Origin: Parcubacteria bacterium C7867-006
GTDB lineage: Bacteria; Patescibacteriota; Minisyncoccia; Phycocordibacterales; DATDWN01
Reading direction: 5' to 3'
Length of the DNA stretch: 64,000 nt
Assembly (NCBI GenBank): GCA_001189155.1
Contig: LFCP01000004.1
Location: 133,618 to 197,617 of the forward strand
Part shown: piece by piece, positions 1-64,000 of the stretch
Layout of the letters: every line of letters begins with the position of its first letter
How positions within the stretch are numbered: position 1 is the first letter of the stretch
Notes under the pieces: generated by a model
What the model saw: only the letters and a program-made list of their open reading frames with translations
Database searches by the model: none
Told to the model about the DNA's origin: nothing
Program-made: the position numbers and the translations under genes

Positions 1-1550
1 CTGTTCCAATGAATGGAAGCATTTTCTTTGCGATATTCCAAACCTTCATGTGTGGTCCAAACGAGACACCTTATTACGGTGATTATCCATCAGATTATTT
101 TGACTTTATTATTATAGATGAATGCCATCGTGGCGGTGCGAATGATGAATCTAACTGGCGTGGCATATTGGAGTATTTTTCTTCTGCCGTTCAACTAGGT
201 CTTACTGCTACCCCAAAAAGAAAAGACAATGTCGATACATACAAATATTTCGGTGATCCAGTTTATATTTACTCCCTGAAGGAAGGTATAAATGACGGGT
301 TCCTAACTCCTTTTAAAGTAAAAAGAGTTCAAACAACTCTAGATGAGTATATCTATACTTCAGATGATGAGATTGTTGAGGGCGAAGTTGAAGAAGGAAA
401 AATATATAAAGAGGACGACTTTGCTAGAGGAAATATAAAAATAATTGAAAGAGAGGAGTATAGGGTTAAGATTTTTTTGAAAGAAATAAACCAGAATGAA
501 AAAACTATCGTATTTTGTGCTACACAAGGTCATGCCTTGCTAGTTCGGGATTTGATAAATAGAAACAAAGAAAGTAAAGATACAAACTATTGCGTGCGGG
601 TTACAGCAAACGACGGTTTTCTTGGTGAACAATATCTTCGTGAGTTTCAAGATAACGAAAAGACTATTCCAACTATTCTAACCACTTCTCAAAAACTTTC
701 TACTGGTGTTGATGCTAGAAATATAAGGAATATTGTTTTGATGCGCCCCGTAAATTCAATGATTGAATTTAAACAGATCATAGGTCGTGGGACTCGTCTT
801 TTTGATGGTAAAGAGTATTTCACTATTATTGATTTTGTTGATGCCTATAAGAACTTTCTTGATCCTGAATGGGATGGTGAGCCAATTGATAAAACAACAG
901 AGCAAGGACCAATAGAACCTCCAGGACCTAGAGGACCAAGAGTTCCACCTCCTTTACCACCAGAGCCAATACAGAAACTCAAGATAAAATTGCGAGATGG
1001 TAAAGAAAGAGAAATTCAACACATGGTTAGAACATCTTTTTGGAGTGCAGATGGAAAACCAATTTCTGCTGAAGAATTTTTGCAAAACATGTTCGGAGTG
1101 TTACCTGAATTTTTTAAAGATGAGAAAGAACTTAGAGTAATTTGGTCAAATCCTCAAACAAGAAAAGTATTTCTCGATAAACTTGGAGAAATGGGTTTTG
1201 GCAAGGAACAATTAGAATCTGTACAAAAAATAATTAATGCTGAAAACAGTGACCTTTTTGATGTTCTTGGATATATCGCTTTCGCATTGCAACCAATTAC
1301 TCGCCTAGAAAGAATCCAAAATACTAAGTATGATATTTTTGATGGTTTAGACATTAAGCATAGAGAATTCATTGAGTTCGTACTTGCTAAATACCAAGAA
1401 AGAGGTGTTGAGGAGCTGGATGAGGAGAAATTACCTCAACTATTAAAGCTAAAGTATGACGCTATTTCTGATGCCGAGAAAAACTTGGGGAGCGTGGACA
1501 AAATACGGACAGCATTCTTCGATTTTCAAAAGTTACTTTATTCAAAATAA
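1..1550 (+). CDS. hsdR: Type I restriction enzyme R-subunit-like SF2 helicase, C-terminal part (5' end lies outside the window)
   Basis: The frame is open from the window edge. Helicase motif II is IIIDECHRG and motif III is LGLTATPKR; later motifs are TTSQKLSTGVDA and QIIGRGTR. A Pro-rich linker is followed by a tail (SDLFDVLGYIAFA..TRLER) that resembles the EcoEI-type R-subunit C-terminal domain. Confidence 0.75.
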   Translation, partial: VPMNGSIFFAIFQTFMCGPNETPYYGDYPSDYFDFIIIDECHRGGANDESNWRGILEYFSSAVQLGLTATPKRKDNVDTYKYFGDPVYIYSLKEGINDGFLTPFKVKRVQTTLDEYIYTSDDEIVEGEVEEGKIYKEDDFARGNIKIIEREEYRVKIFLKEINQNEKTIVFCATQGHALLVRDLINRNKESKDTNYCVRVTANDGFLGEQYLREFQDNEKTIPTILTTSQKLSTGVDARNIRNIVLMRPVNSMIEFKQIIGRGTRLFDGKEYFTIIDFVDAYKNFLDPEWDGEPIDKTTEQGPIEPPGPRGPRVPPPLPPEPIQKLKIKLRDGKEREIQHMVRTSFWSADGKPISAEEFLQNMFGVLPEFFKDEKELRVIWSNPQTRKVFLDKLGEMGFGKEQLESVQKIINAENSDLFDVLGYIAFALQPITRLERIQNTKYDIFDGLDIKHREFIEFVLAKYQERGVEELDEEKLPQLLKLKYDAISDAEKNLGSVDKIRTAFFDFQKLLYSK

Positions 1551-1562
1551 TTTATTATTTTT

Positions 1563-2504
1563 ATGACACTATTTAAAAATCAAAATGAAAAGATCAGTAT
1601 AGTTAAGGATATGCCTTTTTCTTTGGAAAAAGACCTTCAAAAACTTACGGAAAAAAATATCAGGGAGATATTCGGATTAGAATTTGTTTCAAGTGAGTTT
1701 CAGCATAATGATTTAAGAATAGATACGTTAGCTTTTGATAGAAACCTAAACACTTTTGTTGTTCTTGAGTATAAAAGAGAAAAGAGTTTTAGTGTTATAG
1801 ATCAGGGATTTGCCTATCTATCGCTAATACTAAACAATCAAGCTGAATTTGTCTTGGAATTTAATAAAAAATTTGAAGAAAAAAGAGGAAAGGCAGATTT
1901 TGATTGGTCACAAATGAGGGTACTATTTCTAACAAGATCGTTCACCCCGCATCAATTAGAGGCAATAAATTTTAAAGACCTACCTATTGAGCTTTGGGAA
2001 GTTACAAGATATGAAGGAGATTTAATTCAGTACTCTCAAGTCAAAAAATCTGGTGCAAAAGCTTCTATTGAAAGTTTAGGTATAAATAATAATGATGTCA
2101 AAAAAGTTTCTAGAGAAGTAAAAACCTATTCTGAAGAGGATTATTTAAATAGTAAACCTGACGGTGTTGGTAAAAAGATATTTGAGTTATTGAAAGAAAA
2201 AGTATTAGTTATAGATTCAAGTATAGTCATGAACCCAACAAAAAGTTATATTTCATTCCAATTGCCTAATAACTGGAGAAATATTTTTTACTGTCATGTG
2301 TATGGAAGTAAGTTAAAAATTGATTTCACTAGATCAGAGCCAAAAGATTTTAATGATCCTGAAAAGAAAGTGTTTTACAATGAAAACAGTGTTAAACACT
2401 ATAATCAGCATATATCATATATAGAAATAGATAACGAGAAAGGTTTGGATTATGGGTTGTATATAATACAGCAAGCATATGACAAGTTTATGAAAGAAAA
2501 TTAA
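1563..2504 (+). CDS. Hypothetical protein with an N-terminal NucS/DUF91-like PD-(D/E)XK nuclease motif and a DUF5655-like C-terminal half
   Basis: 313-aa ORF starting 12 nt after the R-subunit stop. RIDTLAFD...FVVLEYKREKS fits a D..E-x-K nuclease core. The C-terminal family assignment is from recollection only. Confidence 0.45.
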   Translation: MTLFKNQNEKISIVKDMPFSLEKDLQKLTEKNIREIFGLEFVSSEFQHNDLRIDTLAFDRNLNTFVVLEYKREKSFSVIDQGFAYLSLILNNQAEFVLEFNKKFEEKRGKADFDWSQMRVLFLTRSFTPHQLEAINFKDLPIELWEVTRYEGDLIQYSQVKKSGAKASIESLGINNNDVKKVSREVKTYSEEDYLNSKPDGVGKKIFELLKEKVLVIDSSIVMNPTKSYISFQLPNNWRNIFYCHVYGSKLKIDFTRSEPKDFNDPEKKVFYNENSVKHYNQHISYIEIDNEKGLDYGLYIIQQAYDKFMKEN

Positions 2505-2509
2505 AACTT

Positions 2510-3190
2510 ATGAAAACATTATATTTCGATATTGAAACATTGCCAGCAGATGAATCTTCATATAACAAGTTAAAATATCTTTTTGATAAAAAGAAAGAAA
2601 AGAAGTCTAAAGTCAAAAAGATAGAAGATGAGGAGATTGTTGATTCTAGTTCAAAAAGTCTTGATGATTTTATCAATAAAACAGGTTTAGATGGTGCGTT
2701 TGGTAGAGTTCTTTGTATTGCCTATGCTATTGATGATGGAGAGTTACAAGTTTTGTGTAATGACGGAAACGAAAAGAAAACCATAGAGGAATTCTGGGAT
2801 GTAGCAAAAGATTGTGATTTATTTGTTGGTCACAACATTATGTCTTTTGATTTTAAATTTATAATGCAACGATCTATTGTTTTAGGAGTCAAACCAACTT
2901 GGCAGACTCGAGAAATGAGATCTCCAAAGTATCTATCATTTGCAAGATATAGAAATAATCCAATATTCGACACTATGTGTGAGTGGGTTGCTTGGGGTGA
3001 GAATAAAAACTCATCACTAGAGCATGTTGCTCTAGCATTGGGAATTCCAACACCTAAAGATGGAGTTGATGGTTCAAAAGTAGCTGAGGTTTATAAAGAA
3101 GAAGGAGGTATTCAAAAAATTTGTGACTATTGTAAAAGAGATGTTGGTACTACTCGAGCTGTATACAAAAGAATGACTTTTGAAAATTAA
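2510..3190 (+). CDS. DEDD-type 3'-5' exonuclease, RNase H-like fold (PolB-exonuclease-like)
   Basis: Exo I is YFDIETLP, Exo II is GHNIMSFDFKF and Exo III is YCKRDV. The gene starts 5 nt after the upstream gene. Confidence 0.65.
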   Translation: MKTLYFDIETLPADESSYNKLKYLFDKKKEKKSKVKKIEDEEIVDSSSKSLDDFINKTGLDGAFGRVLCIAYAIDDGELQVLCNDGNEKKTIEEFWDVAKDCDLFVGHNIMSFDFKFIMQRSIVLGVKPTWQTREMRSPKYLSFARYRNNPIFDTMCEWVAWGENKNSSLEHVALALGIPTPKDGVDGSKVAEVYKEEGGIQKICDYCKRDVGTTRAVYKRMTFEN

Positions 3191-3236
3191 TTTAAGCCTA
3201 AAAATTTTCTATACTTTTCAAAATACTAGACCTACA

Positions 3237-3607
3237 AAAAACTGACGAGGAATTGCCTAGACACTAGTTTGTAGAATCTACAATCACAGCATCCCAAGCA
3301 ATTTGCTTGACACGAGATGCAGAATTTATAGCACCTTGCTTAGAAACATAAGCTTCTGAAGCAGCAACTTTTTCGCCGTTTCCAGCAACTAGTCGCCATC
3401 GGTAATAACCTGCCGTGTCTTTGTAAATAACAAATATTGTTTTGTTCATACAGTTTAATCTTGTTAACTCTAATAATGTTTAGGGACCGACCAGCGTAGA
3501 GCGCTCCCCGAATAAAAACCGAAATATTCAGTTTCTATTCGGGAGGTCTAGTGGCAGTGTGATCTAAACAAAAGAGAGGGGTCCAAGGTATATCCTCGTC
3601 AGTTTTT
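3237..3607. repeat. 15-bp perfect inverted repeat pair (3237-3251 aaaaactgacgagga; 3593-3607 tcctcgtcagttttt) bracketing the YegP-like gene and its leader
   Basis: The two arms are exact reverse complements, read directly from the sequence. Confidence 0.8.
3264..3449 (-). CDS. YegP/DUF1508 family small protein
   Basis: 61 aa. YYRWRLVAGNGEKVAASEAYVSKQGAINSASRVK matches the DUF1508 repeat pattern. Confidence 0.7.
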   Translation of the reverse strand: MNKTIFVIYKDTAGYYRWRLVAGNGEKVAASEAYVSKQGAINSASRVKQIAWDAVIVDSTN

Positions 3608-3700
3608 CAAAGGCCTGTTTTGATAGAATTTTACACCTTCCCTTTTATGGTGTCTACTGTGATCCGGACGGGGGGTAAAGTGTGAACTACTTGTTATTTT
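3470..3700 (-). other. Locally G+C-enriched structured non-coding region upstream of the YegP-like gene (candidate leader or ncRNA, unidentified)
   Basis: No ORF is present. Hairpin CTCCCCGAATA...TATTCGGGAG is enclosed by GGACC...GGTCC, and there is an ACACC...GGTGT hairpin. I could not find RNase P, SRP or tmRNA signature motifs. Confidence 0.25.
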
Positions 3701-3715
3701 TGTTAATATGGTCAC

Positions 3716-4357
3716 ATGAATACAATCTGGCTAGACAAAGTTTCTGAAAATATTTTCCCTTTGAGTTTGGAGCAAAAAGATATCAAGAAGGCTCTTACAG
3801 AATGGATATATGAAGGTAATTTTTACGATCTAGAAACTCCCTCAGAACTGTGTCAGCTTTGTAATCATCCTGACATTCGATATCAGTTTGAAATTCGAAA
3901 TAAAAATACCAGCAGTACTTTATTAATTGGTTCAGAATGTGTAACTAGATTTGGCGGTATTGTTGTGGTTGATGGGCAAGGAAATACAGTGGAAATAAAA
4001 GAAGCTAAGAAAAGAGTAGCAAAAGATAAAAACAAACTTATAAGAGATGCTGAAACAAAAAGTGTCATCAATACTCTTGTTACTTTAGGATCCTACGACC
4101 ACGAGTTCGACATCTCAAACTTTTTAAAATATTACCAAGAAAGAATGGCTTTCACACCTAATCAATTATCAACTATTCTTTGGAGAATAGAGAAGCATAA
4201 AGTTTACTTCAATAAGTCTCATTTTAAATTAACAATAAAAAGAGAGAGGGAGAAACAACAGCTTTTGAATATGGAAGATTGGAAACTAAAAAAGCTATTT
4301 CCTTGTCTATCGTCATCTCAAAAGAAATTCATTCAAGACGCTACTAATAATAAATAG
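3716..4357 (+). CDS. Hypothetical protein with a Cys-x2-Cys ... Cys putative zinc-binding motif
   Basis: 213-aa ORF containing CQLCNHPDIRYQFE...IGSECV. No family recognised. Confidence 0.45.
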   Translation: MNTIWLDKVSENIFPLSLEQKDIKKALTEWIYEGNFYDLETPSELCQLCNHPDIRYQFEIRNKNTSSTLLIGSECVTRFGGIVVVDGQGNTVEIKEAKKRVAKDKNKLIRDAETKSVINTLVTLGSYDHEFDISNFLKYYQERMAFTPNQLSTILWRIEKHKVYFNKSHFKLTIKREREKQQLLNMEDWKLKKLFPCLSSSQKKFIQDATNNK

Positions 4358-4398
4358 TCGTGTTTAGCTTTTTTAAGAAAAAAAGAAATTTTGTTGCC

Positions 4399-5085
4399 AT
4401 GAAGCTGGTTATAACTGATCATCTAAAGCAACTAGAAGAAAAAAGGACTTCTATCCCTGAAGATGTTTTTGATGTCACTAGGTTTTCTTTAGAAGAACTA
4501 CTGAGCACATTTGAGTCGATGGATACTTTGATTAAGAAAACTGACTACGAAGGTTGCATTAAGTTATCTAGGTCCATACTCGAAAATTCTGTAAACCTTA
4601 GATATATCTACAAAGAGGATACCGAAAAACGTGCTAAAAACTTTAAATTGAAATCAGTAAAGGAACTCTCAAGAAAGTTTGATTCTTTGGAAGAACGTAC
4701 ACCTGAGGCAAAAGAGATGAATGACTACTTTCAGGAGCTTCTTAAGGATTACACGCCTGAGAAAAATATACGTGAAAAATTCAAAGCCGTTAATTCTGAC
4801 GCTACATACATAAGATCATATAGGCGACTTTCGGAATTCATTCACCCTGCATATCGCCCAAAGAAAATAGATTTTAATGAAAACAGACCGTATGTTCTGG
4901 AAATGAAAAGAACTGTTAGATCAGATACATGCATTGTGGCTCTAATGGCTCTAGAAGTGGTTTGTCTTAAATATGACTTGGATGGAGGAATCGTTATGGT
5001 TGATGAACCGGGCTACATAGGAAAGGTATTTTTTGCCACAAACCCAAAGAAAGCATCGGAGGATGTAAAAGACCTTAAATTCTAG
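4399..5085 (+). CDS. Hypothetical helical protein
   Basis: The ORF track starts at GTG 4360. ATG 4399 (MKLVITD) is the more conservative start. No family recognised. Confidence 0.45.
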   Translation: MKLVITDHLKQLEEKRTSIPEDVFDVTRFSLEELLSTFESMDTLIKKTDYEGCIKLSRSILENSVNLRYIYKEDTEKRAKNFKLKSVKELSRKFDSLEERTPEAKEMNDYFQELLKDYTPEKNIREKFKAVNSDATYIRSYRRLSEFIHPAYRPKKIDFNENRPYVLEMKRTVRSDTCIVALMALEVVCLKYDLDGGIVMVDEPGYIGKVFFATNPKKASEDVKDLKF

Positions 5086-5234
5086 ATACCCAAAGTAGTG
5101 TCGCATTTGTCGCTTTTGACCTATTCCGAAGAGGGTCAAAATGATAAGATAAAAGTAATCAAAAAAGCCTTGTGGGGCTTGATGGGTAAATATACGAGAC
5201 CGAGGAGGCCAGCCCTGAAAGCAATATTGATAAC

Positions 5235-5266
5235 AAAAAATCACAGATGCAAATCTGGGATTTTTT
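5235..5266 (+). terminator. Hairpin plus T-run (AAAAAATCaCAGAT-gca-AATCTGgGATTTTTT)
   Basis: Imperfect 13-bp stem followed by TTTTTTG. It lies 150 nt after the previous stop. Confidence 0.5.
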
Positions 5267-5280
5267 GTTATTATGGGGTT

Positions 5281-5913
5281 ATGAAAATTACTAAACTAGG
5301 ACACTGTTGTTTACTCATAGAAACCAAAGGTAAAATAATTCTTACTGACCCAGGGAGTTATACCGTAGAAGCTCATTCTACTCTCGAAAATATTGACTAC
5401 ATTCTGTTTACACACGAGCACCAAGATCATTATCATATCGACTCTTTGAAAGTCATTATCAGAAACAACCCGAATGCTCTAGTATTTTCAAATAGTTCCG
5501 TGAGTGAACTATTAACTCAAGAAGGAATACCACACACTAAAATCAATCATGATCAGGATTTTGACCTAGGAGGTGTTCCAGTTCTAGGTTTTGGAGAGAA
5601 GCATGCACAGATGCATAGCTCAATTCCACCCTCATCAAATCTTGGATTTTTTATTGATAACAAACTCTGGTACCCAGGTGATGCATTCACTAACCCAGAA
5701 CGACCAGTTGAAGTTTTAGCCCTTCCCGTCTCTGGACCTTGGATGAAACTTAGTGAAGCTATTGATTATGCTCTTTTACTCAAACCAAAATTAGCTTTTC
5801 CCGTACATGACGGCACAAGATTTGGTTCTGCTCATGTTCTTCCTGGTAAGGTTCTTACTCAAAATGGAATTGAATTTGTTGTTATGATAGAAGGTGATGC
5901 TAAAGAATTCTAA
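5281..5913 (+). CDS. MBL-fold metallo-hydrolase
   Basis: Contains the HEHQDHYH (HxHxDH) motif. The start was moved to ATG 5281 (MKITKLGHCC), preceded by TGtTATTAT and 6 nt. The upstream GTG extension in the ORF track has no support. Confidence 0.8.
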   Translation: MKITKLGHCCLLIETKGKIILTDPGSYTVEAHSTLENIDYILFTHEHQDHYHIDSLKVIIRNNPNALVFSNSSVSELLTQEGIPHTKINHDQDFDLGGVPVLGFGEKHAQMHSSIPPSSNLGFFIDNKLWYPGDAFTNPERPVEVLALPVSGPWMKLSEAIDYALLLKPKLAFPVHDGTRFGSAHVLPGKVLTQNGIEFVVMIEGDAKEF

Positions 5914-5914
5914 T

Positions 5915-6244
5915 ATGAAATACCTCAAATTCGCCCCACACCTCGTCGAAAAAATCCTAATTGGAGAAAAAGTTTCTACCTGGAGACTTTTTGATGACAA
6001 AGACCTAACTCTCGGCGACGAATTAGCATTCATCAATAAAGAAACTAGCGAAGAGTTCGGTACAGCAAAAATTACTGAACTAAAAATAAAAACTTTAGGC
6101 ACAGTGACTGACGAAGACTACTTTGGTCAAGAAAAGTATCCATCGGATGAAGAAATGTACAAAAACCTTCGAAAATATTATGGAGATAATGTTAGTGAAA
6201 ATACCGAAGTGAAGATAATAAATTTTGATTTCAAACCAATATAA
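5915..6244 (+). CDS. ASCH domain protein
   Basis: The N-terminus FAPHLVEKILIGEKVSTWR is typical of ASCH. ATG 5915 lies 1 nt after the MBL stop. Confidence 0.6.
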   Translation: MKYLKFAPHLVEKILIGEKVSTWRLFDDKDLTLGDELAFINKETSEEFGTAKITELKIKTLGTVTDEDYFGQEKYPSDEEMYKNLRKYYGDNVSENTEVKIINFDFKPI

Positions 6245-6247
6245 ATC

Positions 6248-6730
6248 ATGCTCCCAATCCCCCTCACAGAAAAATATCTCGAGGCAGCAGTCAAAATGGT
6301 GGATGAAGTTTTTCCTCAAGACCTTGATGCAATCTGGAACCCAGAGAAATCTCTACCACTCAGTCTGCGACCTCAAAGCGAATTGAAGCAAGATGTGTTT
6401 GTTGACTATTGGATTGTACTTAACGACAATGATGAAATTATTGGAGTAACCGGTATGTACAGACTCAAAGAAGATCCGGAAGATGTTGTTTGGTTAGGTT
6501 GGTACTGCATTCGAGCAGACCAGAGAGGCAGAGGACTTGGACGAGAACTGTTGAACTGGACGATCGACAAAGCAAAAGAGAGAGGATTCAAGAAAATGAA
6601 ACTATACACGTCTACAGACCCAAACGAAGCGGCAGCACAAATACTATACGACAAACTTGATTTCAAAATAATTGGAGAAGATGAGGGTGACGGCATTCAT
6701 AAGACATTATATCGACAGAAGTTGTTATAA
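6248..6730 (+). CDS. GNAT family N-acetyltransferase
   Basis: Acetyl-CoA binding motif QRGRGLGRELL, 160 aa. Confidence 0.8.
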   Translation: MLPIPLTEKYLEAAVKMVDEVFPQDLDAIWNPEKSLPLSLRPQSELKQDVFVDYWIVLNDNDEIIGVTGMYRLKEDPEDVVWLGWYCIRADQRGRGLGRELLNWTIDKAKERGFKKMKLYTSTDPNEAAAQILYDKLDFKIIGEDEGDGIHKTLYRQKLL

Positions 6731-6753
6731 TTAAATTAGCCATGCCCTCCCCT

Positions 6754-6787
6754 AAAAAACGATAGGCCCGTCCGAAGACGGGCCTAT
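6754..6787 (-). terminator. GC-rich hairpin ATAGGCCCGTC-CGAA-GACGGGCCTAT with a T-run on the minus strand
   Basis: 11-bp perfect stem. The minus-strand reading is followed by TTTTTT. It sits 18 nt after the stop of ORF 6805-7188. Confidence 0.75.
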
Positions 6788-6804
6788 TTAGTGCCGACTA
6801 ACTG

Positions 6805-7188
6805 CTACGTGAGAAGGCGCAAGAGCTTCCTCAAACCATCGCGAAACCTCCTGCGAGTCATCCGGTCGACCGAGGTGAGTTCCTCGGGAAGTATCGTTCC
6901 GCTCACCCTCGACGAAAACGAAAAACCATGAATCCCCAGGAACCGTTCAACAGCAATGATCACTGAACGACGACACGAGCCAAGGAGTGGGTAGACCTCG
7001 ATGATCATCTTCACCTCATCCTTGGTCAGACCCTTTGCGACTCGGTAGGGACTGAAGAACATGTGAAGCACTCCAGCCTCCTTCTTGGAGAGCCGATAGC
7101 GCTTCCTGTAGCGATCCAGAACACCGTCTTGCGCGTTCCGGAGTCTTGCTTCCGAAAATTTCTTCAACTTGATCACTCGCTCCTCCAT
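6805..7188 (-). CDS. GC-rich ORFan (second gene of a two-gene cassette)
   Basis: 127 aa. Its ATG lies 1 nt after the TAG of the upstream ORF (translational coupling). The composition is far more G+C-rich than the flanks. No family recognised. Confidence 0.55.
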   Translation of the reverse strand: MEERVIKLKKFSEARLRNAQDGVLDRYRKRYRLSKKEAGVLHMFFSPYRVAKGLTKDEVKMIIEVYPLLGSCRRSVIIAVERFLGIHGFSFSSRVSGTILPEELTSVDRMTRRRFRDGLRKLLRLLT

Positions 7189-7189
7189 T

Positions 7190-7540
7190 CTAGCTCTGAA
7201 TCTGCCCGACTTCAGCAGCCATGGCCTCCTCGTGTTTCCTCATCTCATCGGCTGCTGCTCGGAAGAACACCTTCAGGCCATCAGGATCCTTCTCCTCGCG
7301 AATCTCATCAGCAACCCAGGAGAGATCGCTCGACGAAAGCCCGAGATCCGGCAGAGCAGTCTTTCCGCTCTTCAGGATTTCTCTAGCTTTCTCGAAACGT
7401 TCCCTTCTCGCATGTAATTCACGACGAGCCAGCCTGAGACCTCCGGGAAGGAACTCGTTCAGGTAGGTGCGCACGGCCTTGCCCACACACATGTGAGCCA
7501 CTCCGCGAAGCAACTCATCTGTTAGTTGGTTGTCGCTCAT
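7190..7540 (-). CDS. GC-rich ORFan (first gene of a two-gene cassette)
   Basis: 116 aa. A G-rich SD-like CCGGGGG lies 7 nt upstream of the ATG, with an AT-rich TTGATT-N17-ATAGTT promoter-like sequence further upstream. Line 7201-7260 is 36/60 G+C. Confidence 0.55.
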   Translation of the reverse strand: MSDNQLTDELLRGVAHMCVGKAVRTYLNEFLPGGLRLARRELHARRERFEKAREILKSGKTALPDLGLSSSDLSWVADEIREEKDPDGLKVFFRAAADEMRKHEEAMAAEVGQIQS

Positions 7541-7639
7541 TTGGTACCCCCGGACACAACTATATAATTATCAAAACATAAATCAAGTATTAATTTAACC
7601 TTGATTTCAAATCACTCTGAATAAGTTATAATACCTCCT

Positions 7640-8200
7640 ATGCAAACATCAATCATTATCCATGGTATGCCATCAAAACAGGAATACCTGAACCCCGAGT
7701 TCCCTTCTGCATCAAATGCACATTGGTTCCCTTGGATACAAAAACAACTAACAATTAAAGGTATTTTGGCTCAAACTCCAGAAATGCCAGAGCCATATGA
7801 CCCTGACTATAAAAAATGGAGTGAGGTTTTTGAACAATTCAAATTAAATCAAGACACAATACTCATCGGACATAGTTGTGGAGGTGGATTTCTTGTTAGA
7901 TGGCTTGGCGAACACAAGGTAAAAGTCGGAAGGGTCGTGCTTGTTGCACCATGGATAGATCCTAAACACGAATACCCTAAAATGTTTGACTTTGAAGCGG
8001 GAGATATTTCTGACAGAGCTGACAGCGTGCATCTGTTTATATCTTCGGATGATGATAAAGAAGAGCTAGATTCAGCTGAAATTTTAAAAGCTAAAATTTC
8101 AAATCTTAAAGTACATCATTTCAACGACAAAGGTCATTTTATAACAGACCACATGAAGACTAATGAGTTTCCAGAATTGCTCGAGATCGTTTTAAGTTAA
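7640..8200 (+). CDS. Alpha/beta serine hydrolase, RBBP9/YdeN-like
   Basis: 186 aa. The nucleophile elbow is GHSCGG. The gene is preceded by TATAAT (7627-7632) and 7 nt. Confidence 0.65.
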   Translation: MQTSIIIHGMPSKQEYLNPEFPSASNAHWFPWIQKQLTIKGILAQTPEMPEPYDPDYKKWSEVFEQFKLNQDTILIGHSCGGGFLVRWLGEHKVKVGRVVLVAPWIDPKHEYPKMFDFEAGDISDRADSVHLFISSDDDKEELDSAEILKAKISNLKVHHFNDKGHFITDHMKTNEFPELLEIVLS

Positions 8201-8202
8201 CT

Positions 8203-8211
8203 TGCTATAAT
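8203..8211 (+). promoter_or_regulatory. Extended -10 (TGcTATAAT) 6 nt upstream of ATG 8218; implies a leaderless mRNA
   Basis: Read directly from the sequence. There is no SD between the -10 and the ATG. Confidence 0.55.
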
Positions 8212-8217
8212 ACCCTA

Positions 8218-8727
8218 ATGGAATCAGCCCCAAAACTATTTAATCCCGAAACAAGTCCCCTCCGCGAAGCTTATGAACTACTGGGAGCAACAACCCCACT
8301 AGAGCTACACCGTCTTTATAGTGAACAAGACCAGATACTAATGAAGTCTGGTAAGTGGGATTATGAAAATCCAGACCTTGTAGTTAACAGAGTGAAAGAA
8401 ATTTTAGAATCAGTTAAACCTGGAGAACTGACAGAAGATGAAATGGAGTGGAGAAACGAAATACTTTGGTTCTGGTATCATCACGCTATTAGCTGTGCTA
8501 TCGGAAGATACAAAGACAAAGAAGCAGCTAAAAAATATTCTGCACACGCATTGGCAATTCAATCAGAAAATCATCCTAACAAAATTACTAAACTCTTGGA
8601 TTTATTAGTAAACGACAAACTTGAAGAAGCAGAAGCTTGGGCAAAAGCAATACAAGAAGAACCAGAGAAAGAAACTGCGCAATTTTTATTAGAGGAATAT
8701 AGATCTGGAAACTTTTTTCTAAACTAA
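8218..8727 (+). CDS. Hypothetical helical protein
   Basis: 169-aa ORF with native AT-rich composition. Confidence 0.5.
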   Translation: MESAPKLFNPETSPLREAYELLGATTPLELHRLYSEQDQILMKSGKWDYENPDLVVNRVKEILESVKPGELTEDEMEWRNEILWFWYHHAISCAIGRYKDKEAAKKYSAHALAIQSENHPNKITKLLDLLVNDKLEEAEAWAKAIQEEPEKETAQFLLEEYRSGNFFLN

Positions 8728-8728
8728 C

Positions 8729-9175
8729 ATGCTCCCACTCGAAATATTCTACATTTATTTCTCTCCATATACAGCACATGCAATCGAAATCGATGGGGTT
8801 GTCTATCCTACTCTCGAACATGCATATCAGTGCGCAAGATACACTGACCCCAAAATAATTGCTGAAATAATTTCAGCAAAAAGCCCAGTCAAAGCTTGGA
8901 AGGCTTCTTCAAAATATAAACACCTGCAAATACCTGAATTCAAAACTGGAGAACACAAATTAAAAATTATGGAAAAGTTAATGAGACTGAAAACAGAACA
9001 ACATGAGGAAATACAAAAAGCTCTCATTGACTCTGGAGATTTAGAAATAGTAAAACATATCGTGACTCCTCCACCAGGAGATAGTTTCTGGGACGATGGT
9101 GAAGATGGTAAGGGGCTAAACCATATAGGCAAAATCTGGATGAAAATAAGAGAAGGACTCATTGACGCGACATAA
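8729..9175 (+). CDS. NADAR (YbiA/DUF1768) family protein
   Basis: FSPYTAHAIEIDGVVYPTLEHAYQCARY matches the NADAR core pattern. Confidence 0.65.
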   Translation: MLPLEIFYIYFSPYTAHAIEIDGVVYPTLEHAYQCARYTDPKIIAEIISAKSPVKAWKASSKYKHLQIPEFKTGEHKLKIMEKLMRLKTEQHEEIQKALIDSGDLEIVKHIVTPPPGDSFWDDGEDGKGLNHIGKIWMKIREGLIDAT

Positions 9176-9232
9176 TTTAAGTGTTAATTTAACGAACAGA
9201 TTTGCCCTACCTACCTGGGCAGAAAGGATCCG

Positions 9233-9508
9233 ATGAATCAGCGGGCTATCAGAAAGCTTCCATTTCCACCGGCGAGTCACTTCACATTGGAAATGGTCAG
9301 GCAGATCAAGGCAATCCCTGATGAGGAAATCAGTTACTCCGAACAAGAGATTGTCTGGATGGAACTGGCAATTCAGAATCTTGAGTACATGATTGCCTGT
9401 GCGAAATCACTCGGCATCAAGACGACCGAGATGGATGAGCACAAGGCTCTGTACGAGGCAGTCATTACCAAGAACAATAACCTGACCGCCTCAGACCGCT
9501 CACGCTAA
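9233..9508 (+). CDS. GC-rich ORFan cassette
   Basis: 91 aa. SD AAAGGA lies 5 nt before the ATG. It is followed by the GC hairpin GACCGCTCACGC..GCGTGGGCGGTC. No family recognised. Confidence 0.5.
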   Translation: MNQRAIRKLPFPPASHFTLEMVRQIKAIPDEEISYSEQEIVWMELAIQNLEYMIACAKSLGIKTTEMDEHKALYEAVITKNNNLTASDRSR

Positions 9509-9540
9509 ATTTTGCGTGGGCGGTCAATTGTTTTATATTT

Positions 9541-9549
9541 TGCTATAAT
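9541..9549 (+). promoter_or_regulatory. Extended -10 (TGcTATAAT) 6 nt upstream of ATG 9556 (leaderless)
   Basis: Read directly from the sequence. Confidence 0.55.
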
Positions 9550-9555
9550 AACTCT

Positions 9556-9852
9556 ATGAAAAAACCATTTTTACATGCCTTAGCAGCGGCACTATACATA
9601 GTTGCTATAGTCCTCATCGCAGAGAGAGTTGGTAATGCATTAAAAAACCAACCTGACACCATAGTCATTCCAATGACCATGCTCAGTCTTTTTGTTCTAT
9701 CCGCAGCCATCATGGGATACATTTTTCTATCTGAACCACTACAGTTACTTATTGAAGGAAAGAAAAAGGAAGCCATCGCTTTCTTCTCAAAAACTGTTGG
9801 TTTCTTTGCGTGTTTTGTTTTAATTTACACAATAATTCTTTTCCTCGTCTAA
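9556..9852 (+). CDS. Small membrane protein (3 predicted hydrophobic helices)
   Basis: 98 aa and strongly hydrophobic. Confidence 0.5.
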   Translation: MKKPFLHALAAALYIVAIVLIAERVGNALKNQPDTIVIPMTMLSLFVLSAAIMGYIFLSEPLQLLIEGKKKEAIAFFSKTVGFFACFVLIYTIILFLV

Positions 9853-9930
9853 ACTCAGTTTAATAACAATTTAATAAATCTTATCATTATTCGTCTTCTG
9901 CAGTATACAAATTAGCGATATAATATTTAT

Positions 9931-10212
9931 ATGAAAAATAAAAACATAGTTATTTCTCTATCAATAATATTTGCATTAGCATTAATAGGTTATTTCTTTT
10001 TTTACAACAAATCAGCACAAAATACAAAAAACCCAAACTCAACAGCAAAAATAAATATAGAAGCCGTTTGCCAAGGTGCACTAGCATATATGACATTCCC
10101 TGACTCAAAAAGTGCAGACATTTATGTAGAGGAGTGTATAGAAGGTAAACATCCAGAAGTAATAGAACGCTATAAAGCATCTTTGAATCTTGATGCTGGA
10201 GTAGCTATATAA
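9931..10212 (+). CDS. Small membrane-anchored or secreted protein
   Basis: 93 aa with an N-terminal hydrophobic helix. TATAAT (9919-9924) lies 6 nt before the ATG. Confidence 0.45.
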   Translation: MKNKNIVISLSIIFALALIGYFFFYNKSAQNTKNPNSTAKINIEAVCQGALAYMTFPDSKSADIYVEECIEGKHPEVIERYKASLNLDAGVAI

Positions 10213-10233
10213 TTTAAATCTCATACAAGATTT

Positions 10234-10242
10234 TGGTATAAT
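10234..10242 (+). promoter_or_regulatory. Extended -10 (TGgTATAAT) 6 nt upstream of ATG 10249 (leaderless)
   Basis: Read directly from the sequence. The string TATAATAACTAAATG is nearly repeated at 10644-10658. Confidence 0.55.
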
Positions 10243-10248
10243 AACTAA

Positions 10249-10587
10249 ATGAAAATATTCACACATTTGCTAGTTTCTACACTAGCCATAATCATAGCAA
10301 CATACATTATTCCTGGAGCAACGATAACTCTCTCAAGTGCTATCGTGCTAGCGGCTGTTCTAGGAGCAATAAATGTTTTCATCAAACCAGTAGTAAAAAT
10401 CATCGCCCTACCGATCACAATACTAACGCTTGGATTCTTTTCTCTCGTTATAAATACTCTATTTATTATTCTAGCTTCAAAAATAGTTCCTGGTTTCTAT
10501 GTATCAGGTTTCTGGCCAGCCTTTTGGTTCTCAATTGCTCTATCACTCATAAACGCTTTTTTCAATCTATTCCAAGATAAAGATTAA
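10249..10587 (+). CDS. YvlD/phage-holin-4-like membrane protein
   Basis: 112 aa with four hydrophobic segments. AVLGAINVFIKPVVKIIALPITILTLG is typical of that family. Confidence 0.55.
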   Translation: MKIFTHLLVSTLAIIIATYIIPGATITLSSAIVLAAVLGAINVFIKPVVKIIALPITILTLGFFSLVINTLFIILASKIVPGFYVSGFWPAFWFSIALSLINAFFNLFQDKD

Positions 10588-10640
10588 AGGATCTCCAAAA
10601 AACTTGAAAAACAAAAGCCCCTAACGGGGTTTTTGTTTTT

Positions 10641-10649
10641 TGATATACT
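10641..10649 (+). promoter_or_regulatory. Extended -10 (TGaTATACT) 6 nt upstream of ATG 10656 (leaderless)
   Basis: Read directly from the sequence. Confidence 0.5.
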
Positions 10650-10655
10650 AACTAA

Positions 10656-11348
10656 ATGACAGAAGAAAAAGTAATTCCTAAAACAAACTTGATTGGTGTA
10701 ATTCTCCAGATCGCTTCTGTATGGGTTCTATCTGACATTGGATACTATATTTTTCTTCCGGCACTTGGTTTTAATGGTGGGTACAATGTTCATCCAGTAC
10801 AAATAACAATCTACTACCTCATATGGACCATAATAGCCATATTTGCCTTCAAAGATATTTTAAAAGATAAAGTAGTTCTAGAAAAAAGACTAGGGACATA
10901 TATTCCACTTGTGGTTGGAAATATTTTTATAGTAATTTACGTATTTTATATACTTCCACTACTTCCAACTATAACATGGACTCCGCCATGGATGCCTCCA
11001 TCAGAGTTACTGAATGCAACAACTTGGTACTTTCTACCGAAATCAATAGAGATATTTCTACAACAAATCCTTCTTCTCGCTCTTGTGATTTCTTTTCTCG
11101 ATAACCAATACAAATTCAAAACAACAGCAATATGGTGCGCACTTCTGTTTGGTGGCAGTCACCTACTGCTAGTTTTTAGTGGAGGTTTTATGTATGCAAC
11201 AGTTTTCACAATAATAGCAGTTGTTGCATCTTTTATATTCACATATCTTTTGCTCGAAGTAAGAAATGGTTTTTTGTATTCATATTTTCTACACTGGATT
11301 TTCTATGCATTTGTCGTTGTTGTAACAAAACTAATTTTCAAAGTTTAA
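10656..11348 (+). CDS. Polytopic membrane protein (weak CPBP/Abi-like resemblance)
   Basis: 230 aa with 6 or more hydrophobic helices. The possible protease motifs are degenerate. Confidence 0.35.
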   Translation: MTEEKVIPKTNLIGVILQIASVWVLSDIGYYIFLPALGFNGGYNVHPVQITIYYLIWTIIAIFAFKDILKDKVVLEKRLGTYIPLVVGNIFIVIYVFYILPLLPTITWTPPWMPPSELLNATTWYFLPKSIEIFLQQILLLALVISFLDNQYKFKTTAIWCALLFGGSHLLLVFSGGFMYATVFTIIAVVASFIFTYLLLEVRNGFLYSYFLHWIFYAFVVVVTKLIFKV

Positions 11349-11396
11349 TTAAAACAAAACCCCCTTTCGGAGGTTTTGTTTTAATTTAGTCTCGAA

Positions 11397-11489
11397 TTAC
11401 TTTTTTCCCACCTGACATCCACAAGAACATGTACCGTCTTCATTTGTATGAACGTGACCACAAGCTTCGCACTTCATTTCATCTGACAT
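11397..11489 (-). CDS. Candidate 30-aa Cys-rich micro-protein (MSDEMKCEACGHVHTNEDGTCSCGCQVGKK)
   Basis: Below the ORF-track cutoff. It has a CxxC...CxCxC pattern and ends at the bidirectional hairpin near 11355-11385. No SD. Confidence 0.35.
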   Translation of the reverse strand: MSDEMKCEACGHVHTNEDGTCSCGCQVGKK

Positions 11490-11574
11490 GTATGTTTTTT
11501 GGTTATGTCTAATATATTCGACCCTTTATTATTTTACCATTTATAATCTCCAAACCTCAATGATTATTTTATAT

Positions 11575-11603
11575 TTGACATTATAGTTAAAATGTGATAT
11601 TAT
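11575..11603 (+). promoter_or_regulatory. Sigma70-like promoter TTGACA-N17-TGaTATTAT for the GC-rich glycosyltransferase cassette
   Basis: The -35 is at 11575-11580 and the -10 at 11598-11603. A ~35-nt leader follows, with AGGAG 6 nt before ATG 11643. Confidence 0.55.
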
Positions 11604-11642
11604 TGTACTAGAAGAACATTGAAACCTTTCACAGGAGAGACG

Positions 11643-12653
11643 ATGTCTACGACTGAAGGCCTAGAGGCCCCGCTCGTCACGATACTCGTCCCCTGCTATC
11701 AGTACGGACGGTATCTACGCAATTGTCTGGAAGGAATTTTCGCCCAGACAATCATCGACCAAATATCGGTTGAAATCATCGTCATCAACGATGCATCAAC
11801 CGACAACACTGACGCTGTTATGCGTGAGTTCACGGACCCGCGTATTCACTACATCCGCCACGACAGAAACCGTGGACTCTGCTACACACTGTCAGAAGGA
11901 CTCACCCTCGCAAGAGGTAAGTACTTTACTCGGATTGACGCGGACGACAGATGGAAACCTCACTTTCTGGAAGTAACACTTCCTGAGCTTGAGAGATACC
12001 CTGATGTTGCTCTCGTCTTCGGTGATGTTGCCCATGTTGATGAACAAGGAAACATCATCAACGAGGAAAGTACAATCGCTCGCTCACTTGAGGTTCACGG
12101 CGATCGTGATTTCAAGGGAGACAGATTTCTTTCACAAGTCGGCGAATGCACAATCGGCACCGCTGGTGTGATAGGAAGAACCGAAGCTTGGCGTAAGGGC
12201 CTACCTTTCCCCAAATGCTTTACTTGGGAGTCCCCGTCTGACTGGTGGCTGAACATCATGGCCATCAGAGATGCAGACGTGTACTACAAGAAGGGTATTC
12301 TTGGGGAATACCGCATGCACAGTGCGAGTATGACCCACCAACAAGGTAGTGTTGATGCGGTCGATATTGAACAGACCACCATCGGCGCTATCAATGAAGC
12401 GTTTAGCGGGGTAAATCTGAAAAGAGAACACCGCCTTGCGCGACGCATGATCTACGCCAACGCATGGACCACCCTCGGGAATATCAATTTCGAAAAAAAC
12501 CGAGGTAAAGATTCGAGGAGGTGCTACGCCAACGCAGTGCTCTGGCGACCGGACTATGTTTTAAGAAAGTCCATCGCTCGACACTTCCTGTCGAGTCTCC
12601 TGCCTCGGAAACTGTACGAGAAAATAAAGAAAGGGGTGAAGAAAATGTTCTGA
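11643..12653 (+). CDS. Family 2 glycosyltransferase (GC-rich cassette)
   Basis: Motifs are ILVPCYQ.., NDASTDNT and RIDADD. The start is set at ATG 11643 after AGGAG. Line 11701-11760 is 30/60 G+C. Confidence 0.8.
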   Translation: MSTTEGLEAPLVTILVPCYQYGRYLRNCLEGIFAQTIIDQISVEIIVINDASTDNTDAVMREFTDPRIHYIRHDRNRGLCYTLSEGLTLARGKYFTRIDADDRWKPHFLEVTLPELERYPDVALVFGDVAHVDEQGNIINEESTIARSLEVHGDRDFKGDRFLSQVGECTIGTAGVIGRTEAWRKGLPFPKCFTWESPSDWWLNIMAIRDADVYYKKGILGEYRMHSASMTHQQGSVDAVDIEQTTIGAINEAFSGVNLKREHRLARRMIYANAWTTLGNINFEKNRGKDSRRCYANAVLWRPDYVLRKSIARHFLSSLLPRKLYEKIKKGVKKMF

Positions 12654-12685
12654 GCCGACCAACGCTAACGCGAAGGTCGGCTTTT
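12654..12685 (+). terminator. GCCGACC-N14-GGTCGGC followed by TTTT
   Basis: The hairpin starts directly after the stop TGA at 12651-12653. Confidence 0.7.
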
Positions 12686-12697
12686 ACTATATAGAAA

Positions 12698-13720
12698 TTA
12701 TTTATCGCCTATTATATTTACTAAAGCAAGTTCCAATGGAAGAGAAGGTATGTATGCACCGTTTGTTTTTTCATATGCGGTTAGAAGTTCAACCAAATCA
12801 GATGAAGTTAGATTCCCCTCGCCTTTTGCTAGAGAACCAACAAACTCAAATTCTTTTTCTGACAAATCATCTTTTATGATATTTCCAGCATTAAACCGAA
12901 CAAGTAGAACCGCTCGTGCAGTGTGGAGAATAAGTTTTAAGAAAACAGACATATCTATGTTTTGACTTACTGATTTTTTAACCGCATCTAGTCCTAAATT
13001 TAAATCTTTATTAACTATTGAAAAAACTACATCATGAACCATGTCGATAGCTGGAGCTCCTGTAACAAGACGAACTTCCTCCTCACTTATAGTTTTATTT
13101 TTAGAGTATGCTAAAACTTTTTGAAGTATTCCGAGTGTATCCCGAAAAGAACCGTCACCGAGCAAAGCAATAAGCTCTGCTGATGCATCATCCACTACTG
13201 AACCTTCTTGTTTTGCAATACTGGTTACAACTTTTTTCAAAACATCTTGAGATGGTTTTTTGAATGTGTATGTTTCGCAACGGGACAAAACTGTTTCTGG
13301 AATTTTGTGAGTTTCTGTTGTAGCTAGAATAAAAACAACATGAGATGGTGGCTCCTCCAAAGTTTTGAGAAGTGCGTTTGATGCTGATTTTGAAAGCATA
13401 TGAACCTCGTCCAAAATATAAACTTTATATTTTGATTCAAAAGGCAGTGTAAAAACAGAATCATTTAGATTTCTAATATCTTCTACACTAGTGTTTGATG
13501 CCGCATCTATTTCATAAATATCATTTTTACTTGTTCCTATAGCTGCAGCAAATATTCTTGCTACAGAAGTTTTTCCCGTTCCCCGTGTTCCAGAAAAAAG
13601 GTATGCGTGGGAAATTTCTCCAGATTTTGCTTCTGCTTCTAGAACTTTAACTATGTGGTCCTGACCAACAACTTCAGAAAACTTACTTGGGCGGTATTTT
13701 CTATATAGTGCTTCTGACAT
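12698..13720 (-). CDS. dnaX: DNA polymerase III gamma/tau subunit (short form)
   Basis: YRKYRPSKFSEVVGQ.., Walker A GTRGTGKTS, DEVHMLS and the SRC motif. Confidence 0.85.
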   Translation of the reverse strand: MSEALYRKYRPSKFSEVVGQDHIVKVLEAEAKSGEISHAYLFSGTRGTGKTSVARIFAAAIGTSKNDIYEIDAASNTSVEDIRNLNDSVFTLPFESKYKVYILDEVHMLSKSASNALLKTLEEPPSHVVFILATTETHKIPETVLSRCETYTFKKPSQDVLKKVVTSIAKQEGSVVDDASAELIALLGDGSFRDTLGILQKVLAYSKNKTISEEEVRLVTGAPAIDMVHDVVFSIVNKDLNLGLDAVKKSVSQNIDMSVFLKLILHTARAVLLVRFNAGNIIKDDLSEKEFEFVGSLAKGEGNLTSSDLVELLTAYEKTNGAYIPSLPLELALVNIIGDK

Positions 13721-13780
13721 AGTAAATAGTATATCTTATTGTGAGTTTGAGACAAAACATATAATTAAGTAATAATTGGA

Positions 13781-13809
13781 AAAGTGCCTCCTGGACAGAG
13801 GCACTTTTT
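13781..13809. terminator. Bidirectional hairpin GTGCCTC-N7-GAGGCAC flanked by A- and T-runs
   Basis: 7-bp stem located 20 nt after the stop of ORF 13830-14150 (minus strand). Confidence 0.6.
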
Positions 13810-13829
13810 CGTGCAGAACGAAGAACAAA

Positions 13830-14150
13830 TTACCCCTTTCGGTGGCCGTTGTCATGGCGATTGTTATCCAGACCCAGATCGATTCGCCTGGACCGAGGCA
13901 GTCGAGGGGCCTCGGTCTGAGGATGACCAAGTGGCTTGACCTTGCTGAGCTCTTGAAGCCCAGCAAAGATCAACTTCCTGACTTCATGACGGGAGGGTTC
14001 GTGCTCGAACATCTTCTTGAACTCCCTGAACAGGAATTCGGGAGTCTCACTGACCAACTTCTTCTGACAGTCCTCGCACACTCCATAATGGCCACTGGTG
14101 AACTTCGGGTCCTCATACAAATGATTACCCTCAACACACATCAAAACCAT
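13830..14150 (-). CDS. GC-rich ORFan cassette (Cys/His-containing N-terminus)
   Basis: The start is set at ATG 14150 (MVLMCVEGNH..) with GAGGGGG 6 nt upstream. The promoter is TTGACT (14204-14209)-N18-TATTCT with TGn. The opposite-strand ORF 13776-14180 lacks comparable signals. Confidence 0.5.
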   Translation of the reverse strand: MVLMCVEGNHLYEDPKFTSGHYGVCEDCQKKLVSETPEFLFREFKKMFEHEPSRHEVRKLIFAGLQELSKVKPLGHPQTEAPRLPRSRRIDLGLDNNRHDNGHRKG

Positions 14151-14220
14151 TGGAACCCCCTCTACACAATCCTTACTTGAGAATATCATATTCAAAAAAC
14201 ATGAGTCAATTTTTTTATAT

Positions 14221-14512
14221 AAAAAAACGAGCCGAAGCTCGATGTAAAGACCCGACTCCACCAATTATGAATCTGGCCAGGATGCAAAATTGGTGGAGTG
14301 GAACGGACTTACCTATCCGTATTACCAAAAACTAGGATAGGTCGGTTACTGATACAGACGCTAGAGATCTCCGTGACTCGCTAGCATCATATCGAAGGTG
14401 AAGGTCCGCTATCCTTCAGGGTGGGAGGACCCTGGGGATTTTTGAGCGATCACCACACAAAAACCAGTGATGTTCTACAACAACGGAGATTGTCGTCACC
14501 ACCAGTTTTCCG
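14221..14512 (-). ncRNA. Candidate ~290-nt non-coding transcript (unit 2), unidentified
   Basis: Promoter TTGACA (14542-14547)-N17-TATTTT. Terminator CGAGC-TTCG-GCTCG followed by T7 (14221-14241). Internal stems are TTGAGCG/CGCTCAA, CAGGGT/ACCCTG, the three-way set GGATAG/CCTATCC/GGATAGG, and a 12-bp stem ACTCCACCAATT/AATTGGTGGAGT. Confidence 0.4.
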
Positions 14513-14549
14513 CTCAACAAAATACATTATTAAATAATTATTGTCAAAT

Positions 14550-14724
14550 AAAAAAACCGTCACATTGACGGCAAATTTCAATGGCATAGTGCCCCCGTCA
14601 ATAAGGTGACGAGCCATTATTGACGGGGGCAAGAGTAACAAAGCTACTCTCTTGTGCCTGATGTGGGTGATTTCTGGTGCCCTGACGGAGTTGAGGACTA
14701 ACACTATCAACACCACACCTTCGA
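14550..14724 (-). ncRNA. Candidate ~175-nt non-coding transcript or attenuator-like leader (unit 1), unidentified
   Basis: Promoter TTGACA (14753-14758)-N16-TACTAT (14731-14736). Perfect 14-bp hairpin at 14591-14630. Terminator GCCGTCA-ATG-TGACGG followed by T7. The terminator arm can instead pair with the 3' arm of the 14-bp hairpin (8 bp, ATTGACGG/CCGTCAAT). Confidence 0.4.
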
Positions 14725-14761
14725 GGAGACATAGTACGAGAAAATAATATTTTGTCAAATT

Positions 14762-15760
14762 TTATAAACCTTTTATATATTCCTCTATTATTTCCCCCAC
14801 TTCATTTGAATCCTTTGCCTCCATCAGTTTCATTCGAAGTTCCTTTGCCCCATCCCATCCATGAACGTAAGCTTTATAATGTTTTTTCATTATTGCAAAA
14901 CTTTTGTGTGAAAGAGTTTTTTCAAAAAGTTTAGTGTGTTCAACCATTACCCGAAGTCTATCTGGTATTGAAACATCCTCTCTGCTAGTTGTTTTACTAA
15001 ACAACCAAGGGTTTCCGAAAATAGCCCTGCCGAGCATAACACCATCACAGCCAGTCTCGAGAACTTTGGCTTCAGCATCTTTCAAATCAATGACATCCCC
15101 GTTTCCAAAAATTAGCGTCTCACTTTTATTACCGAGTGAGTCAACAAAACTATCACGTATTTCAACAGCTCTTTTTATATGCTCCCATCTTGCAGGAACC
15201 AAAGACATTTCTTTTCTTGTCCGAGCATGGATAGTAATAACAGCAGGATTTGTTTCTAATAGTGCTGGCAACCAATTCTCAAGTTCGTTTTTGTTATAAC
15301 CAATTCTGGTTTTTACACTTACAGGAATATTTTTACCATTCTTACTTGCGCCTCTTTTTGCGGCCAGAATTATTTCTTGTGCAAGTTTTAGGTTTTTTAT
15401 TAGTCCAGCTCCAGCCCCCTGCTTCTCTATGCTTTTATCTGGACAACCCATATTTATATCTATCCCATCAAAACCTAAATCAACTGCAAGTTCAGCAGCC
15501 TTTTCCATTATCTCTGGTTTGCTCGTAAAAAACTGTGCAACTATAGGTCTCTCTGCTTCTGTATATGACAGATCTTTTATTAAAGCATCATACCCACCAA
15601 GAAAAAGTCCGTCAGCAGAAACGAACTCAGTCCATGTAACATCAGGTTTTCCATATTTTGAAATAATACTTCGAAAAGCCGAGTCAGTTACATCCGCCAT
15701 AGGAGCAAGAACCATTATCCCCTTAGGTTTATTATTTTTTAATTCTTTCCAAAAATTCAT
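14762..15760 (-). CDS. tRNA-dihydrouridine synthase
   Basis: VLAPMADVTDSAFR, NMGCP and a TIM-barrel FMN pattern. Confidence 0.8.
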   Translation of the reverse strand: MNFWKELKNNKPKGIMVLAPMADVTDSAFRSIISKYGKPDVTWTEFVSADGLFLGGYDALIKDLSYTEAERPIVAQFFTSKPEIMEKAAELAVDLGFDGIDINMGCPDKSIEKQGAGAGLIKNLKLAQEIILAAKRGASKNGKNIPVSVKTRIGYNKNELENWLPALLETNPAVITIHARTRKEMSLVPARWEHIKRAVEIRDSFVDSLGNKSETLIFGNGDVIDLKDAEAKVLETGCDGVMLGRAIFGNPWLFSKTTSREDVSIPDRLRVMVEHTKLFEKTLSHKSFAIMKKHYKAYVHGWDGAKELRMKLMEAKDSNEVGEIIEEYIKGL

Positions 15761-15761
15761 A

Positions 15762-16562
15762 CTATATATTTAAAAATAGACTAGCTAGTGTAACCGGCCC
15801 AACTCCACCAGGAACTGGTGTGACTAGAGAAGCTTTTTCAAAACAACCAGGGTCAATATCGCCAACTATCTTTCCAGCTTGTTCGCTAGTCCCAGCGTCT
15901 ATCAAAACCACTCCATTTTTTATCATATCTGGCTTAATCATATGAGGAGATCCTGCACCAGAAATAATAACATCTGCAGACATTATCAAACTTTTGCTTA
16001 AATTGGAATCTGTATTTTTATCTATAGTATTAAAATAGATACCTTTTAGTGTAAGCATATTTTGAACCGGTTCACCCACCAACCGACCATTACCAATAAC
16101 TAAAATATTTTTATTATTCAAATCCACATTATAAAAATCTAAAATCTCAGAAACAGCTTTTGCGACAGGTGGGGTCTTATTTAATCTCCCATTTTTATAT
16201 TCATTTTTTGCTTTTTCACTCAGGATATCTATATCTAACTCAACTGGAACCAGATTTAAAACATCTTGAACTGGGAAACTTGAAGGTAGAGGCAACTGTA
16301 TAACCACCCCGGCGATATCTTGTTCCACTATACTGCTAACGATCGAAGAAACTTCTTCAAAGGACAGATTTTCTCTATCTTTAAAAACTCGAGTTGGAAT
16401 ACCTAAAGACTCAGCAAATCTACATTTCATTTTTATAAACTGTTTACTAGCCAAATCATTTCCAAATATGATAAAACAAACCTCTTTTTTGGGTTTGTTT
16501 TTTAAATTATGGGCAATATCTTTCTTTAATTTATCCGAAACCAATTTCCCATCAGCTATCAT
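15762..16562 (-). CDS. folD: Methylenetetrahydrofolate dehydrogenase/cyclohydrolase
   Basis: VIGNGRLVGEP.., TPVPGGVGPVT. Confidence 0.85.
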   Translation of the reverse strand: MIADGKLVSDKLKKDIAHNLKNKPKKEVCFIIFGNDLASKQFIKMKCRFAESLGIPTRVFKDRENLSFEEVSSIVSSIVEQDIAGVVIQLPLPSSFPVQDVLNLVPVELDIDILSEKAKNEYKNGRLNKTPPVAKAVSEILDFYNVDLNNKNILVIGNGRLVGEPVQNMLTLKGIYFNTIDKNTDSNLSKSLIMSADVIISGAGSPHMIKPDMIKNGVVLIDAGTSEQAGKIVGDIDPGCFEKASLVTPVPGGVGPVTLASLFLNI

Positions 16563-17446
16563 ATTTTTTCTCCTTTTAGTTTATAAAACAATTTGTTTCC
16601 ATATCGTAGATCAATATACTCTATCGGTAAATCAGAATTTGTACTAGTTGATAAAGCTGGAGTTTTTAACAAAGACTCAAGATTTTTTGAAATTTCTGTT
16701 AGAGGCTTTTTTGTATCAAAGAAAATTTTACCGCCCCCAGAAACCACCAGAGAAAAATCCCCCTCATCTTCAGCAATTAAATAGAGAGGTCTAATAGACA
16801 TCGCTTTGATATCAGAAATAAAATGTACTATTTCTTGAAACTTTGTTGATGATGAAATGTAATAGTTTCCTATAGGAGTAGATGTTGAAACCAAACCATA
16901 GAATTTAAAATACGCATCTCCAGAAAAATATGGGGCTTCAGAAAAAATGGTACTATTCTGATCTATAAAAAAACACTTTTGATATTCTGAATCTTTCTCA
17001 ACTGGAGTTGTTGTTGAAATCTCAACCTGGCCTGGTAATTTATCACACCAAATAGCAAAAGGTTTTCTCTCCTCTACCGTTACAACCATAGTCCTCAACC
17101 CGTCTAAACCAATACTAATAGTGTCTATTCTTTTAAAATTTTCTTTCAAATAAACAGAAAGTTGTTTTTTGGGATACCAAAAACTGCTATTTTTTGGAAA
17201 AAGCCAAAAATAAGAATCTTTCATATAAGAAAAAGACTTATCTGAAATGTCTGACTCAGTTACCAACACTCCTCCTTTCAATACAACTTTTGAAATCCGA
17301 ACTTCTGGTCTGTGTGAAATATATGAAGACAGACCTATAATAAAAATAATTAAAAAAGAAATTATAGAATACTTTATTATTCTTTTTTTTCTTTTTCTTC
17401 TGAGAAACTCCTCATGCGAAGGTAGTGTTGAATTATTGATTGGCAT
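16559..17446 (-). CDS. ftsQ: FtsQ/DivIB-like cell division protein (N-terminal TM plus POTRA-like domain)
   Basis: A basic N-terminus, one TM helix, then ISKVVLKGGVLVTESDI. Overlaps the folD start by 4 nt. Confidence 0.55.
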   Translation of the reverse strand: MPINNSTLPSHEEFLRRKRKKRIIKYSIISFLIIFIIGLSSYISHRPEVRISKVVLKGGVLVTESDISDKSFSYMKDSYFWLFPKNSSFWYPKKQLSVYLKENFKRIDTISIGLDGLRTMVVTVEERKPFAIWCDKLPGQVEISTTTPVEKDSEYQKCFFIDQNSTIFSEAPYFSGDAYFKFYGLVSTSTPIGNYYISSSTKFQEIVHFISDIKAMSIRPLYLIAEDEGDFSLVVSGGGKIFFDTKKPLTEISKNLESLLKTPALSTSTNSDLPIEYIDLRYGNKLFYKLKGEKI

Positions 17447-17480
17447 AGATTTTTCAATTTTTATTTTTTAGAGCACGCAT

Positions 17481-17498
17481 AATCGCAAGCTTGCGATT
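17481..17498. repeat. 18-nt perfect palindrome AATCGCAAGCTTGCGATT, extended by GAGCA/TGCTC
   Basis: Read directly from the sequence. It lies 35 nt upstream of the ftsQ-like start. Confidence 0.8.
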
Positions 17499-17655
17499 TG
17501 CTCTCACTCAACGATCAAGAAAACGATTCTCTCATTCCAGAGCCCTCTCGCAAACTCGGGCTCCGCCCTCAAACAGTGCTCCGGGCTTCTTCTCATTCGT
17601 TGTCGTTTTCTAATCGTTTCCGTAGTCTCCAAAAAACAAAAATCTCAAATAGACG

Positions 17656-18939
17656 TTACTTTTTGGAGATTACGGTCTGGCCACCCATGTATGGTCTCAG
17701 AACTTCTGGAATAGTAATTGAGCCATCTGCGTTTTGATAATTTTCAACAATCATAATAAGAGGTCTACCAGAAAGAGCAGTATTGTTTAGTGAGTGAACA
17801 AATTTCATTTTTCCATCATCATCTCTGTATCGGATGTTGAGCCGTCGTGTTTGAAAATCATGAAAATATGAAGCTGAACCTGTCTCTCTGTATGTATTCT
17901 CTGATGGAAGCCAAACTTCAATATCATATTTTTTAACCTGACCTAAACCTAAATCTCCTCCGCAGTTTGCTACAACGTGATAGTGAAGACCGAGAGCCTC
18001 TGTTATCTCCTCACTATTTCTCTGTATTTCTTCGTGATATTTTACAGACTCCTCATGACTTGCTTCACACAAAACAACTTGTTCATATTTATAGAACTCA
18101 TGAACTCGCAAAATTCCTCGCGTATCTTTCCCATGACTTCCTGCTTCTCTTCTAAATGCTGGAGAAAATGAAAGCATCTTTAACGGTAAATCTTTTTTTT
18201 CTAAAACTTCATCCATATAGTAACCCATAGTAGCAACCTCTGCTGTTCCAGCGAGATAATCTCCGTCTTGAGTCTTATACAAATCCTCTTCACCTTGTGG
18301 AAGATATCCAGTTCCCATAAAAACTTCTCGTTTGAGTAACGAAGGAACAATCATAGGTGTCCAGTTATTTCCATCTGCTCCTTTTTTATAAAAATATTCC
18401 TGTGTAAAGTTCCACAGTGCATTCATTAAACGAACCCCGTCACCTTTCAAAAAATATCCTCTGAAACCAGCGACTTTTGTTCCCCTCTCTAAATCAAGCA
18501 TCCCGAGGTTTGTCATAAGCTCAATATGATCCTTTGGCTCAAAATCAAACTTTGGCTTTTCACCCCAAACTTTAACTTCTCTGTTGTCTTTGTCATCAAC
18601 CCCTTCTGGTACTGAAACATCTGGAATATTTGGTACAGCAACCATCAAAACCTGCCAATCATGCATAACAGTTTTTAGCTCCTCTTCTTCTTTCTGAAGA
18701 GATTCTTTCAAAACTTTCATTTCAGCTATCATCTGAGACTTCTGTGCTGGATCAGATATAGAAACAATTTTCTGACTGACTTCGTTTTGCTCTGAACGTT
18801 TCTGATCTATAGACAAAATAAGTTCTTTTCTCTTATCGTCTATTTTTATGAGAGCTTCTACATCAAAATCTATATGCTTTTTCTTTGCACCCATAGCCAC
18901 AAGATCCTTGTTTTCTCGTATGAATTTGATATCTAACAT
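17656..18939 (-). CDS. serS: Seryl-tRNA synthetase
   Basis: N-terminal coiled coil and class II motifs (FRREAGS.., TGSASYFHDFQ, NNTALSGRP). Confidence 0.9.
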   Translation of the reverse strand: MLDIKFIRENKDLVAMGAKKKHIDFDVEALIKIDDKRKELILSIDQKRSEQNEVSQKIVSISDPAQKSQMIAEMKVLKESLQKEEEELKTVMHDWQVLMVAVPNIPDVSVPEGVDDKDNREVKVWGEKPKFDFEPKDHIELMTNLGMLDLERGTKVAGFRGYFLKGDGVRLMNALWNFTQEYFYKKGADGNNWTPMIVPSLLKREVFMGTGYLPQGEEDLYKTQDGDYLAGTAEVATMGYYMDEVLEKKDLPLKMLSFSPAFRREAGSHGKDTRGILRVHEFYKYEQVVLCEASHEESVKYHEEIQRNSEEITEALGLHYHVVANCGGDLGLGQVKKYDIEVWLPSENTYRETGSASYFHDFQTRRLNIRYRDDDGKMKFVHSLNNTALSGRPLIMIVENYQNADGSITIPEVLRPYMGGQTVISKK

Positions 18940-19022
18940 ATTTCAGATTGTAACAGAATTTTTTATATATGAGAATAGCCGGTCGCCCGGCTATTTTAAT
19001 CATCTCACCCCCCTTTGCTCGT

Positions 19023-19268
19023 TTAAACTTTCTTGTACCTACCAACAAGTTCGGACTTGATGGCGTACACAACGCCACCATCGCCAATAGTCCGCATTGG
19101 CACAACAAACATTCTCTTCGTGCTCTCGTCATTCGGGTTGATCCTCACCTCCTCTTTCCTCTGTCTTTGAATCTCGACAGTGGTTCCAGAATACCAAACA
19201 CCGATCCAGACGAGCTCTCTCAAGCGCTCTCTGTAAACAGAGATGTCGTCGGTAAGTCTAACAATCAT
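19023..19268 (-). CDS. GC-rich ORFan cassette
   Basis: 81 aa. AGGAG lies 5 nt before the ATG, TTGACA lies upstream, and the hairpin AGCCGG-GCGA-CCGGCT lies downstream. No family recognised. Confidence 0.5.
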   Translation of the reverse strand: MIVRLTDDISVYRERLRELVWIGVWYSGTTVEIQRQRKEEVRINPNDESTKRMFVVPMRTIGDGGVVYAIKSELVGRYKKV

Positions 19269-19337
19269 AAAGTCTCCTGATAATTAGGTTACCTTTTTAA
19301 ATAGTGGTGTCAATTATTTTGCTATACTATATATATT

Positions 19338-20192
19338 ATGGAAATCAGGGATCTTCCAAAGAAAGACTTTCCTCCACTCTTGAATGAAATAAACGACCCA
19401 CCAAAGTCACTCAGAATTATTGGTGAGTTACCGAAAACAGAAAAATATCTAGCGGTTGTTGGTTCTAGAAAATATAGTGAGTATGGAAAAGCTGTTTGCG
19501 AAAAACTGATAGAGGGGCTGCGAGGTTATCCTATTACTATAGTATCAGGCCTTGCACTTGGTATTGATTCTATTGGTCACAAAGCTGCAATAAAAGCTGG
19601 ACTACCAACAATTGCAATCCCCGGTTCTGGTCTTTCTCCAAAAGTTTTATATCCATCAAGCCACCAGAACCTAGCAAAAGAGATAGTAGAAAATGGCGGA
19701 TGCTTACTTTCAGAATTTGAAGACAATACTCCTGGATATCCATCAAACTTTCCACAAAGAAACAGAATCATTGCTGGAATGTCCCATACAACTTTAGTTA
19801 TCGAAGCTGAACTTAAATCTGGGACTTTAATTACCTCAAAATACGCTATTGAATATAACCGTGATGTGTTCACGGTTCCTAACTCAATATTTTCAAAAAC
19901 ATCCGAAGGACCGCACATGCTACTCCGACTAGGAGCCACACCCATAACACAGTCCAGTGATATCGTCACAGCACTTGGACTTACTCCACACGAAAATCTT
20001 TTTGAAAAAAGAGATTACAAAGACTGCTCTAGTGATGAACACGAAGTCATAAATCTCCTGTATGAACCAATGTCACGTGATGAAATTATTCAAAAGCTAG
20101 GTAAGCCTGTATATGTAACACAAACAATCCTAGCAACAATGGAAATCAAAGGAATCATAGAAGAAGTGTTGGGAGAGATTCATTTGAAATAG
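19338..20192 (+). CDS. dprA: DNA processing protein DprA/Smf
   Basis: GSRKYS.., SGLALGIDS..H, PQRNRIIAG. Confidence 0.85.
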   Translation: MEIRDLPKKDFPPLLNEINDPPKSLRIIGELPKTEKYLAVVGSRKYSEYGKAVCEKLIEGLRGYPITIVSGLALGIDSIGHKAAIKAGLPTIAIPGSGLSPKVLYPSSHQNLAKEIVENGGCLLSEFEDNTPGYPSNFPQRNRIIAGMSHTTLVIEAELKSGTLITSKYAIEYNRDVFTVPNSIFSKTSEGPHMLLRLGATPITQSSDIVTALGLTPHENLFEKRDYKDCSSDEHEVINLLYEPMSRDEIIQKLGKPVYVTQTILATMEIKGIIEEVLGEIHLK

Positions 20193-20233
20193 TTTTTTAT
20201 TTCACGTATAAATAATGTAGAACTGGAGGGTTC

Positions 20234-20500
20234 ATGATACTCGCACTTGAAAAAATGTTGGTCGATGTCCCGATTTCTGCTGGAGACAGACTGCAGTGGA
20301 ACAACGAAGGTAAGTTTATCACTGCTCAGGCGCAAAGTGGGAAACCACTCTACTGGCACGGCAACCAGCTGAAGAAGATGGCTAGCTGGCTGCGGAGCGA
20401 CGAACAGTTCGACAGCTATGTGATGATTCTGGCAGAAATACTGAATCTCAAGGCTGTCCTCGTTGAAGGTGAACGTCACAGGACTTATCGATTTGAGTGA
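20234..20500 (+). CDS. GC-rich ORFan cassette
   Basis: 88 aa. GGAGGG lies 4 nt before the ATG. The promoter is TTGAAA-N17-TATAAA and a GC hairpin CGGCTCCGCGC..GCGCCGGAGCCG follows. Preferred over the antisense ORF 20180-20515, which lacks an SD. Confidence 0.5.
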   Translation: MILALEKMLVDVPISAGDRLQWNNEGKFITAQAQSGKPLYWHGNQLKKMASWLRSDEQFDSYVMILAEILNLKAVLVEGERHRTYRFE

Positions 20501-20614
20501 TGTTCTTTCGCTCACACACGGCTCCGCGCAACACTGCGCCGGAGCCGTTAAACTTTATAAAAAATAATATGTTAAATTGGACAAAATTTATTTTTATAGT
20601 AATACTAGATAGCA

Positions 20615-22822
20615 ATGACAAAATTATTAATTGTTGAGTCTCCAGCAAAAGCAAAGACAATTTCAAAATATCTGGACGGAAAATATAAAGTAGTTGCTTC
20701 GGTTGGACATGTTAGAGATCTCCCAAAATCAAACAAAAAAGCCATTGATATCGAGGGTGGTTTTGTGCCACATTATGAAATCTCAAAAGGTAAAGACAAG
20801 GTAGTAGAAGAAATAGCATCACTTGCTAAAAAAGCAGATGAGATTCTTCTTGCTACCGACCCAGATCGTGAAGGAGAAGCTATCGCTTGGCACGTTGCCC
20901 AAGCAACTGGAATGAAAAATCCTAAACGGGTTGTATTTCATGAGATTACAGAAGAAGCGGTAAAAGAAGCGATCCAGCATCCACGTAAAATAGATATGAA
21001 CCTAAAAGAGGCTCAGGAAGCTAGACGAGTCCTAGATAGGCTTGTAGGTTATGATCTATCTGGACTTATTTGGAAAAAAGTTAGATATGGTCTTTCTGCT
21101 GGTCGAGTACAATCCCCTGCACTTCGAATAATAATGGAAAGAGAAAGAGAGATTCGAGCTTTTAAAAGTCATACTTTTTGGGTTATTTCAGCAGATGTTG
21201 AAAGCAAAGATGGAAAAGCTTTTAATATAGTATGTGAAGACGAGCCAACAGATAAAAAAGTACTAGATGAAATAGTTGCAACTGCTGAAAAAGCTGGCAA
21301 AGCCGGTGAATGGTTTATAAAAGATGTAAAAGAATCAAATGTAAAAAAATCTCCGCGTGCACCGTTCATTACATCCACACTACAACAGGCGGCATCATCT
21401 AGATTAGGGTTTGCTCCATCTAGAACTATGGGTATTGCACAGAAACTATACGAGGAAGGTCATATTACATATATGAGAACTGACTCAACCAACCTAAGTA
21501 AAGTCGCTATCACTCAAATCGAGGATATTGTTACAAAAAAATACGGAAAAGAATATCTGCAGGTCAGAACATATAGTGCAAAAAGTAAAAATGCTCAAGA
21601 GGCACACGAGGCGATACGACCAACACATTTTAATGTTGAAAATGCTGGACACACAGATGAACAGAAAAAACTTTATAAACTCATCTGGGAAAGAGCGGTT
21701 TCCTCTCAAATGTCAGACGCTCAAACTCTCCGAACAAAAATAACCGCCAACATAAAGGGAGAAACTATTCCAGATTTCTCTATCACAGGTTCCCAAATAA
21801 AGTTTGCAGGATGGCTATTAGGAGATCCGGATTCAAGAGGAGATGATGTGGAACTTCCAAAAGTTTCTGCTGGAGATAAACTAGGTTTCCAAAAAATAAA
21901 TACTGAAGAAAAACAAACTGAACCACCAGGAAGATATTCGGAAGCTGGTTTAGTTAAAGAACTTGAGAAAAGAGGCATTGGAAGACCTTCTACATATGCA
22001 TCTATCATAAAAACCCTAGAAGACAGGGGTTATGTTGAGAAAGTTAATAAAGCTTTAGTCCCAACAGATACAGGAGATGTTGTATCAAGTTTTCTAGAAG
22101 CAAACTTCCCTACATATATTTCAGATGGATTTACTGCTGAAATGGAAGATAAACTAGACCTCATCGCAGAAGGAAAAGAAGAATACGTGAAGACTCTGAA
22201 AACTTTTTACAAACCTTTTCTAGCTGAAGTAAAAAGCAAAGACAAAATGGATAAAGTCACTAACCTGGGAGATGCAGATCCAAAGTTTAAGTGCCCTATT
22301 TGTGGAAGTTCTATGATTATTAAACTTTCTCGTTCAGGAAAGTTCCTATCATGTTCTAGATATCCAGACTGTGAAGGAGCACTAACGATGGATGGTGTAG
22401 AAATCAAAAAAGATGCACCTATTGGTAACGATCCAGAAACTGGACTACCTATATTTGTTCTGTTCGGAAAATATGGACCATATGTACAACTCGGCGAAAG
22501 AGTAAAAGGTAAAGGAAGTAAAAAGGCTCCAAAACCAAGAATGGCAAGTGTTCCAAAAGAAAAAGATTTAAATTCTGTTACTGTAGATGATGCACTAGTG
22601 TACCTTTCACTCCCACGAATATTAGGAAAACATCCAGAAACTGGAGAGAATATTACAGCAAACATCGGACGATTTGGCCCATATATTGCACACAACACAA
22701 AACCTAAAGCAGACTTTAGATCACTAAAGACTGACGATGTGTATAAAATAGACCTCCCACGAGCATTAGAAATACTGAAAGAAGAAAAAAAGAAACGTGG
22801 TTTTGCAAAAAAAGCAAAATAG
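20615..22822 (+). CDS. topA: DNA topoisomerase I
   Basis: TOPRIM (LIVESPAKA, DPDREGEAI), active-site region YITYMRTDS, and a C-terminal Zn ribbon CPICG...C..YPDC. Confidence 0.9.
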   Translation: MTKLLIVESPAKAKTISKYLDGKYKVVASVGHVRDLPKSNKKAIDIEGGFVPHYEISKGKDKVVEEIASLAKKADEILLATDPDREGEAIAWHVAQATGMKNPKRVVFHEITEEAVKEAIQHPRKIDMNLKEAQEARRVLDRLVGYDLSGLIWKKVRYGLSAGRVQSPALRIIMEREREIRAFKSHTFWVISADVESKDGKAFNIVCEDEPTDKKVLDEIVATAEKAGKAGEWFIKDVKESNVKKSPRAPFITSTLQQAASSRLGFAPSRTMGIAQKLYEEGHITYMRTDSTNLSKVAITQIEDIVTKKYGKEYLQVRTYSAKSKNAQEAHEAIRPTHFNVENAGHTDEQKKLYKLIWERAVSSQMSDAQTLRTKITANIKGETIPDFSITGSQIKFAGWLLGDPDSRGDDVELPKVSAGDKLGFQKINTEEKQTEPPGRYSEAGLVKELEKRGIGRPSTYASIIKTLEDRGYVEKVNKALVPTDTGDVVSSFLEANFPTYISDGFTAEMEDKLDLIAEGKEEYVKTLKTFYKPFLAEVKSKDKMDKVTNLGDADPKFKCPICGSSMIIKLSRSGKFLSCSRYPDCEGALTMDGVEIKKDAPIGNDPETGLPIFVLFGKYGPYVQLGERVKGKGSKKAPKPRMASVPKEKDLNSVTVDDALVYLSLPRILGKHPETGENITANIGRFGPYIAHNTKPKADFRSLKTDDVYKIDLPRALEILKEEKKKRGFAKKAK

Positions 22823-22864
22823 CTCAAGATTGTTTTTAGTTTAGTTTTAACTACAATTAATAGT

Positions 22865-24358
22865 ATGAATGATATAAAGGAGATATTCTCCTTATTAAAC
22901 AACCCCACAGAAGAAGATAAAGCCTTAATACAAAAGGCCTATGATTTCGCGCAAAAAGCCCACACTGGAGGAGTTAGAAAAAGCGGAGAACCTTATTTTA
23001 ACCATCTTTTCGGTACGGCAAAAAATATTGCAGAACTTGGAATGAGTTCAACAACAATAGCTGCCGGTTTTCTTCACGACATAATAGAGGATACAAATGT
23101 AACCCCAGATGAACTCAAAAAAGAATTTGGAGATGAGATACTTTTCCTTGTTGAAGGTGTTACAAAACTTGGGAAAATCCGCCACCACGGCACAGCTAGG
23201 TATGATGAAAGTTTAAGAAAACTTTTTGTTGCAATGTCTCAAGACATTAGAGTACTTATAATAAAACTCTGCGACAGACTTCACAATATGATGACTCTCG
23301 AACATGTTCCAAAAGAAAAACAACTCAGAATTGCAAAAGAAACTCTAGAAATATATGCCCCTATCGCCTACCGATTGGGAATCAAAAAACTTCAACGTGA
23401 TCTAGAAGACACGGCTTTTAAATATGTTTACCCGAATGAATATGAAGAAATAAGAAAAATAATGAAGGCAAAAAGGGAGAAAATCGAAATTGAGCTAACA
23501 AAATTTGAAAAACTCCTAAAAAAAGAGTTGGCGAAAAATAATTTTACAGATTTTCACATAGATCATCGTGTAAAAAGTATGTACTCTCTTTTTAAGAAAC
23601 TAAAAAAATACAAAGGTGATGTAGAAAGTATATATGATATATCTGCTCTACGTGTGACAGTAAAAGAAGTCGCTGATTGTTACAAAGTTTTGGGCATTGT
23701 CCATAGTAACTGGCGACCTCTACCAGAGAGAATAAAAGACTATATTGCCTCCCCAAAACTTAATGGTTACCAGTCTATCCATACAACCATATTTACTGGT
23801 GATGGAGGAATTATTGAAGTTCAAATAAGAACACAAGAAATGGACAAAGAAGCTGAATACGGAATCGCTTCTCATGTTTCATACAAAGAAGGATTGAAGA
23901 AAAAAACAACAAATCCAAATCTACTATGGATAAGAAGTATCCTACCTGGGAAAAATATGTCTGGTAAAAAAACTTCTACATCAACTGATGTACCGAGTTG
24001 GATAAAAGAGTTAGTAGAATACCAAAATGAAGCAGGAGATGAGTTTATTGATGATATAAAAAACGACTTCTTTGAAGAAAGAATATTCGTATTTACCCCA
24101 AAAGGAGATGTTATAGATTTACCAAAAGACTCTTGTGTTATTGATTTCGCCTATGCGATACATACAGACATTGGTGACCATATTTCATCGGCGAAAATAA
24201 ATGGAAGGTTTTTAGCTATAACAACTACACTAAAAAATGGAGACAGAGTAGAAGTTGAAACAAAAAAGGGTGCAAAACCAAGTTTCAAATGGATTGAGTT
24301 CTGCAAAACAACGATGGCTAGAAGAAAAATAAATCAGGCACTAGGAATTATCAAATAA
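22865..24358 (+). CDS. rel: Rel/SpoT-family (p)ppGpp synthetase/hydrolase (HD + synthetase + TGS domains)
   Basis: HD motif FLHDIIEDT, synthetase motif YQSIHTTI, and TGS motif FTPKGDVIDLP. Confidence 0.85.
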   Translation: MNDIKEIFSLLNNPTEEDKALIQKAYDFAQKAHTGGVRKSGEPYFNHLFGTAKNIAELGMSSTTIAAGFLHDIIEDTNVTPDELKKEFGDEILFLVEGVTKLGKIRHHGTARYDESLRKLFVAMSQDIRVLIIKLCDRLHNMMTLEHVPKEKQLRIAKETLEIYAPIAYRLGIKKLQRDLEDTAFKYVYPNEYEEIRKIMKAKREKIEIELTKFEKLLKKELAKNNFTDFHIDHRVKSMYSLFKKLKKYKGDVESIYDISALRVTVKEVADCYKVLGIVHSNWRPLPERIKDYIASPKLNGYQSIHTTIFTGDGGIIEVQIRTQEMDKEAEYGIASHVSYKEGLKKKTTNPNLLWIRSILPGKNMSGKKTSTSTDVPSWIKELVEYQNEAGDEFIDDIKNDFFEERIFVFTPKGDVIDLPKDSCVIDFAYAIHTDIGDHISSAKINGRFLAITTTLKNGDRVEVETKKGAKPSFKWIEFCKTTMARRKINQALGIIK

Positions 24359-24375
24359 ACTCTTTACTGGATTTA

Positions 24376-24399
24376 AGAATTTCCAAATTTGGAAATTCT
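24376..24399. terminator. 24-nt perfect palindrome AGAATTTCCAAATTTGGAAATTCT between convergent rel and parB
   Basis: Read directly from the sequence. Confidence 0.6.
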
Positions 24400-24400
24400 A

Positions 24401-25459
24401 CTATATTGAGAAATTTTTGATGGAGTACAACTGCTCATCATCTTGATTCTCCTCTTCTTTTTTTTGTTCAGGAGTTCTATCATCCAGATTTTCTGGCTCA
24501 CTCTTTAAATCTTCAATAGTCATCTCTGCGATACCTGGATCTCGAACATAATTTGGGATATTTTCATTTACTGGAGGGATAGGATTTGCCTCTATATGCC
24601 TATCCATTTTCTCAGTTGGAGAAACTGTTTTATTACTTTTTATTAATTCCAATATTTCATGCAAATCCTGTGGTGAGAAGAAATCTATTGTTATCTTTCC
24701 ACCATTATCTCTTTTTTCTATTGATACTCGTGTTCCAAGAGTCTCTGTGAGTTTCTCTTCCATTTCTTGAGTTTCTGGGTCCAAAGTTGCTCCTTTCTTT
24801 TTTATTTTATCGTAAGCAATTCTTCGTCCAATAGCCTCTGCCTCACGAACTGTGAGTTTTTTAAACATTATTTCTTTAAACAAAGTGGTCTGTTCCTCTG
24901 GTCTGTCACCCAACATCATAAGAGGTCTTGCGTGACCTTCTGATATTTTCCCTTGAGAAAGAGCATCTAAAATATCTGATGGGAGAGCCAGAAGACGGAT
25001 TGAGTTTGAAACATATTCACGACTTTTTCCAACTTTTTTTCCAATATCAACATGCTTAAAACCAAATTCATCAATAAGTCTCTGGAAGGCTCTGGCTCTA
25101 TCAACTGGATTTAGATCCTCTCGTTGAATATTTTCAATAATAGCAAGCTCAAGCTTCATCAAATCGTTCTCCTCATCACCCACCTTAATCAAAGCAGGGA
25201 CTTGAGTCAGTCCAGCAAGTTTTGATGCTCGAAGTCTTCTCTCTCCAGCAATCAATTCATATTCAACTGCAAGACCACCATCCTCTTTTGGAACTTCTTT
25301 TCTAGTAACAACTAGGGCTTGCAAAACACCATACTGACGGATTGAATCAGCCAAGCTTTGTAACTCCGGTTCACTGAATTCCCTTCTTGGTTGAAAAGGG
25401 TTAGGAACTATTTTATCGACATCTATCCAGAATACTGAATCATTATAGAATTGTGACAT
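24401..25459 (-). CDS. parB: ParB/Spo0J partition protein with an acidic C-terminal tail
   Basis: ParB box LIAGERRLRA and an HTH region. Confidence 0.85.
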   Translation of the reverse strand: MSQFYNDSVFWIDVDKIVPNPFQPRREFSEPELQSLADSIRQYGVLQALVVTRKEVPKEDGGLAVEYELIAGERRLRASKLAGLTQVPALIKVGDEENDLMKLELAIIENIQREDLNPVDRARAFQRLIDEFGFKHVDIGKKVGKSREYVSNSIRLLALPSDILDALSQGKISEGHARPLMMLGDRPEEQTTLFKEIMFKKLTVREAEAIGRRIAYDKIKKKGATLDPETQEMEEKLTETLGTRVSIEKRDNGGKITIDFFSPQDLHEILELIKSNKTVSPTEKMDRHIEANPIPPVNENIPNYVRDPGIAEMTIEDLKSEPENLDDRTPEQKKEEENQDDEQLYSIKNFSI

Positions 25460-25501
25460 AAGGCAATTTTATCACACAAAAAAATCTGGCTCAACTTTGG
25501 G

Positions 25502-26584
25502 TTATTTAAAGTCCCCAACTAACTCTGGTTCAACATTTAGTTTTACGCCAAACTCATTTTTGATACTTTCACGAACTTTGTTCGATAAATCTATAACCTC
25601 TTTAGCTGTTCCAGAACCAGTAAAATTATTTATAACACCCGCATGACTTTCTAGTATTTTTACTCCACCATTCACTACCCCTTTAAAACCCAGAACTTCT
25701 ATCAAAACCCCGTAAGGAACCTTCATACCCTGAGCTACGGTAAAAGAAGCTTTTTTATTCTTAATATCATTAGCTTTATCCAAAAAACCCTTCTGTTCTA
25801 ATTTTTTTATTATTTCTTCATACTTTTTTTCATCAATAACTTCAGCGTTCCAAAAGCTCCCAACCGTTCCATCAACTGGGCTTTTGGGAAATGGAAACTT
25901 ACTATCTCTTATTGAGATAACAGCTTCACGGATTGATTTGAGTGTCGGTTCTTTTTGTGGATGGTTTGTAAAATATTTTGTAAAATCACCATATTTTAAA
26001 TTTAATTCTCCGAATTTATGTAAACAAAATGTTACACTCGTAACAACATACTTTCCTTTATGTTGATTAATATCATTTAAACAACTCTTTCTATAAGAAA
26101 AATTTAAATCAGATTTTGATAAAACTTTTTCTTTCAATGATTCAATATCTACTACCTTAACAGACACAATGCAACTAGAAACCTCCTGACCATATGCCCC
26201 TATATTCTGAACAACAGATGCTCCTACAGATCCAGGAATGTGTGATAAATTTTCAATACCATATAAACCACGATCAATACAAAATTTCACAAAGCCATCC
26301 CAACTCTCTCCTGCACCAACTTCGAAAGTAGAACTATTTTCATCATCACAAACCAACTCAATACTAGGAATTAAAATTTTTATAACCAAACCATCAAAAC
26401 CAGAATCAGATATTATGATATTGCTACCTCCACCTAAAATAAAATGATTAATATTTTTTTCTTTGGCGAAAGATATGGCTTTTTTCAGCTCTAGAATAGA
26501 AGAGGCTTCAACAAAATATCTAGCATTTCCACCAACATACATACTTGTTAAAGGTCTGAGATTGTGGTTCTCTAATATCTTCAT
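25502..26584 (-). CDS. murB: UDP-N-acetylenolpyruvoylglucosamine reductase
   Basis: FAD-binging pattern MYVGGNARYF..ILGGGSNI. The start is set at ATG 26584 (MKILENH). The 40-aa upstream extension in the ORF track is hydrophobic junk. Confidence 0.85.
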   Translation of the reverse strand: MKILENHNLRPLTSMYVGGNARYFVEASSILELKKAISFAKEKNINHFILGGGSNIIISDSGFDGLVIKILIPSIELVCDDENSSTFEVGAGESWDGFVKFCIDRGLYGIENLSHIPGSVGASVVQNIGAYGQEVSSCIVSVKVVDIESLKEKVLSKSDLNFSYRKSCLNDINQHKGKYVVTSVTFCLHKFGELNLKYGDFTKYFTNHPQKEPTLKSIREAVISIRDSKFPFPKSPVDGTVGSFWNAEVIDEKKYEEIIKKLEQKGFLDKANDIKNKKASFTVAQGMKVPYGVLIEVLGFKGVVNGGVKILESHAGVINNFTGSGTAKEVIDLSNKVRESIKNEFGVKLNVEPELVGDFK

Positions 26585-26623
26585 AATTATTACCAATATA
26601 TCACATATGATATAATCCCAAAT

Positions 26624-27955
26624 GTGAAAAAAACTGAAAAAATACAAAAAAATACTGATGATTTTAAGATAATTGGTGGGAAAAAACTTTCTGGAACAAT
26701 ACAAACAAATTATTCAAAAAATGGTGCGATGGGGCTTTTCTGTGCATCATTACTAAATAAAGACATAACTATACTTCATGGTATTCCTCGTATAGAAGAA
26801 ATAGCTAGAGCTATGGAAATATTTGAAAGTATAGGAGTAAAGACAGAGTGGACTGGAAAAAATACTGTAAAAATAACTCCTCCTAAAAAATTCAAAATAA
26901 ATAACATAGATATGAAATCTGCCGGCAGAATACGTTCTGTACTAATGATGATAGGTTCTCTAATACACTCTGAAAATAAATTCAATATTCCACATGAAGG
27001 AGGTTGCAAAATGGGACAAAGAACGATCGCCGCACACAGATATGGCCTAGAGTCTCTGGGAGTAAAAATCGTAACAAAAGAAACGCATTATGAAGTGAGT
27101 CACAAAAAACTTAAACCAGCTGATATTGTCCTATATGAAGCCAGCGACACAGCAACAGAAAACCTACTGATGGCGGCGTCTCTTGTACCAGGAAAAACCG
27201 TACTACGTTTTTGCCCGCCAAACTATCAAGTTCAGGAGGTTTGTTTTTTCCTAGAAAAATGCGGAGTTAAAATAGAGGGTATTGGAACAACAACATTAAC
27301 CATACATGGGATAAAAGAAATAAATCAAAAGATAGAATACCACAACAGTGAAGACCCTATAGAATCTATGATGTTTATATCTGCTGCAATAGTTACAAAT
27401 TCAAAGCTAACTATAACGAGATGCCCTATTGATTTTCTATCTTTGGAAATACTGAAACTAGAAAAAATGGGGTTGAAATATGAAAAATCAAAAGAATATT
27501 TAGCGGAAAATGGTGGAACAAAACTAGTAGACATAACTGTTCACCCTTCAAAGCTAAAAGCTTTATATGACAAAATACATGCATCTGCATACCCAGGAAT
27601 AAACACAGACAACCTACCATTCTTTGTCCCGATAGCTACTCAGGCAAAAGGAACTACACTAGTACACGACTGGATGTGGGAAAATAGAGCCATCTATTTT
27701 ACCGAACTGAACAAGCTTGGTGCAAATATTGTCCTAGCTGACCAACACAGAGTTTTAGTGCAAGGCCCAACCGAACTAAAAGCAAACCAAGTTGTCTGCC
27801 CTCCTGCCCTACGACCAGCTATGATAGTTTTTGTATCAATGCTCGGAGCAAAAGGAACTTCAATATTAAGAAATGTTTATTCAATAAAACGAGGCTACGA
27901 AAATATAGCTGAAAGACTAAATGCAATAGGTGCTGAAGTTACAATATTAGATTAG
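26624..27955 (+). CDS. murA: UDP-N-acetylglucosamine 1-carboxyvinyltransferase
   Basis: IIGGKKLSG.., active-site loop HEGGCKMGQR, C-terminal motif RGYENI. Divergent from murB. Confidence 0.9.
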   Translation: MKKTEKIQKNTDDFKIIGGKKLSGTIQTNYSKNGAMGLFCASLLNKDITILHGIPRIEEIARAMEIFESIGVKTEWTGKNTVKITPPKKFKINNIDMKSAGRIRSVLMMIGSLIHSENKFNIPHEGGCKMGQRTIAAHRYGLESLGVKIVTKETHYEVSHKKLKPADIVLYEASDTATENLLMAASLVPGKTVLRFCPPNYQVQEVCFFLEKCGVKIEGIGTTTLTIHGIKEINQKIEYHNSEDPIESMMFISAAIVTNSKLTITRCPIDFLSLEILKLEKMGLKYEKSKEYLAENGGTKLVDITVHPSKLKALYDKIHASAYPGINTDNLPFFVPIATQAKGTTLVHDWMWENRAIYFTELNKLGANIVLADQHRVLVQGPTELKANQVVCPPALRPAMIVFVSMLGAKGTSILRNVYSIKRGYENIAERLNAIGAEVTILD

Positions 27956-27956
27956 T

Positions 27957-27988
27957 AAAAACAACCTCATAAAGAGGTTGTTTTTATT
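27957..27988 (+). terminator. AAAAACAACCTC-ATAAA-GAGGTTGTTTTT hairpin after murA
   Basis: 12-bp stem plus a T-run. Confidence 0.75.
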
Positions 27989-28109
27989 TGGTGCCGGAGG
28001 AGGGACTCGAGTCTTACAGACTCAGTACTCCAATTGGATATTTTTTCAAAATATCTCAATCGGGTTTCGAGTCCTCACGAAAGTCAAAACATGACTTTCT
28101 CTCCGGCAT
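27989..28109 (-). ncRNA. tRNA-Leu-linked tRNA-like element, copy Z (complete: 5' acceptor strand, H1, split T-arm P1, P2, P3, 3' acceptor strand and CCA)
   Basis: It starts with GCCGGAG, identical to the tRNA-Leu(CAA) acceptor, and ends with TCGAGTCCCTCCTCCGGCACCA; 18 nt of that end are identical to the tRNA 3' end. It does not fold as a cloverleaf and has no D or anticodon arm. It is homologous to copies X and Y, with compensatory stem changes. Confidence 0.4.
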
Positions 28110-28137
28110 GCAAAAATCCCCTTTCGGGGATTTGTTG

Positions 28138-28219
28138 TGCCGGAGGAGGGACTCGAACCCTCACGCCTTGCGACACACGATTTTGAGTCGTGCGCGTATA
28201 CCAATTCCGCCACTCCGGC
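28138..28219 (-). tRNA. tRNA-Leu (anticodon CAA)
   Basis: Cloverleaf: acceptor GCCGGAG/CTCCGGC, anticodon loop CTCAAAA, long variable arm, T-loop TTCGAGT. Followed by a terminator hairpin ATCCCC-GAAA-GGGGAT with a T-run. Confidence 0.9.
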
Positions 28220-28298
28220 ATAAAACCAATATAACATATTTTAATATAAAGTTCAGGGCCGACAAACACTAGCGCTTGTCGGACCCTGACTGCAGTCA

Positions 28299-28814
28299 TT
28301 ACCCCTTCTTCAGAACTAATCTTGGCAAATTCTGAGTAATGGGTAGAGACACAAGTGTCTTTGCTTTGTACAACCTGAAAGCTTCTTGGCGATTGCCATC
28401 AAGAAGATTCGAGATCCTTATGCCGAGTCTCGAAACAGCCTGAGGTTTCGCTTGGGTGGTCGAAGGATAGCACAGAAAGGTAGCATCGTCGTGCACAGGC
28501 TCTGCTCCATATCCAAGTGTACGCAAAGCAGTGCACAAACAGAATGCAAGCCTCTCAGCCCTAGCAAACACAGGGCTAGTTGCGTATCCAATTGGATGAA
28601 TTTCGTTCGCGAGCCAGACGATGCTGAAGTCATCTTTCAGCTTACCGTCAACCTTTCTCTTTGAGGCAACTTGCGCTGCGTTGAAGACCTTCTTCTCGAG
28701 CTTAAAATTCAGCTGGAGAGATGGTTGAAGTCGAAGCTTGTGCCACTCCTTCACTCCCACTTCAACAAACTTGTTCCATTCATCGCTACCAACTGCTCGC
28801 ACCCAGTATTTCAT
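28299..28814 (-). CDS. GC-rich ORFan cassette
   Basis: 171 aa. AAGGAG lies 8 nt before the ATG and the GC hairpin GGGCCGACAA..TTGTCGGaCCC lies after the stop. Wedged between tRNA-Leu(CAA) and miaA. Confidence 0.55.
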   Translation of the reverse strand: MKYWVRAVGSDEWNKFVEVGVKEWHKLRLQPSLQLNFKLEKKVFNAAQVASKRKVDGKLKDDFSIVWLANEIHPIGYATSPVFARAERLAFCLCTALRTLGYGAEPVHDDATFLCYPSTTQAKPQAVSRLGIRISNLLDGNRQEAFRLYKAKTLVSLPITQNLPRLVLKKG

Positions 28815-28868
28815 TTCGCAATCTCCTTGCCGAAATAACCTGTCCGTTGTACAGTTTGTCTTATTAAA

Positions 28869-29795
28869 ATGAAAAAATCAAGTTTTAAAAATAATCCAAT
28901 AAAACCTAAAATACTAGTTATCCTTGGTCCAACAGCCACAGGCAAAAGTGACCTAGCTGTTAAACTCGCTAAAAAATATAATGGTGAGATTATTTCTGCT
29001 GATTCAAGACAAGTATACAAAGGTTTAGATATCGGCACAGGAAAAATCACTAAAAAAGAGATGCTAGGGATTCCGCACTACATGCTAAACGTCATATCTC
29101 CTAAAAAAGTATTCTCTGTTTCTGATTTTCAAAAACTAGCTAATGCAAAAATAGAAGAAATAATTTCAAAAGGAAAACTCCCTATAATAGTTGGAGGAAC
29201 AGGATTCTATATTCAATCAATCGTAGATGGAATAGTTCTACCAGAAGTTCCTCCAAATAAAAAACTCAGAAAAGAATTAGAGAAAAAAAATATTGATGAG
29301 TTAGTTTTAATGCTAGAAAAAATTGATAAAGAAAGACTAAAAAATATAGATAAAAACAACCCTGTACGACTGATAAGAGCTATTGAAATAGCAGAAAAAC
29401 TTGGCTCTGTGCCAAAGATAAAAACACAAAAAAGTAACTATGATTTTATACAAATCGGTCTTAACCTCCCAGAGGGAGAAATAAAAGAAAAAATACACAA
29501 AAGACTCCTAGCAAGAATTAAAAAAGGAATGATGAAAGAAGCAGAGAAAATTCATAAAAATGGCTTATCCTGGAAACGTATGCGAGAACTAGGACTTGAG
29601 TATCGATACCTGGCAGATTTTCTGGAAAAAATAATAGACCAAAAAGAACTCATTAATAAACTAGATTCCGAGATATATCATTACAGCAAAAGACAGATGA
29701 CTTGGTTTAAAAAAGATAAAAAAATTAAATGGTTCAATCCAAAAAATTTATTAAATATAGAAAAATTTGTTAATAACTCATTGATTAATAACTAG
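28869..29795 (+). CDS. miaA: tRNA dimethylallyltransferase
   Basis: GPTATGKS.., ISADSRQVYKGLDIGTGK. Confidence 0.9.
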   Translation: MKKSSFKNNPIKPKILVILGPTATGKSDLAVKLAKKYNGEIISADSRQVYKGLDIGTGKITKKEMLGIPHYMLNVISPKKVFSVSDFQKLANAKIEEIISKGKLPIIVGGTGFYIQSIVDGIVLPEVPPNKKLRKELEKKNIDELVLMLEKIDKERLKNIDKNNPVRLIRAIEIAEKLGSVPKIKTQKSNYDFIQIGLNLPEGEIKEKIHKRLLARIKKGMMKEAEKIHKNGLSWKRMRELGLEYRYLADFLEKIIDQKELINKLDSEIYHYSKRQMTWFKKDKKIKWFNPKNLLNIEKFVNNSLINN

Positions 29796-29827
29796 CAATA
29801 TAGTAAAAATAAAAAAGGAGGACCGAC

Positions 29828-29929
29828 ATGCTCGAGATCCTTGGTAAATCAGTTCTCGCTCTGGTAGCGTTCTGGCCATTCTGGGTTACTCCACTGGCGA
29901 TAGTCTTCGCCTGCAGGCGAACTCAGTAG
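29828..29929 (+). CDS. GC-rich 33-aa hydrophobic peptide (MLEILGKSVLALVAFWPFWVTPLAIVFACRRTQ)
   Basis: AAGGAGG lies 7 nt before the ATG. One TM-length hydrophobic stretch has a basic C-terminus. The GC hairpin GCCCCGTG..CACGGGGC follows at about 29949-29975. Confidence 0.4.
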   Translation: MLEILGKSVLALVAFWPFWVTPLAIVFACRRTQ

Positions 29930-30021
29930 AACGACTCCACAGTTGTATGCCCCGTGACCTACCTAGGCACGGGGCACCGTTTTGCCTAAAGGTAAAAAAT
30001 CCTGTAGGATTGAACAAATAA

Positions 30022-30092
30022 GGGGGGTTAGTTAAGTGGTATAACTACGGTCTCCAAAACCGTCGTCGGGAGTCCGATTCTTCCACCCCCCG
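30022..30092 (+). tRNA. tRNA-Trp (anticodon CCA)
   Basis: Acceptor GGGGGGT/ACCCCCC and anticodon loop CTCCAAA. Confidence 0.9.
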
Positions 30093-30103
30093 CATATTTT
30101 TAT

Positions 30104-30138
30104 AAAACAAAAAACCGCTTGTAGCGGTTTTTTGTTTT
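30104..30138. terminator. 16-bp perfect bidirectional hairpin AAAACAAAAAACCGCT-TGT-AGCGGTTTTTTGTTTT
   Basis: Lies between convergent tRNA-Trp and rpmG. Confidence 0.75.
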
Positions 30139-30313
30139 ATTTCTTCACAGCTTTTAACGGGAATTTAACCTCACCAAAAACAACTCTCTTTCGAAGTTTC
30201 TTGTCATACTTCTTTAGGGAAATCTTCCTTTCAACTTTCCTCTTGTTTTTTCCAGTGAAATAAACTGATCCAGTTTCTTTGTTTGATATTGGTATTAATC
30301 TGTCTTGTGACAT
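30137..30313 (-). CDS. rpmG: 50S ribosomal protein L33
   Basis: 58 aa, below the ORF-track cutoff. YFTGKNKRKVERKISLKKYDKKLRKRVVFGEVK fits L33 (Cys-less form). Confidence 0.7.
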   Translation of the reverse strand: MSQDRLIPISNKETGSVYFTGKNKRKVERKISLKKYDKKLRKRVVFGEVKFPLKAVKK

Positions 30314-30363
30314 AGTTTTAATAAATTACCAGAAAAGAGACTAAAATGCAAGGTTTATAAAGT

Positions 30364-30398
30364 AAAAAGCCGTCCGAGTAAAAGTAACCTCGGACAGG
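30364..30398 (-). terminator. CCGTCCGAG-N10-CTCGGAC(A)GG hairpin with a T-run on the minus strand
   Basis: Located 22 nt after the stop of ORF 30420-30626. Confidence 0.6.
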
Positions 30399-30419
30399 CC
30401 TTTCACTCTTGGACAGACT

Positions 30420-30626
30420 TCAGAATTCGAAGATTGGACGCGGGATGAGGATCTGCTCTGTTCCAGCGACCCTCATAGAGATGTGCTTTTCACCACCACA
30501 GTGTCGAAAGACGACAACACCGCGAGTGTTGTCTGGGTCGTTCTGCACATAAACGACAGTGCAGTTGTTGACCTTGTCACCAACTTGAAGCGAGCTCCAC
30601 TGATCGCTGGACATCTCGTTAGACAT
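30420..30626 (-). CDS. GC-rich ORFan cassette
   Basis: The start is set at ATG 30626 (MSNEMSSDQW) with GGAGG 5 nt upstream. The promoter is TTGACT-N17-TAACAT. 68 aa, no family recognised. Confidence 0.5.
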   Translation of the reverse strand: MSNEMSSDQWSSLQVGDKVNNCTVVYVQNDPDNTRGVVVFRHCGGEKHISMRVAGTEQILIPRPIFEF

Positions 30627-30710
30627 CGCGGCCTCCAAAATTGTTCCAACTATTATGTTAGTTCTAAAAAAGTTACTAGTCAACAAAAATCCCCTTGCGG
30701 GGAATCTTTG

Positions 30711-30793
30711 TGCGTAGGGAGGGATTCGAACCCCCGTAGGCCGAAGCCGAGAGATTTACAGTCTCTTGTAATTGACCACTCTACCACCTACGC
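30711..30793 (-). tRNA. tRNA-Tyr (anticodon GTA), class II with a long variable arm
   Basis: Anticodon arm AGAGA-CTGTAAA-TCTCT and T-loop TTCGAAT. A terminator hairpin ATTCCCC-GCAA-GGGGAT follows. Confidence 0.9.
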
Positions 30794-31165
30794 AATCTTA
30801 TATTTAACGTATTTACTAGTCTCGATACTTATTTCATTTCTTGATTCTACTTCAGCCCATGGCAAATCATACATTTGCCCTTTTTGAGTAAAAATAAATA
30901 ACCTATCAAATGAATTTTTATCGTATTTCTTGGAATAACTGAAAGATTGATTTCCCCCTGTTATTCTGAGACCGACTTTACAGGTTTTGCTATTACTATA
31001 AAGTCCTGCGTATTTTACTTGAACTTTGGACAAAAGTCCATTTTTTTCAATTATCAAATCATAATCTCTTTTATCACCAATAGGCAAACACACTTCATAA
31101 CCAGAAGTTATATAATGTCTTATAGCATTACCAACTGCTATATCTCCTTTACTTTTGGTATTCAC
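30788..31165 (-). CDS. Stand-alone PD-(D/E)XK endonuclease of the group-I-intron-associated type
   Basis: KGDIAVGNAIRHYITSGYEVCLPIGDKRDYDLII...KVQVK. Its last two codons overlap the 5' end of tRNA-Tyr. Confidence 0.6.
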   Translation of the reverse strand: MNTKSKGDIAVGNAIRHYITSGYEVCLPIGDKRDYDLIIEKNGLLSKVQVKYAGLYSNSKTCKVGLRITGGNQSFSYSKKYDKNSFDRLFIFTQKGQMYDLPWAEVESRNEISIETSKYVKYKIA

Positions 31166-31200
31166 AACTAGATTATAACAGAGTATTAGTCTGTCATCAA

Positions 31201-33876
31201 TTAGGCCAATGCATTTTCGTTTACAAAACCATCAGTTACAAACGAGCCATTCTTTCCCTTCTTTACATTAAACACGAACTCACTACCCTTCATATCAACA
31301 GTAATAGAACCACCTTTTGATATTCCCTTACTTACCATAAGTGATGCAATAGGAGTCAAAATCTTTGACTGTATAAGTCTCTTTAGAGGTCTTGCACCGT
31401 ACTGTGGGTTATAACCTTCTTTAGATAGATGCTCCATAACAGAGTTTGAGAGAGTTAATTTTATTTCTTTCTGCTCAAGTCTTTCTTTAACAATATCAAC
31501 TTGGATTTTAACAATCTGGGCTATTGCTTCTTTACTCAAAATATCAAAAACAATAATATCATCTAACCTATTCAAAAACTCTGGTCGGAAGTGATCTTTC
31601 AGTGCCTCCATTACTTTTGATTTCGCTTCTTCATAGTTTGCCTTCTCTGTTCTTTCTGAAGCAAAACCAATTTTCTCCATTTTATCTATATACCTAGCAC
31701 CAATGTTTGATGTCAGAATGATTACAGTATTTCTGAAATTAACAACTCTACCCTTACTATCTGTAAGTTTACCGTTATCTAGAACTTGTAGAAGAATATT
31801 GAAAACTTCTGGATGAGCTTTTTCTATCTCATCAAAAAGAATAACTGAATATGGTCTATGTCGAACCATCTCTGTTAGATTTCCACCTTCTTCATGACCA
31901 ACATATCCTGGAGGAGCACCGATAATTTTTGAAACACTGTGTTTCTCCATAAACTCTGACATATCAACTCTTATAAGAGCCTTGTCGTCATCAAACAAAA
32001 ACTGCGCTAGAGCTTTTGTTAACTCTGTTTTTCCAACTCCAGTTGGACCTAGGAACAAGAATGAGCCAATAGGTCTGTTTGGGTCTGAAATACCAGCACG
32101 ACTTCTTTTGATTGTATCTGATATTTTCTGAACAGCCTCTTCTTGTCCAACAATTCTGTTTTTCAAAACCTCATCCATTCTATTTAGTTTATCTGCCTCC
32201 TCCTCAAGCATCCGGCTAACAGGAATACCTGTCCATTTTGAAACAATGGTTGCAATATCATTTTCTGTAATTTCTTCTTTCAAAATTCTTCTTGAACTCT
32301 GAAGCTTCTTTAATCTTTTTGATTTTGTATCCAAATCTTTTTCTAGACCTGGAATTTTTCCATAACGTATTTCGGCTGCACGAGAAAGATCTGCTCTAGC
32401 TTCTGCAGTCTCTGCTTCTCGTCTCAATTCCTCTAGTTGTTTTTTAATAGCTTTAATATCTGATACAGTCTCTTTCTCATTGTTCCATTTAAGTTCTATT
32501 TCAGATATTTCTTCCTTCAAATCTGCAATTTCTTTTTCAATCTCTTTAAATCTAGCTTTTGATTTAGGATCAGTCTCTTTTTTTAGAGCCTCATGTTCTA
32601 TTTGTAGTTTAACTATTTTTGAGTGAGCAGTCTGAAGAACTGGAGGTTTGTTCTCCATTGCAATTTTCAAATATGAAGCAGACTCATCAATAAGATCTAC
32701 AGCCTTATCAGGAAGAAATCTATCAGAAATATATCTCGAACTTAGATTTACAGCAGCGACAATAGCCTCATCGGTTATGTGAACACCATGATAAAGCTCA
32801 TATTTTTCTTTTAGTCCTCTCAAAATAGTGATGGCGTCATCAATACTTGGCTCATTAACATAAACAGGTTGGAATCTTCTAGTTAAAGCGGGATCTTTTT
32901 CAATATGTTTTTGGTATTCTTTCAAAGTCGTTGCACCAATAGCTCGAAGTTCCCCCCTAGCGAGAGCTGGCTTTAACATATTTGATGCATCTAGAGATCC
33001 TTCTGCTGATCCAGCCCCAACAATAGTATGAATTTCATCGACAAAAAGAATTATTTTCCCATCAGATCTTTCTATTTCTTTTAGTATGTTCTTCAATCTC
33101 TCTTCAAACTCACCTCTGTATTTTGTTCCTGCAATAAGTAATCCTAAATCCAAAGAAACAAGCTCTTTGTCGCGCAATGACTCTGGAACTTCTCCCATAG
33201 ACATTCTGATAGCTAGACCTTCTACAATAGCTGTTTTTCCAACTCCAGCCTCACCAATAAGAATAGGATTGTTTTTTGTTCGTCGAGAAAGAATTTGAAC
33301 TATTCGTCCGATTTCGTCATCGCGTCCAATAACAGGGTCTAGTTTATTTAACTGAGCCAGTTTTGTTAAACTTCTTGTGTATTTTGATAGAGCTTTAAAC
33401 TTTTTTGGACTATCAGTCTCAACTGTTTTTGTTTTTCTGATATCTTCAATAACTCTCAAAACAGTATCTTTATCAATTTTAAATTTCTTTAATAAATCTT
33501 TTGCTACACTCGGAACCTCAGTTAAGGCTAGGAAAAGATGTTCTGTTGAAACAAACTCGTCATTCAAAATAGATGTTTGCTTACCTGAGTTCTCTATTGT
33601 TTGTGCTAACTCTGGAGTTAGATATATCTGGTATGAAGCAGACAAAGTCTGACCAGGATCACTACCCTCGATACCCTCAAGAAGAGAGTCTGTCATAAGA
33701 ATTGTATCAACCTCTAATTTTTCTAAAATAGAATTAACCACACTCTCCTCCTGTAGAATAAGAGCTGTTAGAAGATGAAGTGGATTAACGTGATTCTGAC
33801 CACGTTCAATAGCTAGCTCATGAGCCTTTCGTATTGCTTCCTTTGCTTTAGTTGTAAAGTTATTAAATGGTTGCAT
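31201..33876 (-). CDS. clpB: ATP-dependent chaperone ClpB
   Basis: Two AAA+ modules ([16 protein letters not shown]) with a middle coiled-coil. 891 aa. Confidence 0.9.
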
Positions 33877-33941
33877 AAATATGCTTATTTTGGCCTATTA
33901 TATTACATTTTTGGCTAAAGTCAATGTAACCTAAATCAGAA

Positions 33942-34784
33942 TTATTGAGCTTTTGAAGCCTCATTTAGAGTAGAAAGTTCCTTCTTCAAAATCGATACTG
34001 GGACGAAAACTTTTGACGCATCAGATGATAGTTTAAAACCAATTACATCTCCAGAGAGGTTGAAGGCTGGACTTCCATCTACCAAATCTTTTATAGAAAT
34101 ATCTGTATTAATTCCTGATAGATACTTTATAGTACTTGTTCCAACGCCGGATTCTTTCATATCTAAAGATATTACTCTACCAACAGCAATTGCATTTGTG
34201 TCATTACCACCCAAAGCAATAATTGTTTGTCCCAGTTTAGGATCTGAATCTCCCAGAACAGCTGGTGAAAACGGGTAAGATGTTTTATCTGTTACTTTTT
34301 CTCCTTGATTAGCTTTAAATAATATAAAATTTGTTTGTTTATCTACTCCCATAGGAATAAGAGGAAATTCTTTACCGTCACTCATTGTAACAGTATAAAC
34401 ATTACCAGCTGGGAGATATTTCCTATCAGCTGCGATAACACCGTCTTTTGTCAGAACCAAACCTATACCGTAAAAACTAACTGTACCAACATTTCCATCT
34501 TTTTCTTTTATTCTCACAATACTTTTTAGGTTTTTATTTATTGAATCAACAATCAAATCCTCTTCTTTAACAACAACAGTTGTGACCTCTTTCTGTCCAG
34601 ATGTTGTAACAGCCGCAGGAGTAACTGTCTCAATAGTTTTTTCTACAATTCTATTTATGTTTCTTGTTACTTCAATAGGAGTCTCTTGCAAAAGAGAAGT
34701 TGTCATAATTCCAGTAGCAATAGATGTAACAAAGCTAATAAGTAGAGTCAAAAGAATGATTTGATTTTTATTTAGATCTTCCAT
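33942..34784 (-). CDS. Membrane-anchored trypsin-fold (HtrA/S1C-like) protein; catalytic His not evident
   Basis: N-terminal TM helix. LGDSDPKLGQ..ALGG and DGSPAFNLSGDVIGF resemble S1C blocks, but the catalytic triad is incomplete by eye. Confidence 0.4.
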   Translation of the reverse strand: MEDLNKNQIILLTLLISFVTSIATGIMTTSLLQETPIEVTRNINRIVEKTIETVTPAAVTTSGQKEVTTVVVKEEDLIVDSINKNLKSIVRIKEKDGNVGTVSFYGIGLVLTKDGVIAADRKYLPAGNVYTVTMSDGKEFPLIPMGVDKQTNFILFKANQGEKVTDKTSYPFSPAVLGDSDPKLGQTIIALGGNDTNAIAVGRVISLDMKESGVGTSTIKYLSGINTDISIKDLVDGSPAFNLSGDVIGFKLSSDASKVFVPVSILKKELSTLNEASKAQ

Positions 34785-34811
34785 TTGTGATTATAATAAC
34801 ATAACTAATTA

Positions 34812-35993
34812 TTATTTGATAACTTTCTTCAACACTTTTATTAAATAATCTATATCTGATTTTTTAGTTCCCCGACCCATAGTAAATCTTAAACTTGATA
34901 GGCTACAATTCTCTTTACCTATATTGGATATAACGTAAGAAGATGAATCTTCTTTCAAAGTTCGACAAGAAGAAGAATACGATGCACACACACCATTAAC
35001 ATCCAGAGATATAACAGAGAACTCAGCGTCCAATCCATGGAAACAAATGTTTAAATTATTAGGTAATCTATTTTTGTGAGAGCCATTTAGTGAGGCTTTT
35101 GGGAAAATCTCTAAAATATTTTTTATCCCGTAATCACGAATTAATTCTAATCTTTTGCTTTCTCTTTCCCTTTCTGAAGTCACTATCTCGAGAGCTTTTG
35201 CTAATCCCACAACATTAGAAATATTTTCTGTACCACTTCGCAGACCCTTCTCCTGACCGCCACCAAAAACTATTGGTTTTATTTTTACATCACCTCTAAC
35301 ATATAGAAATCCAGAACCTCTTGGGCCGTAAATTTTTATTCCATCAACAGTCATCAAATCCACTCCGAGTCTTAAAACATTCATATCCAAATATGATGGT
35401 GCCTGACAAGCATCTGTATGGAAATAAGGCAGTATAGTATTTTTACTTTTTCTAAACTCCCTTATAACTTTTGAAATCTCGTTTATAGGTTGTATTGTTC
35501 CTATCTCGTTGTTTGCGTACATGACAGAAACTAAAACAGTATTCTCTCTCAAAACTTCTTTAATTGATTTTGGAGAAACTATTCCATCTTCACCAACCGG
35601 AACAATAGTTACTTCACCACCCCTATTTTCTATTTCTTTAAAAACTTCCAAAACAGCAGGGTGCTCTATCGTTGTAGTTACAAAATGCTGAGTAAATCCA
35701 TTTTTTCTATTAGCTTCAAACACTCCCAATATAGCCAGGTTGTTACTCTCTGTTCCCCCACTAGTAAAAACAATATCCTCTTTCTGTGAACTAATTATGT
35801 TTGCTATCTTTTTTCTTGCAGAAGACAACTCTTCCTTTGCTAAAATAGACTCAGAATACAGAGCTGATGGGTTAAAATATAGACTTGTCTTTTTTTTATT
35901 TATCTCAAACTCCACTTCTTTTAAAATTGGTGTCGTTGATGCATAATCCAAAAAAACTCGTTTTTTAGGCAAAAAATTACTTAAAAATGTCAT
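34812..35993 (-). CDS. Cysteine desulfurase (class V aminotransferase, NifS/IscS-like)
   Basis: YLDYASTTP-like start (VFLDYASTTP), TSGGTESNN, and the PLP-Lys region. The start is set at ATG 35993, preceded by TATTAT and 6 nt. Confidence 0.8.
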   Translation of the reverse strand: MTFLSNFLPKKRVFLDYASTTPILKEVEFEINKKKTSLYFNPSALYSESILAKEELSSARKKIANIISSQKEDIVFTSGGTESNNLAILGVFEANRKNGFTQHFVTTTIEHPAVLEVFKEIENRGGEVTIVPVGEDGIVSPKSIKEVLRENTVLVSVMYANNEIGTIQPINEISKVIREFRKSKNTILPYFHTDACQAPSYLDMNVLRLGVDLMTVDGIKIYGPRGSGFLYVRGDVKIKPIVFGGGQEKGLRSGTENISNVVGLAKALEIVTSERERESKRLELIRDYGIKNILEIFPKASLNGSHKNRLPNNLNICFHGLDAEFSVISLDVNGVCASYSSSCRTLKEDSSSYVISNIGKENCSLSSLRFTMGRGTKKSDIDYLIKVLKKVIK

Positions 35994-36049
35994 AACTTTA
36001 TAATACAGAGTCTTTTGCAAAATACAACAAAATGTAGTATAGTTGCGAA

Positions 36050-36520
36050 ATGATTTTTGATCCATTATATATCACATACGGTCTAATAGCCCTAGTAGTG
36101 ATACTTGTTGGATGGAATCTGAGACTAGAGATAAAAATCAAAAAACTCCTTATCGGAAAGGATGCGAAATCGTTAGAGGACTCTATTGTAAGTGCAAAAG
36201 ATAATCTAGAGAAACTTAATACTTTCCAAAAGGAATCTTCTTTGTACTTTAGAAATATTGAAAAGAGACTCAATCGAAGCCTACAGTCAGTAGAAACTAT
36301 AAGATTTAACCCCTTCAAAGGCACTGGTGATGGAGGTAACCAAAGCTTTTCAACATCTTTTCTTTCAGAAAATGGTGATGGAGTAGTAATATCGAGCCTC
36401 TATTCTAGAGACAGAGTTAGCGTATTTTCAAAACCATTGAACAAGTTTGAAAGTAGTTTTGAACTTACAGAAGAAGAAAAAGAAGTCATAAAAAATTCGA
36501 AATCTCAACTTTCACAATAA
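36050..36520 (+). CDS. DUF4446 family protein
   Basis: IRFNPFKGTGDGGNQSFSTSFLSENGDGVVISSLYSRD. TATAGT (36038-36043) lies 6 nt before the ATG. Confidence 0.6.
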   Translation: MIFDPLYITYGLIALVVILVGWNLRLEIKIKKLLIGKDAKSLEDSIVSAKDNLEKLNTFQKESSLYFRNIEKRLNRSLQSVETIRFNPFKGTGDGGNQSFSTSFLSENGDGVVISSLYSRDRVSVFSKPLNKFESSFELTEEEKEVIKNSKSQLSQ

Positions 36521-36558
36521 AACTAAAGCTCAGTTTATGAACTTAATCATTTACTACC

Positions 36559-38085
36559 ATGCAAACAACAAAAACAATAGAAGCGAAAGCTACGGTAGAA
36601 CGATCACCTGTGGTAGCAATAATGGGTCACATAGACCATGGTAAGTCCACTCTCCTTTCATATATAAGAAAAAGTAAAGAACCTCTCAACGAAGCTGGCG
36701 GAATCACTCAGCATATTTCTGCATACGAAGTTGAACACGAAACAAAAGAAGGTAAAAAACAAACCATTACTTTTATAGATACACCGGGACACGAGGCTTT
36801 TGGTGGTATTAGAAAAAGAGGGGCTTCTGTTGCAGATGTGGCTGTTTTGGTTGTTTCTGCTGAAGATGGAGTAAAACCTCAAACCATAGAAGCTCTAAAC
36901 TCAATAAAAGACAGTCACACTCCATATGTTGTTGCTATAAATAAAATAGATAAACCAGAAGCAAACATAGATAGAACAAAACAAAGTCTAGCTGAAAATG
37001 AAATCTATGTGGAAGGTTGGGGTGGAGATATTCCTGTTGTTGCTTTGTCAGCAAAAACAGGAGAAGGAGTTCCAGAACTTCTAGATATGATAATTCTAGT
37101 TGCAGAACTAGAAAATCTAACTGGAGACAGAAACACTCTAGCAGAGGGTATTGTTATAGAGAGCAACAGAGATACAAAAAAAGGTATTACGGCAACTTGT
37201 ATAATAAAAAATGGATCAATGGAAAAAGGTATGTTTATTGTCAGTGGAGTTGCTATTGCCCCAGTCAGAATAATGGAAAACTATCTTGGAAAACAGATAG
37301 ACAAAGCTTCTTTCTCTAGCCCAATAAGAATTATCGGCTGGGATGAACTACCTATTGTGGGAAATAGATTCCAAGTTTTTGACGACAGAAACAAAGCAAG
37401 GGAAGCTGTTGAAGCAGAAAAAGAAAAAATCGCAAATAAAAAATCTGCAGAAAATAGTCCTGAAAACTTTAGTAATGAAATAATCATAATACCTGTTTTG
37501 GTTAAAGCAGATACAGGAAGTAGTCTTGAAGCTGCAATAAATCAAATCAAAAAACTGGGTACTGAAACAGTAAAACCTCAAGTTGTTGCCTCTGGTATTG
37601 GAACCATATCAGAAAATGATATTCGACTAGCGAGTGGAACAGAGAAAGCTGTAATCATAGGCTTTAATGTAAAAGTAGACTCCCCTGCAAAAAACCTTGC
37701 AGAAAGAAGCGAAATAGAAATAAAGACTTTTGATATTATCTACAAAATGACAGAGTGGTTAGAAGAATTAATAAAAACAAAAACTCCAAAAATAAAAGTA
37801 GAAGAAATCACTGGTAGAGCAAAAGTACTAAAAGTATTTAGTAAATTAAAAGATAAACAAATTCTTGGTGGAAGAGTCGAAACAGGAAAAATAACTCTCG
37901 GATCACAAGTAAAAATAAAAAGGCGAGATTCTGAAATAGGTGAAGGAAAAGTTAGAGAACTTCAGCAACAAAAAAATGCTACTGAAGAAGTCCGTGAAGG
38001 AAGTGAATTTGGAGCGATGATTGTCTCAAATATAGAGATAGCTCCTGGAGACCACATAGAATGCATAATAGTAACAGAACAATAA
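36559..38085 (+). CDS. infB: Translation initiation factor IF-2 (short form)
   Basis: GHIDHGKST, DTPGHEAF and NKID. Confidence 0.9.
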   Translation: MQTTKTIEAKATVERSPVVAIMGHIDHGKSTLLSYIRKSKEPLNEAGGITQHISAYEVEHETKEGKKQTITFIDTPGHEAFGGIRKRGASVADVAVLVVSAEDGVKPQTIEALNSIKDSHTPYVVAINKIDKPEANIDRTKQSLAENEIYVEGWGGDIPVVALSAKTGEGVPELLDMIILVAELENLTGDRNTLAEGIVIESNRDTKKGITATCIIKNGSMEKGMFIVSGVAIAPVRIMENYLGKQIDKASFSSPIRIIGWDELPIVGNRFQVFDDRNKAREAVEAEKEKIANKKSAENSPENFSNEIIIIPVLVKADTGSSLEAAINQIKKLGTETVKPQVVASGIGTISENDIRLASGTEKAVIIGFNVKVDSPAKNLAERSEIEIKTFDIIYKMTEWLEELIKTKTPKIKVEEITGRAKVLKVFSKLKDKQILGGRVETGKITLGSQVKIKRRDSEIGEGKVRELQQQKNATEEVREGSEFGAMIVSNIEIAPGDHIECIIVTEQ

Positions 38086-38086
38086 T

Positions 38087-38416
38087 ATGAGCACACGAGA
38101 TGATAGAATAAAAGAAATATTAAGAGACTTGGGAGCACGTTTTTTGCTTATAAATGGAAATGGTTCATCACTTATTACTGTTACAAATGTAGAATTAACA
38201 AGTCGTGGTAAAAATGCTACTATCTTCTTTACAGTCTTTCCAGTTGAATTTGAAAAGACCGCACTTGAGTTCGCAAAGAGAAAACGTAGTGAATTCAAGG
38301 AGTTTGTAATGGATAATTCAAAATTAGGTCGTATTCCTCAACTTGATTTTGAAATAGATACAGGAGAAAAAAATAGACAAAAAATTGACTCTCTCCTTGG
38401 TCAGCAAATAAAATAA
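38087..38416 (+). CDS. rbfA: Ribosome-binding factor A
   Basis: Positioned directly after infB. Contains RIKEILRD...ITVTNVELTSRGKNATIFF. Confidence 0.65.
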   Translation: MSTRDDRIKEILRDLGARFLLINGNGSSLITVTNVELTSRGKNATIFFTVFPVEFEKTALEFAKRKRSEFKEFVMDNSKLGRIPQLDFEIDTGEKNRQKIDSLLGQQIK

Positions 38417-38488
38417 GGCGTAGTGGCCAAGTGGTAAGGCAAAGATCTGCAAAATCTTTATACGGCGGTTCGATTCCGCCCTACGCCT
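38417..38488 (+). tRNA. tRNA-Cys (anticodon GCA)
   Basis: Acceptor GGCGTAG/CTACGCC and anticodon loop CTGCAAA. Starts directly after the rbfA stop. Confidence 0.9.
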
Positions 38489-38549
38489 CCCGAAAAAAGC
38501 AAAGCTTTTTAGCGGAATTGGGCCAATTTAGGTCATTCAAATAAATATT

Positions 38550-38634
38550 GCCCGGATGGCGGAACTGGTATACGCGCACGACTTAAAATCGTGTCTCGAA
38601 AGGGATGTGGGTTCGATTCCCACTCTGGGCACCA
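38550..38634 (+). tRNA. tRNA-Leu (anticodon TAA), CCA encoded
   Basis: Acceptor GCCCGGA/TCTGGGC, anticodon loop CTTAAAA and a long variable arm. Confidence 0.9.
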
Positions 38635-38654
38635 GAAGAAAAACGGAGTTTTTT

Positions 38655-38775
38655 GAGTGGGAATCGAACAGATTTCCGGTTTACAAATTCAATAGAATTT
38701 GTCGGAAATTTGCGTTTTTAATTTTATTGAGTGGCGACGAAATAAAATTAAAAAAGATTACCCCACTCTGGGCAC
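38655..38775 (+). repeat. Split copy of the tRNA-Leu(TAA) T-arm and 3' end (element W): GAGTGGGAATCGAA-[two hairpins]-GATTACCCCACTCTGGGCAC
   Basis: Its ends reproduce GTGGG TTCGATT CCCAC TCTGGGCA of the adjacent tRNA. The interior holds the hairpins GATTTCCGG..CCGGAAATT-like and TTTTTAATTTTATT/AATAAAATTAAAAA. Confidence 0.5.
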
Positions 38776-38811
38776 AATAAAACTCCGTAAGGAGTTTTAT
38801 TGTGCCCAGAG
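38766..38811. repeat. 21-bp perfect inverted repeat CTCTGGGCACAATAAAACTCC-GTAA-GGAGTTTTATTGTGCCCAGAG
   Basis: It joins the 3' acceptor-like end of W, a terminator core, and the 5' acceptor-like start of X. Confidence 0.85.
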
Positions 38812-38929
38812 AGTAAAGCTATGTTATAATTTTACGTTTGGAATCGAAGCCCGATTGAGATTTTTTATGATTTTAAGAAACAAAAAATCCAATTAGGGTA
38901 CTGATCCTGTAAGGATCGAATACCCAAAC
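38802..38929 (+). ncRNA. tRNA-Leu-linked tRNA-like element, copy X (lacks a 3' acceptor strand)
   Basis: GCCCAGAG start, H1 GTAAA..TTTAC, P1 GTTTGG/CCAAAC, TCGAAGCC, P2 GATTTTTT/AAAAAATC, GTACTGA, and P3 GATCC-TGTAA-GGATC (38903-38917). Confidence 0.4.
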
Positions 38930-38933
38930 TTTG

Positions 38934-39006
38934 TGCACCCACCAGGGATCGAACCTGGGACCTTATCCTTAAGAGGGATCTGCTCTACCAGCTGAGCTAT
39001 AGGTGC
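38934..39006 (-). tRNA. tRNA-Lys (anticodon CTT)
   Basis: Acceptor GCACCTA/TGGGTGC (one G-U pair), anticodon loop CTCTTAA and T-loop TTCGATC. Confidence 0.85.
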
Positions 39007-39084
39007 AATTCGTACATATTACCTGATATTTATGGTAATTTCAATATTTTTAAGAATATGTTATAGTTCTCGTGTGATAAATAC

Positions 39085-39165
39085 GGGCAAGTGGCGGAAT
39101 TGGTATACGCGCTAGTCTTAGGAACTAGTTCCTCACGGATTGGGAGTTCGAGTCTCCCCTTGCCC
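39085..39165 (+). tRNA. tRNA-Leu (anticodon TAG)
   Basis: Acceptor GGGCAAG/CTTGCCC and anticodon loop CTTAGGA. A terminator AAACACC-GAAA-GGTGTTT follows. Confidence 0.9.
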
Positions 39166-39199
39166 ACAAACAACAAACACCGAAAGGTGTTTTTGTTTT

Positions 39200-39328
39200 G
39201 GGACAAGGAGAAAAGTCTGGGAGACTTTTCGTGGAGACTCGAAGCCTGTTTGAGATATTTTGGGAGTTATGAAATTACGAACAAAAATATCCAAACATGG
39301 GTACTGATCCTGTAAGGATCGAGTCTCT
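39200..39328 (+). ncRNA. tRNA-Leu-linked tRNA-like element, copy Y
   Basis: GGGACAAGG start, H1 AAAAGTC-TGGGA-GACTTTT, P1 GGAGAC/GTCTC, TCGAAGCC, P2 GATATTTT/AAAATATC, GTACTGA, and P3 GATCC-TGTAA-GGATC (39306-39320). Confidence 0.4.
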
Positions 39329-39375
39329 AATGAAAATTTTGAGTCGCGGACGAGTCTCCTAAAAATGGAACTCAT

Positions 39376-39444
39376 GTACAGAAACTGTAAGTTTCGAGAT
39401 TCTCCCCTTGCTAATTATTCCTGACCGAGTCTCCCCTTACCCCC
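39376..39444 (+). repeat. Partial second element (P3 GAAAC-TGTAA-GTTTC plus a tRNA-3'-end-like CGAGATTCTCCCCTTGCTA) and a third tRNA-3'-end-like copy (CCGAGTCTCCCCTTACCCC)
   Basis: Compare with the tRNA-Leu(TAG) 3' end TCGAGTCTCCCCTTGCCCA. Confidence 0.55.
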
Positions 39445-39448
39445 CCAC

Positions 39449-39477
39449 TTGACAGATACCACATAATGTATTACTGT
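39449..39477 (+). promoter_or_regulatory. TTGACA-N17-TACTGT promoter-like sequence for the GC-rich ORF 39495
   Basis: It starts 5 nt after the last tRNA-3'-end-like copy. Confidence 0.4.
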
Positions 39478-39494
39478 ACAACGCAGGAGCACCT

Positions 39495-39707
39495 ATGACA
39501 CACAACGAGATTGTCACTCTGATGAGGAGCAGTCGCTCTCCAGAGGAGTGGAAAAGCAATGAGGAGAGAGTGAAAGCTCACTTCTCTGGAAGTCTACCCT
39601 CTTTCTGGTACGGACTGATCGTTCAGTCCGAGGTGGCCAAGAAAACAAAAGCTTCATGGCCAAAACCACGACCCACACAACCCAAACGGCCGAGCCTGTG
39701 CCGCTGA
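39495..39707 (+). CDS. GC-rich ORFan cassette
   Basis: 70 aa. AGGAG lies 6 nt before the ATG, and a GC hairpin plus T-run lies after the stop. Confidence 0.5.
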   Translation: MTHNEIVTLMRSSRSPEEWKSNEERVKAHFSGSLPSFWYGLIVQSEVAKKTKASWPKPRPTQPKRPSLCR

Positions 39708-39805
39708 CACACCGAGCCGCCGAGTTCCGAGAGGAACCCGGCGCTTTCTTATTTTTTTGAATAAACAAAAACCACTTGTAAAAGTGGTTTTTGTTTATTC
39801 AACTA

Positions 39806-39955
39806 CTATATAACTTTCTCACCCCTAATTACTCTGATTAGAATTACTATAATAGCAATCACAAGCAATACATTTATAAAACCTCCTATTGTATGTGCTG
39901 TGACAACACCAAGCAACCATAGTATGAGTAATATAACCGCAATTGTGGTTAACAT
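39806..39955 (-). CDS. lmo0937-family small membrane protein (49 aa)
   Basis: MLTTIAVILLILWLLGVVTAHTIGGFINVLLVIAIIVILIRVIRG matches that family pattern. Below the ORF-track cutoff. Confidence 0.6.
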   Translation of the reverse strand: MLTTIAVILLILWLLGVVTAHTIGGFINVLLVIAIIVILIRVIRGEKVI

Positions 39956-39958
39956 ATA

Positions 39959-40603
39959 CTATTGATTAGTATGAAATGTTGAAGGCCAAGTAATACTCTC
40001 ATTACCTAAACTGTCTCTAACATAAACAATATAATAATATGTTGTATTAGGACTAAGATTAGTTAAAGATGTTGAATGTGAAGACTGTAGATTTGTATCT
40101 ACTAGAACACTAGACCCGCCAATAGTAACTTTAGTTGTCTGACTACCTTCAATCATTGAAAGTGGTGATGTTCCGTAATAAAGAACTGATGAAGAATTCT
40201 CATCTGTATTCCAACTAAGATTGGCCCCAGTATTTGAGACATTTACATTAACTGAATATATAAAAGGAGAAGTATTATCACCATTCATTTGGTTGTTTAT
40301 AGCAGCCAAAGTTATTGGACCAACACGACCAACAGTGGCTATTCCATTTCTTGCCTGAAAGTTAGAAACTGCTGAAGTAGTTAGAGTTCCGAAATACCCA
40401 GTAACTAGACCTTGAGGATAGATTGTTGCATCTTTAGCAAGAAAAGTTTGGAGAAGAGAAACATCTGCTCCAGACATACCTTGCTGTAACTGTCTGGTTA
40501 ACATTTCAGCAGAAGCTATAACTGGACTACCAGCTAAAACTAGAGAACTTATAATTATACTCGCACCGAAAACATACTGAACAAAACTTTTAATATTTGT
40601 CAT
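39959..40603 (-). CDS. Secreted protein with a peptidoglycan-binding (PG_binding_1-like) domain and an FN3-like domain
   Basis: The start is set at ATG 40603 (signal-like MTNIKSF..ASA). Contains GADVSLLQTFLA..GYFGTLTTSAVSNFQ, and LSWNTDE...LSPNTTYYY. Confidence 0.6.
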   Translation of the reverse strand: MTNIKSFVQYVFGASIIISSLVLAGSPVIASAEMLTRQLQQGMSGADVSLLQTFLAKDATIYPQGLVTGYFGTLTTSAVSNFQARNGIATVGRVGPITLAAINNQMNGDNTSPFIYSVNVNVSNTGANLSWNTDENSSSVLYYGTSPLSMIEGSQTTKVTIGGSSVLVDTNLQSSHSTSLTNLSPNTTYYYIVYVRDSLGNESITWPSTFHTNQ

Positions 40604-40876
40604 GATTTTTATATTTAATTTATAAAAGAACTTGGGCAAAACAATTTCTAAGTGCAAACTCTAGATACTTTCCACTGGATACAAATTAAATTGTCCAGTC
40701 GACTCTTGGAGATTACGAGTCTGATGTGCACCGTTGTTATTAGATATCCTTGCGACCCATTCATTATACACCCAATATTGACAATATACTACCTATATTG
40801 TTTTATGACACACAAATGCAAATAAACCTATTTTCATAAGTTTATTCTAATAACTTATAAAATATTAATGCAATAA

Positions 40877-41842
40877 CTACCCAACCTTATTCTTCACCTC
40901 ATTTCCTTCAAAAAAGTCTACAATACTTTGAGCAGCTAAAACTGCCATATCATTTCTCGCACTCTCACGTGCAGAGGCTATGTGTGGAGTCAAAACAACA
41001 TTTTGTAAATCTTTCAATCCATCGGCTAGGTTCGGTTCAAACTCAAAAACATCAAGTCCTGCTCCGGCAATAGTTTTATTTTTCAAAGCCTCAACTAGAG
41101 CAACCTCATCAACAACAGGCCCGCGAGAAGTGTTAATCAAAAATGCTGTCGGCTTCATTATTTTCAAATGACTTTCGTTTATCAGATGATGTGTAGAATC
41201 CATAAGCGGGACGTGGAGACTGACGATATCTGCAGCTTTTAGTAATTCATTTACATCACTATAAAAAACAGCTCCGCAATCACTCTCTATTTTCTCATTT
41301 TTTGCAACATCATTATAAATAACATTTACACCAAATCCCTTTAAAATATGAGCTACTCTACCGCCGATATTTCCAACACCAATCAAACCTATAGTTTTTC
41401 CGGACAGATCAGTTCCCACAAAGTTATATGGAGTCCAACCCTTGAATTTTCCCTCTCTCATAAACAAATCACCCTCAACTAGTCTGGTCGTAAGAGCCAA
41501 CATAAGCGCAACTGTATGTTCTGCTACAGCCAAAGCCGAAACTCCTGGCGTATTTGTAACAACAACTCCTCTCTTTTTTGCTTCTTCAACATCTATATTA
41601 TTAAAACCTGTAGCATAGTTAGCTACTATTTTTATATTTGGTGAAGCATCAAAAACACTAGAATCTATTTTATCAGTAAGAAGCGAAACTAGACCAACAT
41701 ATTCGGAACTTTTAAGTCTTTCTAGTAACTCTTCATGACTTGGAGCGTGTTCGTCAGGATAAATATCTAACTCAAAACCTTTCTCCTCCAACATTTTTAT
41801 ACCAACTTCTGGAATTTTTCTAGTTAAAAATATTTTATTCAT
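40877..41842 (-). CDS. D-isomer-specific 2-hydroxyacid dehydrogenase (glyoxylate/hydroxypyruvate reductase-like)
   Basis: GLIGVGNIGGRVA, NTSRGPVVDE, LDVFEFEP, and the TPHIAS motif. Confidence 0.8.
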   Translation of the reverse strand: MNKIFLTRKIPEVGIKMLEEKGFELDIYPDEHAPSHEELLERLKSSEYVGLVSLLTDKIDSSVFDASPNIKIVANYATGFNNIDVEEAKKRGVVVTNTPGVSALAVAEHTVALMLALTTRLVEGDLFMREGKFKGWTPYNFVGTDLSGKTIGLIGVGNIGGRVAHILKGFGVNVIYNDVAKNEKIESDCGAVFYSDVNELLKAADIVSLHVPLMDSTHHLINESHLKIMKPTAFLINTSRGPVVDEVALVEALKNKTIAGAGLDVFEFEPNLADGLKDLQNVVLTPHIASARESARNDMAVLAAQSIVDFFEGNEVKNKVG

Positions 41843-41859
41843 TTTATTTTCATTTAATT

Positions 41860-42504
41860 TTATTGGTTTTTTAACGATCGAATTTCTTTATTTATCATAT
41901 AACCCTCATTATCTAAATCATAAATAACGATATCACTAAAAAGCATTTCTACATTTGAAATGTCTTCATCTTTAATTTTTTCTATATATTTCATCAGTGC
42001 ACGAATAGTGTTTCCATGAGAAACAATCAAAATATTTTTTCCACTATTTATCAATGGAACAATTACTTCAACAAAAAAAGGTACAGCTCTCTCGTAAACC
42101 ATTTTTAAACTCTCACCATTTGGAACTGGCACATCCCAACCACGGCGAATTTTATTAAATTCGTCCTCACCTATCTCTGTTTCCATATCCCATTTATTTT
42201 TTCCAGTATAGTCTCCATAGTCACGCTCATTTAGAGCTGAAACATGCTCTGTTGGCAAAACAGAATCAGCCATACAAACACTCAATATAGATGAGAGAGT
42301 TTCTATTGATCTGACCTGCATAGAAGCAAAAGCTTTATCAAAACAAATATCTTTAACTAACTCACCCAACTCTTTTGATTTTGCAAAGCCATCTTCAGTT
42401 AAATGAACATCGCGACTACCAGTCCATTGTCCCAACTTGTTCCACTCTGATTCTTGATGACGAACTATTACTAGTTTACCTTTTTTAACAATTTCATTTT
42501 CCAT
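41860..42504 (-). CDS. gpmA: Histidine phosphatase family protein, dPGM-like phosphoglycerate mutase
   Basis: VIVRHQESEWN (RHGE-like), and a later SHGNTIRA. Confidence 0.7.
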   Translation of the reverse strand: MENEIVKKGKLVIVRHQESEWNKLGQWTGSRDVHLTEDGFAKSKELGELVKDICFDKAFASMQVRSIETLSSILSVCMADSVLPTEHVSALNERDYGDYTGKNKWDMETEIGEDEFNKIRRGWDVPVPNGESLKMVYERAVPFFVEVIVPLINSGKNILIVSHGNTIRALMKYIEKIKDEDISNVEMLFSDIVIYDLDNEGYMINKEIRSLKNQ

Positions 42505-42505
42505 T

Positions 42506-43318
42506 TTATTTCAATAAATTAACTTCTGATTTCATATGATTTTCTGATTCAGAAACTATCTTTTCCATAACAGAAACTACTTCGAGAGGATGTTTCCCTA
42601 TTGCAGTTTCTTCTGAAAGCATAACAGCATCAGCACCTTGTGTTATAGCGAACGATACATCTGTAACTTCAGCCCGAGTTGGCTCAATGTTTTCTGTCAT
42701 ACTCAAAAGCATCTGTGTCGCCACTATAACAGGCTTACTAACTAGTTTACATTTTTTTATTATTTCAGATTCAATAAAAGGTATTTCTTCAATCCTAAAC
42801 TCATTTCCTAAATCACCTCTAGCTATCATGATGGCATCAGAGACTTTTATTATTTCATCAATATTATCTACAGCACTTTTTCTTTCTATTTTTGATACAA
42901 CTCTTTGTTCGCCTCCACAGCTTTTTATAAAATCTTTACAAACAACAACATCATTTGCAGAACCCACAAAAGAGAGAGCAATAAAATCAATATTTTTATC
43001 AATCGAAAATTTTATTATTTCTTTATCATTATCAGTTATGGCGGAGTCAAAGTTTTTATCATAAGTATGAGAGTTTCCGTTTTGGACACGAGGACCAGGC
43101 AAATCAGCCATTATTAAAATTTTTCTATTTAAATTTTCTTCAGTTTCTCTAATAACATTTATAACTCTATTTTTCTCATCAAAATCTCCCCAAGAAAAAT
43201 TGAGTCTTGCAATATCCAAGCCAGAAGTGACCATTGATTTGAATATTTCTGGATCTTCAGAAGAACCGTTAATAGTAGCTATAATTTGAGCCCGAGAATT
43301 CATCTTTTTATTATACAA
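42506..43318 (-). CDS. pyk: Pyruvate kinase, A-domain (barrel) only
   Basis: LNFSWG, KIERKSAV.., MIARGDLG, and ATQMLLSM..PTRAEVTDV. At 270 aa there is no room for the usual B-lid and C-terminal domains. Confidence 0.7.
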   Translation of the reverse strand: MYNKKMNSRAQIIATINGSSEDPEIFKSMVTSGLDIARLNFSWGDFDEKNRVINVIRETEENLNRKILIMADLPGPRVQNGNSHTYDKNFDSAITDNDKEIIKFSIDKNIDFIALSFVGSANDVVVCKDFIKSCGGEQRVVSKIERKSAVDNIDEIIKVSDAIMIARGDLGNEFRIEEIPFIESEIIKKCKLVSKPVIVATQMLLSMTENIEPTRAEVTDVSFAITQGADAVMLSEETAIGKHPLEVVSVMEKIVSESENHMKSEVNLLK

Positions 43319-43402
43319 CAGTAAGAACTTAAAGCTATGTAAAAGTAATAAAAAATATAAAAAATATCCTTGTTTTTGGCTGTTTTTTGTTGTATAAAAA
43401 AC

Positions 43403-43431
43403 TTGACTTTTCTATTTTTATGTGATAGAAT
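43403..43431 (+). promoter_or_regulatory. TTGACT-N17-TGaTAGAAT promoter for the GC-rich two-gene module
   Basis: The -35 is at 43403-43408 and the -10 at 43426-43431. A ~65-nt leader follows, with AAAGGA before ATG 43503. Confidence 0.6.
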
Positions 43432-43502
43432 TATAAGCAGATGAGGATAGGCATCCTGCCGACCTCTCAGAACATTGACATCTGCATGAAAGGAAAAAGA
43501 AA

Positions 43503-44834
43503 ATGTCTGGACTAACGATGCTGTCGCTCGTCTTGACGGCACTGTTTCTCCTCTTCGCATTCTACCAGTCGAGGCCGAGCAAAACAGCCAAACCTGAAGA
43601 AGGACAAGAGAAGAAGTCGTCAAACGAACGACACAACCTTTGGTATCACCTGGGGTTCGTCGATGACACACCGAACCTGATTCGTCAGGTCGTCGCTGGA
43701 AGCGCAAAAAGCGGCCGGCCGATCAGGTACTTTGGGAACCTGCACGACGGGGTTATTGATGAGGCCACTGGCATCATTACATCCAACCCTAACCCACCCC
43801 TCCTTTCGGAGGGTTGGTTCCTGAATTTGATCAGGAAACACTTCGGCAAACGCTGGTGTCGCATTCCGATCATCCAGCATGTGAAGCCTTTGACGATTGA
43901 CCGGGTGGTCAGCAAGGACACCAAGTCAACTGTCAACGAACTCTCCGATGAACTTGACGCCTCAACAGTCGTCAAGGAAGGTCTCTACCGACTGATTCTT
44001 CGCCCAACCCTTCACAAGGATGTTGACGCGAAGAACAACATCCGGTTTAGCGTAATCAGTTACGCTGTTCTGGAAGTGTTCGACGCCAAACCGGCGTTCA
44101 ACATCTACCCGGACAGCTACTTGATCACTGTCAGCAAACTGATCTCTGCTTATCTTTCGAAGAATACCTTCAAACTTTCGTACGATGAGTACAAAGAGCG
44201 AGGGAACTCCTTCGAAAAAGAGCAGATCGATGAGTTGAACGGCGTGCTTCTCAGTCTGGGAATTCGGTGCAAGGAACTTCGTATGGGCGACCCTGAACTC
44301 AACAAGAGTGTTCAGGAAAGCCTTGAAAAAGAAGCCAAGGCTGAACAAGAAGCCAAGGCTCAGAAACGAAAGGGTCAGGGCCAAAAAGACTACGATACTC
44401 TCGTGTCCGAAGGCCAGTCCCAAGCAATCAGGAATCTGGCTGCCGCCAAGGCATCCAGGTTCTCTGAACTCATCAACCTCTACAAGAACGAAGGCTTGAC
44501 TGGGTCTGAAGCAGTGGACAGAGCAAATGCAATGATCTCAGCCGAGTTCAACGCAGATGCTGTTCGACAGCTTCAAGGAACCTACGTCGCTTCAGGTAAC
44601 GGCGTTCAACTTGCCGTTATGGAGAGAAGACCAAGTGCAACTACAAGTTCGACTACCGAAGCTGCAGCTCAAGCAGCGCCTACTGGCAGTCAGTCAGTGG
44701 GCCAGGCCTCGGCTCAACCAGCTCAACCTGTGGCTCAAAAGCCTATGGCTCCGAGCACAACCCAGGCTGGTCAGACTCCGCATCAGAATCAAGGCAGGGG
44801 TCACAAAGACAAGGGCCGCCGCAACAAGAAATAA
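43503..44834 (+). CDS. GC-rich membrane-anchored protein with an SPFH/band-7-like core and a low-complexity Ala/Gln/Pro/Thr tail
   Basis: N-terminal TM helix. LGIRCKELRMGDPELNKSVQESLEKEAKAEQEAKAQ and downstream GQSQAIRNLAAAKA resemble SPFH C-terminal blocks. Line 43561-43620 is 30/60 G+C. Confidence 0.45.
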   Translation: MSGLTMLSLVLTALFLLFAFYQSRPSKTAKPEEGQEKKSSNERHNLWYHLGFVDDTPNLIRQVVAGSAKSGRPIRYFGNLHDGVIDEATGIITSNPNPPLLSEGWFLNLIRKHFGKRWCRIPIIQHVKPLTIDRVVSKDTKSTVNELSDELDASTVVKEGLYRLILRPTLHKDVDAKNNIRFSVISYAVLEVFDAKPAFNIYPDSYLITVSKLISAYLSKNTFKLSYDEYKERGNSFEKEQIDELNGVLLSLGIRCKELRMGDPELNKSVQESLEKEAKAEQEAKAQKRKGQGQKDYDTLVSEGQSQAIRNLAAAKASRFSELINLYKNEGLTGSEAVDRANAMISAEFNADAVRQLQGTYVASGNGVQLAVMERRPSATTSSTTEAAAQAAPTGSQSVGQASAQPAQPVAQKPMAPSTTQAGQTPHQNQGRGHKDKGRRNKK

Positions 44835-44949
44835 ACGGTCCAACACCATCGTTGCGGTCATTGCGATCATCACGCTGATTATCGCGAAGATCGCAACTAG
44901 CGTCTTCCACTTTCTGTCGGAGATTGGTCTTTGGTTCAAAGCGGAAGCT

Positions 44950-45825
44950 ATGAACTACTATCAAACTCCCAGTGGTGGACTGATTAGCAAGGTAATACTG
45001 GTGGTTCTCCCGGTTGCATCATTTGCGCTTGCGTACGTGATGTATCGGAGGAACCATCCAACTTCTCCGAGGTTCAAATATCGTAGTAGCCGAAGTTCGA
45101 AAGACTTCGCCGCTGCTGTGATGATGCCGTTTGGCCTGGCCATCGGCGTCGGAATCCTCTGGGGAGTTGTGTACTTCCTGGCTTGGGGGCCTGGAATTCT
45201 GCACTACTTCTCTTTCCCTATCTGGGGAAAAGCGGAAGCTAGGATGAGCACTCCAACCAACAGTGGCTTCGTCGACAAAAACGAAGTCCACCGTCGGACG
45301 GGAGAGTTCTGGTATTCCAACTTGCCACCGACCGAGGCCAAGGAGATGCTCGACATCGCCACGGAAGAGTCACATTTCCAGCAATTCAACACTGATGGGA
45401 GTGTCTTCACCGGCGTGGACGACCCAGCCGACACGGGCGTGATGCAAATCAACGTCCGTGAGAACCAGAAAGACCTGATAGCGTGGGGGCTCAACGTCAA
45501 CACTCTCGAAGGAAATCTGGAAGCGGCCAAAAGGCTTCGTCAGAAATACGGCACGAAGCCTTGGCAACGGACGGTGGATAAAATCAAAAACCGTCCGTCG
45601 CAGATAATCACCATCAAGGTGCCAAAGGAAGGTCGCAGTGAAAGGTTTACCCCCGACGGCAGATTCTGCCAGGGTCAAACCGATCTTCCAGTCACCGTAT
45701 GGGACGACAAAGGTAGGAGCCACCCAATGACTCCGACCAGCGTTCCAACTGTTCCGTCGTTGTGGTATGAGTACTCCACTCCAAGTGGAGGCTCACTCCC
45801 AACGATCACCATTTCATGCAGGTAA
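44950..45825 (+). CDS. GC-rich membrane-anchored lytic transglycosylase (SLT-domain) protein
   Basis: Catalytic block TEESHFQQFN and GVMQINV. The start is set at the first ATG after the upstream stop. The ORF-track start 44557 would overlap the upstream gene by 278 nt. Confidence 0.6.
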   Translation: MNYYQTPSGGLISKVILVVLPVASFALAYVMYRRNHPTSPRFKYRSSRSSKDFAAAVMMPFGLAIGVGILWGVVYFLAWGPGILHYFSFPIWGKAEARMSTPTNSGFVDKNEVHRRTGEFWYSNLPPTEAKEMLDIATEESHFQQFNTDGSVFTGVDDPADTGVMQINVRENQKDLIAWGLNVNTLEGNLEAAKRLRQKYGTKPWQRTVDKIKNRPSQIITIKVPKEGRSERFTPDGRFCQGQTDLPVTVWDDKGRSHPMTPTSVPTVPSLWYEYSTPSGGSLPTITISCR

Positions 45826-45831
45826 CGCAAA

Positions 45832-45866
45832 GCGCGGAGACCCTTCGGGGCCCTCCGCGCTTTTTT
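45832..45866 (+). terminator. GCGCGGAG-N13-CTCCGCGC followed by TTTTTT
   Basis: Located 6 nt after the stop TAA at 45823-45825. Confidence 0.8.
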
Positions 45867-45886
45867 CATATCTGAATTTTGTGTTG

Positions 45887-46195
45887 TTATAGTTTTAGAA
45901 AATTCGTTGCACCTGAAGAATTTATATCAGAAGATGTTATACCGAATGTTCCCATAACAAAACGTATAATCCCAAAAACAGAAAACATAATAACCATACC
46001 TGCGATCCCCCACATTATTGCACTTCTTGACTCTCCTCTAGTTTTATCAGCAGAATTTAAATCTTGATTTAGGAAATTGAATACTCCGTAAACAAAATAC
46101 AAAAACGATACCGCAAACATTAGTAACAAAAGTGGATTGATAATCAAATCAATTACTTTGTTTAGGAAAGGTACAATAGATAATGATGAGGACAT
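45887..46195 (-). CDS. TrbC/VirB2-like (type IV secretion pilin-like) small membrane protein, paralog 6
   Basis: Two hydrophobic helices flank a polar loop with the shared ..MWGI.. motif. No signal peptide. Confidence 0.45.
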   Translation of the reverse strand: MSSSLSIVPFLNKVIDLIINPLLLLMFAVSFLYFVYGVFNFLNQDLNSADKTRGESRSAIMWGIAGMVIMFSVFGIIRFVMGTFGITSSDINSSGATNFLKL

Positions 46196-46210
46196 AATTT
46201 GTCCGAAAAA

Positions 46211-46555
46211 TTAAAGACCTAGAACCTGTGGAGGTTGAATAGCTCCATTGTTAGTTACTCCCAAGTTTGTTTGCAACCAGTAAACTAGACCGTAGATAGA
46301 AAGCATCACTGCAATAGCAACAACACCCCAAATCATCTGATTTCGGCCAGCTTCCTGTGCCTTTGGATCTCCTGCAGCTCGTAGAAATACAACAAGTCCC
46401 CAGAAGAAGTAAATGATAGCTAAGGCGAACATTATTGGAATAATTCTTCCTATAATTTGTCCAAAATCCTGAACTAGAGCAGAAAGGTTACCCAATGTCT
46501 GAGCAAAAGTTAGAACTGGAGCCAAAGCTAAAGCTGAATAAATAATTTTCTTCAT
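46211..46555 (-). CDS. TrbC/VirB2-like pilin-like protein, paralog 5
   Basis: Signal peptide, then the core FFWGLVVFLRAAGDPKAQEAGRNQMIWGVV. Confidence 0.5.
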   Translation of the reverse strand: MKKIIYSALALAPVLTFAQTLGNLSALVQDFGQIIGRIIPIMFALAIIYFFWGLVVFLRAAGDPKAQEAGRNQMIWGVVAIAVMLSIYGLVYWLQTNLGVTNNGAIQPPQVLGL

Positions 46556-46641
46556 TTTTTTAAATTAACTATTAAATAACTAATGTAATAATTGTAGTAC
46601 AAAATCAATAAAAAACAAGTATATTGTGGATAAAGAAAATA

Positions 46642-47043
46642 TTAATTTCCAAATGTTGGTAAAGTATAACCACCTTGTTGTGGTGTATACAAACCAGAAG
46701 AACTACTAGTTCCATTTGGTGAGATACCGATTAGATTACCTATAGCCATTAAGATTCCATAAATTGAAAACATCACAAATAACGCAATAACTCCCCAAAG
46801 CATTTTTTTCTTTCCATCTTCTCGTGTTTTATCACTAGCCGCATCATTTAGAATAAACTGCGCTCCACCCCAAAAGAAAAAAGCCATTGCAAGACCAAAC
46901 ACAATTCTAATTCCAAAATTAATAAGTCCACCAAAATCCACAAGTAATGTTCTGAGACTGTCTAGAGCAGCAAAAGAGACAACCGGTAAAACCAGAGCCA
47001 AAGATGATGCTAAATAAATCCTTTTGTTTAATTTCATATTCAT
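46642..47043 (-). CDS. TrbC/VirB2-like pilin-like protein, paralog 4
   Basis: Signal peptide, then the core FFWGGAQFILNDAASDKTREDGKKKMLWGVI. Confidence 0.5.
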   Translation of the reverse strand: MNMKLNKRIYLASSLALVLPVVSFAALDSLRTLLVDFGGLINFGIRIVFGLAMAFFFWGGAQFILNDAASDKTREDGKKKMLWGVIALFVMFSIYGILMAIGNLIGISPNGTSSSSGLYTPQQGGYTLPTFGN

Positions 47044-47056
47044 ATTATTTTAATAA

Positions 47057-47512
47057 TTATGGTGCCGGAACCCCACTTGGTAAATTAAAAGTACTTGTAT
47101 TCTGACCACTGTTTGTTGAAGTTGGTATAAGTGGAATAGTTGATGAATCCCCTATCTCCAAATCTCGAGCTATCAATCCTATGATAGCTCTTACAGAAAT
47201 AAGAACAAACAGCACAACAACCCCCCATATCATATAATTTTTACCCTTCTGCACATCTGCTGGACTACCAGAGTTTAGAATAAACCTCGATAGACCCCAG
47301 AAAAATGCTAAGAAACTTAAAGCAAAAAGTATCGGAATAATAAGAGAGATAACATTTATTATATGGTAGATACTACAACCAAAATCAACACCTATTAAAG
47401 AAAAACTACTAGTGTCGCAAGCTGTTACTCCAGAAGTAAACTGAGAAAAAACAAAAGTTGGAAACATTAGCACTATCAGAATGAGAAACTTTAAATGTTT
47501 TTTTGTATTCAT
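47057..47512 (-). CDS. TrbC/VirB2-like pilin-like protein, paralog 3
   Basis: The start is set at ATG 47512 (MNTKKHLKF). The core is FFWGLSRFILNSGSPADVQKGKNYMIWGVV. Confidence 0.5.
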   Translation of the reverse strand: MNTKKHLKFLILIVLMFPTFVFSQFTSGVTACDTSSFSLIGVDFGCSIYHIINVISLIIPILFALSFLAFFWGLSRFILNSGSPADVQKGKNYMIWGVVVLFVLISVRAIIGLIARDLEIGDSSTIPLIPTSTNSGQNTSTFNLPSGVPAP

Positions 47513-47520
47513 ATTTTTAT

Positions 47521-47925
47521 CTAGTTCATAAGAGCTCTGACTGTATTTTCGACAACAACTGAAATAGCAGCCGCTCCCAGAAGTATACCTGCACCAATAA
47601 GTGACCATAAAAGGTTTTTCTTTGCGTCATCAATTTTCTTTGGGTTACCTTGAGCAAGAACAAACTGAAAACCTGCCCAGACAATCCAAACCACAACAGC
47701 AACAGCAGCTATTGGCATAACTATATTTGACAATATAACTCTAATCAAAGCCATAAGGTCATTACCTCCATTAAAAGGATTATCGATTTTCGCACCTATC
47801 TGTGTTGAACCTGGAGTTGGTGATTGTGTTGTTGATGGAGCTGGCATTGTTTGAGCCAACAAAATTACCGGGGCAAGCATCACAAGAAAACCCATAACAG
47901 AAAATATTTTTTTTATTTTATTCAT
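47521..47925 (-). CDS. TrbC/VirB2-like pilin-like protein, paralog 2
   Basis: Signal peptide, then the core VWAGFQFVLAQGNPKKIDDAKKNLLWSLI. Confidence 0.5.
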   Translation of the reverse strand: MNKIKKIFSVMGFLVMLAPVILLAQTMPAPSTTQSPTPGSTQIGAKIDNPFNGGNDLMALIRVILSNIVMPIAAVAVVVWIVWAGFQFVLAQGNPKKIDDAKKNLLWSLIGAGILLGAAAISVVVENTVRALMN

Positions 47926-47934
47926 AAATTTTTA

Positions 47935-48399
47935 TTAACCTAATGGTACCAAATTTTTAACATTGTTATTCAATAAACTATTTGTAATCAGTGTAACTAT
48001 GAGCCAAGCTGCTAACATAAAAAATATTCCCCAAGCAACCTTAACAAGCCTACCGTTTGCCCTTGCTCTAGCCCCCGGATTACCTCCAGATGTCATATAC
48101 TCAAAACCAACATATGCAATTATTACAACAGTAAAAGCTAGGGCAAGAGGAATAGCTATTCCAAAAAATTTCTTAACCGCATATATCAAATCATTAAAAC
48201 CACAATCCCCATAGATAGTGGTGCCGTTAGGACCAGGCCTACTACATTCATATGTTATACCAGTACTCTGACCACCTCCAGTTGTGTCTGTACTTCCACC
48301 TGGAGGAACCATTACTTGTGAATATGAAAAAACAGGTAGAGAAATAAATAAAGCTATCAAAAAGAATTTTAATATTTCTGATTTTATTTTATTTTTCAT
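47935..48399 (-). CDS. TrbC/VirB2-like pilin-like protein, paralog 1 (most divergent)
   Basis: Signal peptide followed by the same helix-GNP-loop-helix layout. Confidence 0.4.
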   Translation of the reverse strand: MKNKIKSEILKFFLIALFISLPVFSYSQVMVPPGGSTDTTGGGQSTGITYECSRPGPNGTTIYGDCGFNDLIYAVKKFFGIAIPLALAFTVVIIAYVGFEYMTSGGNPGARARANGRLVKVAWGIFFMLAAWLIVTLITNSLLNNNVKNLVPLG

Positions 48400-48400
48400 A

Positions 48401-49693
48401 TTATTTTAATTGAGCATTTAACTCCAAATTAACTCTATTGAGTGCCTCTGGTATACTAGTTTTTCCACCAGTTATAGATTCTATCATATCCCTAAACAAG
48501 TTTGAGCTTTGTGTTGGTTCTGGATCAATCCATGAGTGTGAAATCAAAGCTGAGTTATAAAATACAGTTCTGTAGGCATCTGTTGGCGCATCTGCTAACA
48601 AATCTCTTCTTACTGGAGGAAGATTAACTACAGTTTCAAGTGCTTTTATAGATGCTGGCTCTACCAAAGATACAGCTAGAGTGTATGCGCCAGCAATTTT
48701 TTGAGATTGTTTAACAATAGAGAGCGAATACATATGTCCAAATACAGATTTTTTTGGAGCATTTCTTATTTGAGGAACATAAGTTACATCAAAATTTAAG
48801 TTTGAATTTTTTTGTTGTATAGGGAATATTTCTGAAGCAAATCCAATATATGTTGCAAGATTTCCAGCTAAAAACATATTTAATGAGTTTGGTAATGATC
48901 TGTTCCATGTATAAGCAGGAGAAGTTGGATTTGAAAACTGAGTATAGAAACTGACTGCTGACTGACTAGGTGCTATAGGATAGTTAAATACAGCATTTAA
49001 AACAGATACTACATTGCTGTTTTGTCTTGTTGTAATAGGAGTACCAGCCTGAATCAATATCATTGATAGAATCTCTTTTGCATTTACTATATTTCTCCAC
49101 TCTCCCAATGCAACAGTAGCTTGTAAAATGTTCGCATTGTTATCACGTTTAGTCATTTTATTTATAAGATCATATATCTCATCCCAATATTTTGGAGGTT
49201 GAGGAATGACATTGTTTGAAAACATATCTCTATTCCAATACATAACAAGAGGATCAACAATAAAAGGCAGTGAGGTGACACCATCTGGAGCTAGAAACAT
49301 TTCCCCTTCCTCTATGAAAGTATCTTTAAATGTTCTAGCTGAATAGTTTTTATATGGAATAGTAAAAATTTTATTTCTATTCTGATAAACCCAATCATCT
49401 CTCAATATCACAAGATCAGGTCCCTTTCCGTCAGCAAGAGCCTCAACAAAGCTTTGTTGAAAATCTACAGAATCCTTTTTAACATAAGTAACTTTTATTA
49501 GTTTATTACTTGCAACAGAAGAAGCTTTATAGGCGGCATTAAAAGCATTATCACTTATTGTTCCCCAAACCAACAAATCAGCTTGAGCTGATGAAGATGA
49601 CCCTTTCGACATAGCAAACAAGAAAAGCCCGACCACTATTGAAACAGAAAAGATTGCTAAAACTGCAAGTTGAAATTTACTTAGATTATTCAT
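48401..49693 (-). CDS. Extracellular solute-binding protein (ABC-type, family 1-like), membrane anchored
   Basis: 430 aa with an N-terminal TM helix and an SBP-like alternating pattern. No permease or ATPase gene is adjacent. Confidence 0.6.
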   Translation of the reverse strand: MNNLSKFQLAVLAIFSVSIVVGLFLFAMSKGSSSSAQADLLVWGTISDNAFNAAYKASSVASNKLIKVTYVKKDSVDFQQSFVEALADGKGPDLVILRDDWVYQNRNKIFTIPYKNYSARTFKDTFIEEGEMFLAPDGVTSLPFIVDPLVMYWNRDMFSNNVIPQPPKYWDEIYDLINKMTKRDNNANILQATVALGEWRNIVNAKEILSMILIQAGTPITTRQNSNVVSVLNAVFNYPIAPSQSAVSFYTQFSNPTSPAYTWNRSLPNSLNMFLAGNLATYIGFASEIFPIQQKNSNLNFDVTYVPQIRNAPKKSVFGHMYSLSIVKQSQKIAGAYTLAVSLVEPASIKALETVVNLPPVRRDLLADAPTDAYRTVFYNSALISHSWIDPEPTQSSNLFRDMIESITGGKTSIPEALNRVNLELNAQLK

Positions 49694-49698
49694 ATCTG

Positions 49699-50226
49699 TT
49701 ACATTTTCTTAAAAATAAAACCATAATGATGGCTACCAGCTGAAACTTCTCTATCCATATGAAAACCAGCCTTTTCAAACAGAGTCTGTGCTTTATCTTT
49801 TTTTATGACCGATTTTGGAGTTGGACCTATTCCACCAAAAGAATCTGCCCAATCAACAACTAAAACTCTTCCGCCTGGTTTCAAAACCCTCTTCAATTCC
49901 TTAATCATCCCATCTTTATCATCTAATTGAAATAAAATATTTCCAAGAAAAACTAAATCAATTGAAGAATCACGAAGTTTGGTGCCGTTTGGTTTCTCTA
50001 TATCACCCCAAATAACCTCAACATTGTATAAACCCTCACGTGTAGCGTGGTTTTTGAGTTTTGTAAGTAAGTCCTTATTTACATCTATAGAATAAACACG
50101 GCCAGTAGACATCAAAGCTTTTGCAGCCGCCAGAGTGTAATGACCTGACCCACTACCAAAATCAGCAACCTCCATCCCTGCTTGTATTCCACAACTTTCA
50201 ACATTTTTTACTGGATCAGAGAACAT
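49699..50226 (-). CDS. Class I SAM-dependent methyltransferase
   Basis: Motif I VADFGSGSGHYT and motif post-II VFLGNILF. Confidence 0.75.
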   Translation of the reverse strand: MFSDPVKNVESCGIQAGMEVADFGSGSGHYTLAAAKALMSTGRVYSIDVNKDLLTKLKNHATREGLYNVEVIWGDIEKPNGTKLRDSSIDLVFLGNILFQLDDKDGMIKELKRVLKPGGRVLVVDWADSFGGIGPTPKSVIKKDKAQTLFEKAGFHMDREVSAGSHHYGFIFKKM

Positions 50227-50281
50227 AGTTTTTGTTAACTATATTGTAATACGAAAAAATATTATAAGTAAGTAGGTTATG

Positions 50282-50372
50282 AACATAGAATTTGTCGAAC
50301 CAAAAACTTTTTATAGGGGTTAGGGGTAGGGTCTGGCATATCAAAAGTTTTTGTGAGTAAAAATTCTATGTT
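50282..50372. repeat. Nested inverted repeats (AACATAGAATTT/AAATTCTATGTT and CAAAAACTTTT/AAAAGTTTTTG) enclosing the G-tract run GGGGTTAGGGGTAGGGTCTGG
   Basis: Read directly from the sequence. The outer arm abuts the gyrA stop codon. Confidence 0.8.
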
Positions 50373-52849
50373 TACAAACAAATCAATGAAGCAATACTAT
50401 CTCCGTCGCGCAACTTCATGATGCGAACTCCCTGAGTCTGTCGTCCTAACACTGGAATCTCCTTTGCATCCACTCTTATCACTTGAGACTTCTTTGAAAT
50501 AGCCACTATCTCTCCCTCACCTTCGGCAAAAACTTTTGCTGAAATAAGATTTCCTGTTTTTGGAGTAACATTTGCTGTTTTGATACCACTTCCACCTCTG
50601 TTTTGTATCTTATACTCATCTATATCTGTACACTTTCCATATCCATTTGCAGAAATAACCATCAAACTACCATTATTCATTGAGTTTGGAACTGTTTCAG
50701 CGGAAATAACAACATCACCTTTACCTAGTTTTATTGCTCTAACACCCATAGCTGTTCTTCCCATCTCTCTTATATCTGCCTCTTTAAAATGAATTGACTG
50801 ACCTTTTTGTGTAACAACTATAACTGTGTCTTTACTATGAGTGAATGAAGCAGAGACTAGTTCGTCTTTATCTTCTAGCTTGATAGCGATAATTCCTGAA
50901 ATACGCACATCGTGGAATGATGCTGTTGCTACTTTCTTTGCGACTCCCTGCTTTGTAACCATCATCAGAGAACTTGTCTCTTTCTTAACTTCTTTTGGCA
51001 TTGGTAGAACAGATGTAACACTCTCACCCTCACCTAGAGGCAAGAAGTTCATTATAGACTTACCTTTTGTTGCTCTTCGCCCTTCTGGAATATCATACAT
51101 TTTTGTTTGATATGCTTTTCCTTTGTTTGTGAAAAATAGTAGGTCGGAGTGAGTAGATGCGATAAGAAGCATTGTCACAAAATCCTCTTCTTTTGTATCC
51201 AAATCAACAACTCCAACCCCTCCTCGTTTTTGTTTTCGAAATTCATCTGGATTTGTTCTTTTTATGTATCCACCAGCAGTTAGAACTAAAGCGTTTTCCT
51301 CATCAGGAATTAAATCCTCAACTGACAAAACTTGAGCTCCGCCTTTTATAATACGAGTTCTTCTTTCATCACCATATTTCTCTTTTATTTCTTTACTTTC
51401 GTCTTTTATTATTCCCAAAATCTTTTTTGGTGATGCAAGAATCGCCTTACACTCTTCAATAAATAGTTGAACTGCTTTTAATTCATCCTCGATTTTCTTT
51501 CTTTCAAGACCAGCGAGTCTAGAAAGTTTCATTTCCAAAATAGCAGAAGCTTGGATTGCTGAAAACTTAAATTCTGACATCAAACGCTTATGTGCTTCAG
51601 TAGTGTCCTTTGAGCTTCTAATAAGTTTTATAATCTGCTCTATGTGATCAAGAGCTTTTTTAAGACCGAGTAAAATATGCTCTCTCTCAAGAGCCTTTTT
51701 CAAGTCATATTCTGTTCTGCGTCTTATAACAGTAACTCGGTGAGAGATAAAATTCTCCAAAATCCCTTTTAGAGAAAGTGTTTCTGGTACTCCGTTTACC
51801 AAAGCAAGCATATTGTAATGGAAAGTATCCTCTAGTTGAGTATGTTTATACAAATAATTCAAAACTGTTTGAGGATGCGCTGTTCCTTTGAGCTCAATAA
51901 CAATTCTAATATCTTTTGCTGACTCATCTCTAATATCTTTTATACCCTCTACTTTTTTCTCTCTATGTAAATCTACAATTTTCAAAATAAGATCTGATTT
52001 ATTAACACGAAAAGGAATAGAAGTGATAACAATCTGGAACTGACCAGACTTTGTTTCAACTATCTCAGCGTTACCACGAACAACAACACCACCTTTTCCA
52101 CTAGCATATGCATGAGCAATGTCTTTTTGATTGAAAGCAATACCTCCAATTGGAAAATCTGGTCCTTTTACAAACTCTAGTAAATCTTCAGTTGTAGCAT
52201 CTTTATTATCGGCAAGATGAATTACAGCATCCATTACCTCTCCCAAGTTATGCGGAGGAATGTTTGTTGCCATTCCAACAGCAATACCAAGTGTTCCGTT
52301 CAAAAGTAAGTTTGGAACTCTAGTTGGCAAAACCTTTGGCTCCTTCTTTGTTCCATCGTAGTTTGGAATAAAATCAACAGTTTCTTTTTCAATATCCTTC
52401 AAAAGTTCAGCAGCCAAACGAGACATTTTTGACTCTGTATATCTGTATGCAGCGGCGTTATCTCCATCAATAGAACCGAAGTTACCTTGTCCAACTATGA
52501 GTGGATATCGCATAACGAAGTCCTGAGCCATTTTCACCATTGAGTCATAAACAGCAACATCGCCATGAGGGTGGTAGTTTCCAATAACGTCTCCAACAAC
52601 AGTAGCGGATTTTCTTGTTTTACCAGAAAAAGTAAGATTATTCTCACCCATTGAGAACAAAATTCTTCTGTGTACAGGTTTCAAACCATCACGAACATCA
52701 GGAAGAGCACGGTCAGTAATAACTGACATAGCATAATCAATAAAAGAAGTTTTCATCTCATCAGTGATTTCCTGTGAGATCACATTTATATGAGGTAATG
52801 CTGCTACCGGTTCATCTCCATTACTGTCAGACTTGAGTTTTTTTGCCAT
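50372..52849 (-). CDS. gyrA: DNA gyrase subunit A
   Basis: DGLKPVHRR, the active-site AAYRYTE-like [10 protein letters not shown], and C-terminal beta-pinwheel repeats. Confidence 0.95.
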
Positions 52850-52902
52850 AGAATTATGAAATTTATCCCACTATTATATCATATTGAGGCCAGAATTCCA
52901 AC

Positions 52903-53265
52903 CTACAAATCAGAGCTAATGTCCTCTGTTGTGTTTGATTCTGGCTCTGAAATAGGAGAAGGGGCAGTATCATTCGATACATAGTAAGTGCTTGTACCAA
53001 TAGAATAGACTGATTCTTTTAAATTATTTATTTGATTCTTAATTCCAAAAATACCCTCTTTTATATTCTCAAAAAAACTAGTAGTCGGACTTGCTTCAAC
53101 CGAAGCTGCTGTTTGTTTTTGTTTTTCTCTAAACCTAAAATCTGGATATATAACTGAAAGCCAAACTGCAAATATAGTTCCAACTAAAACAAAAGAAGTT
53201 AGAAAAGCTATTTTCTTTTTAGAACTTTCTGATTTTTGTCTGAGTCTTTCAATAAAATCAAACAT
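52903..53265 (-). CDS. Hypothetical membrane-anchored protein
   Basis: 120 aa with one TM helix. Confidence 0.45.
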   Translation of the reverse strand: MFDFIERLRQKSESSKKKIAFLTSFVLVGTIFAVWLSVIYPDFRFREKQKQTAASVEASPTTSFFENIKEGIFGIKNQINNLKESVYSIGTSTYYVSNDTAPSPISEPESNTTEDISSDL

Positions 53266-53270
53266 TTTTA

Positions 53271-53912
53271 TTAAATAGCTTCAAGAATAACGATCTCACC
53301 TTCTTTACCCTCAACATCTTTTCTTTTTATGGTTAATTTATCTATAGGTTTTACTCCCTCTTCTCCAGATTCTTTCAAAAACTTTTTAAGAGCATCTTTT
53401 TCGCCAACATCTCCAAAGTGGCTAGGTATTATGATTTTTGGTTCAAACTGTACAGCTAGTTTGTGAGCAGTGGCTGAATCTAGAACATTATCTCCTCCAA
53501 TAGGAACAAACAAAATATCAACTGACTCTAAACCTTCTTTTGCTTCAGAAGAAAGCTTTTCATCAGAAAGAGCACCGAGAAAACCGAGATTAATCCCTTC
53601 AAGTGAAACTGTATATACAGTATTTATATGCTCTTTACCTCCGTATGTAGAACCAGACAAAAAACCCTTTATGAAAACACCCTGAACTTCGTACTCGCCA
53701 GGACCTTGGATAACAAAGGACTCTTTTTCTCCACGAGAAGTCTGCTCAACTCCGTTGTGCTCAGGTGAGTTTATAGAGACCAAAGTTATATCGCTTCCGA
53801 ACTTTGTTGATTTAAGTTTTGAATCTTTTGAAATAGGATTTACAGCAATAGTTGTATCTCCGAATGAAACTTTGAAAAAATCTGCTCCGTGGTATGTGAT
53901 TATCATACCCAC
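53271..53912 (-). CDS. MBL-fold hydrolase-like protein (UPF0173-like)
   Basis: 213 aa with a beta-lactamase-fold pattern. The canonical HxHxDH is degenerate. Confidence 0.55.
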   Translation of the reverse strand: MGMIITYHGADFFKVSFGDTTIAVNPISKDSKLKSTKFGSDITLVSINSPEHNGVEQTSRGEKESFVIQGPGEYEVQGVFIKGFLSGSTYGGKEHINTVYTVSLEGINLGFLGALSDEKLSSEAKEGLESVDILFVPIGGDNVLDSATAHKLAVQFEPKIIIPSHFGDVGEKDALKKFLKESGEEGVKPIDKLTIKRKDVEGKEGEIVILEAI

Positions 53913-54068
53913 AGTGTAGCAAAAAACCTATACATTTCAAATGTATTGCAAAATGGGCATTTTTGGGTATACTTACTCTCTGTATATTAATAGCCGCAAT
54001 AGGACTTAACCTCGACCCATCCGGACACAGTAGTTAGGGATTGAAAAGCCTGGAGCACATATACTAAA

Positions 54069-55199
54069 ATGGCAAAAGCACAAGTTATTGAGGAGGAAAT
54101 AATGGAGGAGGCTGAAGTAAGTAAAAAGACTAGCACTATGGACAAAGTCCTAGATGCATCATCAAATCCCCCATCTATCGACGACGTAGTCGAAGGTAAA
54201 GTTATAGGTATAGAGAAATCAGCAGTTTATATAGATATACCACCTTTTGGAACTGGTATTATTTTTGGACGTGAGTATATAAATGCACGAGACATTATAA
54301 AGAAAATTAACGTCGGAGACTCTGTTGCAGGTAAGGTTGTTAGTATTTCTAACAAAGACGGTTACATAGAGATATCTCTAAAGGAAGCTAGACAAGCTCT
54401 AATCTGGTCAGAAGCAGAGGATGCTATCAGAGACAAGAAAATCTTTGAACTTCCTGTACAGGAAGCAAACAAAGGAGGACTTATCCTTTCATGGCAAGGT
54501 ATTTCTGGATTCCTTCCAGCTTCACAGCTTAAAACAGAGCACTATCCACGAGTTTCAGACGGAGACAAAGATAGAATTCTAGAAGAGCTAAAGAAACTAG
54601 TTGGTCAGAAAATCTCTGTTGCTATAATAGGCGCTTCTCCAAAAGAAGGTAAACTTATCTTCTCAGAGAAGAACCCTGAACAGAAAAACAAAGACTACAT
54701 AATCGGTAAATACCAGCTTAACGACGAAGTTATGGGTGAAGTTACAGGAATGGTAGACTTTGGTGTATTCGTAAAGCTTGAGGAAGGTCTAGAAGGTTTA
54801 GTACACATTTCAGAGATAGACTGGGCACTAGTTGAAAACCCAAAACTTCTATTCCATATCGGAGAGAAAATCAAAGTAAAAATTATTGAAATCAAGGACG
54901 GAAAGATATCTCTATCTATCAAGGCTTTGAAGGAAAATCCTTGGAAAGACGCAGAAAAGAAATACAAAAAGGATGACGTTGTTGAGGGTGTTGTTATTAA
55001 ATTCAACAAACATGGAGCTCTTGCTTCTATTGAAGAAGGTATAGCAGGACTCGTTCACATATCAGAGTTTGGATCAGATGAGAAACTTCATGATGCACTA
55101 GAACTTGGGAAAAACTACAAGTTCAAAATAACAATGTTTGATGCAAAGGAACAAAAAATGACACTTTCATTTGTTGATCCTAATAAAAAAGCTGAGTAA
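54069..55199 (+). CDS. rpsA: 30S ribosomal protein S1 (four S1 domains)
   Basis: Repeated G.V..v..fG.FV.l...GL.HiSE blocks. Upstream lie TTGCAA-N16-TATACT and a ~100-nt leader. Confidence 0.85.
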   Translation: MAKAQVIEEEIMEEAEVSKKTSTMDKVLDASSNPPSIDDVVEGKVIGIEKSAVYIDIPPFGTGIIFGREYINARDIIKKINVGDSVAGKVVSISNKDGYIEISLKEARQALIWSEAEDAIRDKKIFELPVQEANKGGLILSWQGISGFLPASQLKTEHYPRVSDGDKDRILEELKKLVGQKISVAIIGASPKEGKLIFSEKNPEQKNKDYIIGKYQLNDEVMGEVTGMVDFGVFVKLEEGLEGLVHISEIDWALVENPKLLFHIGEKIKVKIIEIKDGKISLSIKALKENPWKDAEKKYKKDDVVEGVVIKFNKHGALASIEEGIAGLVHISEFGSDEKLHDALELGKNYKFKITMFDAKEQKMTLSFVDPNKKAE

Positions 55200-55223
55200 T
55201 TAAAAAATATTCAGATAGCAGAT

Positions 55224-55251
55224 AGGGCGGCCCGTGAGGACCGCCCTTTTT
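55224..55251 (+). terminator. AGGGCGG-N10-CCGCCCT followed by TTTT
   Basis: Lies after the rpsA stop. Confidence 0.7.
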
Positions 55252-55270
55252 GTGTTAATCGAGTGAGGAA

Positions 55271-55591
55271 TCAATCGTTTTCGCGTTCGAACTCGTCGTC
55301 CTTATGATCCTTCCGACGCTTTTTCTCGACCGACAGTTTCTTTCGCTCGAGGATCTGGACGAGTTGTTCCGCCATCTCCTTGTGGTGTGATGGCAAACGA
55401 CTCGGCCAACTCTCAAGCCTAGAATGTACGAGAGCGATGAGCTCGTCGTGACCGGTCCGAATATCGAGCCTCATCATGAACCTCATGAAGTGGAATTCGA
55501 TACCCGTATCGATAGAAGCCGTTCGCATCTCCTTGATGAACGCCTCCGAAATCGAAAGCTCCTCGTCATCCTCAGACACTCGCTGCGCCAT
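55271..55591 (-). CDS. GC-rich ORFan cassette (acidic/basic helical protein)
   Basis: The start is set at ATG 55591 (MAQRVSEDDE) with AAGGAG 6 nt upstream. The promoter is TTGACT-N16-TACTCT. 106 aa. Confidence 0.5.
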   Translation of the reverse strand: MAQRVSEDDEELSISEAFIKEMRTASIDTGIEFHFMRFMMRLDIRTGHDELIALVHSRLESWPSRLPSHHKEMAEQLVQILERKKLSVEKKRRKDHKDDEFEREND

Positions 55592-55642
55592 ATGTACTCC
55601 TTCAGTCTGCCAGAGTAACACTTTAATCGATTTAGTCAATTT

Positions 55643-56230
55643 CTAATTAAATCCTGTCATTGCTTTCTCCAAACCGTCAGATACAAAAACTTCTAGAGCT
55701 TCATTCACACCCTTTGAAAGCTTCTTCAGCTCCTTTATTTCTTCGTCTTTAAACTTTCCAAGTATTACTTTTGTTACAGCATCCTCACCTTTTGGTTTCT
55801 TTATCTTTCCGCTTGGTGTTGTAGGAGAAATCCCCACTCGAACGCGAGCGAACTTTTCTGTTTTTATGCTTTTTATTATCGACTCAAGTCCCCTATGCCC
55901 TCCAGATGATTTATTAAAGGAGATTTTTGAAACTCCGAAAGGTAAATCAAGATCATCATATATCACCATCATTTTTTCTGCAGATTTTACACTAGTAACA
56001 AGAGGCTTCACTGATTTTCCAGAATTGTTCATAAAAGTTTCTGGCAGAACTAAAGTAACAGGAGTTTTACCTACTTTTACTTTTGCTACAGTTGCATTTA
56101 GTTTTTTATCTAGTTTCCATTCTGCATCCAAAGACTTTCCAAACAATTCAACAAGCATCCTACCTGTGTTATGCCTTGTTTCCTTGTATTCATCTCCAGG
56201 ATTACCTAGACCAACTATTATATATGCCAT
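55643..56230 (-). CDS. pth: Peptidyl-tRNA hydrolase
   Basis: IVGLGNPG..Y..TRHN and GGHRGL. Confidence 0.9.
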   Translation of the reverse strand: MAYIIVGLGNPGDEYKETRHNTGRMLVELFGKSLDAEWKLDKKLNATVAKVKVGKTPVTLVLPETFMNNSGKSVKPLVTSVKSAEKMMVIYDDLDLPFGVSKISFNKSSGGHRGLESIIKSIKTEKFARVRVGISPTTPSGKIKKPKGEDAVTKVILGKFKDEEIKELKKLSKGVNEALEVFVSDGLEKAMTGFN

Positions 56231-56419
56231 ACTGACTATACTACCACAACAAATAATCTCGTCGACTCATGATTTTTTTGGAACATCGCGGAGCGCGTGA
56301 AGACGTGAGCGCGAAGAAAATTTTCAGCAGAAAATTATTCTGTTTCCAAAAAAGTTATGAGGAAAAAGAGATTATGAAATTAATTTGTGTCAAACCATAT
56401 TTGGCTGTATAATGCAGCC

Positions 56420-57058
56420 ATGAATCCGGAAAAAGCTCCTATAGAAGCCATAAATACGCCAGAAAATGAACCTAGCTGGTGGAGTAAAGAGGGTCTAAAA
56501 TCTCTCGGAAAAGATGTTGGAGTATTTGCTTTTGTAGCTCTCTTTATAATACTTCCATTTAGAATATATGTAGCAGAGCCATATCTTGTAGATGGTCGTT
56601 CAATGGACCCAACTTTTTCTACAGGTGACTATCTTATTGTAGACAAACTATCAGAAATAAAAAGAAATGATGTGGTTGTTTTTAAAGCAGTTAACGCAAA
56701 CCAACCAAACAAAAGTTTTATAAAAAGAATTATTGGTCTTCCAGGAGAAACCGTAATTGTAAAAGATAATACCGTAAAAATAATCAACTCTGAGAATCCA
56801 GATGGATTCACATTGGATCAATCTTATATAACTCACAAATCTACAGGTAGTTACCAAAAAACTCTAGCTGGTGATGAATATTTTGTTATGGGAGACAATA
56901 GAGCCGAGAGTTATGACTCTCGTTATTGGGGGGCTCTTAATAGAGTATATATCACTGGTAAACCCATAGTCAGACTGTTTGGTATAAAAACATATGGACC
57001 AATGCCGGTTCCATTGTTAAATAAGTTTGATATTCTACCAGGAAAAGAAACTGAGTAA
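56420..57058 (+). CDS. lepB: Signal peptidase I
   Basis: GRSMDPTF and GDNRAESYDSRYWG. The start is set at ATG 56420, 7 nt after TATAAT (56407-56412). Confidence 0.85.
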   Translation: MNPEKAPIEAINTPENEPSWWSKEGLKSLGKDVGVFAFVALFIILPFRIYVAEPYLVDGRSMDPTFSTGDYLIVDKLSEIKRNDVVVFKAVNANQPNKSFIKRIIGLPGETVIVKDNTVKIINSENPDGFTLDQSYITHKSTGSYQKTLAGDEYFVMGDNRAESYDSRYWGALNRVYITGKPIVRLFGIKTYGPMPVPLLNKFDILPGKETE

Positions 57059-57073
57059 TTAACAAAAATCACT

Positions 57074-58273
57074 ATGGCCAAAAAAGAAGCAGTAAAGGAA
57101 AACTCTCATCTAGAAATCATTTGTGACAAAGTTGGAGAAATAGCTATTAACTATGGTTTTAATGTTATAAAAGCTCCAAACATAACAAGTGATGACTTGC
57201 ACAAATCAAAACAGTTCAAAGAATTTGATCATTACAATGATGTAGAAGAAAAAGTTGCTCTAACAAGATGGTATATGGATAAAAGAATGGACCTAGAAGC
57301 TCAGCCACTTGCCATTCACTACAAAAAGCCTCTTTCAGGAGGTCCTAACAAAAAGAAAACTAATGTTGAAACATATGGTTTTGAGATTATGGGAAGTAAC
57401 AGATCAACTAGTGAATCCTTGATATTAAAATGCGTAATTGCTGTATTAGAAGAGCTAGGATACAAGGATCTTTTTGTTGATATAAACAGTATTGGAGATC
57501 GTGAATCAATAGCTAGATTTGAAAGAGAAATAAATTCTTATTTCAGAAAACACGCCCATACCCTACCATCAAAAATAAAACTAGACTTTAAGAAAAACCA
57601 CTACGAAATACTGAAAAATAATCCTGAAGAAGCTAAGGAATTTTTGAAAAATGCCCCACAAACAGTTGGCTCTCTATCTGATGTTGCAAGACTACACCTA
57701 AAAGAAGTTCTGGAAAGTGTTGAGGCTTTTAATGTTGCATATAAAATAAAACCGAATCTAGTTTCAAATAAACACTATGCCTCATATACTATTTTCGAAA
57801 TAAGACAAATATCAGATAAAAAAGATGAGGATGGCGAACTTCTAGCTTATGGTTACAGATACAACCATCTAGCAAAAAAACTTGGTGGTAAAAGAGAGAT
57901 TCCTTCTATTGGAGCAACTATAATAGCAAAGAAGAATCACTCTTTAGCAAAAAAGGTTATAATAAAAAATATAAAAAAACCAAAATTCTACCTAGTTCAA
58001 CTTGGTAATACAGCAAAACTTAAGGCTTTAAATGTTGTTGAATTACTGCGAAAAAATAAGATCCCCGTATATCACTCTATAACAAAAGACAAGATAACAG
58101 GCCAACTAAACGGCGCTGAATATATGAAATCCACCCATGTGCTTATTATGGGCCAAAAAGAGGCCATAGAGAACAGTATGGTGGTTAGAAACATCCTAAA
58201 CAGAGAACAAGAAACTGTCCCTATAGCCAACCTCGTAGAATTCCTAAAAAACCTAGATAAAAGCAAAAAATAG
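57074..58273 (+). CDS. Histidyl-tRNA synthetase-like protein with degenerate catalytic motifs
   Basis: HisRS-like blocks (YGFEIMGSN, DINSIGD, GYRYNHL..GGK..PSIGATI) plus a class IIa anticodon-binding-like C-terminus. The motif 2 arginines are not evident. Confidence 0.5.
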   Translation: MAKKEAVKENSHLEIICDKVGEIAINYGFNVIKAPNITSDDLHKSKQFKEFDHYNDVEEKVALTRWYMDKRMDLEAQPLAIHYKKPLSGGPNKKKTNVETYGFEIMGSNRSTSESLILKCVIAVLEELGYKDLFVDINSIGDRESIARFEREINSYFRKHAHTLPSKIKLDFKKNHYEILKNNPEEAKEFLKNAPQTVGSLSDVARLHLKEVLESVEAFNVAYKIKPNLVSNKHYASYTIFEIRQISDKKDEDGELLAYGYRYNHLAKKLGGKREIPSIGATIIAKKNHSLAKKVIIKNIKKPKFYLVQLGNTAKLKALNVVELLRKNKIPVYHSITKDKITGQLNGAEYMKSTHVLIMGQKEAIENSMVVRNILNREQETVPIANLVEFLKNLDKSKK

Positions 58274-58321
58274 AGCCTAAGTCTTGAATTTTATAGACGA
58301 TTATGTTAGAGTAACCCCCAT

Positions 58322-58567
58322 ATGATAAACGCAGAAGTAGTAAGAACAGGCAGTGAAAATAACCTAAACCTTATCCGACGATTTACCAAAAAAGTCCAAG
58401 GTTCTGGTGTTTTACCTCGTGTTCGAAGTATTCGATACGCAACTAGAAAGCAGTCTGAATATGTAAAACAAAAGAAAACTCTTAAAGTTCTAAAGAGAAG
58501 AGAGGAGGTGTCTGAAATGATTAAGATGGGAAAAATGAACGAATTCACAGGACGAGGAAAAAAGTAA
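58322..58567 (+). CDS. rpsU: 30S ribosomal protein S21
   Basis: V.V...E....ALRRFKK-like LIRRFTKKV and a basic tail. Confidence 0.85.
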   Translation: MINAEVVRTGSENNLNLIRRFTKKVQGSGVLPRVRSIRYATRKQSEYVKQKKTLKVLKRREEVSEMIKMGKMNEFTGRGKK

Positions 58568-58568
58568 A

Positions 58569-58955
58569 ATGAATTCTGAGACATTCACAATAACAAACAA
58601 GACTAAAGGTGCGCTCCCAAGCGTGCCTTTTGCAAAAATAAAAGATATTGCAATGGGTAAGGGTTATTCCCTATCTCTAGTTTTTATAGGAGAAAGAAGA
58701 TCAAAAAAGTTAAATGGAAGTTACCGAAACAAAAATAAATCAACAAATGTTTTAAGTTTCACTTTAGATAAAAAAAATGGAGAAATTTTTATAACTCCAG
58801 CTGTTGTAAAAAAACAAACCAAAAAATTTGGGAGAAATTTTCAAAATCTTGTTGCATTTTTGTTTATCCACGGTTTGATGCATTTGAAAGGAATGGACCA
58901 TGGTAGTACAATGGAAAGAGCGGAACAAAAGTTGCGAAAGCAGTTTGGAATTTAG
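58569..58955 (+). CDS. ybeY: rRNA maturation RNase YbeY
   Basis: HGLMHLKGMDH (HxxxHxxGxxH). Confidence 0.85.
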   Translation: MNSETFTITNKTKGALPSVPFAKIKDIAMGKGYSLSLVFIGERRSKKLNGSYRNKNKSTNVLSFTLDKKNGEIFITPAVVKKQTKKFGRNFQNLVAFLFIHGLMHLKGMDHGSTMERAEQKLRKQFGI

Positions 58956-58984
58956 TAAAAATTTTTCTCCGCACCATTTCACTA

Positions 58985-60166
58985 ATGATGCGTAATATTA
59001 CAGTAGGAATAGATATTGGAACATACCAAGTAAAAGTGGTAGTGGCAGAACTTGTTAGAGAAAATAACAAAAATGTAACAAAAATACTAGGTACTGGGCT
59101 AACAGAATCAAAAGGTTTAAGGCATGGTTATATTATAAACAGCGCTGATGTTACTCAAAGCATACAAACAGCTGTAAGACAAGCGGAAAAAACATCTGGA
59201 GTTAAAATAAATAAAGCCTATGTTGCTGTTGGCGGCATAGGCCTTTCTGGTATCACATCCAGCTCTAGCACTATGATAGGTAGAGCTGATTTGCAAATAA
59301 CTGATCTTGATATAGAAAAACTCAATGAAATCTGCGAGGAAAACATCTCTCCGAATCTAATTCAGAACCACAGAATACTTCACAGTATTCCTCTTTCATA
59401 CAAAATAGATGGAAAACCTGTTCTAGCAAAAACACCTTTAGATATGAAAGGTACAAAACTAGAAGTTAAAATGCTTTTTATAACATGCCTTGAGGCCCAC
59501 TTAAACGACCTGCTAGAAGCTATAGATCAAGCAGGTATAGAAGTAATAGATGTAATGGCCTCACCTATTGCAGCTTCTTTTGTAACTTTAACTAAAGCTC
59601 AGAAAATAGCTGGATGTGTACTAGCAAACATAGGAGCAGAAACCATAACTATTGTTATTTTTGAAAACAATATTCCTATTTCTCTAGAAGTCTTCCCTAT
59701 TGGCTCAACTGATATTACAAACGACATAGCCCTTGGCTTAAAAATCCCACTTGAAGAAGCAGAAAATATAAAAATTGGAGGACTAACATCAACTACTTAT
59801 TCAAAAAAGAAACTAGATGAGATAGTTACAGCAAGACTTACTGATATGTTTGAATTAATAGAAAATCATCTGAAAAAAGTTGGAAGAAACGGATTGCTTC
59901 CTGCAGGAATATTTATAACTGGAGGAGGTGGTGGTATTGGAACAATAGAAGATTTTGCAAAAGCCGCATTAAAACTACCATCAAGAATAGCAAGTATGAC
60001 TTTAGGAGAGCAAAAAAGTAGTGTGAAGGATTCTACTTGGGCTGTGGCTTATGGTTTGTGTATGCTTGGCTTTTCAAAAGAAGAAAAAAGAAATCTTGGA
60101 ATAAAAAACTCAATGAGTAGAACTGGTGCAAAATTACTAAACTTTTTCAAACAATTCTTACCTTAA
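58985..60166 (+). CDS. ftsA: Cell division protein FtsA
   Basis: Actin-fold phosphate motifs VGIDIGT and ANIGAETIT. Located upstream of ftsZ. Confidence 0.9.
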   Translation: MMRNITVGIDIGTYQVKVVVAELVRENNKNVTKILGTGLTESKGLRHGYIINSADVTQSIQTAVRQAEKTSGVKINKAYVAVGGIGLSGITSSSSTMIGRADLQITDLDIEKLNEICEENISPNLIQNHRILHSIPLSYKIDGKPVLAKTPLDMKGTKLEVKMLFITCLEAHLNDLLEAIDQAGIEVIDVMASPIAASFVTLTKAQKIAGCVLANIGAETITIVIFENNIPISLEVFPIGSTDITNDIALGLKIPLEEAENIKIGGLTSTTYSKKKLDEIVTARLTDMFELIENHLKKVGRNGLLPAGIFITGGGGGIGTIEDFAKAALKLPSRIASMTLGEQKSSVKDSTWAVAYGLCMLGFSKEEKRNLGIKNSMSRTGAKLLNFFKQFLP

Positions 60167-60311
60167 TCGAAAGAAAATAGCTAAAATTAATGATTTATAA
60201 GAGCACAATTGACGCCATAAAGTCAACTGTTTTTATTTATAGACTTTGATGATATAGTACTGGTACGACAGAGAAGGATAAGAGATTTAACTGTAATAAA
60301 ACCTTAAAAAT

Positions 60312-61475
60312 ATGCCTCAAATTAAACCAGAAGTAGAAGCATTTGCACGAATAAAAGTCCTTGGAATTGGAGGTTCTGGAAAGAACGCTCTAAACCACAT
60401 GATTAACTCCAAAGTAAAAGGGGTTGATTTTATTGCTGTAAACACAGATTCTCAAGACTTACACCACGTTCAAGCTAAAAGAAAAATCCACATTGGAAAA
60501 AACTTGACTCGAGGACTTGGAGCTGGAATGAATCCTGAGCTCGGAAAAAGAGCAGTAGAAGAAACAAAGGAAGAAATCCAAGAAGCGATCAAAGGTGCTG
60601 ATATGGCTTTTATCACTTGCGGACTTGGAGGAGGGACTGGAACAGGTGCAGCCCCTATCGTAGCTAGAATAGCAAAAGAAATGGGAGCTCTAACAGTGGC
60701 TGTTGTTACAAAGCCCTTCTTTTTCGAAGGACAACAGAGAATGAAACTAGCTGAGGCTGGACTTGAGGAACTACGAGGTGCAGTTGATGCAATCATTGTT
60801 ATTCCAAACGATAGACTTCTCTCAACTATTTCAAAGGAGACTACTGCAAAATCAGCTTTTGCAATCTGTGATGATGTTCTAAAGTCGGCTGTAGAAGGAA
60901 TCTCAGACCTTATTACTACTCCAGGTATCATCAACATCGACTTCGCAGATATTAAAGCTGTGATGGCTGATGCTGGTTCAGCTCTTATGGGTATTGGAGT
61001 TGCTACAGGCGAGAAAAGAGCAGAAGAAGCCGCAAAGATGGCCATTAACTCCCCTCTACTAGAAGTTTCAATAAACGGTGCAAAGGGAGTTCTATTCTCT
61101 ATTGCTGGAGGAGATGATTTGGGAATGTTTGAAATCCAGGACGCTGCAAAAATCATCACTGAATCAGTTGATCCAAATGCACGAATTATTTTTGGTACAG
61201 TAAAAGACGATAAACTAAAGAAGGGTGAGGTTAAAATCACAGTTATAGCGTCAAACTTCCCAGAAAACTTTAACAAGAAAACCCTATTCCAATCTTCACC
61301 TACAGTCTCAACTCCAGCGCCAAAAAGAGAAGAACCAGTAGAAGAAAAAGGTAAAATCTACAACTCTATCCCAACTCAAAGCAGTACTACAGAAGAACCT
61401 AAAAAAATAATTGATGATGAGGATGATGAATGGGGTGCAGTGCCAGCATTTCTAAGAAGGTCAAAGATCAAATAA
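60312..61475 (+). CDS. ftsZ: Cell division protein FtsZ
   Basis: GGGTGTGAAP signature, NTDSQ, and a C-terminal conserved peptide DEWGAVPAFLRR. Confidence 0.95.
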   Translation: MPQIKPEVEAFARIKVLGIGGSGKNALNHMINSKVKGVDFIAVNTDSQDLHHVQAKRKIHIGKNLTRGLGAGMNPELGKRAVEETKEEIQEAIKGADMAFITCGLGGGTGTGAAPIVARIAKEMGALTVAVVTKPFFFEGQQRMKLAEAGLEELRGAVDAIIVIPNDRLLSTISKETTAKSAFAICDDVLKSAVEGISDLITTPGIINIDFADIKAVMADAGSALMGIGVATGEKRAEEAAKMAINSPLLEVSINGAKGVLFSIAGGDDLGMFEIQDAAKIITESVDPNARIIFGTVKDDKLKKGEVKITVIASNFPENFNKKTLFQSSPTVSTPAPKREEPVEEKGKIYNSIPTQSSTTEEPKKIIDDEDDEWGAVPAFLRRSKIK

Positions 61476-61480
61476 TAAAA

Positions 61481-61509
61481 TAGCCTCCGAACGGAGGCTA
61501 TTTTATTTT
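61481..61509 (+). terminator. TAGCCTCC-GAAC-GGAGGCTA followed by TTTT
   Basis: Lies after the ftsZ stop. Confidence 0.75.
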
Positions 61510-61536
61510 CCTATAATCCTGATATACTGAAATTCT

Positions 61537-62460
61537 ATGACATACGACTTAATCATAATCGGAGGTGGACCAGCAGGAGTATCTGCTGGTGTTTACGCTG
61601 CTAGAAAAAAATTAAAGACTCTACTTATTGCTCCAGAATTCGGAGGACAAAGTATAGTATCAGAAGGAATTGAAAACTGGATAGGAACAATAAAAATACC
61701 AGGTTCCGAATTAGCAGAAAACCTTAAAAAACACTTGTTGGCTTATGCTAATGATTCAGTTGTGGTAAAAGAAGGAGAAAGTGTAAAAGATATCAAAAAA
61801 GATACTGAAGGTTTTATTGTTTTAACAGATGATGGAGAATACTCAACAAAAACTATTTTGATTGCCACTGGAAGCACTAGACGAAAACTAGATGTTCTTG
61901 GAGCAGAAGAATTTGATAATAAAGGTTTAACATACTGCGCCTCTTGTGATGGCCCTTTATTCGCTGGCCAGGATGTTGTTGTTATTGGAGGTGGAAACGC
62001 AGCGTTTGAAACTTCAGCTCAACTACTAGCCTACTGTAAAAGCGTAACTCTACTAAATAGATCGGATAAATTTAAAGCTGATGAAATTACAATAAACAGA
62101 CTGAAAGAAAATAGTCATTTCAAAGTGATCACAAATGCTATACCAAAAGAAATAAAAGGTGATAAATTTGTCTCGTCTATTGTATATGAGGATGCTGCGA
62201 CAAACGAAACTCATGAGATACAAACTCCTGCAGTTTTTGTAGAAATCGGGTTAATTCCAACAACTTATTTCGCTAAAAATATTATTAACCTAAATCAAAT
62301 CGGGCAAATACCAGTAAATCCAAAAACACAACAAACAGAAGTAAAAGGTATTTGGGCTGCCGGAGACTGTACTGACGGTCTATATCACCAGAACAATATT
62401 GCATCAGGTGACGCTGTTAAAGCCCTAGAGGACATCTACGTTAACCTACATACTAAGTAA
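61537..62460 (+). CDS. trxB: Thioredoxin-disulfide reductase
   Basis: GGGPAG, redox-active CASCDG, and GGGNAA. Confidence 0.9.
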   Translation: MTYDLIIIGGGPAGVSAGVYAARKKLKTLLIAPEFGGQSIVSEGIENWIGTIKIPGSELAENLKKHLLAYANDSVVVKEGESVKDIKKDTEGFIVLTDDGEYSTKTILIATGSTRRKLDVLGAEEFDNKGLTYCASCDGPLFAGQDVVVIGGGNAAFETSAQLLAYCKSVTLLNRSDKFKADEITINRLKENSHFKVITNAIPKEIKGDKFVSSIVYEDAATNETHEIQTPAVFVEIGLIPTTYFAKNIINLNQIGQIPVNPKTQQTEVKGIWAAGDCTDGLYHQNNIASGDAVKALEDIYVNLHTK

Positions 62461-62463
62461 AAG

Positions 62464-62535
62464 TGACCTTACCGGGAATCGAACCCGGATTGCAGCCTTG
62501 AAAAGGCCGCGTCCTAACCGTTAGACGATAAGGCC
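62464..62535 (-). tRNA. tRNA-Glu (anticodon TTC)
   Basis: Anticodon arm CGGCC-TTTTCAA-GGCTG and T-loop TTCGATT. Confidence 0.85.
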
Positions 62536-62603
62536 AACAGCACAGCAAAACTATAGCATTTTTTGTAAAAAAAGCAAAAATATGCTAGTTTTACTGTGTT
62601 AAC

Positions 62604-62676
62604 GCGCGGTTAGCTCAGTTGGTAGAGCATCTCATTGACGTTGAGAGGGTCAGAGGTTCGAGTCCTCTATCGCGCA
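62604..62676 (+). tRNA. tRNA-Val (anticodon GAC)
   Basis: Anticodon arm TCTCA-TTGACGT-TGAGA and T-loop TTCGAGT. Confidence 0.9.
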
Positions 62677-62680
62677 CAAA

Positions 62681-63862
62681 ATGAAAATTTTAAGCATCGA
62701 AACCTCCTGTGATGAGACAGCAGTGAGTATAGTTGAAGCTGAAGGAGGACTAGACTCCCCCTCATTTAAAGTCCTGGGAAATGCCTTATTCTCACAGATA
62801 GCCATACACAAAGAATATGGTGGGGTCTATCCTATGCTAGCGAAACGAGAGCACGCAAAAAACCTAGCACCACTTTTAGAAAAAAGTCTAAAAGATGCTG
62901 GTTTACTAAAAAACCAACAAAACAACCATACTGAAGAATTTTGGAAAGACGTAGAAAATATTTTATCTAGAGAAGAAGGTTTATTCCCTGCATTAAAAGA
63001 AACATTCAAAGATATCGATAAGCCAAACATAGATGCAATATCTGTTACTTCTGGTCCCGGACTTGAACCAGCTTTGTGGGTTGGTATTAGTTTTGCGACA
63101 GCATTAGGAAAGCTTTGGAACATACCTGTTATTGGTGTAAACCATATGGAAGGGCATATTGCTTCAGTTTTAATAGAAAATATAGACGAAAGAAAAGTTG
63201 AATTCCCTGCTCTAGCAGTTTTGATTTCAGGTGGTCATACAGAAATAGTCAAAATAAACTCTTGGGGTAAATATAAAGTTATTGGACAAACAGTAGATGA
63301 TGCTGTTGGCGAGGCCTTTGATAAAGTAGCTAGACTTCTAGGATTACCCTACCCGGGAGGACCAGAAATCTCTCGTTTAGCAGAAAAAGCAAGAGAAGAA
63401 AATCTTCCTCACACAGCAAAACTGCCTAGACCAATGCTACATTCAAACAACCTAAACTTTTCATTCTCAGGCCTAAAAACTGCAGTGCTTTATTACATTA
63501 GAGACCATTTTTCTGGTAGTTTTGAAAATATGAACGAAGAAAATAAATCTGATCTAGCACGTGAATTTGAAGATGCCGTTATAGATGTTTTGAGAGAAAA
63601 AACAAATGAAGCGCTAAAAGAAAATAATGTAAAAACTCTTATAGTTGGAGGTGGAGTAATAGCTAATAAAAAATTAAAAGATGTATTCATTGATTTCGAA
63701 AACAAATACTCTGGGCTTGTAGTAAAAATTCCAACGAGAGGCCTAGCAACAGATAACTCACTAATGATAGCCGTAGCAGCATATATAAACACATGCTTAT
63801 ATCCAGAAATATTAACTAATACAAAAAAAATAATAGCAAAAGGTAATTTAGGATTTGAATAA
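62681..63862 (+). CDS. tsaD: tRNA N6-adenosine threonylcarbamoyltransferase
   Basis: ILSIETSCDET, VNHMEGH and GGV.AN. Starts 4 nt after tRNA-Val. Confidence 0.9.
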   Translation: MKILSIETSCDETAVSIVEAEGGLDSPSFKVLGNALFSQIAIHKEYGGVYPMLAKREHAKNLAPLLEKSLKDAGLLKNQQNNHTEEFWKDVENILSREEGLFPALKETFKDIDKPNIDAISVTSGPGLEPALWVGISFATALGKLWNIPVIGVNHMEGHIASVLIENIDERKVEFPALAVLISGGHTEIVKINSWGKYKVIGQTVDDAVGEAFDKVARLLGLPYPGGPEISRLAEKAREENLPHTAKLPRPMLHSNNLNFSFSGLKTAVLYYIRDHFSGSFENMNEENKSDLAREFEDAVIDVLREKTNEALKENNVKTLIVGGGVIANKKLKDVFIDFENKYSGLVVKIPTRGLATDNSLMIAVAAYINTCLYPEILTNTKKIIAKGNLGFE

Positions 63863-63898
63863 AAAAGTATTTTATGTTATAAAACTTAAAAGAAGCAC

Positions 63899-63939
63899 AA
63901 AACAGAAAGGACTCACGCAATGTGAGTCCTTTCTGTTTT
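63899..63939 (+). terminator. 18-bp hairpin AAAACAGAAAGGACTCAC-GCAAT-GTGAGTCCTTTCTGTTTT
   Basis: Lies after the tsaD stop. Confidence 0.75.
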
Positions 63940-64000
63940 ATATTTAACTACTCTTACTTAGTTCAAATCAATCTCCTTATTTATATCTTCAATCTTTTTA

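Follow-up and report, generated by a model that had tools for sequence, protein, structure and literature searches.

Just downstream of many tRNA genes in the tiny-genome Patescibacteria sits a folded element of roughly 130 bases, which carries a forward and a backward copy of that tRNA's own tail around a conserved core; no described RNA family or mobile element that could be found matches it. The element was recognized in a 64,000-nucleotide stretch of Parcubacteria bacterium C7867-006 (GCA_001189155.1, contig LFCP01000004.1, hereafter the window), where three units, Z (27989-28108, minus), X (38802-38932) and Y (39200-39327), are homologous, fold far better than shuffled sequence, are not called as tRNAs and match no Rfam 15 family. 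The observation on which the original prediction rested, a family of structured units behind the tRNA-Leu genes of the window, is confirmed. Its interpretation is only partly supported: a conserved, structured element family with compensated stems and conserved junctions is real, but the link to tRNA-Leu, the reading of the 5' strands and the reading of one fragment, W, required correction.

Structured units behind the three tRNA-Leu genes

ARAGORN and Rfam call nine tRNAs in the window, among them three tRNA-Leu genes, and neither tool calls the units; no tRNA hit falls on Z, X, Y or W even at E up to 10. The motif GTACWGA-NNN-TGTAA-NNN-TCGA occurs 4 times in the window, against 0.08 expected from shuffles, and only behind the three tRNA-Leu genes. 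Z, Y and X align at 75% column identity; Z folds at -53.9 kcal/mol (z = -9.5), Y at z = -4.7 and X at z = -2.9. A covariance model built from 119 family members and run unfiltered over the whole window finds only Z (76 bits), X (91 bits), Y (85 bits) and a fragment, Y2 (24 bits), and nothing at the other six tRNAs. Every stem sequence tabulated in the original prediction was checked in the sequence and is correct. The features are as follows (loci other than the window carry L-numbers; L002 is a close relative).

28137..28219 (-), tRNA-Leu(CAA), called by ARAGORN and by the Rfam tRNA model (61.1 bits); its 3' end from C56 onward is copy 1 of the repeated segment.
28112..28133 (-), terminator-like hairpin AAATCCCC-GAAA-GGGGATTTTT, which with the tRNA acceptor 3' strand and the 5' arm forms one long interrupted palindrome.
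28101..28108 (-), Z 5' arm, TGCCGGAG, the reverse complement of the tRNA 3' end CTCCGGCA, including the discriminator.
28080..28098 (-), Z hairpin H1 (AAAGTC-ATGTTTT-GACTTT), flanked by AG and CGT; in the family, 114 of 121 units have a hairpin of at least 6 bp here, with 93 distinct stem sequences.
28066..28076 (-), Z P1 5' strand, GAGGAC-TCGAA, the reverse complement of the T-stem 3' strand plus T-loop 54-60, with one G missing; it co-varies with the target T-loop (TTGAA for TTCAA, TCGGA for TCCGA).
28030..28064 (-), Z P2, a long hairpin with a conserved bulged internal loop (UUGAG/UCCAA) and a variable tip; 12 of 14 pairs show changes on both sides.
28024..28029 (-), Z junction J2/3, AGUACU; in the family this is (G)GUACU, and UAC.G stays conserved even in divergent copies.
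28009..28023 (-), Z P3, GAGTC-TGTAA-GACTC; the inner 3 bp are hypervariable but always paired, and L002 has GATAC/GTATC.
27989..28009 (-), Z 3' arm, a direct copy (copy 2) of the tRNA from C56 to A73 (18 nt; the repeat runs 20 nt counted from the core's own TCGA), followed by CCA.
27957..27985 (-), second terminator hairpin, behind Z and convergent with murA.
38550..38634 (+), tRNA-Leu(TAA), called by ARAGORN and Rfam.
38655..38776 (+), W, a decayed type-2 unit (z = -6.0) with a P1 5' strand GAGTGGGAATCGAA, two hairpins, the loop motif GAGTGGCGACGAA and a 3' arm CCCCACTCTGGGCACA; it is homologous to L005 and to type-2 cores.
38766..38811 (+), a 21-bp perfect hairpin joining W's 3' arm to X's antisense 5' arm (loop GTAA).
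38802..38932 (+), X, a type-1 unit (model hit at 38835-38930, 91.4 bits); the 5' arm GTGCCCAGAG is present, the P1 stem has drifted with compensation (GTTTGG/CCAAAC), and the acceptor 3' arm is lost, abutting tRNA-Lys.
39085..39167 (+), tRNA-Leu(TAG), called by ARAGORN and Rfam.
39200..39327 (+), Y, a type-1 unit with a degenerate 5' arm and a 3' arm cut off after GTCTC (model hit at 39230-39333, 85 bits).
39341..39359 (+), remnant resembling the 3' end of the W/L026/L129-like core variant plus arm (GAGTCGCGGA-CGAGTCTCC).
39376..39411 (+), Y2, a type-1 fragment with J2/3, P3 GAAAC/GTTTC and an older 3' arm (model hit, 24.3 bits, E = 3e-4).
39420..39442 (+), remnant of a type-2 3' end (CCTGACC) plus the oldest 3' arm (GAGTCTCCCCTTACCC).

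The 5' strands had been read as copies of the acceptor and T-stem of the tRNA, so that the unit would be a tRNA-Leu acceptor and T-arm with a split T-loop. This is only half right: the 5' half is an antisense copy of the 3' half, not the tRNA's own 5' strands. It is the reverse complement of the tRNA gene's 3' end, from T54 through T-loop positions 54-60 and the discriminator to 1-3 trailer bases; in Z, TGCCGGAG stands against CTCCGGCA, and GAGG-ACTCGAA against TTCGAGTCCCTC. By contrast, the 3' arm is a direct copy that starts at C56. The CCA behind it is a peculiarity of Z, found in 4 of 39 exact-copy arms. Similarly, W had been taken for a split T-arm fragment but is a decayed copy of a second core type.

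Covariation, target-derived arms and signs of turnover across the family

A pattern scan of one genome per species returned at least 118 loci, against about 0.1-2 chance hits calculated, and all real hits are in Patescibacteria (Parcubacteria/Paceibacteria). Of 122 matches, 119 have a complementary P3, and only these were kept in the alignment, in which P2 and P3 covary strongly: 96.3% of cells are paired against 78% in shuffles, doubly changed cells number 349 against 88, 15 of 21 pairs show double changes, and the covariation score is 0.433 against 0.105, with 0 of 500 shuffles as high and slid controls reaching at most 0.095. Because the sequences were ascertained by an exact pattern, the invariance of TCGAA, TACTGA, TGTAA and TCGA in this alignment is imposed, and only the roughly 24 divergent copies speak to conservation. 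G-U pairs far outnumber A-C; at one P2 pair there are 43 G-U, 43 G-C and 1 A-C, which points to the tRNA strand as the functional one. A second, unrelated covarying core (type 2), with the central pair complementary in 19 of 20, sits in the same slot.

The units are not specific to tRNA-Leu, a link that is local to the window. They follow more than 30 tRNA species, at a median of 73 nt behind the tRNA on the same strand; in 85 units lying less than 140 nt behind a tRNA, the tRNA is Leu, Ser, Arg, Pro, His, Val, Gly, Gln, Met, Lys, Tyr, Asn, Asp, Ile, Cys or Glu. The 3' arm matches the tRNA from the T-loop to the gene's end for 19-23 nt, and for 46-49 nt in L002, L024 and L035, and the arm boundaries follow T-loop variants. 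Where the 3' arm differs from the tRNA, the antisense strand matches the tRNA at 33 of 37 positions; thus, the 5' half tracks the live tRNA rather than the unit's own 3' arm.

Presence and type differ between close relatives at the same tRNA: type 1 is found in the window and L002, type 2 in L005, and none in L003, L140 and L143. Window Y has a different P2 from its counterpart in L082 but nearly the same core as L090, whose arm belongs to a different tRNA-type sequence. Cores within one genome at different tRNAs reach 0.87-0.96 identity, against a between-genome median of 0.76. Chimeric units occur in L071 and L099, and tandem arrays, as in L024 and the window Y region, show a more diverged distal arm. 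No insertion event with a clean empty site in a near-identical genome was found; at tRNA-Leu-CAA, relatives at 88-90% MurA identity have the tRNA inverted or a LAGLIDADG gene in that place.

A proposed modular T-loop insertion and its rivals

The best, though still tentative, reading is that the units are copies of a protein-less, RNA-structured, modular insertion element that lives at the T-loop position of tRNA genes in Patescibacteria and supplies a replacement tRNA 3' end; the suggestion in the original prediction of a small mobile insertion in T-loops fits the wider data better than a stable RNA gene does. The anatomy is taken as shown by the data, whereas the mechanism, including any catalysis, is inferred, and transcription of the units is inferred from promoter and terminator geometry only. 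One element runs from C56 of the tRNA gene to the last base of a conserved core and contains, in order, a replacement copy of the tRNA 3' end (copy 1, now part of the working gene); a trailer, often a terminator-like hairpin; an antisense arm complementary to positions 54-76 plus trailer, interrupted by H1; and a compact three-way-junction core, which in type 1 is P2, GUACU, then P3 with loop UGUAA, and in type 2 is unrelated in sequence. The displaced original 3' end lies directly behind the core as the 3' arm (copy 2) and decays with time.

In this view, the element would spread by break-and-repair or recombination at the T-loop DNA (GGTTCGANTCC), which is conserved in nearly all tRNA genes, using the tRNA sequence itself as homology. 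Because it brings its own tRNA tail, the gene would stay intact and remain a target, which would explain tandem arrays and nested remnants. The core, H1 and the arms would be selected as RNA on the tRNA strand, probably because the element is transcribed as part of the tRNA 3' trailer; that RNA would have either to fold into an inert tRNA-like domain that keeps the antisense arm away from the tRNA, or to take part in its own processing or insertion. Free-standing homing-endonuclease-like genes abutting tRNA genes in the same genomes are candidates for making the break. Several points weigh against this reading. No transposase, integrase or reverse transcriptase is associated with the units, and no circular or free form is known; gene conversion within the palindrome, by which the antisense arm might become matched to each new tRNA, is only a guess; 42 of 85 units lie behind a terminator-like hairpin; the strong purifying selection on core sequence and fold is not required by a purely DNA-level parasite; and some unit-tRNA pairs sit in a tRNA cluster conserved across genera (tRNA-Arg, tRNA-Gly, yraN, tRNA-Pro), which could mean long vertical retention, and hence a host function.

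Alternatively, each unit may be a host-serving non-coding RNA, a mimic of the acceptor/T-arm made from the tRNA's 3' trailer and kept matched to its tRNA, which might act as a decoy or sponge for proteins or nucleases that recognize the acceptor/T-arm stack, as a processing signal for RNase P, RNase Z or the CCA-adding enzyme, or as an antisense regulator of its own tRNA. This is possible but less likely. The RNA-type covariation, the conserved junctions, the predicted coaxial acceptor-like plus T-like helix with a side hairpin, the compensated drift of P1 in X, the retention in a conserved tRNA cluster and the antisense arm matched to the live tRNA favor it, and co-transcription is plausible for the 43 of 85 units without a terminator between tRNA and unit. 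However, the distribution is patchy (3 of 9 tRNAs in the window, with presence, absence and type swapping between close relatives), many copies are truncated, chimeric or tandem, the 3' arm that a mimic would need is the part that decays, the discriminator is paired and CCA is rare, and two unrelated cores are interchangeable. A ribozyme-bearing, intron-like element of the T-loop is doubtful. In a read-through transcript, the tRNA 5' strands would pair with the distal arm and the proximal tRNA tail with the antisense arm, making the whole element an insertion between U55 and C56, and the core would cleave, splice or exchange strands at the two identical U|CGA junctions. The minimum-energy fold of tRNA-Leu-CAA plus Z (-109.3 kcal/mol, z = -9.8) is exactly this nested giant T-loop, using the distal arm, which in Z carries CCA, and both junctions meet at one multi-helix junction with P2 and P3; the core is compact, with near-invariant junction bases and a GNRA-like loop, as in small ribozymes, the two unrelated cores in one context recall how different self-cleaving ribozyme classes substitute for one another, and Patescibacteria keep self-splicing introns in tRNA genes (PMC13011429). 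Yet this rests on thermodynamic prediction only, no known ribozyme family matches at E up to 10, a 75-nt core is far smaller than any known self-splicing intron, the proximal tRNA tail makes splicing unnecessary, and half of the units lie behind a terminator.

Least likely, the units are scars or right ends (attR) of classical integrase-borne islands that target tRNA genes, with the core as island-end DNA bound by recombination proteins; an integrase crossover scar had also been raised in the original prediction. The tRNA 3' segment is indeed directly repeated, as at attL and attR, defense-gene islands lie between the tRNA and the unit in L081 (Shedu SduA), L099 (Abi_C plus HTH) and L071 (SMODS/AGS_C plus methyltransferase), and a tyrosine integrase is present in L137. 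But about 85 of 123 units lie within 140 nt of the tRNA with no cargo and no ORF in between, the L137 integrase island, the only one seen, sits upstream of a separate partial tRNA copy and is an independent insertion, and in L081 the island lies upstream of complete tandem units. No inverted integrase core sites flank the crossover, and RNA-type covariation with G-U pairs is not expected for protein-binding duplex DNA. A scan of 2.9 million viral contigs for the exact type-1 and type-2 patterns gave only chance hits, without P3 pairing or a tRNA and in coding context. A bolder possibility, also doubtful, is a protein-free, RNA-programmed mobile unit: its transcript would carry a sense and an antisense copy of the same 21-nt tRNA segment and could pair with both strands of a tRNA gene or with the tail of a tRNA transcript, and the three-way-junction core, of which at least two unrelated kinds exist, would be a new ribozyme that cuts and rejoins at U55|C56, in effect a T-loop mini-intron or RNA recombinase carrying its own replacement exon.

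Patescibacteria have some of the smallest bacterial genomes, yet many of their tRNA genes carry 130-300 bases of this material, conserved in fold across several candidate phyla, so something maintains it. If the unit is a mobile element, it would be a new way of parasitizing the most conserved 11 bases in biology, the T-loop coding sequence, without harming the host gene and without encoding a protein. If the cores are catalytic or guide RNAs, they would be new small ribozyme or RNA-guided classes with arms naturally reprogrammed to over 30 different targets. The units, their fragments and the tRNA-tail copies confuse tRNA and island annotation in thousands of metagenome-assembled genomes, which a covariance model would clean up.

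Relation to described systems and neighboring genes

Full-text literature searches found no description of the units. Rfam 15, searched at gathering and permissive thresholds on the window, both unit regions, a clean type-2 unit and 18 related loci, returned nothing except tRNAs and one unrelated LOOT RNA, save for sub-threshold matches. Integrative elements of the T-loop sublocation class (reportedly described by Williams, 2002, Nucleic Acids Res.) likewise insert at or in the T-loop, supply a replacement tRNA 3' end so that the gene survives and leave the old 3' end downstream as a direct repeat, with tRNA genes acting as hot spots with nested remnants. The present units are only about 130-170 bp, lack integrase and cargo, contain an inverted copy of the target and a covarying three-way-junction core, serve many tRNA species with near-identical cores and are absent from the viral contigs scanned. 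Like MITEs, they are multi-copy and patchy between relatives, with near-identical copies at different sites, but their inverted repeat is target-specific rather than element-specific and the duplicated length varies from 19 to 49 nt. Non-autonomous IS200/IS605 derivatives and their TnpB/IscB guide (omega) RNAs, in which a structured right-end scaffold is followed by a flank-derived guide, are also small, strand-specific, hairpin-rich and protein-less, with a conserved RNA scaffold directly followed by about 20 nt of target-derived sequence next to a short conserved target motif. In the units, however, the "guide" is sequestered by an antisense arm and the target is duplicated; no tnpA, tnpB or iscB family appeared among the largest ORF clusters, or among the ORFs put through Pfam, out of 892 ORFs from the genome-contig loci, and HEARO and other Rfam models do not match.

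The tRNA mimics (the tmRNA tRNA-like domain, viral tRNA-like structures, bacterial YrlA, mascRNA) share an acceptor-like helix stacked on a T-like helix and, with Z, a 3' CCA. In the units the T-loop is replaced by P2 and P3, the discriminator is paired with the antisense-derived 5' arm and the helix sequence changes with the neighboring tRNA; YrlA scores 14 bits, far below threshold, and mascRNA hits only the true tRNA. The nearest paper concerns group I introns in Patescibacteria tRNA genes (PMC13011429), selfish structured RNAs of the same phylum that live in tRNA genes without killing them. Those introns sit in the anticodon loop (35/36 and other sites), exceed 200 nt and are detected by Rfam models, whereas the units lie behind an intact, uninterrupted gene and have a core of about 75 nt; the only intron hit is a chance-level group-II-D1D4-3 match (13.4 bits, E = 5.5), and none reaches gathering thresholds in 18 loci. 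Searches for small self-cleaving ribozymes (hammerhead, twister, twister-sister, pistol, hatchet, HDV-like, hairpin) gave no hits at E up to 10 on type 1 or up to 5 on type 2, and a hammerhead reading of the CUGA and GAA junctions was rejected because they lie on the wrong junction strands. sRNAs derived from tRNA 3' external transcribed spacers, such as 3'ETS-leuZ of E. coli, share the position in the 3' trailer and possible release by tRNA processing, but are short, unstructured sponges specific to one operon, in contrast to this multi-copy, modular, highly structured family with target-copied arms.

The idea that the distal arm keeps an ancestral encoded CCA which the proximal copy lacks was rejected, since CCA is rarely encoded anywhere in these genomes. 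The variable P3 stem is not copied from the T-stem 5' strand of the target, with which it shows no correlation, and pairing of P3 with the H1 loop was also rejected. Genes for a YraN-like nuclease and for the CCA-adding enzyme are enriched near units; conserved synteny of a tRNA cluster explains the YraN case. A 220-aa HTH protein shows only the HTH domain in Pfam, NCBIfam and PDB sequence searches. Nuclease-like ORFs abut tRNA 5' ends, with a PF11645 ORF in the window, HNH in L082 and HTH proteins in 9 loci, and a LAGLIDADG ORF occupies the murA-downstream slot of L139, where no tRNA was found in the sequence examined.

Units behind the tRNA-Leu genes and across Patescibacteria

ARAGORN and Rfam find nine tRNAs in the window, and the three tRNA-Leu genes lie where the original prediction placed them. 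Behind each of them, on the same strand, lies a homologous unit:

27989-28108, minus strand: unit Z
38802-38932: unit X
39200-39327: unit Y

The motif GTACWGA-NNN-TGTAA-NNN-TCGA occurs four times, against 0.08 expected, and only at these places. Z is predicted to fold at -53.9 kcal/mol (z = -9.5) into exactly the helices originally drawn. Neither ARAGORN nor Rfam calls any unit as a tRNA, and no Rfam 15 family matches, even at E = 10. A covariance model of the family, run unfiltered over the window, finds only Z, X, Y and a fragment, Y2, and nothing at the six other tRNAs. The observation behind the original prediction is therefore confirmed.

MurA places the window in Patescibacteria, in the Parcubacteria/Zambryskibacteria-like group. 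The window MurA (443 aa) lacks the N-terminal HTH_3/HTH_19 domain that is fused to MurA (about 503 aa) in many relatives, among them homologues P0012, P0019, P0020 and P0025. A relative with 92% MurA identity (locus L002) has the same unit behind tRNA-Leu-CAA, with its P3 hairpin reading GATAC/GTATC instead of GAGTC/GACTC, whereas an 82% relative (L005) has a different core in the same scaffold and an 86% relative (L003) has none. Among relatives with 88-92% MurA identity, the slot between murA and miaA (window 27956-28300) is rearranged: in L140 (1740-1920) and L143 (2750-2920), tRNA-Leu-CAA is inverted and has no unit, and in L139 (2833-3414) a LAGLIDADG endonuclease gene sits there instead, with no tRNA found in the sequence examined.

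An exact-pattern scan of one genome per species returned at least 118 loci, against about 0.1-2 chance hits calculated for that pattern, with several genomes contributing three or four loci. All real hits are Patescibacteria MAGs, i.e., Taylor-, Lloyd-, Zambryski-, Nomura-, Kaiser- and Ryanbacteria, and Paceibacterota; the one outsider, a gammaproteobacterium, lacks P3 pairing.

Covarying cores and tRNA-derived arms

In a 119-sequence core alignment, RNAalifold recovers the two core hairpins, P2 and P3, and 15 of 21 pairs show changes on both sides. The main alignment was ascertained by pattern and retains only rows with a paired P3 (119 of 122).

Pairing and covariation in the core alignment compared with shuffled or slid controls
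Measure: observed; control
Cells paired: 96.3%; 78.0%
Doubly changed cells: 349; 88
Covariation score: 0.433; 0.105 (0 of 500 shuffles as high)
Score with partners slid: no observed value; at most 0.095

One P2 pair is G-U in 43 sequences and G-C in 43, but A-C in only 1, which points to the tRNA strand as the selected one. H1, the hairpin on the 5' side of the unit, is present with at least 6 bp in 114 of 121 units, with 93 different stem sequences. In about 24 divergent copies, found by the model rather than by the pattern, AA after UCG, UAC.G in the P2-P3 junction and GUAA in the P3 loop remain more than 90% conserved. By contrast, the inner three pairs of P3 (in the window, within 28009-28023, 38903-38917 and 39306-39320) change about eight times faster per site than the rest of the core in otherwise near-identical copies (0.41 against 0.053 differences per site), always differing on both strands and always staying paired. 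Fifteen stem variants were seen, with NNC/GNN predominating; these pairs are not derived from the target and do not correlate with H1.

Across the family, the unit follows tRNAs of more than 30 species, not just Leu, at a median of 73 nt behind the gene on the same strand. The 3' arm after the core is a direct copy of that tRNA from the T-loop to the end of the gene, typically exact for 19-23 nt, and for 46-49 nt where units are tandem. The 5' strands are the reverse complement of the same segment, including T-loop bases, the discriminator and up to a few trailer bases, e.g., tGTGCCTGGG against CCCAGGCACa, and GCGGGAATCGAA against TTCGATTCCCGC. Unusual T-loops make the boundaries visible: for TTCAAGT, the 5' side reads ACTTGAA and the 3' side starts at CAAGT, and for TCCGATT, the 5' side reads AATCGGA. 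The inverted copy therefore spans 54-76 and beyond, while the direct copy starts at C56; the base at '55' belongs to the core, because it co-varies with its P3 partner. The spacer between the tRNA and the unit is often a perfect palindrome centred on a terminator-like loop and extending through the acceptor strand of the tRNA and the antisense arm, as in loci L048, L095 and L103 and at window 38766-38811. Most tRNA genes in loci L021-L138 do not encode CCA: the discriminator is typically followed by CA(A/G), in genes with and without units, and about 15% encode CCA.

Among tRNAs with a downstream repeat of their own tail but no match to the core of Z, X and Y (type 1), many carry another core (type 2). 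Its layout is GAAAG-GNC-GGAG, a hairpin, GAG-GMC-GGGGTCG, a hairpin (often with a GAGCGACGGCGAA loop), then GTGACC, followed by C56 of the arm. N and M are complementary in 19 of 20 cases, with all four Watson-Crick pairs represented. This core sits in the same arm scaffold, with H1 present in most copies. W, a decayed unit behind tRNA-Leu-TAA in the window, and the L005 unit belong to a related variant of this second core class. Two remnants lie in the trailer of tRNA-Leu-TAG:

39341-39359: remnant resembling the 3' end of the W/L005 variant
39420-39442: remnant of a type-2 3' end

This trailer thus holds pieces of at least four successive units.

Signs of turnover and genomic neighbourhood

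Presence and type of the unit differ at the same tRNA between close relatives. Window Y has a different P2 from its counterpart in locus L082, but differs at only 4 positions from the core in L090, whose arm belongs to a different tRNA-type sequence. Cores at different tRNAs within one genome are more alike than random pairs between genomes, with medians of 0.81 and 0.76, and several within-genome pairs reach 0.87-0.96. Chimeric units, with the antisense arm of one tRNA and the 3' arm of another, occur in L071 and L099, and in tandem arrays the distal arm is the diverged one (L024). Where the 3' arm differs from the tRNA, the antisense strand agrees with the tRNA at 33 of 37 positions. The antisense arm therefore tracks the working tRNA tail, and the distal arm is the decaying relic, as expected if the element comprises the proximal tRNA tail (copy 1) through the core, and the 3' arm (copy 2) is the displaced original end.

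The units do not appear to be phage att sites: neither core occurs in 2.9 million viral contigs beyond chance hits. Nor are they generally island ends, as most units have no cargo. Defence-gene islands do lie between the tRNA and its units in three loci, and a tyrosine integrase is present in a fourth:

L081, 561-2796: Shedu SduA
L099, 1982-3082: Abi_C plus HTH
L071, 2996-6469: LexA-like C5 methyltransferase with SMODS/AGS_C and a 187-aa partner
L137, reverse strand, 1077-4069: tyrosine integrase

However, the L137 island lies upstream of a separate partial tRNA copy, and the L081 island lies upstream of complete tandem units; they look like independent insertions into the same hot spot. L137, a Patescibacteria contig, also carries a LOOT RNA at 6959-7075 on the plus strand (Rfam RF03000, 74 bits), which is unrelated to the units.

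No associated protein family emerges from 892 neighbouring ORFs, apart from synteny of a tRNA cluster. In this conserved gene order, which recurs across several candidate phyla (L032, L058, L105, L106, L112, L117, L125, L130 and L138), tRNA-Arg(tcg) is followed by an HTH ORF, tRNA-Gly(gcc), yraN (UPF0102 nuclease) and tRNA-Pro(tgg), with units present or absent behind each tRNA.

Possible nature and mechanism

These elements form a real, widespread family of tRNA-tail-copying structured elements with at least two core types, for which no description was found in Rfam 15 or in the literature searched. The interpretation originally offered is only partly supported, since the proposed link to tRNA-Leu and the reading of the unit as a split tRNA need correcting. 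The anatomy, covariation, tRNA-wide distribution, turnover and decay asymmetry come directly from the sequence comparisons, whereas mobility and its route, transcription of the units and any activity of their RNA are inferred. The most likely nature, put forward tentatively, is a protein-less insertion module with an RNA-selected core. In this view, insertion would occur at the T-loop with a replacement tail, and the module would spread by break repair or recombination using tRNA homology, although how the antisense arm is re-matched to a new tRNA is unexplained; the intact T-loop would remain targetable, which would explain arrays.

The RNA-level selection may reflect the need to keep the antisense arm from unfolding the tRNA in putative read-through transcripts, or may instead reflect an active role; 43 of 85 units have no terminator in front. 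A host-serving tRNA-trailer RNA, a less likely possibility, and a ribozyme or intron-like element, which is doubtful, remain open. In the predicted fold of tRNA-Leu-CAA plus Z, the tRNA 5' strands pair with the distal arm, which carries the CCA, the proximal tail pairs with the antisense arm through the terminator hairpin, and both U|CGA junctions then meet P2 and P3 at one junction. That is the geometry of a T-loop intron, but it is only a prediction.

Nuclease-like ORFs that abut tRNA 5' ends could supply breaks, and a LAGLIDADG gene occupies the murA-downstream slot in L139. In the window, a 125-aa ORF at 30788-31165 (minus strand) belongs to Pfam family PF11645 (PD-(D/E)XK endonuclease, E = 5e-22), the family of the tRNA-intron homing endonuclease I-Ssp6803I, and ends inside the first bases of tRNA-Tyr (30710-30793, minus strand). 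In nine loci (L026, L058, L062, L104, L106, L117, L123, L125 and L126), a roughly 220-aa protein with an N-terminal HTH and an unrecognised C-terminal part ends at or inside the 5' end of a tRNA-Gly, -Arg, -Met or -Ala gene on the same strand, e.g., L026 1906-2538 against tRNA-Arg 2529-2603. In L082, an HNH endonuclease ORF (about 4592-5100) runs into tRNA-Leu(TAA) in the same way. The ORFs in these nine loci and in L082 look like free-standing homing-endonuclease-type genes parked at tRNA 5' ends.

Three patches of 47-50% G+C, in a genome of about 33% G+C, each lie next to a tRNA gene in the window and hold small ORFs with no Pfam or NCBIfam match:

28250-28850: patch with a 171-aa ORF at 28299-28814, minus strand
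30350-30700: patch with a 68-aa ORF at 30420-30626, minus strand
39350-39800: patch with a 70-aa ORF at 39495-39707, plus strand

These patches are probably foreign DNA at tRNA hot spots.

Follow-up and report, generated by a model that had tools for sequence, protein, structure and literature searches.

What process sets folded, tRNA-like fragments one behind another downstream of an intact tRNA gene? The tRNA-Leu(TAA) locus of Parcubacteria bacterium C7867-006 raises this question within the 64,000-nucleotide stretch of DNA that we analysed (the window). The host gene (38550..38634, + strand; ARAGORN; Rfam tRNA, 59.3 bits) is followed by a spacer with a short A/T-rich hairpin, GAAAAAC-GGA-GTTTTTT (38635..38654, +), and then by an element, W (38655-38775), a perfect 21-bp inverted repeat (38766..38811), a second element, X (38802-38933, +), and the convergent gene for tRNA-Lys(CTT) (38933-39006; ARAGORN, Rfam). 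The spacer hairpin, visible in the sequence itself, has its counterpart, in other copies, in a hairpin or terminator behind the tRNA and is identical in the W-type copy at locus L035. The original prediction had located W, the inverted repeat and X at these positions, and sequence, repeat search and R1, a covariance model built from 117 family members, upheld the placement of all three.

Hereafter, S denotes the 3' end of the host tRNA, from the T-loop CGA to the discriminator base, and S' its reverse complement; at this locus, S of tRNA-Leu(TAA) is the source of the sequence copied into the elements. The ends of W had been read as mirroring the T-arm and acceptor end of the tRNA, which is accurate for the 3' arm (GATTACCCCACTCTGGGCAC; 38756..38775, +; repeat search), a direct repeat of the tRNA 3' T-strand and acceptor strand that was probably once the tRNA-proximal copy of X's unit. 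The 5' arm (S'), GAGTGGGAATCGAAC (38655..38669, +; repeat search, 15/15 complementary), is instead a perfect 15-nt reverse complement of tRNA 38611-38625, spanning the T-loop, the 3' strand of the T-stem and the first three acceptor bases, and the GAG inside it complements acceptor bases CTC. Among the elements, GGAGACTCGAA matches the complement of TTCGAGTCTCC at 11/11 positions, where a plain T-arm copy would read GGGAGTTCGA. The notion of T-arm copies broken by an insert had to be given up because what stands in the 5' arm is the tRNA 3' strand in reverse complement; the tRNA gene is intact, and the copies are flanking duplications.

Between its arms, W carries a family B' core (38670..38754, +), comprising hairpin A (CGGUUUACA...UGUCG motif; 38670-38711, +) and hairpin B, which has a GA-rich tip (38715-38754, +). 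That the inner part of about 85 nt would hold two hairpins was borne out by the predicted RNA fold, in which an end-to-end helix closes both (MFE -42.2 kcal/mol, z = -6.7), and compensatory stem changes for this core were seen in relatives (L059, L035, L032 and L105). W-type and X-type inserts occupy the same place relative to TCGA, as had been proposed; the accompanying description of them as unrelated was too strong, because the second hairpin of W (AUUUUAUUGAGUGGCGACGAAAUAAAAU) is similar to the P2 tip of family A, the family to which X belongs, so W and X are not wholly unrelated. W is a member of a second core family set in the same bracket as family A.

The inverted repeat, its arms CTCTGGGCACAATAAAACTCC (38766-38786) and GGAGTTTTATTGTGCCCAGAG (38791-38811) separated by the loop GTAA, extends as predicted across the end of W, the terminator core and the start of X: its left arm is made up of the acceptor 3' strand, trailer and left terminator arm, and its right arm of the right terminator arm and the inverse acceptor strand of X. 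Equally perfect 23-24-nt palindromes with different terminator sequences occur in relatives (L050 and L012). X matched R1 over its full length (84.6 bits, E = 1.6e-18) and, in agreement with the prediction, carries all conserved blocks of the family. Between its inverse acceptor strand and inverse T strand lies a hairpin, H1 (38812..38837, +; fold), followed by the P1 5' strand, TTGGAATCGAA (38838..38848, +; repeat search and R1 alignment), which reads as the T-loop and 3' T-stem of tRNA-Leu(TAA) in reverse complement and terminates in an invariant TCGAA. The family-A core (38849..38917, +; covariation on 117 copies, R1) consists of P2, with a bulged A and two conserved G.U pairs (38849-38899, +), the junction GUACUG, and P3, with the loop uGUAa (38903-38917, +). 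X lacks a 3' acceptor strand and adjoins tRNA-Lys, as had been noted; its 3' flank, GAATACCCAAACTTTG (38918..38933, +), is a decayed direct repeat of the tRNA 3' end, and its P1 helix is absent from the minimum-energy fold.

Two further family-A copies lie in the window. Y, downstream of tRNA-Leu(TAG) (39200..39328, +; R1, 89 bits), comprises an inverse acceptor strand, H1, the P1 5' strand, P2, P3 and a truncated direct repeat. Behind it, repeat search and comparison with B-type ends at other loci identified three remnants of older insertions (39333..39444, +), each retaining a core's 3' end together with a portion of the 3' end of tRNA-Leu(TAG): one of W/B type (39333-39360, +), one of A type (39374-39412, +) and one of B type (39413-39444, +). 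Z, a complete copy downstream of tRNA-Leu(CAA) (27989..28108, - strand; R1, 80.5 bits), folds into an acceptor-like stem, H1, P1, P2 and P3 (-48.6 kcal/mol, z = -7.1) and ends in ...CTCCGGCACCA; its stem joins a 6-bp acceptor stem to the T stem, and its 3' end is CCA. The blocks shared by the family exceed chance by far: the 23-mer GGTACTGATCCTGTAAGGATCGA occurs twice (0.00 expected) and the shared 5' block three times (0.09 expected).

The core is conserved as a structure. Across 117 copies, P1/P2/P3 pairing was present in 92.7% of cells compared with 79.9% in shuffles, and 21 pairs showed changes on both sides; the covariation score was 0.352 versus 0.123, a value reached by 0/500 shuffles, and slid controls gave 0.04-0.09. 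P2 contained 198 G.U pairs but only 7 A.C mismatches, and the fold is therefore read on the tRNA strand. The H1 inserts, diverse in sequence, formed hairpins of at least 6 bp in 28/28 family members and always sat exactly at the acceptor/T-stem junction. This constant site and conserved structure point to selection on an RNA or single-strand fold and hence possibly to a function, a placement that a pure DNA snap-back model does not foresee. S', S and H1 are predicted to pair on the tRNA strand as a tRNA-minihelix-like stem (acceptor plus T stem) capped by the family-specific core, the family-A cap being a three-way junction.

Searches for known RNAs in these sequences returned only tRNAs. Rfam 15, at E values up to 10, gave no relevant match to a self-cleaving ribozyme, group I or II intron or riboswitch in window positions 38000-40000, and at the gathering score only tRNAs were found in the window and 15 loci with A, B or C cores. 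ARAGORN and Rfam together called nine true tRNAs in the window, and W, X, Y and Z had no tRNA match even at E up to 10; compared with a tRNA gene or pseudogene (RF00005), they lack the D arm, the anticodon arm and the 7-nt T-loop. A hammerhead ribozyme was considered and rejected: the P2 tip (UGAG-stem-CGAAA) fits positions 7-15.1, but neither of the essential residues C3 and G5 is present, and the tip is absent from many copies, Z included.

The family-A core pattern was found at 117 or more genome loci, among the matches listed all in Patescibacteria MAGs where a taxon was named, and on at least 120 metagenome contigs; 2.9 million viral contigs held no true copy. Among these listed matches, 86/121 genome copies and 89/113 metagenome copies (those with enough upstream sequence for the test) lay within 400 nt downstream of a tRNA or tmRNA gene on the same strand, about 75% of testable copies, and more than 30 tRNA species were involved. 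The proposed restriction to tRNA-Leu-like T-loops, and with it any tRNA-Leu specificity of the element, was thereby ruled out, since the hosts include tmRNA and the end of one protein gene in addition to more than 30 tRNA species. A core, repeat or inverted copy was present at no fewer than 133/210 tRNAs in the loci fetched for carrying the element. Seven of the fetched loci came from a single MAG. The general layout runs from the tRNA through a hairpin or terminator to a reverse complement of the tRNA 3' end, often split by H1, then TCGAA, the three-way-junction core, CGA and a direct repeat of the tRNA 3' end, in units of 90-250 bp. Foreign GC-rich cargo is not a general feature: excess GC was found downstream of the element in 8% of copies and upstream of the tRNA in 5%.

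The direct repeats are precise in origin and variable in length. tRNA positions 59-73 were repeated without mismatch in 39/81 copies and with one mismatch in 10 more, and the repeat ended 0-1 nt past the discriminator in 28/49; tandem or recent cases ran 10-56 nt into the terminator. Duplication length was 14 nt at locus L096 and about 18-19 nt at tRNAs, and tandem or recent copies reached as much as 56 nt, a variability that led us to reject a casposase-like mechanism with a fixed 14-15-bp duplication. Likeness of copies was only modestly higher within a genome than between genomes (0.79 versus 0.71), and the nearest neighbour came from the same MAG for only 9/44 copies, suggesting that recent bursts are rare and many copies old. 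Core relatedness followed tRNA identity weakly, with nearest core neighbours sharing a tRNA species in 13/85 cases.

Comparison of orthologous sites revealed the presence/absence polymorphism in relatives for which the original prediction had called, with sites empty, A-filled, B-filled or doubly filled. At tRNA-Leu(TAA), three loci were empty, four carried an A-type element only, L035 carried a W-type element only, and the window carries both W and X. The tRNA-Leu(CAA) site was empty in L091, L016 and L104, held an A-type element in the window, L075 and L064 and a B-type element in L111, and the tRNA-Trp site was empty in the window, L075 and L064 and filled at five other loci. Tandem units in L091 share the bracket and differ in core, with the three core families interchangeable inside one bracket. 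Several tRNA sites kept their element across related genomes, a retention that would also fit a retained function. For the window's own locus, the sole other contig found was identical and breaks inside X, and another window protein was tried and gave no record, so strain polymorphism was not found there. A search for S'-TCGA-S palindromes, as scars of core excision, likewise found none.

One locus, L096, lies outside tRNA genes. Here the core occupies a GGTTCGAA motif located where a flavodoxin-like gene natively ends on its 3' side, and the C-terminus encoded by this gene is conserved in homologues. The core is bracketed by a direct repeat of 14 nt and by an inverted GCTT-TCGAA that matches locally, of which only 4 nt beyond the constant TCGAA are of local origin. 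Ordinary arms of tRNA type are found on the cores most closely related to it. Within one population, contigs that encode the identical protein carry one copy or two in tandem; in a related species that lacks the motif, the site is empty. Judged from these sequences, the bracket at L096 appears to derive from the target gene; at this single locus, the only clean non-tRNA insertion found, a bracket made of the protein gene's own sequence means that the repeat is not element-borne.

We therefore read W and X as mobile insertion modules that target the TCGA of T-loops and duplicate their target, an interpretation to which we assign a probability of roughly 65% and which agrees with the site-specific insertion favoured at the outset. 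Comparison of loci shows that insertion spares the tRNA gene, duplicates the target from the T-loop CGA to about the gene end as direct repeat S, and sets the reverse complement S' before the core, so that the unit reads tRNA(...S), hairpin/terminator, S', TCGAA, core, CGA, S. X would have inserted first, making the 21-bp inverted repeat the palindrome of X's S, terminator and S'; W would have arrived later at the tRNA and displaced X's unit outward, where its outer repeat decayed. The modules are presumably non-autonomous and mobilised in trans. Their movement may be replicative and copy-choice-like, with a nick at the palindromic TCGA followed by copying of the core, and snap-back on the target, aided by the terminator hairpin, could then yield both direct and inverted target copies. 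The loops of both duplicated terminators at L075 have the same orientation, which fits strand displacement and fold-back but not one version of the snap-back model, target-primed reverse transcription with a self-folding cDNA. As a specific mechanism, copy-choice with snap-back is tentative and on balance doubtful.

Candidates for the machinery were sought near the elements. Among the matches listed, the 237 loci contained no mobilising enzyme, autonomous relative or reverse transcriptase; clustering of ORFs within 3 kb of 117 copies revealed no enriched protein family, the neighbours being housekeeping genes and the largest cluster covering only 10/117 loci, and Pfam scans of GC-rich or unknown window ORFs detected no recombinase, transposase or reverse transcriptase. 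Priming by a mature tRNA, as at a retroviral primer-binding site, was discarded because S' is prolonged by sequence complementary to the gene's 3' trailer rather than by TGG, which would complement CCA. We also entertained a bacterial SINE counterpart that parasitises tRNA genes: modules would be co-transcribed with the tRNA and, thanks to termini that imitate a tRNA minihelix, be released by RNase P, RNase Z and the CCA-adding enzyme. Reverse transcription, with the palindromic TCGA as priming site, would return them to DNA at any T-loop with GTTCGA, and snap-back in its course would produce the inverted and direct target copies. This version seems to us rather unlikely.

A different account holds that the modules are cis-acting functional RNAs in the tRNA 3' trailer, either small RNAs in a tRNA-minihelix scaffold that are cut by RNase P and RNase Z and receive CCA, or riboswitch-like elements in which S' pairs with the tRNA's own 3' strand and blocks maturation, the alternative state being S' paired with the downstream S as P1, stabilised by the folded core. 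The strand-specific covariation with conserved G.U pairs speaks for such a role, as do the conservation of H1 as a hairpin at the very point from which a tRNA's D and anticodon arms would branch off, the acceptor-plus-T stem and CCA end of Z, the tailoring of every copy to its own tRNA and the persistence of elements at the same tRNA in related genomes. However, orthologous sites are often empty or hold another family, decayed remnants accumulate in arrays, core families swap within one bracket at L091, and the element at a protein-gene end occurs singly or as a tandem pair in the same population. Moreover, a T-run hairpin or terminator separates tRNA from element, and a simple scan found no promoter for the elements themselves. 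Taken together, we regard function in cis as distinctly unlikely to be the explanation. In its regulatory form, the three-way-junction cores would be ligand- or protein-sensing switches for the pairing of S' with the tRNA 3' strand.

Two other explanations look to the tRNA gene itself. Classical tRNA-targeting integrative elements, which bring a tRNA 3' end of their own and cross over in the T-loop by a tyrosine recombinase, could have left the modules as attL/attR scars or miniature derivatives, perhaps entering as a folded single-stranded hairpin resembling CTX attP or integron attC, with the S'/S stem mimicking the duplex target. A direct repeat from T-loop to gene end is the hallmark of such elements, tmRNA genes are used too, tandem accretion with decayed outer copies is seen, and the order S, loop, S', core is what a dumbbell circle would be expected to leave after a T-loop crossover. 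The L096 bracket, made of protein-gene sequence, argues against an element-borne repeat, as do the weak dependence of core relatedness on tRNA identity (13/85), the absence of an integrase or other enriched gene within 3 kb of the 117 loci among the matches listed, and the lack of any copy in the viral contigs; we consider this origin very improbable. An attP of phage or plasmid origin was rejected after three viral-contig scans gave nothing or only chance matches in coding regions. Finally, W and X might be partial duplicates of tRNA-Leu, pseudogene fragments with an insert or intron lodged in each T-loop. Their termini do resemble a T-stem and acceptor stem, and the core has TCGA on either side, but the strand relation of the arms already contradicts this idea, the reverse-complementary 5' arm including loop positions 59-60 as well as acceptor bases; D and anticodon arms are absent, neither ARAGORN nor Rfam calls a tRNA, and the same arrangement is found again at one protein gene and more than 30 other tRNA species, leaving the idea almost no chance of being right. 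An archaeal-type tRNA intron in the T-loop was set aside because the tRNA-proximal 3' end already yields a complete tRNA.

The mobile-module reading can be compared with known systems. Like the islands and prophages that tyrosine recombinases insert into tRNA and tmRNA genes (T-loop sublocation class), the modules target the 3' part of the gene and regenerate it, leave a direct repeat from T-loop to gene end, and accrete in tandem with outer decay; unlike them, they are 90-250 bp long without integrase or cargo, add an inverted target copy and a conserved folded core, can use any tRNA species, and at L096 (one locus) have a repeat derived from the target and not an element-borne attP identity block. 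The direct repeat of an att site is present; an integrase or autonomous relative was not found. With integron attC sites and the CTX-phage attP(+) hairpin they share conserved structure with varying sequence, a strand-specific fold, a stem that mimics a duplex target with the spacer as loop, and arrays like those of integron cassettes. They differ in lacking the R''/R' core-site consensus, an IntI or dif context and ORFs between sites: their termini are TCGAA ... CGA where attC has RYYYAAC ... GTTRRRY, their stem is local tRNA sequence, and no dedicated recombinase was found in the loci.

SINEs and other non-autonomous retroposons resemble the modules in being small and non-coding, with tRNA-related ends, machinery supplied in trans, long target duplications of variable length (14 to more than 45 nt here) and truncated remnants, but the modules have no poly-A or other 3' tail, carry an inverted target copy and are linked to no reverse transcriptase. 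We know of no SINE-type element class in bacteria. MITEs and IS200/IS605-derived PATEs are likewise short, multicopy, non-autonomous, hairpin-rich and inserted beside a short specific motif; in the modules, by contrast, the inverted repeats copy local tRNA or gene sequence and not the element, the duplication length is not fixed, and no related transposase-bearing element was found. IS200/IS605 elements make no target duplication, whereas the modules, despite a TTCGA motif and hairpins, do, and no TnpA/TnpB partner was found in the loci. Plant mitochondrial t-elements, mascRNA, the 3' end of the Mauriceville retroplasmid and viral tRNA-like structures, which serve as signals for processing or recognition, share the acceptor-plus-T-stem minihelix, a CCA encoded in some copies and a position beside a real tRNA on the same strand; in the modules, however, a large conserved three-way junction replaces the T-loop, the stem sequences match the adjacent tRNA exactly, and the unit is mobile and polymorphic. 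Full-text literature searches gave no published description of the modules, and this large class behind tRNA genes of ultra-small Patescibacteria is apparently undescribed. A paper on tRNA introns in Patescibacteria concerns group I introns in the anticodon loop, not these modules (PMC13011429).

Under either reading, mobile or functional, the modules form a family, not represented in Rfam, of conserved folds of RNA or single strands; they account for breaks in the assembly of Patescibacteria MAGs and for wrongly annotated intergenic regions there, and offer testable handles in R1, the TCGA rule and the polymorphic L096 locus. Patescibacteria genomes are tiny and streamlined, at about 1 Mb, and a large share of their tRNA genes nonetheless carry these modules. 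If mobile, the modules would exemplify a new mode of insertion at tRNA genes, aimed at their most conserved motif yet sparing the gene, with inverted and direct copies both derived from the target. If functional, they would form a phylum-wide layer of RNA structure on individual tRNAs and, in the switch variant, exert RNA-level control over the maturation of individual tRNAs.

The window (GC about 35%) contains nine tRNA genes. Downstream of tRNA-Leu(TAA) (38550-38634), a short A/T hairpin (38635-38654) precedes module W (38655-38775), a perfect 21-bp inverted repeat extending from the arms of a terminator-like hairpin (38766-38786/38791-38811) and module X (38802-38933), whose far end meets the convergent tRNA-Lys(CTT) at its 3' end. 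The sequence and a repeat search confirmed that the original prediction was real and had placed W, the inverted repeat and X correctly. It had taken the 5' end of W for a T-arm copy; however, the first 15 nt (GAGTGGGAATCGAAC) do not repeat the T-arm's 5' half but are the exact reverse complement of tRNA bases 38611-38625 (repeat I3). The downstream arm bears the same reverse-complement relation to the tRNA 3' strand at tRNA-Leu(CAA), and downstream of tRNA-Leu(TAG) GGAGACTCGAA is complementary to TTCGAGTCTCC (repeat I12). The predicted RNA fold of W is an end-to-end helix around two hairpins (z = -6.7), whereas X has lost its outer repeat and the P1 helix is absent from its fold. In two loci from other genomes (L012 and L050), a perfect 23-24-nt palindrome comprising S (the tRNA 3' end, from the T-loop CGA through the discriminator), the terminator and S in reverse complement (S') stands straight after the tRNA, followed by an X-like (family A) core. 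This layout identifies the 21-bp repeat as the bracket of X itself, and thus W as a later arrival between the tRNA and that bracket.

Relative to L035 and L032, the window and L050 have the tRNA-Lys(CTT) segment (38933-39084) in inverted orientation. One end of the segment is at the decayed P1 3' strand of X, beside T-loop-like ATCGAA sequences, which suggests recombination between inverted T-loop-like repeats. An independent same-strain assembly (Logan SRR2043728 contig, L216), identical to window 36.1-38.86 kb, ends inside X, suggesting that short-read assemblies of Patescibacteria break at these repeated modules.

X shares a common plan with Y (39200-39328, behind tRNA-Leu(TAG)) and Z (27989-28108, minus strand, behind tRNA-Leu(CAA)): after the tRNA and a hairpin or terminator come the acceptor 3' strand in reverse complement, hairpin H1, the T-stem 3' strand and T-loop, likewise in reverse complement (last bases TCGAA), helix P2, the junction GUACUG, helix P3 (loop uGUAa), CGA and a direct repeat of S. 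The Z RNA was predicted to form an acceptor-like stem, H1, and P1 around P2 and P3 (-48.6 kcal/mol, z = -7.1). Across an alignment of 117 copies, P1, P2 and P3 were paired in 92.7% of cells versus 79.9% in shuffles, with double changes at 21 pairs; the covariation score of 0.352 (0.123 in shuffles, 0.04-0.09 in slid controls) was reached by 0 of 500 shuffles. The search pattern itself imposes part of the sequence invariance of this alignment but leaves the covarying positions unaffected, and the pattern of substitutions indicates that the fold is under selection. P2 contains two conserved G.U pairs, and the excess of G.U over A.C (198 versus 7) implies that the folding strand is the tRNA strand, either as its RNA or as single-stranded DNA. 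In all 28 cases, the H1 insert, between the inverse acceptor and inverse T strands, folded into a hairpin of 6 bp or more despite diverse sequences. Searching the window with a covariance model of family A recovered X, Y and Z and nothing else. The P2 tip is mostly UGAG-(short stem)-CGAAA, a tandem G.A motif (alignment columns 36-74; for example, L033 and L094) that we liken to hammerhead positions 7-15.1 or a kink-turn-like element; similar GA-rich motifs occur in W hairpin B and in family-B hairpins (GUGACGACGAG), and Z lacks the tip altogether.

Cores of other families occupy the same bracket. Family B reads TCGAAAGNCGGAGC ... GCGAGNCNGGGTCG ... and closes in (T)TGTGACCGA or CCTGACCGA before S; its W sub-type (CGGUUUACA-hairpin-UGUCG plus a second hairpin) recurs, with compensatory changes in its stems (for example, W AGATTTCCG/CGGAAATTT versus L059 AGATTCACG/CGTGAATCT), in L059, L035 (twice), L032 and L105. 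Family C starts with TCGAACNGGAAGGGGTCGGGAAA. In L091, two tandem units have the same bracket, the first around an A core and the second around a B core. Composites with an A-like P2/GUAC/P3 block nested in a B core within a single bracket were also seen (L100, minus strand, just 3' of tRNA-Thr 654-727; L091, 3970-4210). Among 210 tRNAs from the genome loci and the window, each followed by 60 nt or more of sequence, 99 had an A core within 600 nt, another 34 had a direct repeat or inverted copy of their own 3' end around a non-A core, and 77 had neither, counts that are biased because the loci were selected for carrying the element.

A degenerate pattern of the X/Y/Z core matched at least 117 loci in a species-representative genome collection and at least 120 metagenome contigs. 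Among the genome matches listed, every one with a named taxon was a Patescibacteria (CPR) MAG (Paceibacterota, Zambryski-, Kaiser-, Taylor-, Vogel-, Ryan- and Gottesmanbacteria, Minisyncoccia), and nine titles read only 'bacterium'. ARAGORN placed a same-strand tRNA within 400 nt upstream of 86 of the 121 genome copies listed (median 66 nt) and 89 of the 113 listed metagenome copies with upstream sequence long enough to test; the remainder were mostly contig-end cuts, arrays or tRNAs missed by ARAGORN. The proposed restriction to tRNA-Leu-like T-loops did not hold, since more than 30 tRNA species and tmRNA carry family A among the matches listed. The tmRNA, whose T-arm and acceptor are as in tRNA, precedes a copy in L100 (~2840-2930), L115 (~5330-5420, plus strand) and one metagenome locus. 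Upstream of the A cores in L029 (~6990-7050), L240, L307, L309, L283 and L255, long structured inserts (for example, ...caccacgcgctccgcgcgtgcgaagtgggttcg...) lie ahead of tRNA-like 3' ends to which ARAGORN assigned no tRNA; these genes are probably intron-containing tRNAs of the kind reported for Patescibacteria (PMC13011429).

Presence/absence polymorphism, which the original prediction had proposed to seek in relatives, was found at three sites. The tRNA-Leu(CAA) site is empty in L091, L016 and L104, and holds an A core in the window, L075 and L064 and a B core in L111; the tRNA-Trp site is empty in the window, L075 and L064 and filled in L016, L083, L091, L104 and L111. At tRNA-Leu(TAA), L042, L049 and L052 are empty, L012, L050, L081 and L108 have A only, L035 has the W type only and the window has both W and X. 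Three remnants 3' of Y (39333-39444) each comprise a core end and part of the tRNA-Leu(TAG) 3' end. ATCCCCGAAAGGGGATTTTT serves as the tRNA-proximal terminator of the window and as the distal one of L064, and L075 has a near-identical terminator with a different loop (ATCCCCAACAGGGGATTTTT) at both positions, as expected if insertion first duplicates S, trailer and terminator and the copies diverge later. Among 49 well-preserved cases, the direct repeat ended 0-1 nt past the discriminator in 28 and extended 10-56 nt further in 10. Core similarity was only modestly higher within a MAG (0.79) than between genomes (0.71), and nearest-neighbour cores came from one MAG in 9 of 44 cases and from one tRNA species in 13 of 85 (3.3 expected), indicating that many copies are old and that cores are not tied to a single tRNA.

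Directly 3' of the tRNA-Leu(TAG) array, 39445-39800 is GC-rich (~50-60% versus 35% for the genome), with a promoter-like sequence of its own (TTGACA type), a 70-aa ORF (39495-39707) without Pfam matches and a perfect 19-bp terminator (39759-39800); a different GC-rich ORF occupies the matching position in L035, and small foreign genes seem to have a hotspot here. GC-rich DNA 3' of the element was not borne out as a general feature. Right behind the tRNA-Tyr terminator (30430-30710, minus strand), a small GC-rich ORF with a promoter-like sequence stands without an A, B or C module, and L083 has an analogous ORF behind its tRNA-Tyr. A 2-kb block at 44001-46000 (GC ~51%), with an SPFH/Band-7 domain ORF (43503-44834) and an overlapping 422-aa ORF without Pfam matches, also looks foreign in composition.

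In L096, an A core lies behind a flavodoxin-like gene instead of a tRNA. The native gene end is ...TGGGGTTCGAAAGCGTACTAA, and homologues share the length and pattern of the protein C-terminus (...WGSKAY). In order, the locus reads GGTTCGA-AAGCGTACTAA, AA, GCTT-TCGAA, core, CGAAAGCGTATTAA and flank, so that both parts of the bracket, the direct repeat of 14 nt and the short inverted copy, consist of local gene sequence; the closest cores (93% identical) have arms of ordinary tRNA type. Contigs encoding the identical protein carry the 94-nt unit once or twice in tandem, and the site is empty in a related species whose gene lacks the GGTTCGAA motif. These observations argue that the recognised motif is the T-loop consensus, that the bracket is made from the target upon insertion rather than brought along, and that the element is active now or recently in natural populations. 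S' is likely templated by the target, although the inverted part has just four locally specific bases at this one locus. A population variant of this element (L214, 1177-1276) has an internal deletion of the P2 3' strand and P3 5' strand (...ATCCAATTGGATATTTTGTAAGGAG...).

The strand relation of the arms contradicts a literal reading of the modules as T-arm copies that gained an insert. The modules might instead be att scars of a classical integrase, as the direct repeat and the use of tmRNA would suggest, but L096 does not fit, no integrase was found near copies and the viral contigs scanned gave no matches or chance ones within coding regions. A cis-acting functional RNA, either a scaffolded small RNA or a maturation switch, is possible given the selected, strand-specific fold and tRNA-like geometry; the empty orthologous sites, remnants, interchangeable cores and L096 copy speak against it. 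Sequence comparisons show that insertion takes place at TCGA, preserves the host gene and duplicates a variable length of target, and that the modules turn over among related genomes.

We infer a replicative insertion event that resembles copy-choice. A scheme that could work would start with the extension of a 3' end located at the palindromic TCGA or close to it. The growing strand would copy the core from a template flanked by TCGAA and, at its opposite end, by TCGA, switching template at these 4-bp palindromes. It would then snap back onto the target, for which the terminator hairpin offers the easiest place, yielding S, hairpin, S', TCGAA, core, CGA and S. Such a model would explain the palindrome centred on the terminator, the end of S' exactly at TCGAA, the variable duplication length and the usability of any tRNA; it does not explain the exact H1 position at the acceptor/T-stem junction or identify a polymerase or nuclease. 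No gene family was enriched within 3 kb of copies (neighbours encode IF-2, RbfA, L19, RluD, RuvA/X, MiaA and similar), so any enzyme must act in trans. Homing-type nuclease ORFs occur at individual loci: a small GIY-YIG ORF inside the L061 module (6163-6640), between tRNA-Ser(GGA) and the inverse-acceptor/H1/core part; an HNH ORF beside tRNA-Leu(TAA) in the partly N-masked L032; and a LAGLIDADG-like ORF 3' of tRNA-Lys in L003. Free-standing nucleases of this type beside tRNAs could be relevant to T-loop nicking.

No Rfam 15 family matched the A, B or C core and no description of such modules was found in the literature searched, so the class is apparently undescribed. Together, these data support well the view that the tRNA-Leu(TAA) locus is a local case of a phylum-wide class of structured insertion modules aimed at tRNA ends, which we hypothesize move by copy-choice.

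Follow-up and report, generated by a model that had tools for sequence, protein, structure and literature searches.

What kind of DNA has collected behind the tRNA-Leu(TAG) gene of Parcubacteria bacterium C7867-006, an ultra-small member of the Patescibacteria? In the stretch analyzed here (64,000 nucleotides, called the window below), this gene is followed by an element named Y, by further sequences resembling the tRNA 3' end, and by a GC-rich open reading frame (ORF). A preliminary description interpreted the serial tRNA ends as traces of repeated integrase-mediated insertions, and the ORF as a cassette physically joined to them. We favor, with modest confidence, the view that the 3' flank of tRNA-Leu(TAG) is a pile-up of non-autonomous, tRNA-anchored elements, including a mechanism by which they are copied. 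The descriptive part of this view (the units, their arms and core, their gain and loss, and the relics at the locus) we hold with high confidence; the specific copying mechanism is proposed only tentatively.

The tRNA-Leu(TAG) gene is identical at all 83 aligned positions (83/83) in the related loci L039 and L045, and its positions 54-73, TTCGAGTCTCCCCTTGCCCA, are the template for the arms and repeats at its 3' flank. The hairpin in the spacer forms the apex of a long palindrome in which the antisense arm of Y mirrors the 3' end of the tRNA; the L039 hairpin differs completely in sequence, yet it too is palindromic and abuts both arms. A covariance model (R1) was built from 38 copies of what we call type A, with element X of the window in the seed. 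Y, which is absent from the seed, was found at E 5e-26 when R1 was run over the whole window with filters off, and the match spans 39200-39342. Y (39200-39328 in the preliminary description) is therefore confirmed as a real member of a structured family, and all the features listed there lie at the positions given. Its fold has a z-score of -4.1. The copy is nearly complete, is kept in four genomes and lacks the strand closing P1; between the window and its relatives, paired changes leave hp1 and P3 base-paired. The proposed alternative pairing of GGAGACTCG (39233-39241) with either 39319-39327 or 39351-39359 was also borne out, and the tRNA itself fits as a third partner. Homology to the relatives resumes about 30 bases beyond the bidirectional terminator that ends the locus.

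Table 1. Features of the tRNA-Leu(TAG) locus and the other element copies in the window
Feature	Position	Strand	Evidence or remark
Type-B copy behind tRNA-Leu(TAA)	38655-38775	+	inverted repeat I4, direct repeat D4
Terminator hairpin and element Z, type A of tRNA-Leu(TAA)	38776-38941	+	R1 91.5 bits (38803-38941)
tRNA-Leu(TAG), anchor	39085-39167	+	ARAGORN; Rfam tRNA 59.6 bits
Spacer with terminator-like hairpin	39168-39199	+	stem-loop 39175-39192
Element Y, type-A copy	39200-39327	+	covariance model R1 98.4 bits, E 5e-26
Y antisense acceptor arm	39200-39208	+	
Y hp1	39210-39230	+	
Y antisense T arm	39233-39243	+	
Y P3	39245-39300	+	
Y GTAC	39301-39304	+	
Y P4	39305-39321	+	
Y direct tRNA copy, ending early at TCGAGTCTC	39319-39327	+	
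Relic 1: type-B 3' end TAATGAAAATTTTGAGTCGCGGA and tRNA copy	39328-39359	+	same 3' end after tRNAs in L045
Relic 2: 5'-truncated type A and direct tRNA copy	39376-39413	+	R1 15 bits, E 0.056 (39376-39396)
Relic 3: short unassigned fragment ATTATTCCTGAC, tRNA copy CGAGTCTCCCCTTACCC (39426-39442), CCCCAC	39414-39448	+	16/17 tRNA match
GC-rich cassette	39449-39756	+	own promoter-like site, RBS, ORF, terminator
TTGACA	39449-39454	+	
RBS AGGAG	39485-39489	+	
Cassette ORF, 70 aa, orphan	39495-39707	+	
Cassette terminator-like hairpin and T run	39719-39758	+	two-base overlap with next part
Perfect bidirectional terminator, 21-nt arms	39757-39802	.	inverted repeat I2; alignment A5
Element X, intact type A behind tRNA-Leu(CAA)	27987-28109	-	R1 103.9 bits, in seed

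The type-A unit is about 135 nt long, non-coding and placed on the strand of its tRNA. Its first part, in most cases preceded by a hairpin, is an antisense arm: the Watson-Crick reverse complement of tRNA positions 66-73 and 54-65, split by the conserved hairpin hp1. Then follow the core, GCCCGATTGAG...CCAATYGGGG (P3), GTAC and P4, whose hairpin loop reads CTGTAAG, and finally a direct copy of tRNA positions 55-73, about 19 nt, which usually stops at the tRNA's own 3' end. The palindrome TCGA marks both junctions of the core and recurs in every T loop. Mini-hairpins of the d(GCGAAGC) type are unusually stable as DNA, and this motif recurs in the spacers and at the tip of P3. A terminator often stands between tRNA and element, and no promoter is evident. 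The core pattern occurs at no fewer than 118 genome loci, compared with about 0.5 expected by chance (an estimate), and all of the named records are Patescibacteria. The core follows a tRNA on the same strand, at a distance of 75-200 nt, in 86 of 123 pattern hits. Since these tRNAs have 16 amino-acid identities, the elements are not specific to Leu as had been thought. R1 gave 131 matches in 758 kb, of which 86 immediately follow a tRNA and 8 follow another copy; these frequencies are biased because the loci were picked by the core pattern. Apart from the selecting tRNA of each locus, few tRNAs carry type A, and carriers are a minority overall. Copies at tRNA-His form a distinct conserved subtype in several lineages.

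The arms track the neighboring tRNA. The antisense T arm matches at 11 or more of 12 positions in 58 of 84 cognate pairs versus 70 of 1188 non-cognate pairs, and the direct copy at 13 or more of 14 in 41 of 84 versus 0 of 1188. The arm fits the tRNA better than it fits the unit's own 3' copy in 73 of 74 units, stays matched to the tRNA even where the 3' copy has decayed, and shows the T-loop variant TTCAAAT as ATTTGAA. G-U pairs and mismatches in the tRNA tell its two strands apart: in 15 such cases the arm reverse-complements the 3' strand and in one it copies the 5' strand, which is why we rejected a degenerate duplicate of the tRNA (a pseudo-tRNA) as its source. Encoded CCA is not enriched in the tRNAs preceding type A (8/87 versus 18/97), so that there is no signature of a cDNA made from mature tRNA. 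At tRNA-Leu(TAA), CCA accompanies type B in a comparison of two genomes with two, which is anecdotal.

The structure of the core is supported by covariation. Paired cells amount to 88.5%, compared with 36-46% when the partners are slid, and double-sided changes number 1416 versus 469 in shuffles, none of 500 shuffles reaching the observed value. In alignment A4, which was fitted to the model, 94.5% of hp1, 91-97% of P3 and 97% of P4 are paired. In P3 and P4 the loops are conserved and an A is bulged. The stems covary, wobble pairs suit the sense strand only, and R1 scores 80-131 bits on the sense strand and at most 23 bits on the antisense strand; thus, type A shows the compensatory, one-stranded changes of a structured RNA or single-stranded DNA (ssDNA) element. 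Its topology is tRNA-like, with a 7-bp acceptor-like P1, a GG-loop hairpin at the place of the D arm and a T-stem-like P2. Because RNAalifold on a rough MAFFT alignment recovered P3 and P4 alone, the full structure was set by hand.

Type A is apparently uncatalogued. It has no match in Rfam 15, where only tRNAs reach the gathering score across the window, so that known ribozymes, riboswitches, T-boxes and tRNA-like families were set aside. Around X, nothing in Rfam scores on the element better than E 0.1, and a weak mascRNA-menRNA match nearby falls on the tRNA. The core misfits the hammerhead consensus by eye. A group I intron link was dismissed, the relevant paper on Patescibacteria tRNAs being about introns at position 35/36, which are unrelated. 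A phage origin was likewise dismissed, since a BLAST search of the region against a phage collection matched tRNAs only, and the core pattern is absent from viral contigs. The element was not found in the literature searches made.

Three fragments lie 3' of Y, each ending in a copy of the tRNA from T loop to 3' end. Relic 1 belongs to type B, a second family with an unrelated core and the same flank logic as type A. Its type-B part (39328-39350) is followed by the tRNA copy CGAGTCTCC at 39351-39359, which the preliminary description had used as a pairing partner only. The same 3' end, GA(C/G)TCGCGGAAG and then T-arm sequence, stands after tRNAs in L045 and, more loosely, in L057 and L079. Relic 2, already described as a partial second unit, is a type-A fragment in which R1 recovers GTAC and the P4 hairpin GAAAC-TGTAA-GTTTC, followed by GA and a full-length tRNA copy, GATTCTCCCCTTGCTA (39398-39413), in register with the hairpin. 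Its stem GAAAC/GTTTC and that of Y (GATCC/GGATC) differ around the same CTGTAAG loop, so the P4 pair covaries between them. The match of 39397-39413 to the tRNA end is 13/17 (76%), which by itself is within chance (about 1.6 expected per window, an estimate); adjoining the P4 hairpin, it is convincing. Other 3'-only fragments, in L012, L039, L079 and L083, begin at the point where relic 2 starts. In relic 3, the 16/17 copy contrasts with 0.04 such matches in shuffles at three or fewer mismatches and with a chance expectation of 4e-4 (an estimate) at one or none, and ATTATTCCTG(T/A)C-CGAGTCTCC is found in L039 as well. Of the two later tRNA-end copies of the preliminary description, the third thus lies beyond chance, while the second does not do so by its match alone. 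These results support the view that the serial copies are real and non-random, and that they reflect repeated insertion or duplication at tRNA-Leu(TAG).

Comparison with relatives that have a 100% identical tRNA shows that this 3' slot is hypervariable. It is empty in L039 and occupied by another cassette in L045 and L164, the latter with an extra insertion; the preliminary description had made its reading depend on just such unoccupied sites and alternative cargo, and on this point it is upheld. Behind tRNA-Leu(TAA), L039 is empty, L045 has only type B, and the window has type B and element Z; Z is absent at this tRNA in both relatives and present in L064. Tandem type-A units occur in L006, L065 and L108. 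The 3'-only fragments (about five) all begin near GGGTAC, and no true 5'-only fragment of type A was found. Type A therefore shows presence and absence at orthologous sites and multiple, decayed copies, as a mobile or duplicative element would. Identity over hp1 and P3 is 0.686 between different tRNAs of one genome and 0.572 for the same tRNA across genomes, although the within-genome similarity comes from 23 pairs and could reflect gene conversion. The idea that the copy proximal to the tRNA is the youngest was abandoned: bit scores in arrays show no consistent order, and the proximal copy is not consistently the best preserved. In a metagenome scan through the downstream PG-binding protein, 44 relatives were recovered, of which 0 kept the tRNA-Leu locus.

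Does the GC-rich cassette belong to this series? It is strain-specific: L039 lacks it, and other DNA takes its place in L045 and L164. The sole match of its ORF among 5.8e9 proteins is itself, and it has no hit in Pfam or PHROG. The ORF of the L045 cassette, likewise without such hits, is unrelated to it; both are orphans or nearly so, and the two cassettes in the relatives are unrelated orphans. The cassette lies beyond the last repeat, which adjoins its left side; the far side has none. Given this and the unrelated cassettes of the relatives, the physical joining of cassette and tRNA-Leu remnants proposed before is not supported. The locus is also less singular than had been claimed, as another GC-rich cassette follows directly after the terminator of tRNA-Tyr. 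The link between cassette and relics is positional, through the hypervariable slot, and a mechanistic link is not supported. As for the promoter assigned to the ORF, TTGACA, RBS and ORF are present, but the consensus scan made no call and the -10 element is weak. Like integron gene cassettes, the cassette is a small single-ORF unit that varies between strains at one site. However, integron cassettes are promoterless and come with attC and an integrase, whereas this one has its own TTGACA, RBS and terminator, and no integron integrase was found among the window ORFs scanned. We therefore rejected this identification; a search for an attC-like imperfect palindrome after the ORF gave nothing besides the cassette's own terminator hairpin. 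A tRNA-end-like stretch (14/20) lies 3' of the cassette in L045 and also in L164, and is too weak to use.

An enzyme for mobility was sought in the window and near the copies. The ORFs of at least 150 aa in the 64-kb window, except 62681-63862, gave no Pfam hit to an integrase, transposase or reverse transcriptase. There is no ORF longer than 84 aa between 39168 and 39958. As to an autonomous version, we clustered 1205 ORFs neighboring the copies, and no family occurs in more than 17 of 118 loci. The search for integrases proposed in the preliminary description thus came out negative both in the window ORFs scanned and as a recurrent neighbor family.

Based on these observations, we suggest how the pile-up may have arisen. 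The sense-strand transcript would fold into a mimic of the tRNA top half. New copies would be made 3'-end-first by a polymerase or reverse transcriptase acting in trans, primed where the tRNA-like 3' end of the element anneals to the T loop and T stem of a tRNA gene or of an older copy, and such copying would duplicate the target. Stalling at the stable P3 hairpin could yield relics that start at GGGTAC. The copying step is one that we purely infer, since neither a reverse transcriptase nor any other enzyme of mobility was found. Simple fold-back copying cannot make the arm, because hp1 interrupts it. Moreover, a jump would leave the old arm in place, yet most arms match the local tRNA, so an additional correction step is needed; the arm might be kept matched by templated correction within the long palindrome or by selection for pairing. 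The cassette would have arrived independently, as cargo inserted into the same permissive slot.

Type A resembles several known systems in part. Like MITEs, REPINs and PATEs, it is small, non-coding, hairpin-rich, multi-copy, intergenic, dependent on functions in trans and often decayed, but it has no constant terminal inverted repeats; its "repeats" are derived from the tRNA, and its location and orientation are strict. A MITE was rejected because the terminal arms vary between copies, each fitting the tRNA beside it, and because the flanking direct copy is about 19 nt of tRNA where a MITE would have a short target-site duplication. In LTR retroelements, the primer-binding site is a perfect complement of about 18-20 nt of the tRNA 3' end, resembling the type-A arm, and it is re-copied from the tRNA, which explains its perfect Watson-Crick match. 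The type-A arm, however, covers positions 54-73 without a complement of CCA, is split by hp1 and lies beside the tRNA gene. Given also that the palindrome extends into the trailer, that CCA is not enriched, that no LTR is present and that the window ORFs scanned include no reverse transcriptase, we rejected this identification. When type A is compared with SINEs, its 3'-only fragments start at the base of P3, each with a flanking tRNA copy, and no poly-A, CCA mark or reverse transcriptase was found. Group II introns (EBS/IBS) and the IS110 bridge RNA appear similar in sequence layout, combining a scaffold with short variable segments complementary to the target, but intron domains, a reverse transcriptase or a DEDD recombinase are neither present in type A nor adjacent to it.

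An alternative that we consider rather unlikely, but take seriously, is that type A is a family of host-beneficial RNA genes. Each would be a tRNA-specific partner RNA, a top-half mimic or an antisense RNA, made with or next to its tRNA and serving in tRNA processing, protection (as a decoy) or regulation, with the relics as decayed duplicates. Plant mitochondrial t-elements, mascRNA, viral tRNA-like structures and the tRNA-like domain of tmRNA are mimics of the top half (acceptor stem and T stem) beside genes, as type A would be. RNase P, RNase Z and the CCA-adding enzyme act on known mimics of this sort. In type A, by contrast, a two-hairpin junction stands in place of the T loop, and the 5' strand complements the 3' strand exactly instead of copying the tRNA 5' half. 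The strong covariation and sense-strand specificity speak for a host RNA, as do the tRNA-like topology, the fold of X (z -9.6), the direct copy that usually ends at the tRNA 3' end, and an antisense arm that remains matched to the tRNA despite decay of the 3' copy. The paired changes that keep the stems of Y paired between the window and its relatives and the conserved tRNA-His subtype are equally compatible with a host function and with selfish spread. However, only a minority of tRNAs carry type A, close relatives differ in its presence, and many copies are truncated or degenerate, Y itself lacking the P1-closing strand in four genomes. Selfish DNA typically shows tandem arrays and stacked fragments of this kind, a terminator often precedes the element with no evident promoter, and the unrelated core of type B shares the same flank logic.

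Less probable still is an ssDNA hairpin element of the REPIN/RAYT or IS200/IS605 PATE kind, in which an HUH/Y1 enzyme acting in trans would cut at TCGA, with the sense strand of tRNA genes exposed as lagging-strand template. The presence of TCGA at both core junctions, the subterminal hairpins P3 and P4 with their conserved loops and bulged A, the strictly strand-specific orientation, the recurring d(GCGAAGC)-type motif and the non-coding, multi-copy, intergenic nature of type A are consistent with this idea, whereas no Y1/HUH gene was found among the window ORFs scanned or as a recurrent neighbor of the copies. Furthermore, elements of that kind neither duplicate nor invert the flanking target, so the tRNA-derived arms are left unexplained, and G-T wobble cannot separate ssDNA from RNA.

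The original reading, in which the repeats are serial attL/attR scars of tyrosine integrases and the GC-rich ORF is surviving cargo, now appears quite improbable. Integrases of this type are known to target the T arm and 3' end of tRNAs habitually. Like the islands and prophages that they insert, the present locus occupies the tRNA 3' side, stacks serially and varies between strains, and its direct repeats reach the tRNA 3' end, as do those of integrative islands, which begin in the T loop or the anticodon loop. The sites of relatives are empty, differently filled or further interrupted, which also agrees with this reading, and the repeated insertion that it assumed has stood, as repeated insertion or duplication. 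However, no integrase was found in the window ORFs scanned or recurrently near the copies. The DNA between repeats is not island DNA but 20-130 nt of conserved non-coding element. Each repeat forms the 3' terminus of one copy or fragment of a structured element of about 135 nt. Type A lacks an integrase, follows tRNAs of 16 amino-acid identities with arms fitted to each, and has a covarying core foreign to att sites and a 5' arm that, unlike anything in integrase islands, is antisense to the tRNA 3' end; the repeats are therefore not plain att scars. The cassette, moreover, lies outside the last repeat. Chance resemblance or a low-complexity artifact, to which the 13/17 match taken alone would conform, is practically negligible in view of the E-value of Y, the 16/17 copy, the number of loci and the covariation controls.

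Returning to the tRNA-anchored elements, we consider it possible, if doubtful, that types A and B form a new, Patescibacteria-specific class of self-retargeting non-coding elements, in which a conserved RNA scaffold carries two guide-like segments rewritten from the tRNA gene at each landing site. Such an RNA-guided or tRNA-templated insertion system would bring the element, perhaps together with neighboring cargo (the orphan cassettes, for instance), to the T loop and 3' end of tRNA genes through trans-acting host or helper enzymes, with no dedicated protein gene adjacent. Patescibacteria have tiny genomes with little non-coding DNA, yet hundreds of structured copies of about 135 nt, with arms exactly antisense and sense to the 3' end of the tRNA beside them, are kept across many of their lineages. 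If mobile, type A would be a compact case of target-templated or guide-like retargeting to tRNA genes and would account for the concentration of strain-specific orphan genes at the tRNA 3' flanks of these genomes; if a host RNA, it would be a new kind of tRNA-specific partner. An R1 score above 80 bits is a ready annotation marker, type A explains many "tRNA fragment" artifacts in Patescibacteria genomes, and it offers a way to test ideas on genome plasticity in organisms that have so far resisted cultivation on their own.

Among the other copies in the window, X has all helices including P1, with a predicted RNA fold of -53.5 kcal/mol. In the type-B copy behind tRNA-Leu(TAA), which has a homologue in L045, the antisense T arm GAGTGGGAATCGAA (38655-38668) together with one more base is a perfect 15-nt complement of the tRNA, and the direct copy is ATTACCCCACTCTGGGCAC (38757-38775). 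The direct copy of Z is degenerate and runs into an inverted tRNA-Lys.

The element copies behind three tRNA-Leu genes of the window, namely X (minus strand, tRNA-Leu(CAA)), Y (tRNA-Leu(TAG)) and Z (tRNA-Leu(TAA)), are copies of one structured element of about 135 nt, here called type A. We built a covariance model (R1) from 38 aligned copies, with a six-helix structure set by hand. With filters off, R1 found in the window exactly X (104 bits), Y (98 bits) and Z (92 bits), and additionally detected a partial hairpin at 39376. Y and Z were outside the seed, so that the covariance-model check proposed in the preliminary description recovers Y independently. At E < 1e-3, the window and 99 loci contained 131 R1 copies. 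In the alignment of these copies, which is model-fitted and therefore gives somewhat inflated figures, paired cells reached 88.5%, compared with 36-46% for slid partners, and double-sided changes numbered 1416, compared with 469 in shuffles (0 of 500 shuffles was as high). By helix, pairing in this model-fitted alignment was 91-97% for hp1, P3 and P4, about 80% for P2 and only 67% for P1. The unfitted alignment A3 showed the same trend (79% paired versus 31-54%), and the predicted fold of X has an energy of -53.5 kcal/mol (z -9.6). R1 scores were 80-131 bits in the sense orientation and at most 23 bits in antisense. Together with the recurrent G-U pairs, this gap assigns the modelled structure to the tRNA-sense strand, either as RNA or as single-stranded DNA.

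Going outward from the tRNA, a complete unit can be divided into seven segments. A spacer, in most cases a perfect hairpin between A/T flanks, comes first, and the reverse complement of the acceptor 3' strand second. Next are hp1 (GAAAGnnn-YGGGR-nnnCTTTCGT) and a segment complementary in reverse to the T-stem 3' strand and the entire T loop. P3, GCCCGATTGAG...CCAATYGGGG, contains a bulged A, and its variable tip has the form ..GAG..CGAA..; it is followed by GTAC and P4 (TGAnnC-TGTAA-GnnTCG). The last segment is a direct copy of the tRNA that starts at about position 55 and extends to the tRNA 3' end. This direct copy usually stops at the tRNA 3' end, and sometimes extends into the trailer or a complete tandem unit. 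In some copies (L018, L029, L030, L051, L101 and L114), TCGA is separated from the tRNA copy by an additional conserved module, approximately WAARYGTACTCAYRGTCC, and others (L016 and L093) have a variant P4 and junction (GTACTGCGNCTGTAAGNCGGGAAAG); therefore, the type-A family has subtypes. The tRNA-His copies (L007, L048, L068, L075 and L095) show a distinct arrangement, conserved in several candidate phyla, in which a contiguous antisense arm, GGGCGGCTACCGGG, is followed by a different hairpin. The heptamer GCGAAGC, which as DNA forms an unusually stable mini-hairpin, or near variants of it recur in terminator-less tRNA-element spacers and in the P3 tip (e.g. L006, L047, L069 and L115). Other short structured segments are nested in type-A copies (L015 6110-6290 and L043 70-310), and these tRNA flanks thus house several kinds of small element.

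The antisense T arm matched at 11 or more of 12 positions in 58 of 84 cognate pairs, compared with 70 of 1188 pairs with other tRNAs, and the direct copy matched at 13 or more of 14 positions in 41 of 84 cognate and 0 of 1188 non-cognate pairs. Variant T loops are also mirrored in the antisense arm (TTCAAAT as ATTTGAA in L038 and L101). By sequence comparison, then, the arms are copied from the adjacent tRNA. The element might instead be a decayed duplicate tRNA. However, where the two strands of the tRNA are not exactly complementary, the arm agreed with the 3' strand in 15 cases and with the 5' strand in one, which rules this out. The arm also fitted the upstream tRNA better than the element's own 3' copy in 73 of 74 units, and it remains intact where that 3' copy has decayed.

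We searched a species-representative genome collection with a 25-nt degenerate core motif in which both stem pairs were unconstrained. It matched at least 118 loci, compared with a chance expectation that we estimate at about 0.5 matches in 1.2e12 positions, and the pattern search found none in viral contigs. Among the matches listed, all named records belong to Patescibacteria lineages (Paceibacterota/Parcubacteria, Taylor-, Lloyd-, Kaiser-, Zambryski-, Ryan- and Nomurabacteria, Minisyncoccia and Saccharibacteria-labelled bins), and in 86 of 123 hits a same-strand tRNA gene precedes the core by 75-200 nt. Although these had been introduced as tRNA-Leu elements, the same core follows tRNAs for Arg, Ser, Leu, Gly, His, Val, Pro, Lys, Glu, Ile, Tyr, Cys, Asn, Gln, Phe and Asp, so that the name does not hold. 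Several copies with no called upstream tRNA (L017 at about 2050-2300, L029, L082 and L095) still follow a tRNA-like 3' end; a probable reason is that the tRNA there is broken by an interruption such as a group I intron, which would make ARAGORN miss it.

At the tRNA-Leu(TAG) locus, all of the features in the preliminary description were found where it had placed them.

Features of the tRNA-Leu(TAG) 3' flank and type-B copies in the window
Feature	Position	Remark
Type-B copy	38655-38775	A/T-rich
tRNA-Leu(TAG)	39085-39167	
Terminator-like hairpin	39175-39192	after tRNA-Leu(TAG)
Y	39200-39327	after terminator-like hairpin
3' end of another type-B copy	39328-39350	
CGAGTCTCC	39351-39359	after Y
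Hairpin GTAC-GAAAC-TGTAA-GTTTC-GA, then GATTCTCCCCTTGCTA	39376-39413	
CGAGTCTCCCCTTACCC	39426-39442	tRNA-end match 16/17
TTGACA	39449-39454	
ORF	39495-39707	RBS in front

The remnant at 39426-39442 lies far above shuffles, which gave 0.04 matches at three or fewer mismatches. The one at 39397-39413, matching at 13 of 17 positions, is unremarkable alone, but it is preceded in register by a hairpin (R1 E 0.056) whose stem covaries with that of Y and whose loop is identical. In relatives, tRNA-Leu(TAG) is 100% and Y about 90% identical, and where hp1 and P3 differ the changes are paired and leave the stems base-paired. The window and its relatives share GGATCGA(G/A)TCTC and then diverge completely, homology resuming only at a small minus-strand ORF. 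In between, relics (broken element remnants) take up about 120 nt in the window, and the 300-nt GC-rich cassette comes next. In L039 the relics, among them another 3'-only type-A fragment, amount to about 100 nt, and the cassette is absent. L045 and L164 have a cassette that differs from that of the window. In the fourth relative (L164 1-420), an A/T-rich insertion of about 370 nt with a 97-aa membrane-like ORF separates the tRNA-Leu(TAG) 3' end from the hairpin preceding Y.

The site behind tRNA-Leu(TAA) is empty in L039 (27-nt spacer to tRNA-Lys), and carries only type B in L045 and only type A in L064. In the window, type B comes first; the old tRNA end follows with its terminator and Z, in an arrangement identical to that of L064, and then an inverted tRNA-Lys. 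This tRNA-Lys(CTT) (38933-39006, minus strand), whose 3' end Z abuts, is inverted relative to L039 and L045, in which tRNA-Leu(TAA), tRNA-Lys(CTT) and tRNA-Leu(TAG) stand in this order on one strand and tRNA-Lys(CTT) has its own type-B element after it. Directly upstream of the tRNA-Leu(TAA) with the empty site, L039 has an HNH-endonuclease-like ORF (4750-5060; ...LDHINGNRHDNRIENLRVLCPNCH...). Type B has a different core and the same logic, and follows tRNA-Lys(CTT) in L039 and L045 and tRNA-Leu(TAA) in L045. Its layout is GGAGCGGTTTACAGT-hairpin-ACTGTCGCGAG ... AATTTTGACTCGCGGAAG, then ATTC..., and its flank logic (antisense T arm before, direct tRNA copy after) is clear only in the L045 copy behind tRNA-Leu(TAA) and in the window copy at 38655-38775; L057 and L079 match its 3' end more loosely.

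The serial tRNA ends had been attributed to repeated integrase-mediated insertions. However, the scanned window ORFs of at least 150 aa (all but 62681-63862) include no integrase, nor a transposase or reverse transcriptase, and no family of neighbouring proteins is found at more than 17 of the 118 loci listed. The element is therefore non-autonomous. It matches no Rfam 15 family, and full-text literature searches found no description of it. Single traits link it to integrase att repeats, to retroelement primer-binding sites, to tRNA-like processing signals and to MITE/REPIN-type elements, but the full set of features that defines each of these was not seen in the loci analysed. We file it with small non-autonomous elements, and there is a real chance that it is categorically new.

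All 3'-only fragments (the window copy, L012, L039, L079 and L083) begin near GGGTAC, the 3' base of P3, and no true 5'-only fragments were found in the window or relatives' loci. Such relics, with an intact 3' part, a truncated 5' part and a tRNA copy behind each, would fit copying that proceeds 3'-end-first, primed on T-loop/T-stem sequence and stalling at P3. Against this, the scanned window ORFs include no reverse transcriptase, CCA is not enriched, and hp1 interrupts the antisense arm. The tRNA 3' end, the hairpin and the antisense arm form a palindrome whose apex is of wholly different sequence in the window and in L039, yet the palindrome is perfect in both, which suggests that it may arise by templated correction or re-synthesis. 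Identity over hp1 and P3 was 0.686 for different tRNAs of the same genome (n=23), compared with 0.572 for the same tRNA in different genomes (n=91).

The window (37% G+C) contains about 14 GC-rich islands of about 50% G+C (e.g. 6713-7588, 11604-12685, 43440-45895 and 55208-55622), several with TTGACA-type promoters and strong RBSs. Some encode recognisable proteins, such as a GT2 glycosyltransferase (11619-12653) and an SPFH protein (43503-44834); others are orphans. The 70-aa ORF of the tRNA-Leu(TAG) cassette matched only itself among 5.8e9 proteins, and that of the L045 cassette, unrelated to it, has one partial relative; neither has a Pfam or PHROG match. The G+C of the 70-aa ORF by codon position is flat (0.48, 0.52 and 0.56) and the RNA folds better than shuffles (z -3.9), so that the ORF is only putatively translated. 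The cassette does share its position with the remnants, as had been described, but we see only this positional link, since the island at tRNA-Tyr has neither a type-A or type-B element nor a tRNA-end copy beside it. That cassette (30364-30690, minus strand) lies directly behind the tRNA-Tyr terminator and includes TTGACT, a GGAGG RBS and a terminator of its own; its ORF (MSNEMSSDQW...) has about 70 aa. Just upstream of tRNA-Trp is a small GC-rich ORF for a hydrophobic peptide, with a GC-rich terminator (29829-29990).

Among the matches listed, the closest sequence relatives of the window are genome bins of Patescibacteria (CPR). Its nine tRNA genes are the only features to reach the gathering score in a window-wide Rfam search, and its housekeeping genes encode a short IF-2, RbfA, ClpB, gyrase A, FtsZ, FtsA, SerRS and topoisomerase I. 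Pyruvate kinase (42506-43707), adjoining the largest GC-rich island, is seemingly split or truncated, with a 270-aa ORF covering part of the barrel domain only and a separate 135-aa ORF upstream. Near the window start is a type I restriction R-subunit-like ORF without its N-terminal part (9-1550), and two ORFs (47057-47608 and 47935-48399) resemble type IV secretion pilins.
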